From positions 31,474,775 through 31,538,774 of the forward strand of contig NC_069004.1 of the NCBI RefSeq assembly GCF_001194135.2: 64,000 nt of DNA, given 5' to 3'. How positions within the stretch are numbered: the stretch's first letter is position 1; each line of letters starts with the position of its first letter. This DNA is from Octopus bimaculoides. Its lineage: Eukaryota. The notes below the pieces were generated by a model. The model was not told where the DNA came from. It ran no database searches and saw nothing but the letters and a program-made list of their open reading frames with translations. Positions 1 through 64,000 of the stretch are shown piece by piece. A program made the translations under genes and the position numbers.

Positions 1-626
1 TTAGTCAAGCAAATCGACCCCAGGACTTATTCTTTGGAAGCCTAGTACTTATTCTATCGGTCTGTTTTGCCGAACCACTAAGTTACGGGGGACGTAAACA
101 CTCACAAGGCTTTGGTCGGCCCGATGCTATAGTAGAAGACACTTGCCCAAAGTACCACACAGTGGGACTGAACCCAGAACCATGTGGTTGGTGAGCAAAC
201 TTCTTACCACACAGCCACTCCTGCCCCTTTATACACATATATATATGTGCCTATACACACACACACACACAGGGCTTTCAAACAGTTTCCATCTACCAAA
301 TTCACTCACAAAGCATTAATAAGCTCAAGGCTAACTAGAAAACACTTGAGCCCTTGAAGAAGGCTGAGTGCAGTGAGGTAGAACTGAAGACCAGATAGCG
401 ACAAAGTGAACTTGTTGTTCATACAGCCATGTTTGTGCCTGTGCACACAGACACACACTCTTCTACAGATGTATATACACACACATATTCATATGGTAAT
501 CTATATAGACAGCAGTAGTCATTTATGCGTTGTGGAGTGACTCAGCTTGTAAGTAGTCTCTTCTGGAGACCTGTTCATAGTTGGATGAGTGCAAACACTA
601 GTGTTGTTATACAATCTGAATAGTTT

Positions 627-710
<84 letters not shown>

Positions 711-1039
711 GATGGGGGGCTTCTTTCAGTTTCTGTCTACCAAATCCACTCACAAGGCTTTGATCAGCCCGAGGCCATAGTAAAAGACACTTGCCCAAGG
801 TAGGACTGAACCATGTGGTTGGGAAGCAAGTTTCTTACCACACAACCTGCCAACACACACAAAAACAGACATATAAATATATGCAGGTTGTCTGGTAAGA
901 AGCTTGCACAACCTGTGTGGTTCAGTCCTACTGAGTGGTACCTTGGGCAAGTGTCTTTTACTATGGTCTCGGGCTGATCAAAGCCTTGTGAGTGGATTTG
1001 GTAGACAGAAACTGAAAGAAGCCCATCATATATATATTG

Positions 1040-1395
1040 CCCAGCGTCGCCTTTCTGGCACTTGTGCCTGTGGCATGTGTAAGGACTTTCGAGCAAGATC
1101 ATTGCCAGTGCTCCTGGACTGGCTCTTGTGCGGATGGCACATAAAATACACCATTTTGACCGTGGCCGTTGCCAGTACCGCCTGACTGGCCTTCGTGCCG
1201 GTGGCACGTAAAAAGCACCCACTACACTCTCGGAGTGGTTGGCGTTAGGAAGGGCATCCAGCTGCAGAAACTCTGCCAAATCAGATTGGAGCCTGGTGTA
1301 GCCATCTGGATCACCAGTCCTCAGTCAAATCGTCCAACCCATGCTAGCATGGAAAGCGGATGTTAAACGTTGATGATGATGATGATGATGATGTG
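1040..1395 (+). mobile_element. Interspersed repeat family B (SINE or 5'-truncated RTE 3'UTR) ending in (GAT)n
   Basis: Core gttaggaagggcatccagctgtagaaa...ccaacccatgctagcatggaaagcggacgttaaacgatgatg, repeated at ~15650-15810, 19510-19590, 20030-20300, 27790-27960(-), 28870-29040(-), 32470-32590, 37670-37805, 39275-39335, 59590-59690(-), 61080-61460. Confidence 0.75.
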
Positions 1396-1679
1396 TGTGT
1401 GTGTAAACTGTTCAGATATATATATATATATACATTGTTCAAATTTTCATATTCTCTGCTTAATGTTATCAGCCTGTTAGTATCTAAGAGAGCCTGTCCC
1501 AAAGCGATCATAATAACTGGCTTCTTCTATGTACGTATAAAATGTATTGTGCATACATGTGTGTGTGTGTGTGTGTGTCTCTGTTTAATTGAGCTGATTA
1601 TGAAACTTGTCATCCAGCAGCAAAATGTGAGGTTAATTGTTCTCCTACCCTAGTCACAGAGACCTTTATCTGGATAACA

Positions 1680-2100
1680 ATGATAGAAATGATGGCTGTG
1701 ATGACAATGGTGGTGGTGATGACAATAACTATGGTGATATTGATGGCGGTGACAGTGGGTGTGATTATGGTGAAGGTAGTAATGATGGTGATGGTGGCAG
1801 TGACAGTCGTGATAATAGGGGGTGATGGTGGTGGCAGAGGTAGTTGTAACTGGTGGCGGTGGTGGTGGTGGATGTAACGGTGGTGGTGGTGGTGGTACTT
1901 GTAATGGTGATGATGATGATAACCATGGTGATATCGATGGCATTGGCAGTAATGGTGGTGGTGGTGGTGTCGATGACGGTGATAGTTATGATGATGGCGG
2001 TGTTGATGATGTTAGGTGGTGGTGGTGGTGGTGGTGGTAGTGATGGTGGTGATGGTGGTGATGACGACGATGGTGATGATGATGATAAGAGGTTATAAAA
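1680..2100. repeat. Compound (GGT/GAT)n trinucleotide block; similar blocks at 16225-16505, 31130-31810, 61735-61860, 63435-63800
   Basis: Directly visible; these blocks explain the poly-His/Pro/Val/Met ORFs in the track. Confidence 0.95.
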
Positions 2101-2204
2101 GTGTGGCATTGAAAGAGGTGGTGATGGTAGCAAAGTAGCGATCGATTGTTTTGTTTTCATAACGAATGCAAGAAGATCGATATTGAAGTGGAAATGAGGT
2201 GAGG

Positions 2205-2246
<42 letters not shown>

Positions 2247-2631
2247 NNNNNNNNNNGGGGTCAAAGAAACGCGATAGAGTAAAAAAAAAGAGAGAGAAGA
2301 ATGGATTCATTAATGAATGGAAGAAGAAACAAGCAGATAATTGATTCGACTGGCATATGTCGGATGTAATAAAACAGAGATGAAGAAGGAGGAGTGAGTC
2401 TTGATAAATTTGGAGCAACATATTATCTCACCTCTTCTCTCTTCTATCAATCCATAGATCTATCTATGTACCTATTTATCAATCAATCAATTTATCTACC
2501 TATACCTCTCTTTATTTTCCTTTAGTTCCATCTAACCTGGTTTGCCTGTTGGCGGACAATGTCCGAACTTCGGCCAATCCCTGCCTTTTTTACTATTAAT
2601 ATTATTTTCGGACACAGTGTATCTAATACTA

Positions 2632-2843
2632 CAGGGTGTCCACAAAGTCTGGGTACATGGGGATTAAGACATACTTTAAGAAATCATTATTTCTTATATT
2701 TAATTGTTTATGTTATGATTTTATTTACTCCATGTACCCACATGGTAATTAACACATACTGTAAGAAATTATTATTTTTTATATTTAATTGTTTAAATTG
2801 CGATTTTATTTACTCCATGTACCCAGACCTTGTGGACACCCTG
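2632..2843. mobile_element. Tc1/mariner-type MITE, 212 bp
   Basis: TA|cagggtgtccacaaagtctgggtacatgg ... ccatgtacccagaccttgtggacaccctg|TA; ~29-bp TIRs with TA target duplication. Confidence 0.85.
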
Positions 2844-5800
2844 TACATTATCCTAGGACCCCTTTCCTTTTAGAGGGCTGAGACGAGGGGAGGTTTGGTT
2901 GCTATTTCTACCAAGTTCAACAACCACATGAGAGACCATGTACGTTTACTCACAATTCTCTTTGGCTCTCTTTCACACACACACTGATAAACTGATAATA
3001 TATATAAGATACAGTAAAACTTGTAAATTTAATACACACACACATACACGATGTGAGCTCTAGTTTAGCTCCAGCTGAGCCGTGATCCAACAGAGATCTT
3101 TAAGTCAAAAGGTGATCCAAATAAGACAACCATATTTCTATTATTTAGAATATGGCATATCTAGGATTATTAGTCTTTTCTAAAACCGTTAGTGTTATTT
3201 CAGAGAGATTTGGCTATTATTTCTTGCAGGCCAAACGGTCACGAAGTGGCTTCCACGTGAACTTCTGAAAAGGCCACGTTGGCGAGCGATGTATTTTAAC
3301 CCTAGGTCATCTCTGACCAAGTAGTATGATGGTCAAAGGCATTATTTCACCTCCAATCATCCCAGGTTGGGTTTTTTTCTTTTTCCTTCCATCACTGATA
3401 TAGTATATCTGTGCCTTCTGTTGAAAATAATGAGTATAGTATAATTTGATGGACATTTGGTTGCCGTATCTAAAAGGGAGAAACGGAAAAGGCTCCCACG
3501 TTCGTTGACTATATATATATCATTCGTTTTCGGAACATGGAAACTCGAAGCAAATAAAGCTATTGATAATGGTGTGTAAATATTGGGTTTAAAAACTCTC
3601 TGGATAAAAATGGTGAAGGCTGATCATGGAACTCGAACCCACATCTTCTGCAAACATAACAGACGTTCAACCGTCGGAGAGAAAGAAAGAGGGAAGGATA
3701 GATAAATAGACTGACAGAGAGAGAGAGAGAGAGAGAGAGATGGATAGATGGATAGATAGATGTAACATACATGTATGCTTTTATGCTAAGTTACAATAAA
3801 ACAATTTTACATTAAACTCAAGAATTAGTCAAATACTTTTTGTTAAGTAAATATTTATTATTCTATCACACAAGAATAGTATTGACAGTCACTTCGAAGT
3901 TCCAGTCAGCTAAAGCCATCATCGGACTACACATAGACGATGGATAATGCAATAACCCCGAACAGGACCAAATGAAACTACACACACAGAGACACACCAT
4001 AAGAGATGAGAAATATACAATGAGGTCATGCCACCATCATCACCTCCACCATCAATAGACAAAAAGCAGGCAGGCACGGGTGAGCTGTTGCATTCATTCC
4101 ACAATATAGTCAGGTCAGTTCATCTTAGCCAAAGACATGAAAGAGAATGGAACATCTCGTTCTGTATCAATAAAAAAAAAACAATCCAGACATTGTTGAC
4201 CTTATTGTAAATTCAATTATAGACAACAGGTCACGCGTTTCACATTCGACATCATTATATATATAAACAATTATTATATAAACAATTGCAGCGTGGAAGG
4301 TGTTTATGAGCCATTTAAAATAACACACAAAATCCGTTAGATTATATATATATATATATTATATATATATATATACACTTTATTTAAAAGCAGCAGAAAT
4401 ATAACAAAAGACTGTTACTCGGAGTCATATTTTTGTTATATTTCTGCTGCTTTTAAATAAAGAATATTACTCTACCTCTGGTATTTGAGTACTCTTTTTT
4501 CCACCTTGTTGCANNNNNNNNNNNNNNNNNNNNNNNNNNNNNNNNNNNNNNNNNNNNNNNNNNNNNNNNNNNNNNNNNNNNNNNNNNNNNNNNNNNNNNN
4601 NNNNNNNNNNNNNNNNNNNNNNNNNNNNNNNNNNNNNNNNNNNNNNNNNNNNNNNNNNNNNNNNNNNNNNNNNNNNNNNNNNNNNNNNNNNNNNNNNNNN
4701 NNNNNNNNNNNNNNNNNNNNNNNNNNNNNNNNNNNNNNNNNNNNNNNNNNNNNNNNNNNNNNNNNNNNNNNNNNNNNNNNNNNNNNNNNNNNNNNNNNNN
4801 NNNNNNNNNNNNNNNNNNNNNNNNNNNNNNNNNNNNNNNNNNNNNNNNNNNNNNNNNNNNNNNNNNNNNNNNNNNNNNNNNNNNNNNNNNNNNNNNNNNN
4901 NNNNNNNNNNNNNNNNNNNNNNNNNNNNNNNNNNNNNNNNNNNNNNNNNNNNNNNNNNNNNNNNNNNNNNNNNNNNNNNNNNNNNNNNNNNNNNNNNNNN
5001 NNNNNNNNNNNNNNNNNNNNNNNNNNNNNNNNNNNNNNNNNNNNNNNNNNNNNNNNNNNNNNNNNNNNNNNNNNNNNNNNNNNNNNNNNNNNNNNNNNNN
5101 NNNNNNNNNNNNNNNNNNNNNNNNNNNNNNNNNNNNNNNNNNNNNNNNNNNNNNNNNNNNNNNNNNNNNNNNNNNNNNNNNNNNNNNNNNNNNNNNNNNN
5201 NNACAGACAAACAGATAGATAGATATAGATATAGACAGATAAATAGATAGAGAGAAAGAGATAAATAGACAGAGATAGATAGAGAGAGAGTTATAGACAG
5301 ATAAATAGATAGATAGAGAGAAAGAGAGCGAGATAGATAGATAGATAGATAGATAAACAGGCAGACTGATAGATAGAAAGAGAGAGCGAGATAGATAGAT
5401 ATTACAGTGGTACAAAGTGGGACAGTAGAAAACGAAAAGGTTACAGCGATGGTGGTCAGCTGAGAGAGTTAAATTCACCAAATAAGGTGAAAATTTGGTG
5501 TGCACGTGAGTGCTACAGCTGTAAACAGCGGAGGGAAATAATGATGTATATTCTTTCTAACATAAACACAATGCAAAAAAATGTATTAATAAATTGGGGA
5601 ACAGTCGATTAGATTTACTCCAGTACTTGAACTGAGCTTATCGATTATATCGACTCGTGCATTTGATCTGTACTTATCGAACCCGGAAGGATTGAAGTCA
5701 AAGTCAAACTCGGCCAGATTTGAACTTTGTAATGGTATATTACTAATTGTTTCTTATCAACACAAGGCCACAAATTTGAGGGGACGAGTGGAGTCAATGT

Positions 5801-7820
5801 ATTAATTTCTTGTTTCTATAGCAACACCGACTTTCTGGACACTGATGATCTGGGGCCAATTATAATTTACACTAATGTACAGATGCCTGTACATCATTTA
5901 ATTATTTAAGTAAATCTAACATTTGTTTGATTTAGAATGTCTTGACCAAAGTAACCGTCCCTAGTTCGGAAAACAAAAATCAGAATTTCGAACCAAATCG
6001 TTCCAGAAAATCGATGTGGTACCCTTTATATATGAACTCCGTAAGGGAAAGTTGGCTTCAACAGAATTTGAATTCAGAGCGTAAAGGCAACTTTTTTTTT
6101 TCCAAATAATAATTTCTTTTAGCATCGGAAAAAATTATTTCCTGACATTTCTTCCTGATTTTTACGTTCTCAGTCCAAAACCCCCGTCGCAGTCAACTCT
6201 ACCTTTCATACTTCCGTGATCGATAAAATAAAGTACCACCGATCAAATACTGAAATCGATATCATCGACTAAATCTCCCCCCCCCTCCCTCCACAAATTT
6301 CTGGTCTTCACCTCAGTTTAGAAACCATTAACTACCATTAATGATAATCAATAACTAATAATTCCGTAAAATTCAGAGTCTGTTGACTGTAAAATCGAAG
6401 TGTATCACCACAAACGAGGCCATGGTAAACTAAATGCATTAATAAGAGAAAATAACGTGATTATAAGCGGAAAAATCATGGCCTTATTATCAAGGTCGAT
6501 ACAGTAATAATAGTCACTAATTTTGGCACATGGTCAGCAATTTTCAGGAGAAAAGGAATTGGTCAATACAGTCGACCCTAGCACATGGCTGGTATTTTAT
6601 TTTATCGATACCGGAAAAATGAAAAGCAAAGTTAACCTCAGCAGGATTTGAACTCGGAACATAATGTTCTTTCTGTAATCAGTGTTGACAATTTAGGACA
6701 TAGGGCTAGCAATTTTGATAGGAAAGAAGAGTTAGTCGATATAATCGATCCCGGTATTTGACTGGTACTTTGGTTCTATCGATTTAAAAAATACTTTGGC
6801 GGGATTTGAACTCAGAACATGTCATTTCAGTAATAATAATCCTTTCCACAATAGACACAAGGCCTGAAATTTTGGGAGAGTGGGGTAGTCGATAACATTG
6901 ATCCCAGAGCACAACTGGTACTTAGTTTATTGACCCAGAAAGAATGAAAGGCAAAGTCGACTCCTACAGCATTTGAACTCAGAACGTAAAGACAGACGAA
7001 ATGTCGTTAAGCATTTTGCCCGGCGTTGTGTCTTTTACTTACAGCCCAGGAACCCGACCAATGCTTTGTATGTGAATTTGGTAGGCAGAAACTATGTGGA
7101 AGCATGTCGCGCGTGTGTGTCCGCAAGTGTTGGTTTGTGTACGTGCCCCGTAACTTAGCGGTTCGGAAAAGAGACCAACATAATAAGCACGAGACTTTTA
7201 AACCATAAGTGCTGGGGTCGAATAATTCGACTACAACCTTTCAAGGTGGTGCCCCAGTATGGCCGCAGGAGTGAAATAAAAAAAAAAAGATAACAGATAT
7301 TAAAGACTACATTAACCAATTTGGCCTTGCCTCTGTTTTAAAGACGATAAGGTGCGTTTCCAAAAGGGTTTAGGCTGCTATTTCTAGCAACCATATCGAG
7401 GAGCCTGGCTCGTCTAAGTGGAGTATCTACGATTGGTGTTTGCTATCAATGAATGAGGAAGATGAATGACTTATAAGAGAAGTTACTGCTGTGAATAGTA
7501 GACGAGTTAATAAAGCATGAGAATGTGATTACAAACGGGGTCTGCTGCAGGGAAAAAGAATCGAAGAATGGGAAGGGATTGTCATGGGAGAGTAATCAGA
7601 GGTTGTGTGACTATAAGCGTAGTTACTATAATAGAAAATATATTTTCATTGTAAGTCGTAAACATTAACTGTTAAAATGAAACAAAAATGTGACTAAACG
7701 GAGGGAGTGACTCTAAGCAACATATATATGTGTTGTTCCGAGAGTAAATAAAGAAAAACAATAAACAAATATTTGAACAGGCAGGCAGGTAGATAGATAT
7801 CTACATACATATACACACAG

Positions 7821-7869
<49 letters not shown>

Positions 7870-8481
7870 TGATAGACAGAAACTGTTAGTGGAGTGATAA
7901 TATGGAGCATTCACGACTAATGCCAGGAGATAGAGATGCTGCTGCCAACTCGATGATAGAACAACGACTTTCGAAAGAAATGAGGGTTTATATAGGACAA
8001 ACGGGAACCTGTGTGTGGGTGTGTGTTTAAAAGCGAGATGAACGAAATGAAAGCGGGTGTGGCTAGCGCACATTCTTGCTTCCATCCAGGAATTATCTCA
8101 ATGTTTGTTGCTACTGCAATAATGCCCTTCACTTCTCAATGCATTGAATCTTTTTTTACATANNNNNNNNNNNNNNNNNNNNNNNNNNNNNNNNNNNNNN
8201 NNNNNNNNNNNNNNNNNNNNNNNNNNNNNNNNNNNNNNNNNNNNNNNNNNNNNNNNNNNNNNNNNNNNNNNNNNNNNNNNNNNNNNNNNNNNNNNNNNNN
8301 NNNNNNNNNNNNNNNNNNNNNNNNNNNNNNNNNNNNNNNNNNNNNNNNNNNNNNNNNNNNNNNNNNNNNNNNNNNNNNNNNNNNNNNNNNNNNNNNNNNN
8401 NNNNNNNNNNNNNNNTTGCAAATAATTACTAAGATCATTATTATCATCATCATCATTATTATTATTATTATTATTATTATT

Positions 8482-8700
8482 AGCGCTGGCAGAATTGTTA
8501 GCAGGCCGGGCAAAATGTTTAGCAGTAATTCGTCCGTTTTTACCTTCTAAGTTCAAATTCCGCCGGGGTTGACTTTGCCTTTCATCCTTTCGGGGCCGAC
8601 GAAATAAGCACCAGTTGAACACTGGAGCCGATTACATTGACTTACCCCCCTCCCTCAAAACTGCTGGCCCTGTGCCAAAATTTAGAACCCATTATTGTTA
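8482..8700 (+). mobile_element. tRNA-derived SINE family C (representative)
   Basis: ctggcagaattgttagc...gagttcaaattccgcc...gactttgcctttcatcctttcgggg...aagtaccagtt. Further copies at ~6860-7030(-), 12540-12690(-), 15850-16050, 29980-30220, 30810-30940, 32590-32790, 53650-53980, 55790-55920, 58810-59110. Confidence 0.75.
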
Positions 8701-9642
8701 CTTCGATATTTCCTTCTGAGGCACGGGTTATCGATCCCTTAAGACTTATAATAAAAAAAGAATTAGGAGTGTTGTGATAGTCTATTTTTCCACACACACC
8801 CACGTTTCTTATGACTTAAGCATTGAGTCATGTGTTTTATACACACACAAACGTGTGAGTGTGTCACATTCTCTCACCATTTTCCCCCCTCTCATTCCTT
8901 TCTATCGAAGAGCCTACGCTCAGAAAGTCAAAGACTTTTCCATTATTCCCGAGCGTCAAACTAATACACCTGCTTGCCGTTCCCACACCTGTCTTCGTCT
9001 TTTGCTTTCTGTAAATTGAATTATATATATATCACCCTTCGTTACATTTTAGTGGCGGCGAATTATTTCCTATATATATATATATATATATATATTTCCC
9101 CTTCCATATTTTTAAGAGGTCATGGGCCAATATGTTTTTGGGATCTGACGACACGCCATAAAGCTAAACCCTTTATAGACGGGAAACCTAAGGTAATCCC
9201 ATAAACCGGTCCTCCCCATTTTTAATATATATAAGTAGTATAAAAGATGGCTTCAGAGAATTATGCAGTTATACGAAACGGCTGTAATCACATAGAAAAA
9301 TAATTCTAGTTACACTTCTCACGCCTTCCTACTTTATATCTTCTCAAANNNNNNNNNNNNNNNNNNNNNNNNNNNNNNNNNNNNNNNNNNNNNNNNNNNN
9401 NNNNNNNNNNNNNNNNNNNNNNNNNNNNNNNNNNNNNNNNNNNNNNNNNNNNNNNNNNNNNNNNNNNNNNNNNNNNNNNNNNNNNNNNNNNNNNNNNNNN
9501 NNNNNNNNNNNNNNNNNNNNNNNNNNNNNNNNNNNNNNNNNNNNNNNNNNNNNNNNNNNNNNNNNNNNNNNNNNNNNNNNNNNNNNNNNNNNNNNNNNNN
9601 NNNNNNNNNNNNNNNNNNNNNNNNNNNNNNNNNNNNNNNNNN

Positions 9643-9673
<31 letters not shown>

Positions 9674-10159
9674 CAACGTATATAGGCGCAAACGTCACTG
9701 TGTAGCACCTTGGGCAAGTGTCTTCTACTATGACCTCGGGCCGACCAAAGCCCTATGAGTAGACTGGGTAGATGGGAACTGAAAGAACTGCGCGGCTTAT
9801 ATATATATGTTCGTCCCCCACTGCCGCTTGACAACCAGTGTTGGTATGTTTACATACCCGTAACTTAGCGGTTCGGCAAATAAGTACCAGGATTTAAAAA
9901 CAAAATAAGGACTGGGATCGATTTGTTCGACTAAAATTCTTCAAGGCGGTGCTCCAACATGGCCACAGTCTAATGACTGAAACAAGTAAAAAAAATAATA
10001 AAAGACGTCCATACACCACTGGCACATGGAGCCAACGAGCTCTAAGTAGTCGCCCGAATTTTTAGAAACAGCAGCCAACTTTCCCCTCAAATCACATGTG
10101 TATTGTCTCTGTTCAAAAACAAAAACAAAAGAAGAGCTTTGGACAATGTAGTGCTTGAT

Positions 10160-11235
10160 GTACTTATCGTCATCATCCATGGCCCACACTGTGCCAGATC
10201 CACAGCAACCAACTTCTTCCAATGCAACCTACTTGTTGCATGTCTGAGTCGAAAAATGAAAGGATTTGTCGACCCAGCATCATGTTACACTGTCCTTTGT
10301 TTATCTCGGGCAGCTTCCTTCCATTACGCCTTCAAGTACAGCGGTTCTGATATCCCTTCAGCTCTTGAAATACGTCCAAAACAGCGACGTTTCCTTTGAA
10401 TAACAATTTCCAGAAGTATTGGTTTTGTATCAATCTTGAATGAAATTGTTGGATCTCCTTTCATTATGGCTCCCCAAAGATCCGTCTGTCCAGCCATATC
10501 TCAAATGTTAATTTCTTGTCATCAGTAGAGTTCAGGGCTCTACATTTCGTAGCCACAGAGGGCTACAGACCAGCTGACACTCTTACGAGGTTGTATCTTG
10601 GTTTTAATGTCAACAGATCATCTTTCCAGATGTCGCCAGTCGTTTGTCGTGTTTGGTGCATCGTACCTTAGCTAGCATTCACTCTATTTCCTTGCTGCAA
10701 TTGTTTGTGTCATTTAGTTCTGCATCAAGGTATGCACGTAAAGGAAAACACTGGGTCGATATTGACGTTTCCGATGTCGAGATGACAGTATTAATTGCAC
10801 CATGACTTTGTTTTTGTATTTATCTGCAATCTAGATTCAGCAGAGACCACCTCGACCTGCTTGTCGGCTTTCTGGTGTGGCTAACGAAGCTGTTGCCACC
10901 TGCGTCCTCCTGATTTTAAAATTTCTGTTGTCTGGGATTGCTAATGTCATGACCACCTCACTGGAGATGCTTAAAAAGGTACTGAAAAATAAGGATGCTT
11001 CTTTAGTGGGTTCCGACGAGGAATGATTCGGTCTCACCAGATGCGACCGGAGAATATTTGATGGACTGCGTAGTTTTGCGGTGTTTCTAGAAGAAACATT
11101 GTGAAGCCACGCCCTATTGAATTTACTGCTGTCCCCAGTTTGGTGTATTGAAACTAAGCATTGCCAAAGTACCTATCATTTCTCCCCCACCATTATTAAG
11201 CTCTGGTCCCTGGTTCCTCGGACTCTCCTGGAGCC
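10160..11235 (-). mobile_element. Degenerate RTE-clade LINE (reverse transcriptase plus 3' end), pseudogenised
   Basis: Broken - strand translation gives G(F)RRVRGTRDQ, LFFSTFLSISSEVVM, FKI.GRRWQQLR (decayed YADD), LQINTKTKVM, YLDAELNDTNNCSKEI, KTKI..LVRV..WSVALCGYE, FEIWLDRRI, ending in a gatgatgac tail; multiple stops and frameshifts. Confidence 0.8.
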
Positions 11236-11443
11236 GCTCTCTGTTTTACCTTTTGCTTGTTTCAGTCATTAGACTGCGGCCATGCTGGAGCACCGTCTTA
11301 TAGTTTTCGTTTAATGTATCGACCCCAGTATTTATTTTGCTTTTAAGCTCTGTACTTATTCTACCGATCCCTTTTGTTGAACTGCTAAGTTACGAGGACG
11401 TAAACACACAAACACCGGTTGTCAAGTGGTAGTGGACACACAC

Positions 11444-11509
<66 letters not shown>

Positions 11510-11743
11510 GATGGGCTTCTTTCAGTTTCCGTCTACCAAATCCACTCCCAAGGCTTTGGTCAGCCCGAGGCTATAGCAGAAGACGCTGGCCCGAGGTACC
11601 ACGCAGTAGGGCCTGATCCCAGTACAATGCGGCTGGGAAGCAACTTTCTTACCATTCATTATTAACGCCTGCGCCTTTTCGAAAACATTCTCTCCATCTA
11701 CGTAGTTGTTTAGTCCTTAGAGATAATTCTAATTAGAACCTTC

Positions 11744-12050
11744 TTAATGACGTGAGATATCAATATAATTGTTCTGTAAATAGTGAATTACAAGAGGTCC
11801 CTCGTCTCGGGAACTAAAACGTAGGCACCTGTCTTCTACATGACGCAGACGATGCAGTGCACACGCACCGTGTCTGAAAGATAAAACGAGATGGTCGTGG
11901 CTGGAAAGCCTTCGATCACAGGTTTGCTCGATTACGGCTGACCTCAGATAACATACAACATTATTGGTACCTGCCTTATCAACACCATTAACCCCGCCTC
12001 CATATAAGACGAAATGATGATGTTGATATTTGGGTGAGGTCTCGAACCGA
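11744..12050 (-). CDS. Candidate coding exon of an unidentified gene (about 100 codons, Cys/His-rich)
   Basis: Acceptor atctgtctttcag|CTGTTTTCGG, then an open frame CFRFETSPKYQHHHFVLYGGGVNGVDKAGTNNVVCYLRSAVIEQTCDRRLSSHDHLVLSFRHGACALHRLRHVEDRCLRFSSRDEGPLVIHYLQNNYIDISRH*. Non-repetitive and GC-richer than the flanks; no family recognised. Confidence 0.4.
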
Positions 12051-13829
12051 AAACAGCTGAAAGACAGATCGGTTATTATATAGTAACCGACAGATCCACC
12101 TGAAGACACCACAAATCAGCGGTTTTCAAACTTAACAATCATCGCAACCCCTATTTTAGCGAACGAGTTATCATAAATAATCAGTTTTTATTCTTATAAT
12201 TATTGTTATATTTTCAATAAACCTCACTTAGCATTTCATACGTGGAGAAATATTCCTCACCGTTAGTTTATCGTAAATGTTAAAATCGACAGCCCTTATA
12301 GCTGTATTTTAAATATTTATAAACATTTCACATTTTAGCAAATATTTCAAAAGTAAAAGAATGTGTCTTCCCAATTCTGGAAGTTAGGAAGTGAAGCTGT
12401 AAAATAACGAAATTCATTTAGTCCAGTGTTTTTAAAATCGTCTCCGGTCATCTTCAATGAATGAATGAATAACAAACGATGATTCGTGGTTTTTTTTTAA
12501 TACAGACGAAGAGGTCACGTTCTTTTTTTAAGGGAGGGATCGCCCGATTATATTGATCCCCTGATAACTGAATTATTCCGTCGATTGTGTTAAACATCGG
12601 AAAGTCGAAAGGGATTTGAAGTCAGAACATAACGGAGACGTACGTGACTAAATACCGCAAGGCATTTTGTCCGACGTTTCCACCATGCACGAAACCCGAT
12701 TAAGATAATAGAGGTCTTATATAGATAATCGTTCTGGAATTTATAAAGACAATGAATTAAGTAAGAACGTGTGGCATTCATGACATTCCCACTGAAATTA
12801 AACGAGAGAAATGAAGTGAAATTGGGTTGTTAGATCTAATTGGGTAGTGGCTTCGGGCTCGTCAGGTTTACATTCCGTCAACATTTTTGTTATATAGGGC
12901 AACAGAGCATTTGTTGGGGATTATAATAACAGTAGTAAACACACAACGATCTTGTGATATTCATGTCTTTCAGTGAAACGTGTGGTGACGGTATTTACAA
13001 GGTAGATACACCTGGGGAATGTTTGGTTTAAATTGCAATTGGAGAGAATGAATAGAAAATACGTGAGAGATGAGAAAGAGAGAGGAACAGAAAAAAAGCG
13101 AAGGAAAAAAAAGAAAGAAATATACAGAAATGCATCAGAGAGAAAGCAAATGGATGTTACATATGGGACAATAAATAAACGGGGGGACTTTGTAAATAAA
13201 TAGACTGTAAGGAAGAACCATGAAGTAAGAGATATGTTGTGAAGAAATACTGACCTTGGGTAAATTTTAGACGACAGCCAACATTGCTGGTTCCAATCAA
13301 AGCGGAGTAATACAAGATTAGCGGCTTATCACTACTTAACAACAACGTTTATAGCTTGGAACTATTTCGCCCTTCACTTCATCATTGAAGTCCATCTCTA
13401 TTTTTGAATCAGAGACTTTGTTGGAAAATTAAGAAAAATAATATTAATTATAGATCAAAATTATCCTTTTTTTTCTTCTATTCTCATATTTTTATTTCTA
13501 GTTAATTCACTTTTTAATGGTCTTGTTTTGTTTTGTTTTGTTTTTTATTAAATTCGTTTGCGTTGAATTATCTATTGTTTTATATAATCCGCTAGTTTTA
13601 TTATTTTAATATCATTTACTGCTTAGCATCAGACTGACTTCCGATTTTTTAGGTGTATTTTTTTCGTAATCTATTCTTTGTATAACCCAGGTCTTTATTT
13701 GATCCGAAGAAACTAAAAAAAAAACCGCTACAACTGAAAAAAACATACTTAAGAAATAAATAAATGCAGGACTATTTTTCTTCGGAGAAATTAGGCTGGG
13801 TGCTTTAATTAAGAGTTTTAATCACGCAC

Positions 13830-13860
13830 TTAAGTGGAAGTATGGCGGAGCGCAACTTTC
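13830..13860. promoter_or_regulatory. Possible promoter-proximal motif (GGAAGT + ATGGCGG, ETS/YY1-like)
   Basis: taagtggaagtatggcggagcg sits in an otherwise very AT-rich non-repetitive stretch between the orphan - strand exon and the first traced exon of the NTPase gene; motif-only evidence. Confidence 0.2.
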
Positions 13861-14611
13861 CTATCGTCCGCTTTATTTTCTCTTAATTAAATTTCAACCA
13901 CAAAATGTTCTCAATTCATATAATATTTTATACCAGCACTATATTTATACACCATTTCTTTATTGTTTCCAGGATACCATGTTTTACATTCTAAGTATTT
14001 TAACAGAAATCTTGCATTTTTAAACCTATAACATATTCTCATCTTAACAGGTGTTTATTTAATTTTAAAATATTATTACCTATTTTTAAAAACACTTTAT
14101 CTACTCGTGAAATAGGACGTTATTTATGTAGTATACCGTTTGCATATTCAAAATAATATTTTAAAATTTTCTAGATTTATTATTATCATTATTAGTATTA
14201 TTATTATTATTTCGAAATCTATTTTGAATATTTTTCATCTTAACAAGGTTTATTAATTTTTTATTTCAAATTTACATCGAAAATGGTTTTAAAAACTACA
14301 ACAGGAAGCCAACACAAAATTCAAACGCACCATTTTCTTACAATTTATTATACATAATTCCATTTCGGTTATATATGTGTGTGTGTGTGTGTGTTTACAT
14401 TATCAGCGTTACTAAGATTAATATCTTAATTCTGTTCTAATGATTTCTCGTGAGAATCGTAGGAATTTATACCCTCACACACACACACACACACGCATAC
14501 GTTGTTGTATAACTGCAGGGTGGTCCTTATCGAGAAAACCTGAGATCAAAGACATTTCACCTGTGATCATCGCGCCGCGTCTTTCTTTTTAAGGCATAAT
14601 GTACTCTAGAC

Positions 14612-14905
14612 CAGGGGTTTTCAAACTTTTTGACACGCGGACCCCTTTATATTTCAGGCTTTACCTTAGGGACCCCCTTATAAACGCTTATGAAATTTAT
14701 ACATAAATATTTGCTTAAAATAACATATATTTTTACATTTATTTATTTAACAGTATTTAACAAAATAGGTTTATTGTCAATTAAAAGATTTTGATTAAAA
14801 AACATAAAATCAAATTGCCCATAAAAAGTATTTGCTGTCCACGGACCCCCTGTCTTCTTCTTGCAGACCCCCTGTGGTCTGCGGACCACAGTTTGAAAAC
14901 CCTTA
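14612..14905. mobile_element. hAT (Charlie-like) MITE
   Basis: TIRs caggggttttcaaac / gtttgaaaaccctta; imperfect 8-bp flanks ctctagac / ctctaaga, resembling the Charlie NTCTAGAN target. Confidence 0.7.
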
Positions 14906-16113
14906 CTCTAAGAGATAACAATACTGTCATTTAACCTCAGGAAAACATCTCCTCCAGCTGATTTATTCAGAGTGCTTCTCATACCTGATATTTATTGTAA
15001 GCGGGAGATAAGGGACTAGTTTCCTAGTTACAAAATCAGTGATTGTATGACACTGTGTTTCCTATATATTGCAAGTGGGGTCAAACTGCTGCCATGCCTA
15101 GCAACGAATTCCCACCAGAGAGAAGGTCCAAAACAGATCAAAACCATGTAGTCTGGTGATCTTGAAACCAGGGTGGCAGGAGTTATCTCCTGCTTGCAAT
15201 AAATATTGAGTGCAAGAAGCACACTGAATCAACCAGTTGCAAGAGATGTATTCCCGGGGTTAAATGGCAATAATATTGTCTCTTAGAGGAAAGCCACATT
15301 AAAGTGGTCGTGCACAATACTTTTTCGTTCATATATTATTTCAATCTCAAGCAGATTTTCTAATGGAGTAGTTTCCTAATCATAATTTAGTTTAACATTA
15401 AACCAAAGTGGAAAAATAAGGGGAAAAGAAGTTGATGCTTTAAAATCAACAAAAGTTTATATCGGACATGACTGTCCGATTGAGAACAACAAGAAAAGTT
15501 TCTTTACATAGCAGAATTTTTTGATAGAGAACAAGAATTAAGTTTAAATCATTATGTAGATATGTGTGTGTGTGTATTTATCTGTGCTTTCATAATGTGA
15601 ATATGTTCCTGTGTTCTTTATAAGAGACTTTGCAAACAGACTTTGCCAATGCTGGTGCCACATAAAAAGCATGCAGTCCACTCTGTAAAGTGGTTGGCAT
15701 TAGGACAGGCATCCAGCTGTGAAAACCATGCCAAAACAGACAGTGGAGCTTGGCACAGTCTTGTGGCATGCCAGCTCCTGTCAAACCATCCAACCCATGC
15801 TAGAATGGAAAAAGAATCGTTCTGTTTTTTTTTTTATATAATTCAGGCAAAAATAAGGCAGCATCGTTAGCGGCATTTTGTCCATCTTTGCATTCCGAGT
15901 TCAAATTCTGCCAAGGTCAGTTTTGCCTTTTATCCTTCCAGGGTCAATAAAATACATACCAGTTGAACACTGGGGTCAATGTAATCGACTTAAACCCTCC
16001 CTCGAAATTGCTGGCCTTGTGCCAAAAATCCGAAGCCCCTATTTCAGGCCAAAATGTGTGTAAATTGATTGTCTGTGAACTTCTAGAATTTTCTTGTTTC
16101 TTCTCTTTTGCAG

Positions 16114-17136
16114 CCAGACAGAATTATCAAATATAAACCAGTCTATAAAGGCCTGACCGGGAAGAGAAAAAGACCCAAACTACAGTTTAATGATTGTCTG
16201 AAGGAAATGGTAAGTTGGGAATGACGGTGATGATGATGATGTCGTCACCACCACCACAACCATCATTGCCATCATCATTATCACATTAATCATCGCAATC
16301 ATCCCATTAGTCATCATGGCTACCATCATCACAGTAATTATTAAATCACCATCATCATCATCACCACCACCATAATAATAATAATCCTTACCATTACCTT
16401 TGTCACCATCATCACCACCACCACCACTACCATCATCACTATCATTGTCGCCACCACCATCACATTCGCCATCATCCTCGTTATCTTCATCATCATCACC
16501 ACCATCAGCCATAGTCCTGGTTTACCAAGTTAATGTCGTAAGAAGCCAACAAATAAAACATATTTGTGTCTGTTTGGAACAAAATTTTACACTAACACCT
16601 CACTAATTTTGGTTTGTAATATCCATAATATAATTCTATTTTAAAATATAAAATTACACTTGACCGGTTTCACATTAGATTTTCAAACGTATATACTGTA
16701 CGAAGCTGTGTCAGAAATTGTGTCTGTTTTGGCCATTATTGTATTTTTTTATGCTTTCCTTCTCTGCCACCATTTCTACCATCGTAATCATTCGTCTTTC
16801 AGATCTGCGAGTTTGTGAAGATGAGAATCCTCCATGACTACCTCGGCCACCCGTGTCACCGAGGTATGTACTACGACCACATGGCACGACAACTTCACGA
16901 GAGTTTCATGCTGAAGAAGAGCGAACGGGTAATGGGACGTGAGAAAATAATTAACGAGGTAAGGCAAATTAACAACAATTTTGTTATGCATGCATATGAG
17001 CGATTGAAAGAGAGGACTGGATCAATGTGAAATGAAGTGTTTTGCTCAAGAACACAACATGCAGCCCTGTCTGGGAATCAAACCCATGAACTAGTGATCA
17101 TGAGTGCAACAGCATAACCACTAGGCCATGTACCTT

Positions 17137-17177
<41 letters not shown>

Positions 17178-19614
17178 GAAAGAAGGTTATTTGGTCATAG
17201 AGAATCTACCTCAATAAATTCTGTGCAACCCATGCTGGCATAGAAAAGAGGACATTAAATAATGATTAGACATATATGTGGAAGGAGATAGCAAGACTAG
17301 GTTTACTTAAGGGGGCTTCCCATAGGGGCCAATTTCTATTTTCTGACATTTTTCCAAAATGGCCAAGTCTCAGGGTTTCCTAAATTTAAACATCCAACCT
17401 GTAATTAAGAAAAACAAAATAAAAAGAATTGTTGCTCATTAAAAATTAATTTTATATTTTTCTATGTTTGTTTATTTGTATCCAACCAGATTGAAGAATA
17501 CATTGTCCAAGAGAAAAGAGACGTACCTCTTATTTTGGTGGGTGGAGCTGGTTCAGGCAAGTCTTCAGTTCTGTGCAAGGCTGCAGCTCTTATTTCTAAA
17601 AAGGCTAGTGAGGATCTGAAAAGGTAAGCACCCACCCCTTACATCACCTCTCACTTCCTCCCTGTCCCTCACCCTAGCTCCATCTTTCAAACATACCCTA
17701 ACTCCTTTCAGTGAAATTATTCAGAAAAGCCCTTGGAATTTTGTCTAAAAGAGCCAAGCTCTTTCATGCTCTGGTTTCGTACCATTTATATTCACAGGCT
17801 TGGCTGTGTGATTAAGAAGCTTGCTTCCCTCTGTAGTTGGAATATTCAATGTGAAATGTGTTTGGTGAATACTGGTGATCTTGTCAGTGCTGGTGCCACA
17901 TAAGAANNNNNNNNNNNNNNNNNNNNNNNNNNNNNNNNNNNNNNNNNNNNNNNNNNNNNNNNNNNNNNNNNNNNNNNNNNNNNNNNNNNNNNNNNNNNNN
18001 NNNNNNNNNNNNNNNNNNNNNNNNNNNNNNNNNNNNNNNNNNNNNNNNNNNNNNNNNNNNNNNNNNNNNNNNNNNNNNNNNNNNNNNNNNNNNNNNNNNN
18101 NNNNNNNNNNNNNNNNNNNNNNNNNNNNNNNNNNNNNNNNNNNNNNNNNNNNNNNNNNNNNNNNNNNNNNNNNNNNNNNNNNNNNNNNNNNNNNNNNNNN
18201 NNNNNNNNNNNNNNNNNNNNNNNNNNNNNNNNNNNNNNNNNNNNNNNNNNNNNNNNNNNNNNNNNNNNNNNNNNNNNNNNNNNNNNNNNNNNNNNNNNNN
18301 NNNNNNNNNNNNNNNNNNNNNNNNNNNNNNNNNNNNNNNNNNNNNNNNNNNNNNNNNNNNNNNNNNNNNNNNNNNNNNNNNNNNNNNNNNNNNNNNNNNN
18401 NNNNNNNNNNNNNNNNNNNNNNNNNNNNNNNNNNNNNNNNNNNNNNNNNNNNNNNNNNNNNNNNNNNNNNNNNNNNNNNNNNNNNNNNNNNNNNNNNNNN
18501 NNNNNNNNNNNNNNNNNNNNNNNNNNNNNNNNNNNNNNNNNNNNNNNNNNNNNNNNNNNNNNNNNNNNNNNNNNNNNNNNNNNNNNNNNNNNNNNNNNNN
18601 NNNNNTGTGTTTATTTGGCAAGAGATTTTTTTTAAATGACCATCTCGAAATATAACAAAATCTGTTGTAATACACAATTTCACAACAAGAATCTCACAAA
18701 ACAAATTCATAAAAAAAAAAAAAAATAGTTCACTAATAAATTCAGCCCCCTTAATACTCAAAATCATTTCAGGTGTTTAGAGACCCTACCTTGAAAAGCC
18801 AAGGCATCCCACCACCCCAGCAAAGGTTGAATATTGACCATTTTATTTTACCAACTGCTGCTCTAAGTTTTTAAGACAATAAAATCTTATGTCTGACATG
18901 TTGCTGTTTATTAGGGTTTTTTTCATCATTTTTTTGTTTTTTATTAAAGTATTTGAGTTTTTTTTTTTGTTCAATCTTCCCCTCTCCTCTTCATCAGTGC
19001 AAGTGGAAAGTCTTGGCATGTCTTTTACCATTTTGTTGGCGCCGTACCAGGTTCTACAACCGTTGAGGTCATGCTCAAAAGACTACTTCGAGAAATGGAC
19101 AGAATTAATGTAAGTTAACAACCAGTTCTCCCTTGTTTTATTCGTGTGTGTGCTTATAGACATAGGTGTGGCAGTGTGGTTAGAAGCTTGCTTCCCAACC
19201 ACATGGTTCCAGGTTCAGTCCCACTGTGGCACCTTGGACAAATGTCTTCTACTAGAGCCATGAGCTGACCAAAGCCTTCTAAGTGGATTTGGTAGACAGA
19301 AACTGAAAGAAGCCTGTTGTGTGTATGTATGTATATGTGTGTGTGTCCTAAACAAAATGGCATTAATTTTTGACTCACCCCCATATATATATAGAGAGAG
19401 ACTCTATATGAGCCTCACAAGTTATCCACAAAGCTTTGGGCTTTGTGGGTGCAAAATCTTGGGTAACTCTATATAAAATTTTCTTGTAATAATCACTGCT
19501 CTATTTAGCCATCCGGTTGCACCAGTCCTCAGTCAAATCATCCAACCCATGCTAGCATGGAAAGCGGACGTTAAACGATGATGATGATGCTTCTTTCTGA
19601 TATATGTTTTTTTT

Positions 19615-19651
<37 letters not shown>

Positions 19652-22600
19652 GTGATGTCCTCTCATATCATCTTCATCACCCCCTGCCATTCCTTGCCTT
19701 TCTTATAATTCTTGATCATTCCTGTCTATTAAGCTTCCTTCCTCCCTTCCAAACATGACAATCCGGTACATAACTTGTCTGCAATATCACTTTGTCTTTT
19801 TTTTTTTACCAGGACTCCAATATGCCGCCCAAAGATCTTGACGCCACAGCCCAGATGTGTTGCAGTATGTTGTCCAACCCAAACACACGTCCTCTCATTA
19901 TGTTTGTCGATGCCCTCAACCAGGTAAATATCATAAAGGAACACGTCTTTTTAGATAAAGACTCCCCAACACCCTTTATCGGTCATGTCAACAAAACCTA
20001 GTTCAGTCATTGGTGAATAAGCATGTGCAGGTGCCATGTAATAAGCACCTGTGCCAGGTGGCACGTAAAAGCACCTGTGTTGGTGCCAGGTGATAAGCAC
20101 CCATACAGATGTCACACTGAAAAGCACCCATGCCACCTAAAAATCACTCAGTACACCCTGTAAAAGTGGTTGGTGCTAGGAAGGGCATCCAGCTGTAGAA
20201 GCCATGATTAGAACCTGCTGCAGCTCTCCGCCTGGCCTGCTCCTGTCTAACTGTCCAACCCATGCCAGCTTGGAAAGCAGATATTAAATGATGATGGGAA
20301 TGAAAGGATGGGAGGCAAAATGGACCCCTGGCTTGATTTCAATTCAGAACGCAAACAGCCGGAACAAATATTGGTAAAGACATTTTGTTTGATGTTCTGA
20401 CAAATCTTTTAATGAACCACTTTGGATTTGGAACTTTATTTTATCAACCAGGAACAGATGAAATCTTGGCAAGGTTTCCTACTCCTGCCTGCTCATGGTG
20501 CTCCTTTTACCCAGTCACGGTCCTCTTCCCACCCAGTCGTGCTCCTCCTCCCGTCCAGTCGCATTCTCCTCCTCCCATCCAGTCGCATTCTCCTCCTCCC
20601 ATCCAGTCGCACTCTCCTCCTCCCACCCGGTCGCGCTCCCCTCCTCCCACTCAGTCTTGCTCCTCCTCCTGCCCGGTCGCGCTCCTCCTCCCCGGTCGCG
20701 CTCCTCCTCCTCCCCGGTCGCGCTCCTCCTCCTCCCGTCCGGTCACACTCTCCTCCCACCTAGTCGCACTCTCCTCCTCTCACCTGGTCGCGCTAACCTC
20801 CTCCCACCAGCTCGCACTTCTCCTCCTCCTCCCACCTGGTCGCACTCCTCCACTACTAATCCATGATGCTCTTCCTCCCCAGTCGTGGTGCTCCACCTAC
20901 CTAATCCTGGTAACTCCGCCCACCTTGTGGTTTCCACTGCCTTCCATTAAAACCTACCACCATACAAAATTTTTTAAAAAACCCCATGCCTCCATCATTT
21001 CACTCAAACCCACATTAACCAACGCATAATCTCCAACATTCTTTTTCCCTTCTTATTTCTCGTTGTAGTTTGTTGATGACCAGGCTGCTCGGGTACTGAG
21101 TTGGTTGCCACGGAAACTAGCACCACAAGTTCGAATAATTTTCTCATCCATAGGCAAATCCCAGCAACACCTAACTTTGGTCAATCGTGAGACGAAACCG
21201 ATTGAAATACACATAACTCCACTGGACGTGGAGTCGCGTAAGGTACCGTGGCTCCTCTTACTATTTTTGCAACCACCACCACCACCACTCCTACTACTAT
21301 TTCTATGACCTCTACTACTACTACTACTACTATGCTATTACTGCTGATAATAATAAGGATGTTAATCCCATTTTGTAACTCATGACTATGTTGAGACAGT
21401 TAACCCTACCTTGTGACACCCCCTGCCTCCAAACACTATGTTGAGGCAGTTGACCTTAATTTATGACTATGTTGAGACGGTGAACCATAATTTGTGATAC
21501 TATGTTGAGGCAGTTAACCCTTCCTCGTGACACAGAGGCGGTCCTACATCCAGACACTGTTGAGACCGTTACACTTCCTCCAAATTCTATGCTGAGGCAG
21601 TTAACCTTCATGACTTTGTTGAGGCAGTGAACCATACCATGTGACACTATGTTGAAGCAATTAACCCTACTCCCAGACACTCTTGAGGCAGTTAACCCTA
21701 CGTCATGACACTGTTGAAGCAGTTAATCCTACATTGTGACACTATGTTGAGGCAGTTAATCCTACTTGGTGACTCTTTTGAGACAGAGAACCATACCTTG
21801 TAACACTGTGTTGAGGCAATTAACCCTACCTCGAGACACTGTTGAGACAGTTAACCCTACCACATGTAACTATGTTGGGGCAGTTAATCGTCCTTCCAGA
21901 CACTATGTTGAGGCAGTTAACCTTGCTTCATGCCATTATGTTGAGACAGTTAACTCCCCACAACACAAAGCTACATTGAAGCTGTAAAACTGACCCCTTT
22001 TTTTATGTTTCCCCTCTCTCTCCCCACCCACACAGGATATGGCTCGGGATTTGTTGCAGTCCGATGTAGGGAACGAAATTTGTTTATCTGATGACCAGTT
22101 AAATGATCTGATGACCAAAGAATCGTCCGAAAACCCTCTCTGGCTTGCTGTAGCTTGCGAGGAATTGAAACATGTAAATAATGGTGAAATTAATCAAAAG
22201 ATTAACGATCTCCCAAATGGTTTGCTCAAGTAAGTCGCATTACGTTATTGTCAAAACTCCCCCTGGCCCCTTCCTCGAGTAAGTCACATTACATTATTGT
22301 CAACCCCAACACCCCCCCACTCACTAGCCCCTTCCTCAAGTAAATTGCATTACATTATTCTCAAACCCTCCCCTGTGTAATGTAGTTGCATTACATTATT
22401 GTCCACTTTCCCATGCTTACATGGGTCAGATGTAGTCTTTTGAGACGAATGTTCTACAGCTGGATGCCCTTCCTGTCACCAATCCTTACCGATTTCCAAG
22501 CAAAGTAATATTTTCCCCCATGGCCAGACATGTTTGGTTGTCTCCCCTTCCATTGGAGTTTAGTTTTTTCACCTAACACCGAATGTTGCTAAATGTTTAA

Positions 22601-25096
22601 CTGCATGCCTGTATGTATGTCTCTTGGATTGTGTCACATATATATATATATATATATATAATATATAATCCAAATAGTTATACGCATATATATATATATA
22701 TATATGTCACCTAACACCCTGTTAAAACCCTAGCATGAAACCAATTGGTAAGATCACCTGTAATGGATATATGATACTGTACACTTTAATATACCCATGC
22801 TATTGACAGATATATGAGTGCCTTTTTTCCTGACGTATGGACTCTTAGACACACCTTAGACATATATTTGTGTGTAAATTGTATAACTTGTAATAGGAAG
22901 GGTGCCCAGCCATAGAAAATCTACTTCTATGAACTCTGACCTTTGCAAGTACAGAAAAAGGGGAAATTAAATGCCAATGATGAGATATATTTGTATATCT
23001 GTTAATTATATTTCTCTCTCTTTGTTTTTCTCTCTTTCGGAAAACGCGTGTCCAGTCTGTTGGCTGAGGTTTTGACCAGACTGGAAAACACTCCACAAGG
23101 CAACCTCATCACTGCAACACTTTGTCTTCTTGAAGCTTCTTCTGTTGGACTCTTGGAGTCTGAATTACGTCAGATATTGGGGAACGAGGCCACCCTCATG
23201 CCTCCATCACCTTTTGATGAAAAAGGTCAGACCATCTTTTTCCCTTTCTCACTCTCTTTCTTTCTTTTCCTTTCACTGTTGTCTTCCCCTCTCTTCCTAT
23301 GTCTCTTCTCTTCCCTCTCTTTTCTTCTTTATTCTCCCTCTCACCACTACTCTCTCTCTCCTTGCATACAAATTTTGTGTATGTATGTATGTTTTTGTGT
23401 ATCTTTGTCTATGCATGTGTTTAAGTAGTTGTGCATATGTAATATATATGTGTATGTGTTTATGTGTATATATATATATGTGTGTGTGTGTTTTACATAT
23501 GCAGAAGAGAAAGAAAGTTCTGAGAAAGAAAGTACCAAGCACTGCCAGAGCTTGCCAGAAGAGAAATGGCAAGAAGTTTATTCAACCCTGAAACCATTTC
23601 TACGACCTTATGGAGACAGCAAGGAAGGAAGGATTGACTTCTACCATCGGGCAGTGAGCAAAGCTGTGAGAAAAATGTAAGTAACAAGTTCCTTCTCGTC
23701 TTATCCTAACAACAGACACTGCTTTCTAGGGTTCGGTTTGTTGAAGGTGTATTTGGTTGCGAAACCTGTGGTAGAGGCGGGTGGTACAAAGGACCTTAAG
23801 TGACAGACTGTTGTGTATGTGCATTTGTTTATATGTATATATATATATATATATAAATATGCTTACTTATGTGTATTGGCATTCCTTAACCCAGTGAAGT
23901 ATCCTCGCCTCAGTTCTTCTTAATATCAATCTTGACAAACAGATATTTCATTGTTGTTGTTGATTATGAGTTTTATTTTCTTTATTTTACTTCAGCTATT
24001 TCGAGCCAGAAGAAAGTGAACTTGATAAAGGTCGATCATATTATTGGTGGCACAAGAAACTTGCAGACTTTTTCCAAAACACACCGAATACAGACCGTAT
24101 GATAGAAGTAAGGACATTTTGTTTAANNNNNNNNNNNNNNNNNNNNNNNNNNNNNNNNNNNNNNNNNNNNNNNNNCATGTTCTTTTTTTTTTTTTTACTT
24201 TCTTTTAATTTGATTCTCCAACACAAAAATCCTGAGAAATGAAAGATATTGTCATCACCATTCAATGCCTGTTTGCCATTTCATTCATTCTAAAAGGACA
24301 AGAAGTCAATTTGTCCTCGACAGGATTTGAACTCAGAACATAAAATGCCAGAACAAATGCTGCTGCTAGGCACTTTTTCCAATGTGCAAATGATTCTCTC
24401 AGCTCAACTTCTTTCAGTTTATTGCAGATAAATTTTAATTAAATTTTAAATGGACCCTCGTTAAGGACCACCGTTGTCGAGGCTTTTTCTGTTGTTTTTG
24501 CTGATGGTATTATGACGGCAGTATTATAATGTTGTTGCTAATGCTATTGTTGCTGTTGCTAACGTCTGTGATGCTATCTGCTTCTCCTGCCAGGAATATC
24601 CCTACCAATTGGTCTGTCTTGATGACACTTACCGATTATCCAAATGTCTCTGTGATTGGCGTATCTTTGATGTCCTTTATCATGAAGAATACAGCTCTGT
24701 CTTGTTGTCTCTCTGGAGAAAGGTAGGCAACGTTCTCATCATCTGTCTGTGTGTCCCTCTGCTGTGTCTCAAAGTGTATGTCTGTATCTGTTATGTCGGT
24801 GTGTTGGTCTATCTACATCATCCTCTCTCTCTCTCTCTCTCTCTCACATACATGCACAAGTGCTTTCATTATTCCTTCATTCAAAGGGCAGTCTACATTG
24901 CTTTAGTGTCCACTTTTCCATGCTTACATGGGTCAGATGGAGTTTTTTCTCCGTATTTTCTCCGTATTCTTTCTGTTGAAGAGCGTAGTTTGAAACATTA
25001 AAGATTTTCTCTATTCCCGAGCGTCAAACTAATACATCCTTTTGTTGTTTACACCACCTGTCCTCGTCTGTTGTTGTTTTTTTCGTAAATTCTCCC

Positions 25097-25154
<58 letters not shown>

Positions 25155-26171
25155 GTGTGTGTATATATATATATGTGTGTGTATATATATATATGTGTGT
25201 GTATNNNNNNNNNNNNNNNNNNNNNNNNNNNNNNNNNNNNNNNNNNNNNNNNNNNNNNNNNNNNNNNNNNNNNNNNNNNNNNNNNNNNNNNNNNNNNNNN
25301 NNNNNNNNNNNNNNNNNNNNNNNNNNNNNNNNNNNNNNNNNNNNNNNNNNNNNNNNNNNNNNNNNNNNNNNNNNNNNNNNNNNNNNNNNNNNNNNNNNNN
25401 NNNNNNNNNNNNNNNNNNNNNNNNNNNNNNNNNNNNNNNNNNNNNNNNNNNNNNNNNNNNNNNNNNNNNNNNNNNNNNNNNNNNNNNNNNNNNNNNNNNN
25501 NNNNNNNNNNNNNNNNNNNNNNNNNNNNNNNNNNNNNNNNNNNNNNNNNNNNNNNNNNNNNNNNNNNNNNNNNNNNNNNNNNNNNNNNNNNNNNNNNNNN
25601 NNNNNNNNNNNNNNNNNNNNNNNNNNNNNNNNNNNNNNNNNNNNNNNNNNNNNNNNNNNNNNNNNNNNNNNNNNNNNNNNNNNNNNNNNNNNNNNNNNNN
25701 NNNNNNNNNNNNNNNNNNNNNNNNNNNNNNNNNNNNNNNNNNNNNNNNNNNNNNNNNNNNNNNNNNNNNNNNNNNNNNNNNNNNNNNNNNNNNNNNNNNN
25801 NNNNNNNNNNNNNNNNNNNNNNNNNNNNNNNNNNNNNNNNNNNNNNNNNNNNNNNNNNNNNNNNNNNNNNNNNNNNNNNNNNNNNNNNNNNNNNNNNNNN
25901 NNNNNNNNNNNNNNNNNNNNNNNNNNNNNNNNNNNNNNNNNNNNNNNNNNNNNNNNNNNNNNNNNNNNNNNNNNNNNNNNNNNNNNNNNNNNNNNNNNNN
26001 NNNNNNNNNNNNNNNNNNNNNNNNNNNNNNNNNNNNNNNNNNNNNNNNNNNNNNNNNNNNNNNNNNNNNNNNNNNNNNNNNNNNNNNNNNATATGTATAT
26101 ATATATATATATGTGTATATATGTATATATATATATATATGTGTATATATATATATATGTATATATATATG

Positions 26172-26202
<31 letters not shown>

Positions 26203-28307
26203 ATATATATGTATATATGCTATAACGGAAGATACTTGCCTCAAGGTGCTGCACAATGGAGCTGAACTCAGAACTACAAAATCGGAGAGTGAACTTCTTA
26301 AAGACATAACAATGCCCGTTCTTAATTACTCTCTAACGATCAATTACAGACTTCTGTGTCCAAGCCTAAAACCAATCACCGAGACTTGTTAGTTTGGTTG
26401 TGTTACTTAAAGAACAACATTCTATTCTATTCTGTTCGTCTCCACAATATCACGTTTGTTCTCTGTGTCTGTGTCTCTCTTCAGGTCGGTACCTCCAATG
26501 TGATGGTCAGTGCATATGAAAAGGCACTCAGTGAATTCGAAGAAGATGAAAACATCATGGAAGAATTGGTCTCCATCCGATATGAAAAAGTCTGCAGAGT
26601 TGTGTGAGTCTAAGAATGTTATTTTCCACTTCTGTTTTTTTTTTTACCATTGTGTGTGTGTGTGAGGGGGTTGTACATGTATGTTATCTTAATCCTTTAA
26701 TTGTTTCTGTCATTGGACTGTGGCCATGCTGGGGCACCACCTTGAAAGGTTTTAGTCAAATGATTCAACCCTAATACTTTGATATATATATATATCATCA
26801 TCATCATCATCGTTTAACATCCGCTTTCCNNNNNNNNNNNNNNNNNNNNNNNNNNNNNNNNNNNNNNNNNNNNNNNNNNNNNNNNNNNNNNNNNNNNNNN
26901 NNNNNNNNNNNNNNNNNNNNNNNNNNNNNNNNNNNNNNNNNNNNNNNNNNNNNNNNNNNNNNNNNNNNNNNNNNNNNNNNNNNNNNNNNNNNNNNNNNNN
27001 NNNNNNNNNNNNNNNNNNNNNNNNNNNNNNNNNNNNNNNNNNNNNNNNNNNNNNNNNNNNNNNNNNNNNNNNNNNNNNNNNNNNNNNNNNNNNNNNNNNN
27101 NNNNNNNNNNNNNNNNNNNNNNNNNNNNNNNNNNNNNNNNNNNNNNNNNNNNNNNNNNNNNNNNNNNNNNNNNNNNNNNNNNNNNNNNNNNNNNNNNNNN
27201 NNNNNNNNNNNNNNNNNNNNNNNNNNNNNNNNNNNNNNNNNNNNNNNNNNNNNNNNNNNNNNNNNNNNNNNNNNNNNNNNNNNNNNNNNNNNNNNNNNNN
27301 NNNNNNNNNNNNNNNNNNNNNNNNNNNNNNNNNNNNNNNNNNNNNNNNNNNNNNNNNNNNNNNNNNNNNNNNNNNNNNNNNNNNNNNNNNNNNNNNNNNN
27401 NNNNNNNNNNNNNNNNNNNNNNNNNNNNNNNNNNNNNNNNNNNNNNNNNNNNNNNNNNNNNNNNNNNNNNNNNNNNNNNNNNNNNNNNNNNNNNNNNNNN
27501 NNNNNNNNNNNNNNNNNNNNNNNNNNNNCTCTCTCTCTCTCTCTCTACACACGCACGCGCATCACTGTGTGGTAAGGAAGTTTGCTTCCCAACTGTATGG
27601 TTCCAAGGTCTGTTCCACTGCAATGCACCTTCTACTCTCACTAACCAAACAAAGCCTTCTGAGTGGAATTGGCAGATGGGAAATCATTCTTTCTTTCTTT
27701 TTAATTATGTTGGTGCCAATAATTTTGAACCAATGCTTGAAGTTTTTATTGGCCGAGATTACCAAATTATTTAATCATTGTCTGATGTCCTCCTCCTCCT
27801 CCTCATCATCATCGTTTAACGTCCGTTTTCTATGCTGGCATGGGTTGGATGGCTTCACTGACGTCTGGAGAGCCAGTGGACTGCACCAGCCTCCAATCTG
27901 ATCCGGCAATGTTTCTACAGCTGGATGCCCTTCCTAATGCCAACCACTCTGAGAGTGTAGTCCTCCTTTGGCAAAATTTATGCTTTAGTTGTTCACATTA
28001 TTGTGACATAAGAGCATTTTCGTAGACATTTAATTTTAGCGAGAAATTCAATAAAAACTCGTTTTTGACAAGGTGGAAGGGTGCAATAATTGTGTGTATG
28101 ACTCTTGGTCATTGTTTAACGTCCATTTTCCATCCTAGCATGGGCTGGATGGTTTGACAGGAGTTGCACCCAGCTTGGTATTTCCTGGGGCTAAATAGCA
28201 GTAGCATTCTTCCCTTTCCTGGGACTGCCACATTAAGTTGGCAACATACCATCACTTTATCGTGCTACTACTGTATAAGTCTCTCTCAGAGATTTAGAAA
28301 TGCAATA

Positions 28308-28350
<43 letters not shown>

Positions 28351-28877
28351 CATGTATGAGCAATTTCATTGTAGAAGAACCATTTTAGGCATCTAAAAAA
28401 CACAAACCTGTTAAAGTTTCAGGAACAAATGTTGTCTCCTCAGGAAATATATGAAGTGTGTCTGTGTCATTTTTCTTTGTTTTGCTTTTTAAGTGGCTAA
28501 AATAGCTCTTCTATGATGTAATTGTTCCAGTTTTATATACATCTGGCCTATAAGGTGTTGCACTCACAACCACAAGAAAGTGATTTCAATTCCTGTACCT
28601 GGTGGTGCATTGTGCAAAAGACTTCATCTCGTGTTACTCTGCAATCCCTTCAACACTTAATACGTGTGGTACACCAAGCAGCTGTTCAGGCAACGTTGAT
28701 GTGATGGAAGGGATGAGTTAATTGTACAACACAAACATTTGATCACTGTAAACAAATCATCTGTACAGGTTGTTCAGCAAGGATTTGGAGAATCCTCATC
28801 ATCTGCAGAATCCTTTCCATTCAAGCATGGAGAACCCTCATCATTTACAATAGGAATGTCCACCATATATATAGTAG

Positions 28878-28913
<36 letters not shown>

Positions 28914-31900
28914 TTAGTGTCCATTTTCCATGCTGGCATGGATCAGATGGTTTGACTGGAACTGGTAAACCAGAGAGCTGTATCAGGTTCCAGTCCAATT
29001 CCTAACACCAATCACTCCAAGAGTGTAATAGGTGCCTTTTACACGTAACCGGCATGGGTACCTCTTGGCTTGATGGGTCTTCTCAAGCACAGCAAACTGC
29101 CAAAGGTCTCAGTCACTTGTCATTGCCTCTGAGAGACTCAGCATTCGAAGATCATGCTATGCCACCTTGTTCCGTGTGTTCCTGGGTCTCTTCCGTGGGT
29201 TCCCTCCACACACACACATATATGTACGTATGTGTATCAATCAATCCATCTCTATCTAGATAGATATATAAATCCTGTTTGAAGTATCATGTACTCTTTT
29301 TCCTTTTTTAAGCTGAAGTCTTTGCATTCATTCTTTGTTTGCATGTGTATATATATGTTTTTATTATTCTAGAAATTGAAACTGAATGATTTTGTGTCTC
29401 CGAGCCAGCTTCCTGATCTAAGGAAAGCCATTTCTTATGGCAAGAAAGCCATTGCGTTGCGGAAAAAGCTCAGTGGTCGCTACCATAAGGTAAGCATATT
29501 TCATTCACACATCTCTTTCAATTATGTTAGCCTGGTCTAAAAAGGATCTTATAGACTCTTAGACTGGTCTTGTCTGGATAATTAGTAAGTTAGTACTCTC
29601 TGTGCTATGAGGCACATAAGGCCACAGCACAATCTCTCCAATCAGTTCTGTTTTCTTCTGCCATTCCAGTCTGATTCCAGCTTCTCCACCCTTCTTGTGC
29701 CCCTTTCTTTGTCAATGGTCCTTCGCCATGTGGTTTTAGTGACCCCTGCTGCTCTTTCCCCTTCATGTTACCACTTTAGTTCCACTATGCAATCACTTTC
29801 TTAATCTTGTACGAAGACGTATCCGATACAGGCCCAACATCTGCGTCTTATTTTCTCACTGATTCTGTTGATGGCTTGTTGTCGTCTCAATCTGCAGCCA
29901 ATTAATGTCAAGTATTCTCCTTAAGCTGTCTGATTAATTAATTAATTGACCCAAATGATTGTATTATAATTATTTTTAGCCTTTGCTTTCATCCTTCTGA
30001 GAATCAATAAAATAAATACCAGTCCAGCACTGGGGTTGACATAACCAACTTACCCCTTTACTGGCCTTGTGCCAAAATTTGAAATCGTTATTATTAACAC
30101 GACTTTGCCTTTCATCCTTTCAGGGTCCATGAAATAAGTACCAGTTGAACACTGGGGTCAATGTAATCAACTATCCCCCTCCCCCAAAATTTCAGGCCTT
30201 GTGTCTATAGCAGAAAGGATTATTATTATTATTATGGCAAGCTAGCAGCATTGTTATCACACCAGCAAAGTGCTTCATGGCATTTCATGCATCATTCTGT
30301 TCATGTGGTTACCATGATGGACAAGTACTCTTAGCTACATTTCTTCCATCTTTGCATTTCTGAGACCGTATGCTACCCATTACCATTTCAAGGCAGTAAG
30401 CTGGCAGAACCATTAGCAGCATTTCATCCATCTCGTTTACTCTTTTACTTGTTTCAGTCATTTGACTGTGGCCATGCTGGAGCACCGCCTTTAGTCGAAT
30501 CAAATCAACCCCAGAACTTATTCTTTGTAAGCTTAGTACTTATTCTATTGGTCTCTTTTGCCGAACCGCTAAGTTACAGGGACCTAAACACACCAGCATC
30601 GGTTGTCAAGCAATGTTGGGGGACAAATACAGACACACACACACACACACATACATGCGACGGGCTTCTTTCAGTTTCCGTCCACCAAATCCACTCAGAA
30701 GGCTTTGGTCAGCCCGAGGCTATAGTAGAAGACACTTGCCCAAGGTGCCACACAGTGGGACTGAACCTGAGACCATGTGGTTGGTAAGCAAGCTACTTAC
30801 CACCAAATCCCACCGAGGTCGACTTTGTCTTTCATCCTTTTCGGGGTCGATATAATAAGTACCAGTTTAACACTGGGGATCGATGTAATCGACTTAACCC
30901 CCTTCCCCCTGAATTGCTGGCCTTGTGCTAAGATTTGAAAAGATTTTTATTGTTGTTGTTTGTTTGTTTCAGTTTAAGCTAGGGATGAGCCTTATGAAGC
31001 TAGCATTCAACATGGAAAGTTGGGAAGCGTGTGGTGGCAGCACCGAAATGCCTGGAAGTGAAGCATTAGCTGAGGGCAACCGTTGTATTGATGTGGCCAT
31101 AAAGATATTCCAAGAGGTTCGTATCTGGCTTTATAGTCATCATCTTAATCACTGTCACTCGTCATCACCATCAGTCATTGCGGTTATTCAAGAGTCATTA
31201 TCACCATCAATCATCACTTCTGTCATAACCACTGGTCAACATCAGTGACATCATAATCACCATCATAAACACCATCGCATTCAAGCCAATGAATCATTAT
31301 AGGGTCACTCAGCATGCTTAGAAATAGCAGCTAAACTTTCATCATAAGTTGGTGTTATCACATTTGACCTGGGGTTATAAACCATATTATCATCATCATC
31401 ATCATCACAATCATGTGGCAACAATGGAGCCTCTGTATAGTTACTTGGTCCACAAGAAATAGTAGCCAAATCTCCCTCAAATTACAGCCTACTACTTTAA
31501 CAAAAAGACTGGATGGTCATGGCTGGAAGGCTTGTGCTAATTTTTCTGATTTGTCACCACTGCTACTACAACTTCCCCTCACCACCATTATAACCATTCC
31601 CAGCTCCGCCATTCACAAACTACTCTCACTATCACCACAACCATCACAGCCACCCTGACTACTATCATCATAATCATTACCAACGTCACAACTACCACCA
31701 CCACCACCACCATTATCGCAACAGCCGCCACCATCGTTACAACTACCACCACCACTGTCGCAGCCACTACTATGACAACCACCACCATGACAACCACCAC
31801 CATCATGGTGACAATTTACAGACAATTAATCAAATTTCCAAAGAATATTTTTTTCCATTTTTAAAATAAATTTTTGTCTTGAATTCTCCTTCCTGAAATA

Positions 31901-32424
31901 AAAATTTAAAAGAAACACAAGACAAACTTTACCAAAAAATGTCTTTGATTTTCTTCCAGCTGAACGACATTGGTCACTATGCCGAAGCTTTGATGACAAA
32001 GGGAGTTCTAGCAACACGAGGTAGCATGGAACAGCTGAAAGTAAGGAATTTTTTCTAGGTTCTTTGATAAATTTGGTGATTCCTGCCGTTTGCAATGTCT
32101 TCAAGCATTCTTCTAAGTTTATCTTTTACTTGTTTCAGTCATTTGACTGTGGCCATGCTGGGGAACTGCCTTGAGTTTTTAGTCAAAGGAGTTGAGCCCC
32201 AAGAGTTATTTTAGTAGTCTTTTGCCAAACTTCTAAGTTGTGGTGGGGTTGTAAACACACCAACAATGGTTGTCAAGCGGTGATGGAGGACAAACACATC
32301 TATATGTATATATATATACGATGGGCTTCTTTCAGTTTCCATCTACCACATCCACTCAAGGCTTTGGTCAGTCTGAAGGCTATAGTAGAAGACACTTGCC
32401 CAAGGTTCCACACAGTGGGACTGT

Positions 32425-32467
<43 letters not shown>

Positions 32468-34196
32468 TAAGGTGTGTGATGTTAGGAACGGCATCCAGCT
32501 GTAGTCTGGTGTAGTCTTCTACCCAGCCGGCTCCTGTAAACCTGTCAAACCATCCAACCCATGCCAGCATGGAAGGTGGACTTTAAATGATTAGCAGTAT
32601 TTTGTCTGCCGCTACGTTCTGAGTTCAAATTCCGCTGAGGTCGACTTTGCCTTTCATCCTTTCAGGATCGATTAAATAAGTACCAGTTCTGCACTGGGGT
32701 CGATGTAATCGACTTAATCCCTTTGTCTGTCCTTGTTTGTCCCCCTCTATGTTTAGCCCCCTGTGGGCAATAAAGAAATAGATATATAATATAAACAAAA
32801 CATCATAAATAGGAAGAATGGAGAATTAAACCTCTTCAAATAGGTTACATGTTGTTATTGTTTTTGTTGAATAAAATTTATTGAAAAAAAGCCACAATAA
32901 TTATACACCAACCCAATATATATATATATACATATATATACACACACACACACACACACATACAGTTTTTGACACCTACAGCTGTGCAGTGTAACTCTCT
33001 TTGAGAGCATAAATATGACTTTCCAGTTGTATATTTATACTCTCTCTCTCTCTCACTCTCTCTCTCACTCTCTCTCTCTCTCTCTCTCTCATATAGGTTT
33101 ATTAGTATCTATGTATATGTACATCTATTGCAGTATATTAATCTCTACTTTTTTTTCTCTCTCTCTCTCATTCCAGTTGTACAACCAAGCGATGGACCTG
33201 TGTATGCAGATGTACGGCGAGTATCACATTCTGACTTCAAGACTTTACATCAATATTGGGATCGTCTACGAAGACAATAAGGAATATCGGAAAGCATACG
33301 AGTACTTCAAGAAGTGGGCGAGGGTCAGCGAAGAGATTCTGGGACCTGACCATCCGAAAACACGCCGAGCAAAGGGTGTCCTCCAGGAGACACGGTACAG
33401 AAGGATCGCACAGGAGCTTGGTGAATGGGACTACGACGGGGACACAGATGGTGGCGAGTCCTATGACGACGACGACGACGAAGATGATGAAATGGAAAAC
33501 CCCGACCTCGAGCACTACTACGACGACGCCATCAGCCGGCAAACAGACAGTCATCGCAACCAGTACAGGCTAGCAGCGGCAGCAGCGGCTGCAGCAGCTG
33601 TGGTGGTGGACAATACGGAAATTGAAGCAATGGAGGACAGTGTCGAAAGAGCAGAGCTGGATAACAGGGCGGACAACACCGTCGGAAGTAATTCCGAAGA
33701 TGATGACGACGATGATGACAGTGACCATGGGAACTTTGAGTATGTCGTCGGACAGGAAAGGCCCGCAACGCGCAGATATTTCAGCAACAACAGCAGTAGC
33801 AGCGTCAGTGGATTGGACAGTAACAATCAGCATCATCATCATATTGACCGCAACAACCGAAGACACTCGTTCGATTATGCGTTTGATCTGGACGATGATG
33901 ACGACTCCGACCGAGAGCACTCGGACAACGAGAATTTCTTTGACGACAACTGCGAGGACTATGATGAGCAGTACACGCTTCTCGTTGACCATATTCCTGC
34001 CATTGAAGAGGTCAGTGTCCGGCTTGACCGGCAAGCTGACCAGTGTGGTGGTGACGTCACCCCATCGGCTGTGGTCAGTGAATTCATCGACGATAACAGA
34101 TATGCTGACGATGACACCGAGCAGGACACTGACTTTAGTGACATTGTTTGTCCGGAGAGTTACATATCTGGTCATTTCCAGGATGGTGTAAGATAA
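16114..34196 (+). CDS. Multi-exon STAND/NACHT-like P-loop NTPase with C-terminal TPR-like repeats (TEP1/NPHP3/DUF4062-NACHT-TPR-like architecture), 5'-partial, at least ~1010 aa
   Basis: Exons read with AG/GT boundaries: 16114-16209, 16803-16958, 17490-17623, 18998-19109, 19813-19923, 21069-21242, 22036-22229, 23056-23225, 23505-23676, 23996-24107, 24594-24722, 26485-26603, [phase break], 29373-29489, 30973-31116, 31960-32040, 33177-34196. Phases are consistent except across 26603/29373. Walker A GGAGSGKS, motif WHVFYHFVGAVPGST, Walker B LIMFVDALNQ, winged-helix-like ENPLWLAVACEEL, and KLC-type TPR ...LYINIGIVY...EILGPDHPKT are all present. Confidence 0.88.
17490..17623 (+). CDS. Exon of the NTPase-TPR gene carrying the Walker A (P-loop)
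   Basis: ccaaccag|ATTGAAG...GAAAAG|gtaagc; IEEYIVQEKRDVPLILVGGAGSGKSSVLCKAAALISKKASEDLK. Absent from the ORF track (short, no ATG). Confidence 0.9.
20515..20900. repeat. Pyrimidine-rich ~21-24-bp degenerate minisatellite
   Basis: Recurring ctcctcctccc(a/g)cc(c)(a/g)gtcgc; source of the spurious Pro/Ser/Arg-rich ORFs at 20385-21029. Confidence 0.85.
21383..21960. repeat. Degenerate ~40-bp minisatellite (about 14 copies) in an NTPase-TPR intron
   Basis: Recurring gacactatgttgaggcagttaaccctac core. Confidence 0.9.
22224..22405 (+). repeat. Three to four diverged ~50-60-bp tandem copies beginning at an exon donor site
   Basis: ctc(a/g)agtaa(g/a)t.gcattac.ttatt.tc with GT at 22230, 22279 and 22340, plus a partial copy at ~22382. 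Confidence 0.85.
24940..25095. mobile_element. Penelope-like 3' remnant repeat (related copy ~8890-9010; another candidate ~37850-38100)
   Basis: Shared sequence gaagagc.ta....gaaac.t.aaagact.ttc..tattcccgagcgtcaaactaataca; family assignment is tentative. Confidence 0.35.
26830..27528. other. Assembly gap (N-run) at the position where an NTPase-TPR exon appears to be missing; other large gaps at 4514-5202, 17907-18604, 25205-26090, 34586-35469, 41287-41782
   Basis: N-runs are directly visible; exon phases do not match across 26603 and 29373. Confidence 0.9.
29590..29930 (-). mobile_element. RTE-type LINE 3' end relic (intron of the NTPase-TPR gene)
   Basis: - strand reads ISEKIRRRCWACIGYVF...KTTWRRTIDKE...GWRSWNQ...NRTDWRDCAVALCAS, the typical RTE C-terminus. 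Confidence 0.7.
33177..34196 (+). CDS. Probable terminal exon of the NTPase-TPR gene: TPR-like repeats followed by an Asp/Glu-rich low-complexity tail
   Basis: ctcattccag|TTGTAC acceptor; 339 aa open frame, GC- and CpG-richer than the flanks; LYNQAMDLCMQMYGEYHILTSRLYINIGIVYEDNKEYRKAYEYFKKWARVSEEILGPDHPKT, then poly-D, poly-A and poly-H runs. Confidence 0.85.
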   Translation: MYNQAMDLCMQMYGEYHILTSRLYINIGIVYEDNKEYRKAYEYFKKWARVSEEILGPDHPKTRRAKGVLQETRYRRIAQELGEWDYDGDTDGGESYDDDDDEDDEMENPDLEHYYDDAISRQTDSHRNQYRLAAAAAAAAAVVVDNTEIEAMEDSVERAELDNRADNTVGSNSEDDDDDDDSDHGNFEYVVGQERPATRRYFSNNSSSSVSGLDSNNQHHHHIDRNNRRHSFDYAFDLDDDDDSDREHSDNENFFDDNCEDYDEQYTLLVDHIPAIEEVSVRLDRQADQCGGDVTPSAVVSEFIDDNRYADDDTEQDTDFSDIVCPESYISGHFQDGVR

Positions 34197-34376
34197 AGAG
34201 AACACATAAGTGTGTATGTGTGTGTATATAGATGTGTGTGTGTGTGTATATGTATATATACACATACTGGAAAAAAGACAAAATAGATATATACACACAC
34301 ACGAAATGTATTTATGTATGTATATATATATATATATATATATATAAACACGTGATACATGTATCAAATGTGGGTG

Positions 34377-34407
<31 letters not shown>

Positions 34408-34507
34408 ACTGGAAAAAAAGGAAATGTTATGTATAAACATATACATAAAGCATGTATTGGTGTATATATAAACATACATGTGCGTATATATTTATATACA
34501 TGTAGAT

Positions 34508-34539
<32 letters not shown>

Positions 34540-35469
34540 GTACAGAAGTATATATGATATAAACACACACACACACACACACACANNNNNNNNNNNNNNN
34601 NNNNNNNNNNNNNNNNNNNNNNNNNNNNNNNNNNNNNNNNNNNNNNNNNNNNNNNNNNNNNNNNNNNNNNNNNNNNNNNNNNNNNNNNNNNNNNNNNNNN
34701 NNNNNNNNNNNNNNNNNNNNNNNNNNNNNNNNNNNNNNNNNNNNNNNNNNNNNNNNNNNNNNNNNNNNNNNNNNNNNNNNNNNNNNNNNNNNNNNNNNNN
34801 NNNNNNNNNNNNNNNNNNNNNNNNNNNNNNNNNNNNNNNNNNNNNNNNNNNNNNNNNNNNNNNNNNNNNNNNNNNNNNNNNNNNNNNNNNNNNNNNNNNN
34901 NNNNNNNNNNNNNNNNNNNNNNNNNNNNNNNNNNNNNNNNNNNNNNNNNNNNNNNNNNNNNNNNNNNNNNNNNNNNNNNNNNNNNNNNNNNNNNNNNNNN
35001 NNNNNNNNNNNNNNNNNNNNNNNNNNNNNNNNNNNNNNNNNNNNNNNNNNNNNNNNNNNNNNNNNNNNNNNNNNNNNNNNNNNNNNNNNNNNNNNNNNNN
35101 NNNNNNNNNNNNNNNNNNNNNNNNNNNNNNNNNNNNNNNNNNNNNNNNNNNNNNNNNNNNNNNNNNNNNNNNNNNNNNNNNNNNNNNNNNNNNNNNNNNN
35201 NNNNNNNNNNNNNNNNNNNNNNNNNNNNNNNNNNNNNNNNNNNNNNNNNNNNNNNNNNNNNNNNNNNNNNNNNNNNNNNNNNNNNNNNNNNNNNNNNNNN
35301 NNNNNNNNNNNNNNNNNNNNNNNNNNNNNNNNNNNNNNNNNNNNNNNNNNNNNNNNNNNNNNNNNNNNNNNNNNNNNNNNNNNNNNNNNNNNNNNNNNNN
35401 NNNNNNNNNNNNNNNNNNNNNNNNNNNNNNNNNNNNNNNNNNNNNNNNNNNNNNNNNNNNNNNNNNNNN

Positions 35470-35510
<41 letters not shown>

Positions 35511-35893
35511 TCTTTTAATTGTTTCAGCCATTTAACTGTGGCCATGGTGGATTACCGCCTTTAGTCAAGCAAATCGACCACAGGACTTAAGCCTAGTACT
35601 TATTCTATCAGTCTCTTTTGCCAAACTGCTAAGTTACGGGTACATAAACACACCAACATTGGTTGTCAAGTGATGCTGGGGGGACAAACACAGACACACA
35701 AACATATACACACGCATATATATATATACATATACACACATATATATATATATACATACATATATATATGATGTCTGCCCCCTCGTTATCGAGTATGGCC
35801 ATTGCACGAAGCTTAACATGTTGTTATCGTGCAGTGCCTGTGCAAGAAGATTTTTTTATAAAGTGAGGAAAGGCTGTGCACTGNNNNNNNNNN

Positions 35894-37110
35894 GTAGACT
35901 GGTGGGTAAAAGTGAGTGTAGATGAGCCAGGTGAAGGGGACATTCTGAAGAGTCCTGTCCAGGGTTCAATCCTGGTCAGAATGGGGGAAGAAGGCAAGTC
36001 TTTTCTTTTTTTCGTTTATACAAAAATATTTTTTTAAATACATTTCTAGATAGAGATTGAAACCTCTACCTTCATACAAGGTTATTAAATTACTAACACC
36101 ATTAGGCTATCAAACTAGCACCTGAAAAACAGATCAAAAATGAGATATTTAAATCTATTTTTATTATTGATTGGACATTATTATAGATTTAAGTATCTCA
36201 TTTTTGACAGCAATTAGTGTGGGGACCCGGTAGACTAGTAAGTAAAGGTGAGTGTAGATGAACTGGGTAACAGGGGACATTCTGAATTGTCCTGTCCAGG
36301 GTTCAAGCCTGGTCAGGATGAGTCTTTTTTCATTTATACAAAATTAAAAAAATATATTTCCTAGATAGAGATTGAAACCTCTACCTTCATACAAGGTTAT
36401 TAGTTAAATTACTAACACCTTTCCCTATTAGGCCATCAAACCAACACCTGAAAGGCAGATTAAAAATGAGATATTTAAATCTATTTTTATTATTGATTTG
36501 ATGCTGTGGTAGATTCAAGTATCTCATTTTTGACAGAAATTAGTGGGTAGACCCAGTAGACTAGTAAGTAAAGGTGAGTGTATATGAACTGGGTAACAGG
36601 GGACATTCAGAACTGTCCTGTCCAGGGTTCAAACCTGGTCAAGATGAGAGAAAAAGGTGAAAGTCTTTTTTTATATTTTTATACAAAAATATATTTCTAG
36701 ATAGAGATTGAAACCTCTACCTTCATACAAGGTTATTGGTTAAATTACTAACACTTTACCTATTAGGCCATCAAACCAACACCTGAAAGGCAGATTAAAA
36801 ATGAGATATTTANNNNNNNNNNNNNNNNNNNNNNNNNNNNNNNNNNNNNNNNNNNNNNNNNNNNNNNNNNNNNNNNNNNNNNNNNNNNNNNNNNNNNNNN
36901 NNNNNNNNNNNNNNNGCAGATTAAAAATGAGATATTTAAATCTATTTTTATTATTGATTTGATGCTGTGGTAGATTTAATTATCTTATTTTCCACAGAAA
37001 TTAACAGGGCACCCAATGTAAGTAAAGACACAGATAAATAAGCAGTGATAGGACATCCTGCATAATCTGGTAGTGGATTCAAGTCAGACCAGAGTGTAAG
37101 ATTTTTCATT
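35894..37110. repeat. Tandem array of ~330-bp units (3 clear copies plus partial or degenerate ones), interrupted by N-gaps
   Basis: Unit starts gtagact.gt..gtaaa.gtgagtgta at 35894, 36230 and 36557; shared ctagatagagattgaaacctctaccttcatacaaggttatt and aaaaatgagatatttaaatctatttttattattga. Confidence 0.9.
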
Positions 37111-37127
37111 TAAATTCCCTAACGCAT

Positions 37128-37512
37128 AGCAGTGGGTGTGTGGTAAGTAGCTTGCTTATGAACTACATGGTTCCGGGTTCAGTCCCACTGCGTGGCACCT
37201 TGGGCAAGTGTCTTCGACTATAGCCGTGGGCCGACCAAAGCCTTGTGAGTGGATTTGGTAAACGGAAACTGAAGGAAGCCCGTCGTATATATGTATATAT
37301 ATGTATGGGCATGTTTGTGTATCTGTGTTTGTCACCCCAACATCCTTGACAACCAATGGTGTGTTTACATCCCCGTAACTTAGCGGTTCGGCAAAAGAGA
37401 CCAATAGAATAAGTACTAGGCTTACATAGAATAAGTCCTGGGGTCAATTTGCTTGACTAAAGGCGGTGCTCCAGCATGGCTGCAGTCAAATGACTGAAAC
37501 AAGTAAAAGAGT
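37128..37512 (+). mobile_element. tRNA-derived SINE family A (representative near-full copy)
   Basis: Head gtgtgtggtaag...ggttcagtcccact (A/B-box-like), central microsatellite, tail ...gactgaaacaagtaaaag. Other copies at ~1-215(-), 708-845(-), 886-1025(+), 9695-9990(+), 11255-11622(-), 19165-19320(+), 30437-30803(-), 32125-32420(-), 40235-40562(+), 59790-59945(-), 62505-62845(-). Confidence 0.8.
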
Positions 37513-38796
37513 AACTTTCAGAGCAAAGTGACAAGGTGCATCATCATCTTATTGAAAAACTGTATTCCCTATCAGCTCTCATCGTTCAAGCTTAGGAATG
37601 TAGTAGTTTTGCAACCTTGTACCATGACTTTATGGACACCCTGTGTGTGTATATATATAAAGGAATAGGTGTTAGGAAGGGCATCCAGCTGTAGAAACTC
37701 GGCCAAATCAGATTGGAGCCTGGTGTAGCCTTCAGGTTCCACCAGTCCTCAGTCAAATTGTCCAACCCATGCTAGCATGGAAAGCGGACGTTAAACGATG
37801 ATGATGAATACAAAAAATGAAACAAGAATGCAAAACATCCAGACAGTTAAATGATACAAAAGTTTTTTTTCCTCAGCCAGATTCCAGATTATCTTTGCAA
37901 TTTCGTCTGGTTATACTCGAGATTGCTCCAATCTGGCCGGCCCCAAGGAAAAACTAAGCTAAGAGCATTAGATTCCTTGGAAGAAAGCAGCAAATGTATA
38001 CGAAAACAAGGGCAGAAAAAAAAAACGGAGAAATGGTACACAAATAACAGGACATAACAACAGGTGTCTTTCGACTATGGACGAATTAAATTAAGCTAGC
38101 GTGTATATGGATACCTTATGTGTGTGTATATATATGGCTGTTGACAACTTTTTCCACCTTGTAAGGGTAATAATATCCCATTTTCCTGCTGTTTCCATAA
38201 CGATACAGACAAGAATGTGATATTTCAATCGCAGTATTAGGCAATACACATTCGACACTTCTAAAAAAAAAACAAATTCTTATATTAAACAGTCGTATGT
38301 CCAAATTTGGCCAAATGCATCTATTCCAATATTTAATTTTGCTTGCAACAGCTAGTTCTTTTGGTCAAACTATCATAGCTTCAGATGCTTCAGACACTAA
38401 GATATGACTAAAATTGTGAAAGTGTGGTACAATGGTTTAGCATTTTGCAAAAGTGTAGCAAGTCCTACATACGACAGTTTTGCAAAAATATTTCTAACGA
38501 AAATATCATACATGCATGGAATTACGATTTTAAACACCCGACAAAGTATTATTGTTAAACTGAAACTGTTGCTAATGTAAAAAGAAATGAAATGGTAAAA
38601 CTATTTTTTCGTTTTCTGAAGAGACTTACAACACTTTTATATAGTAGTAACGGAATGGAAGTTTATATATACACGCGGTTGTTTATATATATGAGAGAGA
38701 GAGAGACCTGTTTGTTTTGACATTGCACAATAACCAACCAATACCTTGTGAGTGAATCTGGTAGGCAAAAACTGTGTCGAAGCCTGTTATAGATAT

Positions 38797-39005
38797 GTCT
38801 GGTGTTCTCTTACAAACGATAGAGTTATAATAGGGCCATTTTCCTTTATGGAGCTGACTATGACGTCCAACAATTACTTAGACATGTTACACCTGTATAC
38901 AGTGCCACAAATACAAGATGCAGGTCCTCTTTCAACATGATGGGGCTCCTCCATGCTATGGAAGAATTGTCCGTGGCTTTCTGAATGGGACGTTTCCACA
39001 GCACA
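38797..39005 (+). mobile_element. Tc1/mariner-superfamily transposase fragment
   Basis: VWCSLTNDRVIIGPFSF...YLDML...(frameshift)FQHDGAPPCYGRIVRGFLNGTFP, a decayed second-Asp FQQDGAP motif of DD(x)D transposases. Confidence 0.75.
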
Positions 39006-39332
39006 AAATGCCTTCTTCAAAGACACAACACACTGCCTGGCCTGAGAATTGAACCTACAACCCAACACACTATGCCCATTCATTCACACAGCCAAAGATG
39101 CCATTAAGTGGCTCTGTGGTAAGAAACTTGCTTTCCAACCACATAGTTCCAGGTTCAGTCCCACTGAGTGGCACCTTGGGCAAGTGTCTTCTACTTATAG
39201 CCTCAGGCCAATGAAGCCTTGTGAGTGGATTTGGTGGCTGAGCGCTCCACAGACACGTGTACCTTTAACATAGTTCTCAGTCAAATCGTCCAACCCATGC
39301 TAGCATGGAAAGCGGATGTTAACTGATGATGA

Positions 39333-39563
39333 TGAATCCAACTGCTCTCAAAAATGAAGTAAAAAAAAAAACAGGAAAAAATGATCCAGAATCCTTGTCT
39401 GGTACCGGATTGATCCCAAAATCTAATCAGTTCGTGCTAGTCATGAGGCCAAACATCCTTGAAAGTTTCACCTGAATCCATCCAGCAGTTCTGGAGATAT
39501 CTTGTCCATGGACAAACAAACAACTGAAAACAATACCTCTGCCTTCGCTAAGGTGGAGGTAAT
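39333..39563 (+). mobile_element. Helentron/DINE-like non-autonomous element (3' hairpin end)
   Basis: Terminal stem-loop tacctctgcctt-cgct-aaggtggaggta (39534-39561), preceded by an acaaacaaac microsatellite-like stretch; family assignment is by resemblance only. Confidence 0.4.
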
Positions 39564-42013
39564 AAAGGGTAACCAGAATGAAAGCGAAAGAAGTGATGCA
39601 CTACCACTTCAGGCAATGCCAAAGTTTTACCTGTGTTACGTTTCAGGTGTGTTAAAAGATTTAACTTAAAAACGCTCAGAACTTTCTGGACAACCTAATA
39701 AATAATTCCTTAATTAAATGAAGTCACTTGTATTTTGAATAGATGAACAAACGCCTTATTGAAATAACAAAATTATTTTCAAAGCAAAAAAAAATTTTAT
39801 TCAACCAAGAAAAAACAAAGCAAACAGAAATTACAAATTAAAAATTTAAAAAAAAACAGAAAATTGAAGAAATTGTTTTAAAACTAAATGATTTAAGTTT
39901 TGTGGTCAAAACAAAGTTTTTGGAATCTGAAGAATTCTAACATTTGAACATGGAGCATTTTTTTTATCATTGATTATCAAGAATTTCAACTTCAAAAACA
40001 CAAAAATATTTTCAAAAAATTTTTTTTCCCTTACAAATTCTCTCCTCCACAGATATTTATAAACTTGTGAATGGTTTCTTCAACTCCATCCAAACTAGCT
40101 GTGAATAGGAACCATAATTTGGGGATAACAGTAAGCAGCAGTAGCTGTGTCTAATTGAAGAATTGCTTCATTAACCAAGTTTGGAGTTTAATTTGTCCAG
40201 TAAGAACAGATTGTATCTCTCTCTTTCTCTTTCTAGGTATGGCTGTGTGGTAAGAAGCTTGCTTCTCAACCACATGGTTCCGGGTTCAGTCCCACTACAT
40301 GGCACCTTGGGCAAGTGTCTTCTACTGTAAGCCTCAGGCTAGAAAAAGCCTTGAATGGATTTGGTAGATGGAAACTGAAAGAATCCTGTCGTGTGTTCGT
40401 GTCTGTCCACCACCACTTGACAACTGGTGTTGGTGTGTTTATATCCCTGTAAACTGATAGAACAAGTACCAGGCTTTAAAAAGTAGTGGGGTCAACGAGT
40501 GACTAAAATTCCTCAAGACGGTGCCCCAGCATGGCCACAGTTTAATGACTGAAACAAGTAACGGTATATATTCTTCTCTGGCACTGTCGGTTACTATTAC
40601 AAGAGTTCCAGCCTGCTTATGGAATTAATGTGCAAGTGGCTGAGTACTCCACAGACAGGTATCCTTAAAGCAGTTAGTGCAACATACAGGTACATCTCAC
40701 ATTTCACTTATAGCCCCTCTTTATTCTGTGAACCTTATCCGAGTATATGTTTTCTACACAGAACATATCTTGCCTATTTATATGCCGTGGCACTCCGCCA
40801 GTTACGAGAACGAGGGTTCCAGTTGATCGGATTAATGGAACAGCCTGCTTATGAAATTAACATGCAAGTGGCTGAGCACTCCACAGACACGTGTACCCTT
40901 AACGTAGTTCTCGGGGGAGATTCAGCATCACACAGAGTGTGACGAGGCTGGCCCCTTTGAAATACAGGTACAATAGAAACAGGAAGAAAGAGTGAGAGAA
41001 AGTTGTGGTGAAAGAGTACAGCAGGGTTCGCCACCATGCCCTGCCGGAGCCTTGTGGAGTTTTAGGTGTTTTCGCTCAACAAACACTCACAACGTCCGGT
41101 CTGGGAATCGAAACCACGATATATTCATGTTGATATATTCATGAATAAGTCACTAACCAAAATAAGTGGATCTATTGTTTAGGAAAATACTATTTACTTG
41201 TTTACGGGTTTTACTGGACAAATTGCGAAAATAAGTTCAAATCCTAAGAAATAAGCATACTCAATTTGATTGATACTAAATGATTTNNNNNNNNNNNNNN
41301 NNNNNNNNNNNNNNNNNNNNNNNNNNNNNNNNNNNNNNNNNNNNNNNNNNNNNNNNNNNNNNNNNNNNNNNNNNNNNNNNNNNNNNNNNNNNNNNNNNNN
41401 NNNNNNNNNNNNNNNNNNNNNNNNNNNNNNNNNNNNNNNNNNNNNNNNNNNNNNNNNNNNNNNNNNNNNNNNNNNNNNNNNNNNNNNNNNNNNNNNNNNN
41501 NNNNNNNNNNNNNNNNNNNNNNNNNNNNNNNNNNNNNNNNNNNNNNNNNNNNNNNNNNNNNNNNNNNNNNNNNNNNNNNNNNNNNNNNNNNNNNNNNNNN
41601 NNNNNNNNNNNNNNNNNNNNNNNNNNNNNNNNNNNNNNNNNNNNNNNNNNNNNNNNNNNNNNNNNNNNNNNNNNNNNNNNNNNNNNNNNNNNNNNNNNNN
41701 NNNNNNNNNNNNNNNNNNNNNNNNNNNNNNNNNNNNNNNNNNNNNNNNNNNNNNNNNNNNNNNNNNNNNNNNNNNNNNNNNNGGCGGGCCGACACCAGTA
41801 AAGATCAAGGAAGGTCAAAGGGTAGATTTAGGGAAGAAGGTAGATAAGGGGGTGGGAGGGATTTGAGCAATGGTGGGAGAGTAGGTGGATACCAAAGTAG
41901 GGGAGAGCCCCCCCCCCATACATATTCTGGATAGTAATGTATGATATAGTAGACAAAGGAAAGAAATTTAACAGTGGTTCATCAAACACACACATATCTC
42001 TAGAACATGTTTC

Positions 42014-44009
42014 TTATTTCGTGGTGTCAGCAGCAAGCTTGCAGGATTTCAAGGGATTGTCCGCAGACTTGAAAGACAGGTTTTCCGGAATTTGCACTTT
42101 GTTCGCATTGGAAGGCACAGAGTTGTCACAGAACTTCTGCGGCCAGGAATTAACGGGATAATTAAAAGTGTTCCAGAATAATGAAGGTCGGTTGTAATTA
42201 CCGAACCCTAGATTTTGTGGCGCGCGGGCCAACTGGTAGCCATTACTCGGGTAAATGTAGGAAGGACTGTATTCTGAATTTGCCACTCCATTCGTGGCCA
42301 CCTGCGCTGGAGTATAATACATAGTGTTATTGGCAGAAGTAGTAGAGGTGGCGGTGGTGGTGGTGGTAGTAGTACTACTACTACTATTACTGCTGCTGCT
42401 ACTACTACTAATGTTACTATTGCTGCTGTGTACGTCAGACATCTTGCTGGAAGTGGCAGCAGGATAGTTGGAAATGGCGAAGGATGTCTTCGGGGTGTAG
42501 TAGCCAAAGTCTGGCTGAGGCGAAGAAGAATAGATATGACTGGGTGGTGGTGGCTGGGTGGAAGACATCTGCAGGTTCAAAGGCAGGTTAACGCTTGGTA
42601 CCGATTGATTCCCACTGATCTGTTGGACAACGGGGTAGGTGTTTGGTGATGGCATGAAAGAATCTGAAATGGTAAGATGAACAAAAAAAAAAAAAATTAT
42701 AACGAAATCTACCAGAGGAATAAAGGCATCAACAACTAATTATTTCCCCTGGCAATTAATCTCACCCTTAGAGAGCTTGGTTCCTTTATTTTACATCCAT
42801 TTTTTCCAATCTTTCATAAACGGGTTAATTTTTTCTTTTTCTTTATATATATATGTGTGTGTGTGTGTGTGTGGAGGAGTGTGGCCTAATGGTTAGGGTG
42901 TCAGCATCATGATCGTAAGATTGTGGTTTCGATTCCTGGNNNNNNNNNNNNNNNNNNNNNNNNNNNNNNNNNNNNNNNNNNNNNNNNNNNNNNNNNNNNN
43001 NNNNNNNNNNNNNNNNNNNNNNNNNNNNNNNNNNNNNNNNNNNNNNNNNNNNNNNNNNNNNNNACGTTGCTCCAGTCCACTCAGCTGGCAAAAATGATTA
43101 ACGCTGCGATGGACTGGGGAACACATACGCCATTGAAACCAGGCCCATGATCCTGGCTAGGCTTTAAAAGGGTGCGTTTTTATATATATATATTAGTCAG
43201 GAAGGAAAGCAATGCCCACAGCCCTTTGTAGGGGCCTCCAAGACTGGAGAAAGGGGAAGAATGGAAAGAGAGAGGGAAAGTGACAGGAGAGAAGGGGGTA
43301 GAAAGTGGGAGAGGGAGTACCAGACAGATGGAAGAGTATTGTAGAAAATGAAGGAGAGTATATTTTAGATTGAAAAAGAACTTTATCTTAATTTTCAAAA
43401 ATAAAAGTATTAAAAAAAAACACTTATGGGATGATCCAATATATATCTCCCCACACATAATACACATAGTCCATTCAAAATGCCAAGAGCATTAACCATA
43501 ATGTCAACAGATAAATATAGAAAGAAATAAACATTTAACTCCCCACGTCTTTCACAGAACCAACACTACACCATACACTCACAGAATCCACAATGTCAAC
43601 AAATACACACACACACCGCTGCCTACACTCACACTTTCCTTCTACCTCTCATACATTCTTATTCTTACTCAAGTCTATATAAATATTGAACCAAACAAAA
43701 GATAGACAGAGAGGGCATCGTTGAAGTCATGAATGGCAACAAAGGGACTTTGACAAACCTAGCTGATTGACTGAACAGAACCTGTGCATGTGTTTATTAT
43801 TGGCATAATGACCCTACCAAGATACAAAAAAATGTTTCAACCCATAAGTTAACACAGATAATTTTGCAAACCAAACACAAAAATTTCTATATCTATATAT
43901 ATAGAGAATGGATATAATAACAATGGGAAACTCGTGGTTTTCGCTGGTATGTCTTTAAATTAAATAGATAACAAAGGAGGAAGAAGCAGAGATAAGAGAA
44001 GCATTTACA

Positions 44010-44041
<32 letters not shown>

Positions 44042-44051
44042 NNNNNNNNNN

Positions 44052-44087
<36 letters not shown>

Positions 44088-46055
44088 CTTCTTGACTTGG
44101 CTGACAAAGACGCTTGTGTATGAACAGATATACTCCATGGTAGTGAGACATGGGCTCTGACTGCAGAAGACATGCACAGACTGGAGAGAAATGAAGGCAG
44201 TATGCTCTGTTGGATGTGCAACATCAGTGCACATGTATGACAAAGTGCAAATGTATTGAGAGTAAAGTTGGGCATAAGAGGAATCAAATGTAGCATGCAA
44301 GAGAGAAGACTACGCTGGTTTGGACATGTGATGTGTATGAATGAGGACAACTGCATAAAGAAGTGCTAAGTGAAAATGGATGGTATCCATGGAAGAGGGG
44401 GAACCAGGAAGACATGGGATGAAGTGGTAGGGACCAATCTCAGGATGTTGGGCCTCACAGAACAAATGACAATGGACCAAAATGTCTTGCAATATGAGGT
44501 TCTTGAGAAAACCCGCCCACGTCAGTGAAACAGTTCTAGAAGCGCTGAATGTCCCCCACTCACACTTAACAAGAAAACTTCCCACAACAAACCAAACTAC
44601 ATCTCTTCCCTTCCTCGTCTTTCCACTTCGTGCACTATGCTTACCCCCCACTCCTTAATCCTGTCCTATTGGCAACTCTCATACCTTTTCCCAAGCAATG
44701 CGTGTGTGTGTTTATAGTATACGAGTGAGTGAACAAACAAAAGAAGGGCACTCGACCAATTTATTGGGAGTTACATGGAGGGATCAAAACAGTTCGATTC
44801 AAATTCCTTGATTCAAAATTCCTTAAAGTTTCAAAATTTAATACTTATCTTCAACCATTGGAAATTTGAATTTTAATATACACAGTAATCCCTCGACAAT
44901 TGTGGGTGTTATGTTCCAAAAACACCCTGTGATAGGTGAAAATCCGCAAATTAGAAACAGTACTGTATGATTTGTCTTTATAATTTTTATGATTTGTATA
45001 TATCTATTTTATTATAAATGCAAAACAACACCAGGGAGGAATCGCCGTAAGCTTAAATAATAAACCGCGATGGGTGAACCATGATATGGCAAGGGATTAC
45101 TCTGTGTATGTAAATTCAAATACACAAACAATTAAAATACAAAGAAAAAAGAAAAAAAGCAGACGCGAGGACATGTATAAGAAATATATTAATTTGACCC
45201 TTCGTGAAAGGAGAGAGTTAAGATTTTGAGCATAAGTTCTTCATCGGACACAGGAAAGCCCAAAGAGAAAGATGGAAAAATAAGGGGAAAAAAAAATCGC
45301 CAACAGTTCACATGCAGTTACATTTCTACACACACACACGAGAAGGTGCTTAAAAGTTCCTGGCTTTAAGGGTTGGAAACCAGGCCTCCAGAGTTCTTTT
45401 ATAGGGCTTAGAAAAAACTGAAGAACCATTGTGTGAATCTGAGAAGAGAATATGTTGAATAAAATTGTAATTAACTGATCGTCCTGTATTTTCTTTCACC
45501 CAAAGCCAGGAACTTTTCAGCACCCCCTCATACACACACACAGTTTACAGTTCCATTTTAGGTAGGATCAACAATAAAAGTACCCCACCCTGCAAGATAA
45601 ATATCATTTCATATACATAAATACAAAAGAGCCACTAAGGATTTCATGCTTTAAGATACAATAAATTGGAAGATTTGTGTAAGTTGCATTTATTTCCAAG
45701 CTTCAAATTATCAGCTCTTTCGTAATGTGTGTGTGTGTATATATACACACACATATATATACATATACGCATGCACACACACAATATATATACACACACA
45801 TAGATATATATATACACACACATATAGATATATACATACATGCACACGCACACATGTACATACATATATACATATATATATATATACACACACATATATA
45901 CAAATATATATATATACATATACACAAATATACATATACACATATACACAAATATACATATACACATATACACAAATATACATATACACAAATACATATA
46001 TATATCCAAATATACATATATACATATACACAAATACATATACACATATACACAA

Positions 46056-46094
<39 letters not shown>

Positions 46095-47596
46095 GGCACG
46101 TGGCCTAGTGGTTAGGCTGTGGTTAGACTCACAATCGCTTGATTGAGGGTTTGATTCCGACTGGGCAATGCCTTGTGTCCTTGAGCAAAACTCATCACTT
46201 TACATCGCTCCAGACCCCCTTTTGATCAGTGGGGAATGTTGTTGGCGTCATTTGAAGGCCAAAACAATACAAAAAGTGTATTGTGACCAGCGATGTGTAA
46301 CAACACCTGATGGCCTGGTCAATCACATGATATATATACATACATATATATGCATGCATGCATATGTACGTATGTATATATGTATGTACACCTTATTTAC
46401 CAAATTCACTCACAAGGCACAGGATGGCTCAGGATTCTAGTAAAAGACACTGTGGGGCACAGTGGGAATGAACCCAAAATCTTGTGGTTTCAAGTCAGGC
46501 TTCTTAACCACACAGCCATACCTGGCATGTACAGTAATAACCTCACTTTACGAGACCCCAAGTTTATGAGTTTTACTTTCAAGCACAACAAATGCTTCTG
46601 CATGTTACCAAGAGATTTATAGAGCAAAAGAAAGCTTCTTCTAAACAAATAACCCTAGACTTGTTTTTCAAAAAGAAATCTACAAGTCTGTCTAGGAGTG
46701 CTTGTGAATTGGTAATTGCTGGCCTTGTGCCAAAATTTGAAAGCAATATGATCAATACTGCTCGTAACCTGTCGCTACAGGTTATATATCATTAATATAA
46801 ACAAATTTGGAGCCTATGATGTCTAATATTACAGTAAATTTCCTTTATTTATCAAATCTTTATTAAATTCTTACGAATACAAATTGTTTCATAATAAACA
46901 AATGATCTCTGAACTTCTGATGAAATGGATCTCTGAACTTCTGATGAAATGGATCTACAAGATGAAATGGATCTACAAGATGAAATGGATCCACAAATGA
47001 TGATGTGCATGAGTCTAGTGTGAGTGAAAGGGATTCAGAAAACCGTTGTAATATTAGTATCTTTTATTATAAATAACCTCGACATTTTTACTTTACATAA
47101 AATATTCTTTAGATTCTGCTGTTGATTTATTACTATTTTTTTCTGATTACTATAAATTTTACAGGTAAAATATTTTTCTGGGAACAAATTACAATTTATA
47201 ACATGGCTACTATGGGTAATTATTGCTCTGCTTTACGAGTTTTCGCTTTACAAATTAATACGTATATTGAGGTATGTAATGAATAAATGAATAAATAAAT
47301 GTAATCTTACCTGCAGTGACGCAGTTAGAATAATCAGTCACCTGTTGGCAGAATTTTTCGCATCTTATGCAACCTTTGAAAATATCCTTGACGTTAATGT
47401 CGGGATGTCTTTGGAGCAGGATCTGTTGTCTGCTAATTCGGCGCCGTTCTTCTACCAAAATGCATTTCATACAATTACACAAGATGTAGGGGCAGCAACC
47501 TTTGTGGCCCTTCATCTTGGCATCAAAGCCATGATTTCTACAACGAGAACATTTCGGGTTCCGATATGAAGTTGGATAAACTTTTTTCCTGTTCAT
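42014..47596 (-). CDS. DMRT: DM-domain (doublesex/mab-3-related) transcription factor, 2 coding exons (47596-47311, 42663-42014), ~311 aa
   Basis: The first coding exon encodes RNPKCSRCRNHGFDAKMKGHKGCCPYILCNCMKCILVEERRRISRQQILLQR with all eight Zn ligands of the DM domain. Donor GCAG|gtaaga (phase 1) joins acceptor ccatttcag|ATTCTTTCATG (phase 1) in frame to a 215-aa P/S/T/N/Y-rich exon. An acceptor ttttttccag| at 47628 shows at least one upstream exon exists. The symbol is given at family level only. Confidence 0.92.
44085..44530 (+). mobile_element. RTE-type LINE 3' end relic (Dmrt intron)
   Basis: HGSETWALTAEDMHRLERNEGSMLCWMCNIS...LRVKLGIRGIKCSMQERRLRWFGHVMCMNEDNCIKKC...GRGGTRKTWDEVV, with internal stops. 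Confidence 0.85.
44883..45102. mobile_element. pogo/Tigger-like MITE
   Basis: Ends cagtaatccctcg ... aagggattact are inverted repeats with the CAGT terminus typical of Tigger elements. Confidence 0.6.
45339..45530 (+). mobile_element. Mariner internal-deletion derivative (second copy, opposite orientation, at ~62284-62495)
   Basis: TIRs cgagaaggtgcttaaaagttcctggcttt / aaagccaggaacttttcagcaccccctca|ta; interior reads FYRA*KKLKNHCVNLRREYVE*, like the mariner transposase C-terminus. Confidence 0.75.
45725..46090. repeat. Compound (TA/CA)n microsatellite; GATA/GA block at 5203-5400 and many shorter ones
   Basis: Directly visible. Confidence 0.95.
46529..46700 (+). mobile_element. Tigger-like relic
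   Basis: ta|cagtaataacctcactttacgag left end, followed by KKASSKQITLDLFFKK, resembling the KQxTLDxFF C-terminus of Tigger transposases. Confidence 0.5.
46904..46999. repeat. Nested short tandem repeats (24 bp x2, then 18 bp x2 plus a partial unit)
   Basis: gatctctgaacttctgatgaaatg at 46904 and 46928; gatctacaagatgaaatg at 46952 and 46970; gatccacaaatg at 46988. Confidence 0.9.
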
Positions 47597-47627
47597 GGTA
47601 AACGCTGTGTTAAAATGCTGGAAGTCT
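47311..47627 (-). CDS. DMRT: DM-domain exon of the Dmrt gene (first ATG at 47596; the upstream 31 nt are also open in frame)
   Basis: C-x2-C-x2-H ... H-x3-C-x4-C-x-C-x2-C pattern; flanked by a polypyrimidine acceptor and a GTAAG donor. Confidence 0.93.
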
Positions 47628-50039
47628 CTGGAAAAAACAACAAATAAATAATTCCATAATTAAACGAAAGTGTTAATGAAAGTTAAAGAAGTGATTTTAA
47701 ATTCCCAAACACAGGATAATGCTAATAATATAGCCTGAACAAGATAAGCTACCTCTGTTTTGTAAAAAAAAGTGTGGGCGGCCAGCCATGAGACTCGAAC
47801 TCACACCTCCGTGATTATTTAATGCGAGGGAACACAGAAAATCAAATTGGGAAGAATTAAGGAGCAAAAAAAAAAACCCTGTCAGTCAATGACTACAATA
47901 ATTATTTTTGCACTAGGCGCAAGGCCTGGAAAATTTGGAGGGGAAGGGGGCCAATCGATTATACTGACCCCGATGCGTAACTAGTACTTATAAACGTGGT
48001 CGATGGTGCCATCCCTAAACAAGTGCGTTTCCTGATTTTATTTCGTAACTTTCAGAAAAATGAATATTTTAAAATTAAACTTTCTACAAATACCTTTCAC
48101 ATGGTGCAGATTACGTTTATATTGGAATTAAAATGTGACGAAAATATATATATATATATATATATATATTTGGCGCACACATTATATACTGACACACATC
48201 ACACATCTACAAAATGGAACTTGAAATTTATAAAAAAGTTAAATAAGTGATTTGCGTCAGTATGTGTGCGCGCCATTTTTTTTTCTTTCTTTTTCTGCAT
48301 TAGTCCGTTTATAATCGGAATTTACATCATCTGAAGTGAATTTAATATAAAGGATTTCATTAATAAATACCCATTTTTCTGAAAGTTATGAGGAAACAAA
48401 GTCGGAGGTGGTACCGTCGTTTGTGACGTATAAGATTCGAAGAGTGCTCCTTGTAAAGTTTATAGAAACTTAAATATCAAAGACAAGCAGAACCCAATGA
48501 AACTTAACTGACGTTTCATCTTATGGGTGAAGATTAAAACGAATGCAAATCTTAATTGCAAATAAAACTATCTTCACAATTAATAGGAAGACTAATTAAT
48601 CGATACCACCACCCAAGGCATTGTTAACCCCAGCCACTCCACCTAAAACATAAGTTTATTTATAACGCGCTTCTCTAAGACGATCTGACGATTCTTAACG
48701 TTATAGTGTTACTCGGGGGAGGGATGCTTAGCTACTATTTTTGGGAGTGACACAGGACTTTGGATTGGGGTACTGTAAGTAATAAGTGAATAAAACTTAC
48801 AATATAGTTTGGCAGACGTAAAGAAAGTGGACCTCACCACCACCACCCCCTTTCGCTTTTTGTCTTTTCTTTTTTTTTTTTTTTAAACAGAANNNNNNNN
48901 NNNNNNNNNNNNNNNNNNNNNNNNNNNNNNNNNNNNNNNNNNNNNNNNNNNNNNNNNNNNNNNNNNNNNNNNNNNNNNNNNNNNNNNNNNNNNNNNNNNN
49001 NNNNNNNNNNNNNNNNNNNNNNNNNNNNNNNNNNNNNNNNNNNNNNNNNNNNNNNNNNNNNNNNNNNNNNNNNNNNNNNNNNNNNNNNNNNNNNNNNNNN
49101 NNNNNNNNNNCACCTAAAGTTTTAATTAACATTTCTTTCGGATTATATATATTATCGAAGGTGCCGCGCTGCACGACCGAACCCGAAATCCTGTGATCGA
49201 AACAAGTGGTTACTCACACACACAAACAAACACAAATACAGTGACGTCAATTTATTTATATAGGTGTGTTTATATATAACTACGCTTTGCAATCACGTGG
49301 TTTCGAGTTCCATCTCACTGCGCGGCACCTTCGGCAATGGGGTCGATCAATGCTTTTACGAGGGAACTGAGTTAATTCAGTAGACGAAAACTGTGTGGAA
49401 GCCCATCGATTGTGTGTGCCACCTCCCCGCTTGACAACCGGTATTGGCTTGTTAATGGCAACCAATCGTTTCGAGTCTCAGAATTGCCATTGACTTGTCA
49501 AGATTCGTTCGTTGGTTTCCGTGTGCCGTGACAGCACGTGTTGTCAACCGACGGCGATCTCGTTTTCTTCTTGGAAATTTACGGATTTTACAAATACACG
49601 CACGGAAACTAACTAAAACCCTTCATGGTGATGTCCCTGGATGATCGCAACCCACAGAAACAATATAAGGAAGATAAAAGGTGTGTGTGTGTACACACAC
49701 CTTATCCACACATGGTTGGGTGCACGTGGGACAGAAAAACGTCGAGAAACATAAAAATAACTGCTTGGCTGACTTCAAACATCGTTCAAAGATCTTATTA
49801 TACCTTGTGATTGTCTTCAGTTAAATATATTTTTAAGGGTTAATGTTGACATTATTATCCCTAAACGAAATCGCAAAAAAAAAAATAGTGCAACGGGTGT
49901 TAAAAAAAATGTGTAGGAAACGAATGTGAGAACAAAAATGCCCTGAAAGTGCAGCATTGACAGCAAAACATCTGTGGAGTAAATGATGGGCTAATTCGAC
50001 TAAGCAACATGCTATGCGTCCGTTTGGAGTATTTCAGGT

Positions 50040-50300
50040 CCTAACCGGTCATGGAAAATTGAGGGTGGTGGTTATGTGATTTTTGAATGCACCGAGAAGC
50101 TCTTTTGCAGCAGTTGGCGCTGTGTCTAACACGACCCATCATCTGAAATCTTGACACCTCCTTCGAGTTTGATGTCCTATCACTCAAAGTAAATTTGGAG
50201 GAACTGTGGTTGTTCATTTGTGGATAACAGGGAACCAATGAGGTGATAGACTTGTCCTTGAACTTTGACGTCGGCGTAAATTCATGTTTAACTATCTTAG
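50040..50300 (-). mobile_element. Helitron RepHel N-terminal relic
   Basis: EFTPT(frameshift)KVQGQVYHLIGSLLSTNEQPQFLQIYF matches the conserved Helitron motif MPTFKVQGQVYHxIGSLLP...FLQIYF. Confidence 0.8.
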
Positions 50301-51203
50301 ATGCAGTATTTTTATATACCTTCGACCTGCAATCTCATTGTTTTTTGTCAAGAGTTTCACCTCCAGCCGTTCCAGTTTTGTCAGTCAACACATACACTGA
50401 CACACCATTCTGCTGTGGTGGCCATAAGGACGGAAAGTTGCCGATGCGTAATGTTGTTCACATTTAGGATATAAATCATTCGTTTATTTCAAATATAATA
50501 GAAATAAGATGATCTTAATGTTATAACTTTAGAATTAAAAGTGAAAGAATTATTATAGCCTTATCACCTTATAGATGGATAAGCAGCTTTCTTTATGATA
50601 ATACAGATAGGACTAATTCGGCGAAACATTACTTTTATTATTGGAACATCGTCATTCTTGGAATGCAGCACTTTGTAATTTTGGTGGAAATTGAAATTCT
50701 TTTTTATGTCGATGCGTGGATCAATTTTGGAAGTATGTTAAAGTTTTTAGAAGACGTATGACGGAGAATTATTTAAGATCGTGTTTGCTTCTACGAGAAT
50801 CGTTTACCTTTAAACAAGATCGACATATACAACAGTTATGTAAAACATGCTGTTTCACTTGTTTCAATCATTCATTTTCAGGGGATCAAGAGGGGTTGTT
50901 ACGCACGCGCACTTTTTTTTTTTTTTTCCTGGGCGGCGGGGCGGGTGTGGATCAAATTTGGAGTTTTTCATATATAAAATTTGTAATTAATTAATGTTTT
51001 TGTTTGCCATATTGTTAATCTCCGTATTTTTCCTCGTAGAGTGAAAAAAAAAAAAAAAAAAGAATCGAAAAAAGTTAAGAATTCAAAAAATTGGGAACGG
51101 AAGAAGCAATTTAAAATTTTGAAAAGGTGATTTTTTTTTTTTTGNNNNNNNNNNNNNNNNNNNNNNNNNNNNNNNNNNNNNNNNNNNNNNNNNNNNNNNN
51201 NNN

Positions 51204-51243
<40 letters not shown>

Positions 51244-51511
51244 ATACTGTGAAACTTAATTTAATTTTTAATAAATTGATTTTAATTGAGTTTTTACCTG
51301 TAATTTTGGATTTTTATTCCTAATATATATATATATATATATATATGTGTGTAGTTTACTTAGATGCATATTCGTTTGTTGAAATAATATAGGGACCTTC
51401 CTTATTCACCTACTGATCATATTAATTAAGTTTGTAATACTTATTTTTAGCAATAAACTACGGCCAAGAAGGTTAATAAAACATTTAATGGCTTCATTAC
51501 AACTAACTGAT

Positions 51512-51648
51512 TCTAAGATTTATATATAGACATAGGATTGGAGATAGGAATGGGAGAACTGAACAGGGAACGGGATAGGACATGGAACAGTGTAATGGTA
51601 ACTGGAAATAACCCCTGCTTTTCCGGGTATACCGGGTAATTCAGCTAG
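51512..51648 (+). mobile_element. Possible mini-Helitron 3' terminus
   Basis: Short hairpin ccgg-gtata-ccgg about 9 nt before CTAG|t at 51645-51648. Confidence 0.3.
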
Positions 51649-52371
51649 TATATACATAATTTTAAAAAAACAAACAGGGGCTTCTGCGCTCCTGAAGCAG
51701 AAAATTGGAAAGACATTGGAAAAGAACATAATTCAATGAGCCAAAGGCGACAAGTAAATTGTGTTATGTATGGAAAAATGGTTACATAATTGTCATAAAA
51801 GAATTACCTAGAAGATGGATGGTCACTTAAAAGACAAAAACACGGAGATAAAGTCCAATTGAGTTTTGTCTACATCCACCAATTTGGGAGCTGGAAGAGA
51901 TGGTCGAACATCGTGATGTAATCATGTAATGGCGCCAAATTACAAAAAGCAGACGAGACAGAGGCTAATACATTTTACAGTGGGGGCGGTAGTGAGATAT
52001 CTACTTAAACCCGTCACCCCCTTCATCAGATCATGGGCTTGCCCAGATTACGAGAGCTTCAAAGTTGCGTTTTATGATACTTTCCCGAAATACACGCTTC
52101 TGCTTTTTCTCATTTTCTTACCAAATTTCTGTTAAAATACGCTATCTTTTATTTAAGTTAATTTTGAAAATGAAGAAATAAAGTAACTTTGGTTCATTAA
52201 TAAATATGTTATGTTGTGTGATGTCGTGTATAACCATTGAGTTTTTAAGACATTTTGATGGAAGGTTTTCATTTTAAAATAGAAGTTTGTTATCATAGAA
52301 ACAGGGGTATTTTCGGGTTGTTATAGTAAAAAAAAAAAGGTACCATACATTAAACAATCAACTAATTTAAC

Positions 52372-52424
52372 ATACAATTAAACCTTGGGAGAGGCATAAT
52401 GCCTCTCCCAAGGTTTAATTGTAT
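52372..52424. repeat. Perfect 53-bp palindrome (26-bp arms, 1-nt spacer)
   Basis: atacaattaaaccttgggagaggcat-a-atgcctctcccaaggtttaattgtat. Confidence 0.95.
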
Positions 52425-52847
52425 TTCTTTCAACACACGTATCCACATCAAGAATCTTGCACACGAAATACACATACGAAATAATTTTACATATTAAGAC
52501 CGTTAACTTCACTTAAACATTTATTGTCTGTAATATGCTGTCAAAACTGAGACCTAGTCACTGACAAACTGTCATATGGCCAGAGATTTTGAGGGGAGGG
52601 GAACAGTCGATACCATCGTTTCCATGACTCAACTCATACCTTATTTTATCAATCCCTGAACGATAAAAAGGAAAAGTTGATATAAGTAGGATGTAAAACG
52701 CTGGAGTAAATGCTGCAAAGCATATTTTTCAATGCTCTAACGATTCTGCCAGCTCGCCGCCCAAAGATGTGATTATCTTGTCTTCATTGAAGGCGGAAAT
52801 TCGGAAATCTTTTAATACCAAGGGTAAATGGTAGTGTATTGAAAACT

Positions 52848-53018
52848 GGTACTACTAAAGCAGCACGGTCCCGAACGCGCAGTCGCGCGTCCGCGCTAGC
52901 TAGTCGTGAGTGGTCGATCCTAACCCTAACCCTAACCCTAAACACGTATTCATTTGCACACGCGGGTTAGGGATAGGGATAGGACGCGCGACCGGGACAG
53001 TGCTGCTTTAGTAGTACC
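52848..53018. mobile_element. Mutator-like (MULE) MITE, 171 bp, with internal inverted telomeric repeats
   Basis: 26-bp TIRs ggtactactaaagcagcac(g/t)gtcccg with 1 mismatch; perfect 9-bp TSD ttgaaaact at 52839-52847 and 53019-53027; (taaccc)3 and gggttagggatagggatagg inside. Confidence 0.85.
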
Positions 53019-54009
53019 TTGAAAACTTTGGTGGGGGCTTATGGTTTGATAAAAATATTTTTTTAATTTCACAAATTCACTGGTTATACACGAAATCACA
53101 CTACATAACATTAACACATTTATTAATTAACCAGATAGTTATTATGACTTAAATACCGAAATCCAAAGATATGAAAGAGTGTAATGTTTTAAATGTAATG
53201 AAGTTTCTGAACTGCCATCTTAATTAGATGGTTGGTGGTGCTGGGTGGCTTTAGAAATCTCAGAGATGGTGTTAAGATGCAGCGATTCTTAATTGTTTCG
53301 TAAACTTATTATTCAAATGTCTAAACATGCAAGTGGATTTTGTCTAAAAATATTGAAAGACACTCTTCAAACCTGTGATAGAAAACCGTGGGACTATGTT
53401 CATTGTCGAATTCGTCAAACGGTGACAATTCTTTCCCAAGTTACTGATTAACTTTCCGTTCTAGTACTCTTTTGTCACAACCATTAAACATGTCACCTAC
53501 TTCTCTTCCCAGACACATTGGTTCTGTACAAAGTTTCGTTAGTCGAGAGTTCTTTTATTCTAATAACTTCTTTCCTCAAATTGTTGCTCTCGTCTTCTTT
53601 TCCTCTGGCCTACAATAATGAGTCCTTTAAGCTTTCTGCCTATCGAAATCCGACAATCATTACTGCGCCGGACAAAATGCTTTGCAGCATTTCTTCCAGC
53701 TCTATACATTCTCAGTTCAAATGCCACCATGGTCAACTTTGCCTTTCATCCTTTCGGGGTCGACGAAATAAGTCCCAGTTGAATACTGAGGCCGATGTAA
53801 TCAACTAAACCCCTCTCCAAAAATTTCAGGCTGTGCGCCTATTGGAGAAAAGATTTCCGCCAAGGTCAACTTTGCCTTTCATCTTTTCGGGAATCGATAA
53901 AATAAGTACCAGTTATGCAAATGAAATCGACTGGCACCACCCTTGATTTTAGGCCCTGTGCCTATAATAGAAAGGATTATTATTATTATTATTAGAGGAT
54001 TAGAGCAAC

Positions 54010-54600
54010 AGCCCATATGTTGATGGCAGTCACGATATCCCTTGAGTTTTGATTTCAAGAGACGTTTGAGGTGCTTCAAATATGCAGTGGTGACCATGTC
54101 TTTCGTTTCTCTGTACGAAACGTTGTCCAATTCCAGGATCCCAGGTACTTGTACCAATCATCATCCGGATCTTTCATTTGCTTTCCGTTTGATAATTCTC
54201 TGCCCCTACAATCTGCTCTTTTCTCTTGTTTCAAAGTGAGCACCGCACACTTTGAGATCCTGAATTCCATCCCTATATCCTTGCTGCACATTTGCACAGT
54301 CTCGACCAGCCTCTCTATTTCAGGCTTTGTTTTAAATCATCCATGAAAAGAAGGTGGTCGAGATGAGGTCCATTCTTCCTCAGCTCATAGGGCGCGTTGA
54401 CTTTGCGTAGAACTAATTTGTTGCACATGAATTTTAGCAATGAAATGTTAAGTGAAACCCCTGTTGAGAACCACTGAGGTACATCATCACATAGACTCTT
54501 CTTATATCTGCAAGTCCTGCTTTTTCCAACACAGTCCTTCATCTTCTTTGTCCTAGCATTGACCGAAAGGTATTTTAACTCGGCTTCAGTGAAATCGGGT
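54010..54600 (-). mobile_element. R4/Dong-like non-LTR retrotransposon RT relic
   Basis: HLDHLLFMDDLK, SKDIGMEFRISKCAVLTLK, YKYLG(I)LELD, YLKHLKRLLKSKL across frameshifted ORFs 54315-54542, 54076-54297 and 53879-54157. Confidence 0.8.
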
Positions 54601-54837
54601 TCAGATAGTATTCATTTTCCAAATCCTATTGACAACACTATTGTTATGCCGTCAATTAGAAGTAATTACAATCGCCAAATAGAATCTATTAATTCTTCTA
54701 AACAGAAGACTTTGTTAATTTTTTTTCATTAAAAAAAAAAAAAGAATTGTAAGAAAGGCGGTGTATGTCAACAGATATACGGTAACAAAAGGGTGAACGT
54801 AATCCTTCAGTAAAGTGTTTATCCAAATAAAACAAGT

Positions 54838-55160
54838 GAAGGCGCGTTTTAGTGATTAAAGTATTCAGCTCATGATTGCAAGGTTGTGAGCTCGAATTTC
54901 GGTGGCGCGTTGTCCTTGAGCAAGACACTTTATTTCATGTTGTTCCAGTCCACTCAGCTGGCAAAAATATGTTGTACCTGTATTTCAAAGGGCCGACCTT
55001 GTCACATTCTTTGTCACGCTGAATCTCCTTGAAAACTCGTAGAGAACTAGGTTAAGGGTACGAATGTCTGTGGAGTGCTCAGGTTAATTTCACGAGCAGG
55101 CTGTTCCATTGATCGGATCAACTGGAACCCTCGCCGTCGTAACCGACGGAGTGCCAGTTT
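54838..55160 (+). mobile_element. tRNA-derived SINE family D (representative)
   Basis: Head aggcgcgt..tagtg.tta...ttgtgagctcgaatt, core ttgagcaagacactttatttcatgttg..ccagtccactcagctggcaaaaat. Related pieces at ~17030-17130(-), 40590-41120(-), 42875-43170, 46093-46340, 60860-60965(-). Confidence 0.7.
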
Positions 55161-56710
55161 ATGCAAGTAAATCAGTAGCCACACGCATACCTTTGCTTCT
55201 AGTGACCTTCAGTGAATGATAAAATAAAACTGCAGTCGCACGCATGGCATTGTAAAAGAATAAACATTTTAACAAAACAAAAAATGACATTGTCAGGCAA
55301 AATAGCTGCAATACTACGACAATAAAACAATGTTACTTTATTATCGATATCTAGGAGTCAATAGTCGATGAATTTCGGAAAGATGCAGTTTACTAGCTGT
55401 TCTTTCCTTTCGTCCCGCCATTAAAACACACAACTATAAAACTCAACCACTTCCGCTGTAGTATCAAACATTCTTTTGGATTTTCTTTTGGTCCAATTCT
55501 ACATTCCCTGAACTAAACTTTCAGAAAAATAATTATACTTTTCTTTATTTTTTGAAGCGAGTTACATGTTTTGTCTTTTTTTTTAAATAAGAAGTGTTTT
55601 ATCTTTCAACAATGCTAGTTCAACGATAGTGTTAAGAAATAAAAGTTAAAAGAAAAAGGTAATTATAACAAATTTTTAAACATTTGTTCGTTCGAGCATT
55701 CAAAAGAGTTGTCCTCGCTGATTAATATTTTTTATAGAATCCCAGGAGTTAAAATTCGTGTAGAAGAAACTACGATTAACATACAGTTTTGGCGGTGAGC
55801 TGGTAGAATCATTACCATGCTGGGCAAAATGCTTAGCAGCATTTCATGTCTTTACGTTCTGAGTTCAAATTCTGCTGAGGTCGACTTTGCCTTTCATCTT
55901 TTCAGAGTCAATAAATTCTTGTGAGCCATTTGGCAACCTCATCAGTATGGGTGCCACAAAAAAAGCACTCAATACACTCTGTAAAGTAGTTGGCTTCCAG
56001 CCATAGGAACCATACCAAAACAGACATTGGACTATGATAAAAATCTTCCGACTCATTAGATCGTGTCAAGTCATTGATTCCATGTCAGTAACGAAGACGG
56101 ATGTTGAATGGTAATGATGTGTATTAGATTGAAGAATTGAAAACGAAATACTGATCAAAACATTAAAAATAAATAACAAAATTAAAAATAAAAACAACAA
56201 AAAATCATAATGAAAATATTCAAAGATTATTAATGTATTTTTTTTTTTAATATTTTATTTAACAAAAGATGCATATACATACATAAATCCATGCGTGTAT
56301 AGCAGTATGGCAAACAGAATTCAAATGATGAAAAGGATGATATTATCATTGTTATTATTATTATTATTATACAAAACTTGTAAAATGGAGATGAAGTGTT
56401 TCTTTTGAAGTGTACGAGATGGATGAAAGAAGAACAGTTTGAAATGAGGGGTAGGATAGAATTTTTTTGTTCTTGAAGTTTGCTATTTTTCAAGCATTTT
56501 TTAACAATAACTGTTGATACTGTGTGAGTCTCTCTCTCTCTCCCGTAACTTTCTCTCTCCGTATATAGATAGACAGACAGACAGACAGTGACATGATGGT
56601 CTGCTGGTTCTGAATCACTGCATCATTCGAGAAAGGAAGATACCTTTAGCCGTTCTGATACTAAGTCGCCTGAAAATTTTCTTGATTCTGTGATACAAAC
56701 TTTCTTGTTT

Positions 56711-57000
56711 TAAAGAGATCTAAATTGAAAAATCTTTCATGAAAATATCATTTTTAATTTATGTTCCAAACTCCAGCTTAATAACGACAAAGTTATTTTA
56801 ATAAATTCTTCATTATTTTAAGAATTAATTGAACCAAAGCCAGTATATTCCAACAAGGATATGGTAACATAAGGGTTAAAGTGATCTAAATTAAAACCTT
56901 CCTTCAAAATTTCATGTTAATTCATGTTCCAAACACCAGCTTTATAATGAAAAAGTTGTACTAAATTCTTCATTATTTTCAAAATTAATTGAAACAATAG
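56711..57000. repeat. Two tandem ~166-bp AT-rich units with a piggyBac-like AGGG|TTAA junction
   Basis: taaag.gatctaaatt.aaa...atgttccaaac.ccagctt.ataa...taaattcttcattatttt at 56711 and 56877; taagggttaa at the junction. Confidence 0.6.
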
Positions 57001-57678
57001 AAATATGTTAAGAAAAGGATTAATTGTTATTTACGTATTAATTGGATTGACCTGGAAAGTGTACTGTGTGTAAGAAAATCTAAATATATTAAACACCATA
57101 CAAGAATTACTAAAGAAAAAAAGATGGCTGGTGGCCCTCGTCCCTTCCAGATTGATAAATAAGCAACCATTCATTGAAACAAATAACAGGGTCAAAGTAA
57201 CCAACTAAAACCTTTGACGGTATTGCTCCAGCATGGTCAAAAACTTATGACCGAGACCAGTAAAGACGATTATTGTACGGGTAATGGAGTGTCTGAAACA
57301 ATGGAGAGGAGAAGTAAATGTACAACTGTATTTAGTTCCATCCTTCTATATCTGATTTCAAATCCTGCCAAGGGTTAATATGAATTCCATCCAACCAGGG
57401 ATCAGTAGAATAAGTACCTGCCTGCCTTGTTGTTGTTTAGCCCCAAGTCAGCTCTTATAGATCAGACATATAATCAGAGGCATTCTATCCATGACCACCC
57501 TGTTTTTTTCCTACGTACATGGAGACCAGGGTCTCATTGCCTGGTGTTGTCCTTTTCTTTTAAGACGACAGAAGTGTGGGATCTGAATAAAATTTGGCTG
57601 CTATTTTTAGCGGATTAAGCAACCATGTATAGAGGTCTCTTTGTTGGCTAGAAGCACTTGTCATATATCCTTCAACCA

Positions 57679-57713
<35 letters not shown>

Positions 57714-59278
57714 GATAGATACCAGTATGAGACCCAGGGGTAGATCATGAGCAAGATGGTCGGATAACATCCATGAGATCAGTTGGTATTGCTTGAGAAT
57801 CCATCCAGATCAACTGGAGATGGTTGCTTCTGACAAGACCCACGATCTACCCAGAATTAAGTGGGTAAAGAAGATGAGAGTGAAAACCAAATGAACACAA
57901 AAGAGACTCAATATCCTTTCATCAGCTGTTGACTGAATGTCAATGCAGTTTCAACACCTAGCAACAGAACTACTCAATCCAGCAGTGTCAACAGCTTCTA
58001 TTGAAGCTGTTAGGAGAAGAAACATATAAACACAAAAATTGAACAATAATGAGAAAAACAACTGTAAAAAGACAATTATGGAGAAAGTACAAAACAAAAC
58101 TCATGCATTTAACCTCACGATGGTCATCTCAAATATTAAACTGAGGGCTGTGTAGGACTTAGTTATGTTTGATCCCAGGGTAAAGTTGATTCAGAAGAGA
58201 AGACTATAATGCAACAAAATGCTGAAATTCATTCAATCCTGTTCTATAATTTCTGGACTCCATTGGTTTTTAAAATTAAAATATTTGTTTCTGAGTTACA
58301 AGATCAAAGTAAAGGACCTTGGGGAAATATATTTTTGAATTTGAAATATGAAATTTAGGGCCAAAGATGAGAGAGAGAGAGAGAAAGAGAGAGAGAAGGG
58401 GTTATAATAAAAAAGGATGAGAAGAATGAATGAGAGAGAAGGGAGTGATTTCTGTAAAGTCTGTTGTTTATGAGACATGAGTCATTGGTCAATCATAGCT
58501 GTTCTAGGACAGGTAACCGTCTGTCTGTTCGTGAGTCTGTTCGTTTCTCACACTAAAGATGCCAAAGATTCTGTGAAAAATCTATTTCTGTCCAACATCA
58601 TCGCTGTAAATAAAAGAAATAAAATGTAAAAGTTAGGTAGGAATGTGGCAGAAATCTTAGGTTTATTCTAGACCAAAACATACTATTAAATATACACTGC
58701 CACTATATATCTTCAATATATACAGCATAACATACAATATAATATATACAGCATAACATACATTTACGTACATGATTGGCTTTGTCAGTTATGACGATGG
58801 GGATTCCAGCTGAAACAATCAACAGAGTAATCAACTTGTCCCCTCCACCAAATTCCAGGCCTTGTGCTAATAGCAGAAAGGATTACTCTTATCATTATTA
58901 GGAGGGCAGTATGCTGCTAGATTCGTTAGCATGCCAAATAAAATACTTAGCGACATTTTGTCTGTCTTTACACTCTGAATTCAGATGGCGCCAAGGACAG
59001 TTTTGCTTGTCATTCTTTCAGGGTTGATGATATCAGTTCCAGTTAAGCACTGGGGTTGATGTATTTGATGAGCCCCTTCACCCACAATTTCAGGCCTGGC
59101 GCCAATAGAATGGCTGTTAAATCTACATATATGGTCAGTATTTCAAGCTATTTTACACTACTGGTTACATCTACATATGTGGTCAGTACTTCAATGTACT
59201 TTGTACTCCTATTTCTTTGTCTGCAGATGAATAAATAACGAGACAAGATACTGAAACGAAGCAGCAGGTAACACTTAC

Positions 59279-61732
59279 TTTGGCGAAAGTTCGTTGGCGC
59301 ATGAGGGAATCAACTTTGGAGTTGTAGAAATCAAAGACAAACTGTGCCATCTGAGCCATGTCTTCCATCACAACAACTTTACCGTAAGCCAGTTCTGTGA
59401 CCTGTCATTGGAAATAACAACAACAACAACAATGAACATTTAATAACTTGGAAAAACAACAACAGGTAAGATAAAAGCCGCTCAAATATCAGGTGTTAAT
59501 CTGACCAGGTGAGAGGACAAATGGCATGAATATGAGATTGTGACAAGCTATGGGCAGTGCATTCCCTTTCTTAGATCTCCTCCTCCTCATCATCATCATT
59601 ATTTAATGTCCACTTCTCCATGCTTGCATGGGTCAGTCAGAATTTGTCCACACAGGTTTTCTATGGCTGGATGCCCTTCCTGTCATCAACCCTCATTTGA
59701 TTTACAATCATCAAGTGATGTCTAAACAAGAGAGCACACAAATACACACACCAGTATATACATAAACACACAACATTATACACACATACAATGGGCTTCT
59801 TTCGGTTTCCATCTACCAAATCTACTCACAAGGCTTTGGTTTACCTGGAGCTATAGTACAAGACACTTGCTCAAGGTACCATGCAGTGGGACTGAACCAA
59901 AGACCATATGATTAGGAAGCAAGCTTTGCAACCACACAGCCATACCTGTACTTATTTAATTTAAATGAAGGGCAGAGTCCCTCTTTCTCAGATTTATTTA
60001 GTTAAAACGAAGGTACAGGGTCACTAGTCCTTCATTTTAACTGAAAAGATTGTAAAAATATGTCTTGCGAAAACATGGGCTATTCTCAATGGCCAATGTC
60101 ATCTGGAAGTCATCACTACCCAGTGTTTAAAAGTACCTTCTTCCATGCCACTGTAGAATCTGTGATGCTTAACAGGACTGCTGCCTGGACATTTATGAAA
60201 CCTCTTGTGGGAAAAAGCATTTGACAAACCACATGCTGTATGGCAGCAATTAATTAATTTATTAATTTTGCAATTAATAAATTATATTAACTCTTCACCT
60301 CCATTTTCTGAATTTTAATTTGAATATTTATAAAACAAGATTTATACTTAAACCTATTATTTTATGAATATTACTATTTATAAAGAAAAATACGTAATGA
60401 ACCAGTAATTCATTGGGTATTTTTATCCCTTAATGAGGCTATTTTAACCGCTATTTAAATTTATGTGTGTGTGTGTGTGGTGCTACTCTGGTAGCGGTNN
60501 NNNNNNNNNNNNNNNNNNNNNNNNNNNNNNNNNNNNNNNNNNNNNNNNNNNNNNNNNNNNNNNNNNNNNNNNNNNNNNNNNNNNNNNNNNNNNNNNNNNN
60601 NNNNNGATGGTGATGCTCCTCGCAAACTACTCACCTTCCGTACTGGAGGGTAGATTTCTGTTGGTGTCAGGTGCAGATTAATTGGTCGACTCGTTAGCTG
60701 CAAAATAGAAGGGAGATAAAGCATGTTAACGTCCGGCAAGGGCCAGAATGGTAACGAATATATTTAGGGGGGAGGACAATAAATTGTAAAAGGTGGTGGT
60801 GGTGGTGGGTTAAAAAATTTTTTTTTTATATAGTTCCCTTCTAGAGTCTTACCGACTCATAAGTGTTTCGCTCAAAAACACAATGCGTTGCCCAGTCCGG
60901 GAATCGAAACCACGATCTCATGATCATGAGTCCAACACCCTAACCACTAAGCCACGCACCTCCACGGTAGTGGTGGTGAATGCTAATACAACCTCTCACC
61001 TGGCACATGGCCACTTCTCTTGGTTCCTCTCCCTCTCTCAGCTGAGATGCTCTTGTTTTGCAAGATACTTGAGAACCCTGCAGGTGCTGGCGCCGCATAA
61101 AAATCACCCATGCTGGCATCACATAGAAAGCACCCATGCTGGTGCCATGTAAAAGACACTCATACTGGCACCCTGTCAAAAGCACATGTGACGGTGCCAT
61201 GTCAAAAACACCTGTGTTGGCGCCACACAGAAAGCACTCATGTTAATTTCATAGAAAAAGCACCCAGCTTGGTGTCATGTAAAAATTACCCAGTACACTG
61301 AGTGTTAGGGAGTGGTTGGTGTTAGGAAGGGCATCCAGCCTTAGAAACCTTGCCAAAACAGACAAATGGAGCCTGGTGCAGCCATTCGGCTTGCAAGTTC
61401 CTGGCAAACCTTCCAACCCATGCCAGCATGGAAAATGGATGATATATGATGATGACGATAACGATGGTATGAAAGCATGTATATACATACATATAAATGT
61501 ATGTTTAAGCACACAAACACACACACACACATGCATGCAGGCGCACACATACAAAGTGTTGAAGGGAAGCTCGTAGCAACTAACCTTATTAAACGCTGGA
61601 GTTAGTTCGAAACAGTTGCGGAAGAGGGAGACACGTGCAAAAACGTATAATCCCAGACGTGCACGGGACAATGCAACAATAAGACGCCGCACATCGCTGC
61701 AAAACAGAAACGCACATTATTAATAGTGTCAG

Positions 61733-61769
<37 letters not shown>

Positions 61770-63584
61770 AGTGGTGATTGTGATGATGGCGGTGGTGGTG
61801 ATGGTGATAAAGAAGATGAAGTTGATGTGGTGGTGGAGATGGTGGTGATGATGATAAAGAGATAAACATGTGAAGAAAAACAATCGAAACTCACCGCAGA
61901 TGTCCCACAGCTTTCGTTCTGACAAGAGATAATAAGATGTAGTCGTTTTGTTGACCCTGGTAACGATCAACTGTTGTCACCTAAACAACAACAACATCAA
62001 CAATCAGAAAAATGAAATATATTCCAGATAAATTATTCCCACATCCACACACACAGACTATAAAAGTATAGAGGCATGTCTTTCTCTCACTTTCCCTCCT
62101 ACGTGCTATCAATCTCATCACTCTCTCATATCTGCCATTGAGGGCCTCCTCCTCACTACATCAGTCCTTACATATCTCTGACATCCATCTCTGTCACTGT
62201 ACATATATCTCTCTCTTTCTTTCTTTTGCCTCCCCACTCTCCCAAAATTTCCCATCCTAGTATGCAACACACACACACACACATGAGGGGGGGGGGGCTG
62301 AAAAGTTTCTGGCTTTGTGTAAAAGAAAATACAAGAGGAGCAGTTAATTATGATTTTATTCAACCTCAGATTCACACATTCATTGCAAGCGGTCCTTCAG
62401 TTTTTCAAAGTCCTGTATAAGAACCTGAAGGTTGGGCCTCCAACAGAACCCTTCACGATACCCTTAAAGCTAGGAACTTTTCATCACCCACCTCATATAC
62501 ATTCTTTTATTTGTTTCAGTAATTTGACTGCGGCCATGCTGGAGCATCGCCTTTAGTTGAACAAATCAACCCCAAGACTTATTCTTTGTAAGCCTCGTAC
62601 TTATTCTATCAGGGCTCTTTTGCCAAACTGCTAAGTTACAGGGACATAAACACACCAGCATCGGTTGTCAAGTGATGGTGGGGGGACAGGGAACAAACAC
62701 AGATACACAAACATACACACACACATACAACGGGCTTCTTTCAGTTTCAGTCTACCAAATCCACTCACAAGGCTTTGGTCGGCCTGAGGATATAGTAGAG
62801 GACACTTGCCCAAGGTGCCACACAGTGGAACTGAACCTAGAACCATGTGTATATCCCCCAGGGTCAATAAAATCAAATCATGTGTTTACCTTGTGGGGTC
62901 GTCCAATGAAAGGATTGTTGCCACATCTCTGGGCTATGACGTCACGGATCAAGTGTTTCTGACCGTTATAGGTGGTCAGTATGGAGATCTTCTCAGCTGG
63001 GTAACCTAGTAACCTCATGTACATAAACACAGCCACGGTATACTCAGCCTCTGCCAGGTTCTATGATGACAAGACAGAGAAAGAAAGGATTAAATGTAAA
63101 TAATAAAAAAATTAAAAATTGAAATAAAAATAAAATGTCTGCTTCTAAAATTGTGCATTTTCTATAAATTTATGATAACATAATGGTAAACCAATGCCTA
63201 GCAGTCCATGTAAATCTAAATATGTCCAAAATTCCTGTCAAGTATGAAACAGAATTTCTCCTCTGATTTGGTTTTATCATTATGGACATTTGGATAATTT
63301 ATGGAGTGTATTTGGGAAAAGGTACACCCACAAAATTCCTGGAAGAGTTGGCATTCCAGGAAAAATATCTGACCAAGAGCAATGCCTCAGAAATCCTGAC
63401 CAACCCATACCAGCATGGAAAAACTGATGTAAAATGATGACGGCAATGGTAGTGGTGGTGATTGAGATGAGGATGAGGATGATGGTGATGGTGGTGGTGA
63501 TGGTGATGGTGGTGGTGGTGGTGATGACGACACTGATGATGATGATAATGATGACGGTGGTAATAACGACGCTGATGCTGGAGG

Positions 63585-63615
<31 letters not shown>

Positions 63616-63993
63616 GGTGGTGATAATGATGGTGATGGTGATAATGGTGGTGGTGGTGATGATGACTGATGATGATGGTGATAGTGATGACGATGGTGGT
63701 GGTGATGATAATGATGGTGATGGTGATAATGGTGGTGGTGGCGATGACGACGCTGATGATGATGATGGTGATAGTGATGACGACGGTGGTGGTGATGATC
63801 ACCTGAAACATCTACTCTCACCTGATAGAAAAATGGGTTCGGCTCTGATTCGCCGACACCGTTGAAGTCTTGTACATCGACAAGCTGGTAGTCGTAGACA
63901 AATCCTGCGTTGGCCATTTGGAACTCTGGTGAAACCAAAACATGAGGCAGATTGCCAAGTTTGCGGTACCTCCAGTTATACAGGTTACTCAAG
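59279..63993 (-). CDS. AQR: Intron-binding protein Aquarius (SF1 spliceosomal RNA helicase), 3' exons; gene continues beyond the window end
   Basis: Phase-consistent exons 63993-63822, 63060-62890, 61980-61895, 61696-61585, 60697-60635, 59401-59279 give [18 protein letters not shown]...[134 protein letters not shown], the recognisable AQR C-terminal helicase region. The terminal exon and stop are not resolved. Confidence 0.95.
60055..60250 (+). mobile_element. Short RTE-like LINE relic (AQR intron)
   Basis: [19 protein letters not shown] resembles the RTE motif FFRATVESVLLYGSETWT. Confidence 0.5.
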
Positions 63994-64000
63994 CTGCCAA

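What the first reader, a model, noticed from the sequence alone, without database searches (positions are those of the whole stretch)
42014..47627. Divergent DM-domain gene: candidate cephalopod Dmrt1-like sex-differentiation factor with an altered recognition helix
Seen: all Zn ligands are intact, but the usually near-invariant helix ERQRVMAAQVALRR reads ERRRISRQQILLQR and HKRxC reads HKGCC. The second exon is P/S/T/N/Y-rich with no recognisable DMA domain. Established: in human DMRT1, R72, R111, V119 and R123 contact DNA. By my alignment these are R, R, I and R here, while M115 (same helix face) becomes S and R122 becomes Q. Dmrt2/3/4/5 orthologues keep this helix almost unchanged, whereas fast-evolving, DMA-less, testis-biased Dmrt1-like genes are known in bivalves, and a ZZ/Z0 system has been reported in octopus. 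Inference: this may be the octopus member of that fast-evolving lineage, possibly with shifted DNA or partner specificity.
Basis: partly seen in the sequence, partly recalled or inferred. Interest (0 to 1): 0.75.

Follow-up and report, generated by a model that had tools for sequence, protein, structure and literature searches.

The report
Octopus fast-evolving DM-domain (Dmrt-1L) gene
This is an intact two-exon Octopus bimaculoides gene for a doublesex/mab-3-type DNA-binding protein with an unusual DNA-reading helix; its O. sinensis counterparts were already catalogued in 2025 as the mollusc 'Dmrt-1L' type, so it is a real but largely known candidate male-differentiation factor.

Summary
On the minus strand, exon 47311-47596 encodes a DM domain (Pfam E=2.8e-17) with all eight Zn ligands and the helix ERRRISRQQILLQRH. 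It splices in frame (CAG|GTAAG to TTTCAG|) to exon 42014-42663, which is 58% P/S/T/N/Y and has no DMA domain. Both assembly gaps lie in the intron. The conceptual 311-aa product is 100% identical to an annotated O. bimaculoides protein, misnamed 'putative protein TPRXL'.

O. vulgaris and O. sinensis each carry two intact copies with the same structure and gap-free introns. Whole-gene dN/dS is about 0.24 (p<1e-6), so the gene is constrained. The DM domain evolves fast (about 0.37), and the helix differs between congeners (I to N at the V119-equivalent).

The O. sinensis orthologues XP_029647701.2 and XP_036366646.1 are listed as Dmrt-1L by Nicolini et al. 2025, by manual annotation. A 'Dmrt1' is testis-biased in O. 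sinensis, but its identity with this gene is inferred.

I could not test orthology to bivalve Dmrt-1L myself. In my limited tree the octopus clade has no supported sister. Z-linkage is unresolved, and indirect evidence argues against it.

Verdict: real, ordinary-to-moderately interesting, essentially already known.

The parts
47597..47627 (-). Probable 5'-UTR part of the DM exon, starting just after a strong acceptor (TTGTTGTTTTTTCCAG|AGAC; AG at 47628-47629)
   Evidence: Sequence. An in-frame stop lies 21 codons upstream of the ATG. The O. vulgaris model P0001 reads through the homologous acceptor from upstream exons, which suggests a non-coding upstream exon. Inferred.
47311..47596 (-). Coding exon 1: ATG at 47596, 286 nt, phase 1, covering aa 1-95 plus one base
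   Evidence: 87% aa identity to an intact ORF in O. vulgaris. Identical to annotated protein P0194.
47423..47563 (-). DM DNA-binding domain (aa 12-58 by Pfam) with the CCHC and HCCC zinc ligands
   Evidence: Pfam PF00751, E=2.8e-17. PDB 4YJ0 and 1LPV. AlphaFold pLDDT 82-94.
47408..47470 (-). Recognition helix (aa 43-63): KCILVEERRRISRQQILLQRH
   Evidence: Helix 43-63 in the model. Aligned to DMRT1 residues 105-124. Differs from congeners at four helix positions.
47321..47374 (-). Post-helix cysteine cluster GCIRCEKFCQQVTDYSNC (aa 75-92)
   Evidence: No non-synonymous change in aa 65-95 between O. bimaculoides and O. vulgaris. Identical in 4 of 5 gene copies. Low model confidence. Function unknown.
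47309..47310 (-). Splice donor GT (CAG|GTAAG)
   Evidence: The homologous donor is GTGAGA in four other loci.
42664..47310 (-). Single intron (4647 nt including 134 N), holding both assembly gaps, microsatellites and a repeat fragment
   Evidence: Orthologous introns of 7.3-10.1 kb contain no N.
42014..42663 (-). Coding exon 2 (acceptor TTTCAG|ATTC; stop TAA at 42014-42016): 215-aa S/T/P/N/Y-rich tail, predicted disordered, with conserved islands
   Evidence: 77% aa identity with only in-frame indels against O. vulgaris. pLDDT <50. No DMA domain.

Best explanation
This is a functional, two-coding-exon gene of Octopus bimaculoides. NCBI names it 'putative protein TPRXL' and UniProt 'DM domain-containing protein'. 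It encodes a 311-aa transcription factor of the DM (doublesex/mab-3) family and belongs to the group published as mollusc 'Dmrt-1L'.

Likely mechanism: the N-terminal zinc module (CCHC+HCCC) and the following alpha-helix bind DNA as in DMRT1 and Dsx, with the zinc module in the minor groove and the helix in the major groove. The key arginines (R72, R111 and R123 equivalents) are kept. The long disordered S/T/P/N/Y-rich tail, with a few strictly conserved islands, and the conserved Cys-rich segment after the helix presumably mediate partner or activation functions.

The gene is under purifying selection overall. Its DNA-reading helix changes unusually fast, even between congeneric octopuses. 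It most likely acts in male gonad differentiation or spermatogenesis rather than as the chromosomal sex switch.

Shown: gene structure, domain, ligands, conservation, constraint, orthology to the O. sinensis genes. Inferred: DNA binding, family orthology to bivalve Dmrt-1L, testis expression, sexual role.
For: - Domain and ligands.
- In-frame splice identical to annotated protein P0194.
- Five intact copies in three species with the same junctions and only in-frame indels.
- Whole-gene dN/dS 0.23-0.27, p<1e-6 against neutrality; exon 2 0.20; aa 65-95 has no non-synonymous change.
- DM domain modelled with pLDDT 82-94 and a continuous helix 43-63; tail below 50.
- O. sinensis orthologues XP_029647701.2 and XP_036366646.1 are listed as Dmrt-1L in PMC12530298 Table S6. 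That paper reports Dmrt-1L in Octopus and high sequence divergence of the family.
- No DMA domain.
- An O. sinensis gene annotated 'Dmrt1' with a DM domain is 87-fold testis-biased (PMC11202624). NCBI names the two O. sinensis orthologues 'DMRT1-like'.
- R111 is central to DMRT1 DNA binding (PMC9713387).
Against: - The Dmrt-1L label in the literature is a manual annotation (Possvm 'OG0/NA'), and monophyly is not recovered with outgroups.
- In my NJ tree of 69 DM domains the octopus clade (99.7% bootstrap) has no sister above 33%. The nearest non-octopus domains (58-60% identity) are unnamed marine metagenome proteins plus a scorpion, a chimaera and a coral protein. No mollusc Dmrt-1L could be shown to be closest.
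- DM-domain dN/dS of 0.35-0.39 is not significantly below 1 (p about 0.07-0.09).
- The link between EVM0011468 and this gene could not be made. It was not among the qPCR primer targets, and the supplements hold no cross-reference.
- DNA binding is untested, and M115S, R122Q and the I/N change at V119 lie in the recognition helix.
Confidence: 0.7

Rival explanations
1. It is a cephalopod-specific, fast-evolving offshoot of another Dmrt class (or an orphan long-branch DM gene), not a true orthologue of bivalve Dmrt-1L. On this view 'Dmrt-1L' is a catch-all for divergent DM genes.
For: Automatic orthology gave 'OG0/NA', and the family is monophyletic only in a mollusc-only tree. No supported sister in my tree. 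The best non-octopus matches form a taxonomic grab-bag at 52-60% identity. No squid, cuttlefish or nautilus orthologue appeared among the best 150 representatives.
Against: A published mollusc-only phylogeny groups the O. sinensis orthologues with Dmrt-1L. The gene shares the family's features: DM only, no DMA, high divergence. A DMA-bearing group was sister in only 1 of 300 bootstrap replicates.
Confidence: 0.22
2. It is a Z-linked, dosage-sensitive primary sex-determining gene, analogous to bird DMRT1.
For: Octopus has a ZZ/Z0 system. The carrying chromosome differs oddly in size between assemblies: 36.2, 55.4 and 73.6 Mb in O. bimaculoides, O. sinensis and O. vulgaris. That would fit a repeat-rich chromosome. 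I could not map the accessions CM046624.1, CM016876.1 and OX597833.1 to chromosome numbers.
Against: Coffing et al. searched their Z-linked proteins by BLASTP with a scallop DMRT1L and reported hits only for FOXL2 and ZNF226-like. Papers focused on the Z (O. vulgaris chr16, O. sinensis LG20) never mention a DM gene. A 36-Mb scaffold is unlikely to be the 16th or 17th largest of 30 in a 2.3-Gb assembly (inference). dS against O. sinensis is 0.24, above the autosomal mean of 0.123, whereas Z genes have reduced dS of 0.091.
Confidence: 0.05
3. It is a decaying or non-DNA-binding relic: a pseudogene or a gene under relaxed constraint.
For: DM-domain dN/dS is not significantly below 1. The helix departs from consensus. 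The O. vulgaris NCBI model P0001 lacks the zinc module.
Against: There are five intact ORFs in three species, all indels are in frame, and whole-gene dN/dS is 0.24 with p<1e-6. All Zn ligands and the R72, R111 and R123 equivalents are kept. The O. vulgaris genome has an intact DM exon at that locus, so P0001 is a modelling error.
Confidence: 0.03

Closest known systems
Mollusc Dmrt-1L (Patinopecten yessoensis DMRT1L; Crassostrea gigas XP_011441049.2; group defined in Li et al. 2018, Evensen et al. 2022, Nicolini et al. 2025)
   Same: Single DM domain, no DMA domain, high amino-acid divergence. The O. sinensis orthologues are explicitly placed in this group. Bivalve members are testis-biased, and an O. 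sinensis 'Dmrt1' is too.
   Different: Orthology is only manually assigned. The octopus gene has a conserved Cys-rich post-helix segment and a long S/T/P/N/Y tail, and I could not compare these with bivalve proteins. It is duplicated in O. vulgaris and O. sinensis.
Vertebrate DMRT1 (PDB 4YJ0)
   Same: Same DM fold by sequence (E=6e-14). All Zn ligands and the R72, R111 and R123 equivalents are conserved. Candidate male gonadal role.
   Different: About 50% identity in the DM domain. The helix changes Q112R, V114I, M115S, A116R, A117Q, A120L and R122Q. There is no Dmrt1 C-terminal domain (PF12374). Not orthologous according to PMC12530298.
Mammalian DMRTB1 and DMRTC2 (fast-evolving, DMA-less, germ-line DM genes)
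   Same: A DM domain followed by a low-complexity tail, no DMA, divergent helices. Domain identity is similar (51-54%).
   Different: No phylogenetic affinity (sister in at most 4 of 300 replicates). The DMRTC2 C-terminal domain (PF15791) is absent.
[quoted passage not shown]
   Same: DM domain.
   Different: Those classes keep ERQRVMAAQVALRR nearly unchanged, and most Dmrt-3 and Dmrt-4/5 (and some mollusc Dmrt-2) carry a DMA domain. Here the helix is altered and DMA is absent. O. bimaculoides has a separate Dmrt-2, XP_052832484.1.

Membership tests
DM-domain (Dmrt) transcription factors | DM domain matching Pfam PF00751 above the gathering threshold | tested here: met
   62.8 bits against a cut-off of 27, E=2.8e-17, full-length match to profile positions 1-47.
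DM-domain (Dmrt) transcription factors | Intertwined CCHC and HCCC zinc ligands with canonical spacing C-2-C-2-H-8-H-3-C-4-C-1-C-2-C | tested here: met
   C16, C19, H22, H31, C35, C40, C42 and C45 are present. Ungapped alignment to 4YJ0 and 1LPV. Invariant in all five octopus copies.
DM-domain (Dmrt) transcription factors | C-terminal recognition helix with the DNA-contacting arginines | tested here: met
   Helix 43-63 at pLDDT 86-94. R111 and R123 equivalents are present. The role of R111 comes from PMC9713387. The contacts of R72, V119 and R123 rest on my recollection of Murphy et al. 2015, which I could not open.
DM-domain (Dmrt) transcription factors | Sequence-specific DNA binding | not testable with these tools
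   Needs EMSA, SELEX or PBM.
Mollusc Dmrt-1L | Groups with bivalve and gastropod Dmrt-1L, and not with Dmrt-2, -3 or -4/5, in a DM-domain phylogeny | tested here: inconclusive
   My tree lacks labelled mollusc sequences. The octopus clade has no sister above 33%, and a DMA-class sister appeared in 1 of 300 replicates. The published mollusc-only tree includes the O. sinensis orthologues in Dmrt-1L, but by manual curation.
Mollusc Dmrt-1L | DM domain without a DMA (CUE-like) domain | tested here: met
   No PF03474 hit at E<=1 in either exon. Precomputed Pfam lists only PF00751 for P0194 and P0002.
Mollusc Dmrt-1L | High amino-acid sequence divergence relative to other Dmrt genes | tested here: met
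   12 of 95 residues differ in the DM exon between congeners. DM dN/dS is 0.35-0.39. Identity to any non-octopus DM domain is at most 60%.
Mollusc Dmrt-1L | Male- or testis-biased expression | not testable with these tools
   Indirect only: O. sinensis 'Dmrt1' EVM0011468 at 136 vs 1.56 FPKM. Its identity with this gene is not established.
Vertebrate DMRT1 orthology group | Dmrt1 C-terminal domain (PF12374) and grouping with vertebrate DMRT1 | tested here: not met
   No PF12374 hit. Never sister to vertebrate DMRT1 in 300 replicates.
Z-linked sex-determining locus | Located on the octopus Z (O. bimaculoides chr16/17, O. vulgaris chr16, O. sinensis LG20) | not testable with these tools
   The records are CM046624.1, OX597833.1 and CM016876.1. 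Accession-to-chromosome mapping was not found. Indirect evidence argues against.

The most novel reading that the evidence does not exclude
The DNA-reading helix of the octopus Dmrt-1L is diversifying between closely related species. O. bimaculoides has ERRRISRQQILLQRH, against ERRRINRQQNLLRRY in O. vulgaris and O. sinensis, with I to N at the base-contacting V119 position and Q to R at R122. The gene was also recently duplicated in the O. vulgaris/O. sinensis lineage. Together these would mean a rapidly re-tuning male-pathway regulator with a shifted binding site or altered binding stoichiometry, acting as the autosomal effector downstream of Z dosage.
Probability: 0.15. Interest if true: 0.6.

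Novelty: already known. Interest (0 to 1): 0.3.

Why it matters
Cephalopod sex determination was only recently shown to be chromosomal (ZZ/Z0), and no effector gene is known. A constrained, probably testis-biased DM gene with a fast-changing recognition helix is an obvious candidate for the male differentiation pathway.

It is also a tractable test case for how DM-domain specificity evolves. The gene and its family assignment are already in the literature, however.

What this analysis adds:
- the exact gene model, and proof that the gaps are harmless;
- correction of two misleading annotations ('TPRXL' in O. bimaculoides, and a model without the zinc module in O. vulgaris);
- the duplication in O. 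vulgaris and O. sinensis;
- quantified constraint;
- the between-species helix changes and a conserved Cys-rich segment.

Tried and rejected
- The first word-indexed homologue search with the DM exon returned a single, mis-modelled protein. The exhaustive phmmer search was needed.
- I tried to name the nearest non-octopus relatives. Most are unnamed ENA or Logan proteins, so no labelled mollusc Dmrt-1L, -2, -3 or -4/5 set could be assembled. The decisive phylogeny could not be run.
- A family of two-DM-domain proteins seemed to share the post-helix motif 'PDI..D(I/F)..CI..QQ(V/F)(T/V)DY'. Its only named member at that score level is from the midge Clunio marinus; more weakly matching wasp proteins are also named. 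The similarity outside the DM domain is not significant, with E>1. Rejected as chance.
- Foldseek of the AlphaFold model against the PDB gave no match. The likely reason is a small Zn-dependent domain inside a mostly disordered 311-residue model. The sequence match to 4YJ0 stands.
- I tried to link O. sinensis EVM0011468 to this gene through qPCR primers and supplements. Nothing was found.
- I tried to map the chromosome accessions to the Z through the literature and accession strings. Nothing was found.
- Murphy et al. 2015 (the DMRT1-DNA structure paper) could not be opened.
- No second DM domain exists in the window or in the O. vulgaris locus.
- The pseudogene reading was rejected.
Full report
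**Where the window comes from.** A 25.6-kb locus fetched for the annotated protein P0194 is 100% identical to the window. This places the window at Octopus bimaculoides CM046624.1 (GCA_001194135.2; 36,166,163 bp), positions 31,474,775-31,538,774. The many N runs fit that short-read-based assembly.

**The observation.**
- On the minus strand, the ORF 47255-47596 carries a full-length DM domain. Pfam PF00751 scores 62.8 bits against a cut-off of 27 (E=2.8e-17, aa 12-58).
- phmmer finds the two solved DM domains: human DMRT1 4YJ0 (E=6e-14) and Drosophila Dsx 1LPV (E=3e-10). Both alignments are ungapped.
- All eight zinc ligands are present. HKRFC reads HKGCC, and ERQRVMAAQVALRRQ reads ERRRISRQQILLQRH.
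- I anchored the numbering on R111, the arginine after 'IAE'. The R111G repair template in PMC9713387 shows this.
- That R111 is central to DNA binding comes from the same paper. The contacts of R72, V119 and R123 rest on my memory of Murphy et al. 2015, which I could not open.
- Only one DM domain exists in the window.

**Gene structure and the gaps.**
- Exon 1 CDS runs from 47596 down to 47311 (286 nt, phase 1) and ends at CAG|GTAAG.
- Exon 2 starts at 42663 after TTTCAG| and ends with TAA at 42014 (650 nt).
- The sum of 936 nt is in frame and gives 311 aa.
- Both flagged gaps (42940-43063 and 44042-44051) lie inside the 4647-nt intron.
- The conceptual protein is 100% identical over its whole length to database protein P0194. 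NCBI names it 'putative protein TPRXL [Octopus bimaculoides]' and UniRef 'DM domain-containing protein'. The NCBI name presumably reflects the serine/threonine-rich tail.
The O. vulgaris model reads through the homologous site from far-upstream exons. A non-coding upstream exon is therefore likely.

**Relatives in other octopuses.**
- An exhaustive phmmer search of 1.84 billion representatives gave one close hit, P0002 (295 aa, 88% identity over the DM exon). [quoted passage not shown]
- Its 90% cluster also holds XP_036366646.1 (O. sinensis) and CAI9737499.1 (O. vulgaris).
- Fetching the loci showed two copies in each species. In O. vulgaris they lie on OX597833.1 at about 23.55 and 23.74 Mb. 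In O. sinensis they lie on CM016876.1 at about 16.97 and 17.10 Mb.
- All four encode intact proteins of 295-297 aa. They share the same donor and acceptor, have single introns of 7.3-10.1 kb without any N, and differ from the O. bimaculoides gene only by substitutions and in-frame indels.
- The O. vulgaris NCBI model P0001 lacks the zinc module. The genome at that locus encodes an intact DM exon, so the model is an annotation artefact.
- Shared substitutions group the A copies together and the B copies together across the two species. Paralogue dS (0.016-0.027) is about the same as the between-species dS. The duplication is therefore roughly as old as the O. vulgaris/O. sinensis split, or the copies are homogenised by conversion. 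It postdates the split from O. bimaculoides.

**Selection (Nei-Gojobori estimates).**

| Comparison | dN/dS | Detail |
|---|---|---|
| O. bimaculoides vs each of the four copies, whole gene | 0.23-0.27 | about 40 synonymous and 40 non-synonymous differences; p<1e-6 vs neutrality |
| Exon 2 | 0.20 | |
| aa 65-95, including GCIRCEKFCQQVTDYSNC | 0 | no non-synonymous change |
| DM domain alone | 0.35-0.39 | 9-10 non-synonymous vs 6 synonymous; p about 0.07-0.09 |

Four of the DM-domain changes lie in or just after the recognition helix. O. bimaculoides reads ERRRISRQQILLQRH. Three of the four other copies read ERRRINRQQNLLRRY, and the fourth reads ERRRISRQQNLLRRY. The V119-equivalent is I in this window but N in the congeners. 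The R122-equivalent is Q here but R there. The extra Cys in HKGCC is F in the others. The gene is clearly functional, but its DNA-reading surface is labile.

**Structure.** AlphaFold2 with a 40-sequence alignment models aa 11-63 at pLDDT 82-94, with a continuous helix 43-63. The Cys-rich segment has low confidence, and the tail from about aa 87 is below 50, so it is predicted disordered. Foldseek against the PDB found nothing. I attribute this to a small metal-dependent domain in a mostly disordered model. The exon-2 residues are 57.7% P+S+T+N+Y and have no DMA or other Pfam domain.

**Family assignment.**
- Nicolini et al. 2025 (PMC12530298) list XP_029647701.2 and XP_036366646.1 as 'Dmrt-1L', together with XP_036368911.1 and O. 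bimaculoides XP_014782618.1. They state that Dmrt-1L is present in Octopus.
- The entries are flagged 'Possvm OG0/NA, manually annotated'. [quoted passage not shown]
- I could not repeat the test, because labelled mollusc sequences were not retrievable.
- The nearest non-octopus domains (58-60% identity, sharing KCILVEERRR) are unnamed marine metagenome proteins. Named neighbours come from a scorpion, a chimaera, a coral, a bedbug and Oikopleura.
- In an NJ tree of 69 DM domains with 300 bootstraps, the octopus clade has 99.7% support and no sister above 33%. A DMA-bearing group was sister once, and vertebrate DMRT1 never.
Positive orthology to bivalve Dmrt-1L rests on the literature.
- An apparent post-helix motif shared with a two-DM-domain family proved non-significant. 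That family's only named member at that score level is from a midge.

**Expression and sex linkage.**
- In O. sinensis gonads, a DM-domain gene annotated 'Dmrt1' (EVM0011468) has 136 FPKM in testis and 1.56 in ovary (PMC11202624). NCBI names the two orthologues 'DMRT1-like', so identity is plausible. I could not show it.
- The octopus Z is chr17 in Coffing's O. bimaculoides assembly, chr16 in the public assembly and in O. vulgaris, and LG20 in O. sinensis.
- I could not map CM046624.1, OX597833.1 or CM016876.1 to chromosome numbers.
- Four lines of indirect evidence argue against Z-linkage:
  - Coffing et al. searched their Z proteins with a scallop DMRT1L and reported hits only for FOXL2 and ZNF226-like.
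  - Z-focused papers do not mention any DM gene.
  - A 36-Mb scaffold is an unlikely 16th or 17th largest of 30 (inference).
  - dS against O. sinensis (0.24) exceeds the autosomal mean of 0.123, whereas Z genes show reduced dS of 0.091.
- I put Z-linkage at about 5% and flag it as the cheapest decisive check.

**Neighbours.** Upstream on the same strand are the last exons of the spliceosomal helicase Aquarius (PDB 4PJ3 and 5MQF, E=1e-14 to 1e-18). Downstream and convergent is an NPHP3-like NACHT/TPR gene, whose last exon is 33015-34196.

**Verdict.** However, the gene is annotated, and its orthologues are already published as octopus Dmrt-1L. What remains open, and moderately interesting, is whether the rapidly changing recognition helix alters DNA specificity, and whether the gene acts in the male pathway downstream of Z dosage.

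Noticed in passing
window 39913-41788: The block just downstream of the stop codon is inverted relative to all four O. vulgaris and O. sinensis loci. There, its homologue follows exon 2 directly, 4 nt away in the B copies. One breakpoint coincides with the edge of the assembly gap 41287-41782. This is either a local misassembly or a real 1.9-kb inversion in the 3'-UTR region. No AATAAA lies in the 230 nt between the stop codon and the gap.
   Followed up: partly
L001 (OX597833.1, about 23.74 Mb), L002 (about 23.55 Mb); L003 and L004 (CM016876.1, about 17.10 and 16.97 Mb): The gene is duplicated in O. vulgaris and O. sinensis, with copies 130-190 kb apart and all intact. Only one copy was found for O. 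bimaculoides. The two O. vulgaris copies are in opposite orientation, while the two O. sinensis copies are in the same orientation.
   Followed up: partly
window 42014-47596 (protein P0194); L001 10001-53770 (protein P0001): There are two annotation problems. The O. bimaculoides DM gene is named 'putative protein TPRXL'. One O. vulgaris model (162 aa) skips the zinc module and reads the 5'-UTR in another frame, although the genome encodes an intact DM exon.
   Followed up: yes
window 47321-47374 (aa 75-92): A cysteine cluster, GCIRCEKFCQQVTDYSNC (C-x2-C-x3-C-x9-C), follows the recognition helix. The cysteines and spacing are invariant in all five octopus copies, one of which has a single Q-to-L change. 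It was not seen in any other DM protein examined. It might be an extra metal site or a remnant of a second zinc module. AlphaFold confidence is low.
   Followed up: partly
window 61249-61692 and 63387-63992, minus strand: These are exons of the spliceosomal helicase Aquarius (AQR/IBP160), matching human residues about 1287-1321 and 1154-1199. One ORF runs on into a histidine-rich microsatellite-derived stretch.
   Followed up: yes
window 23048-23428 and 33015-34196, plus strand: These are exons of an NPHP3-like NACHT/TPR gene (annotated product 1075 aa). The last exon has TPR_12 repeats followed by a long acidic D/E-rich tail. The gene is convergent with the DM gene.
   Followed up: partly
window 44109-44496 (intron); also about 1113-1393, 15650-15811, 20131-20296, 27797-27961, 61271-61553: Interspersed repeat families are shared with several places in the O. 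vulgaris locus at 70-85% identity. By my recollection, the intronic one encodes a retrotransposon-like peptide tail (…GRGGTRKTWDEVV…). Long (TA)n and (CA)n microsatellites flank several gaps.
   Followed up: no
CM046624.1, CM016876.1 and OX597833.1: The chromosome carrying this gene measures 36.2 Mb in O. bimaculoides, 55.4 Mb in O. sinensis and 73.6 Mb in O. vulgaris. That spread is much larger than the genome-size ratio, which suggests a repeat-rich or poorly scaffolded chromosome.
   Followed up: no
protein P0233 (Logan assembly, 224 aa): An unnamed DM protein from a public read-set assembly shares the rare 'HKGCC' motif. It also has a very divergent helix and an S/T/N/Y/P-rich tail. It may be a distant relative, for instance from another mollusc, but its organism is unknown.
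   Followed up: no
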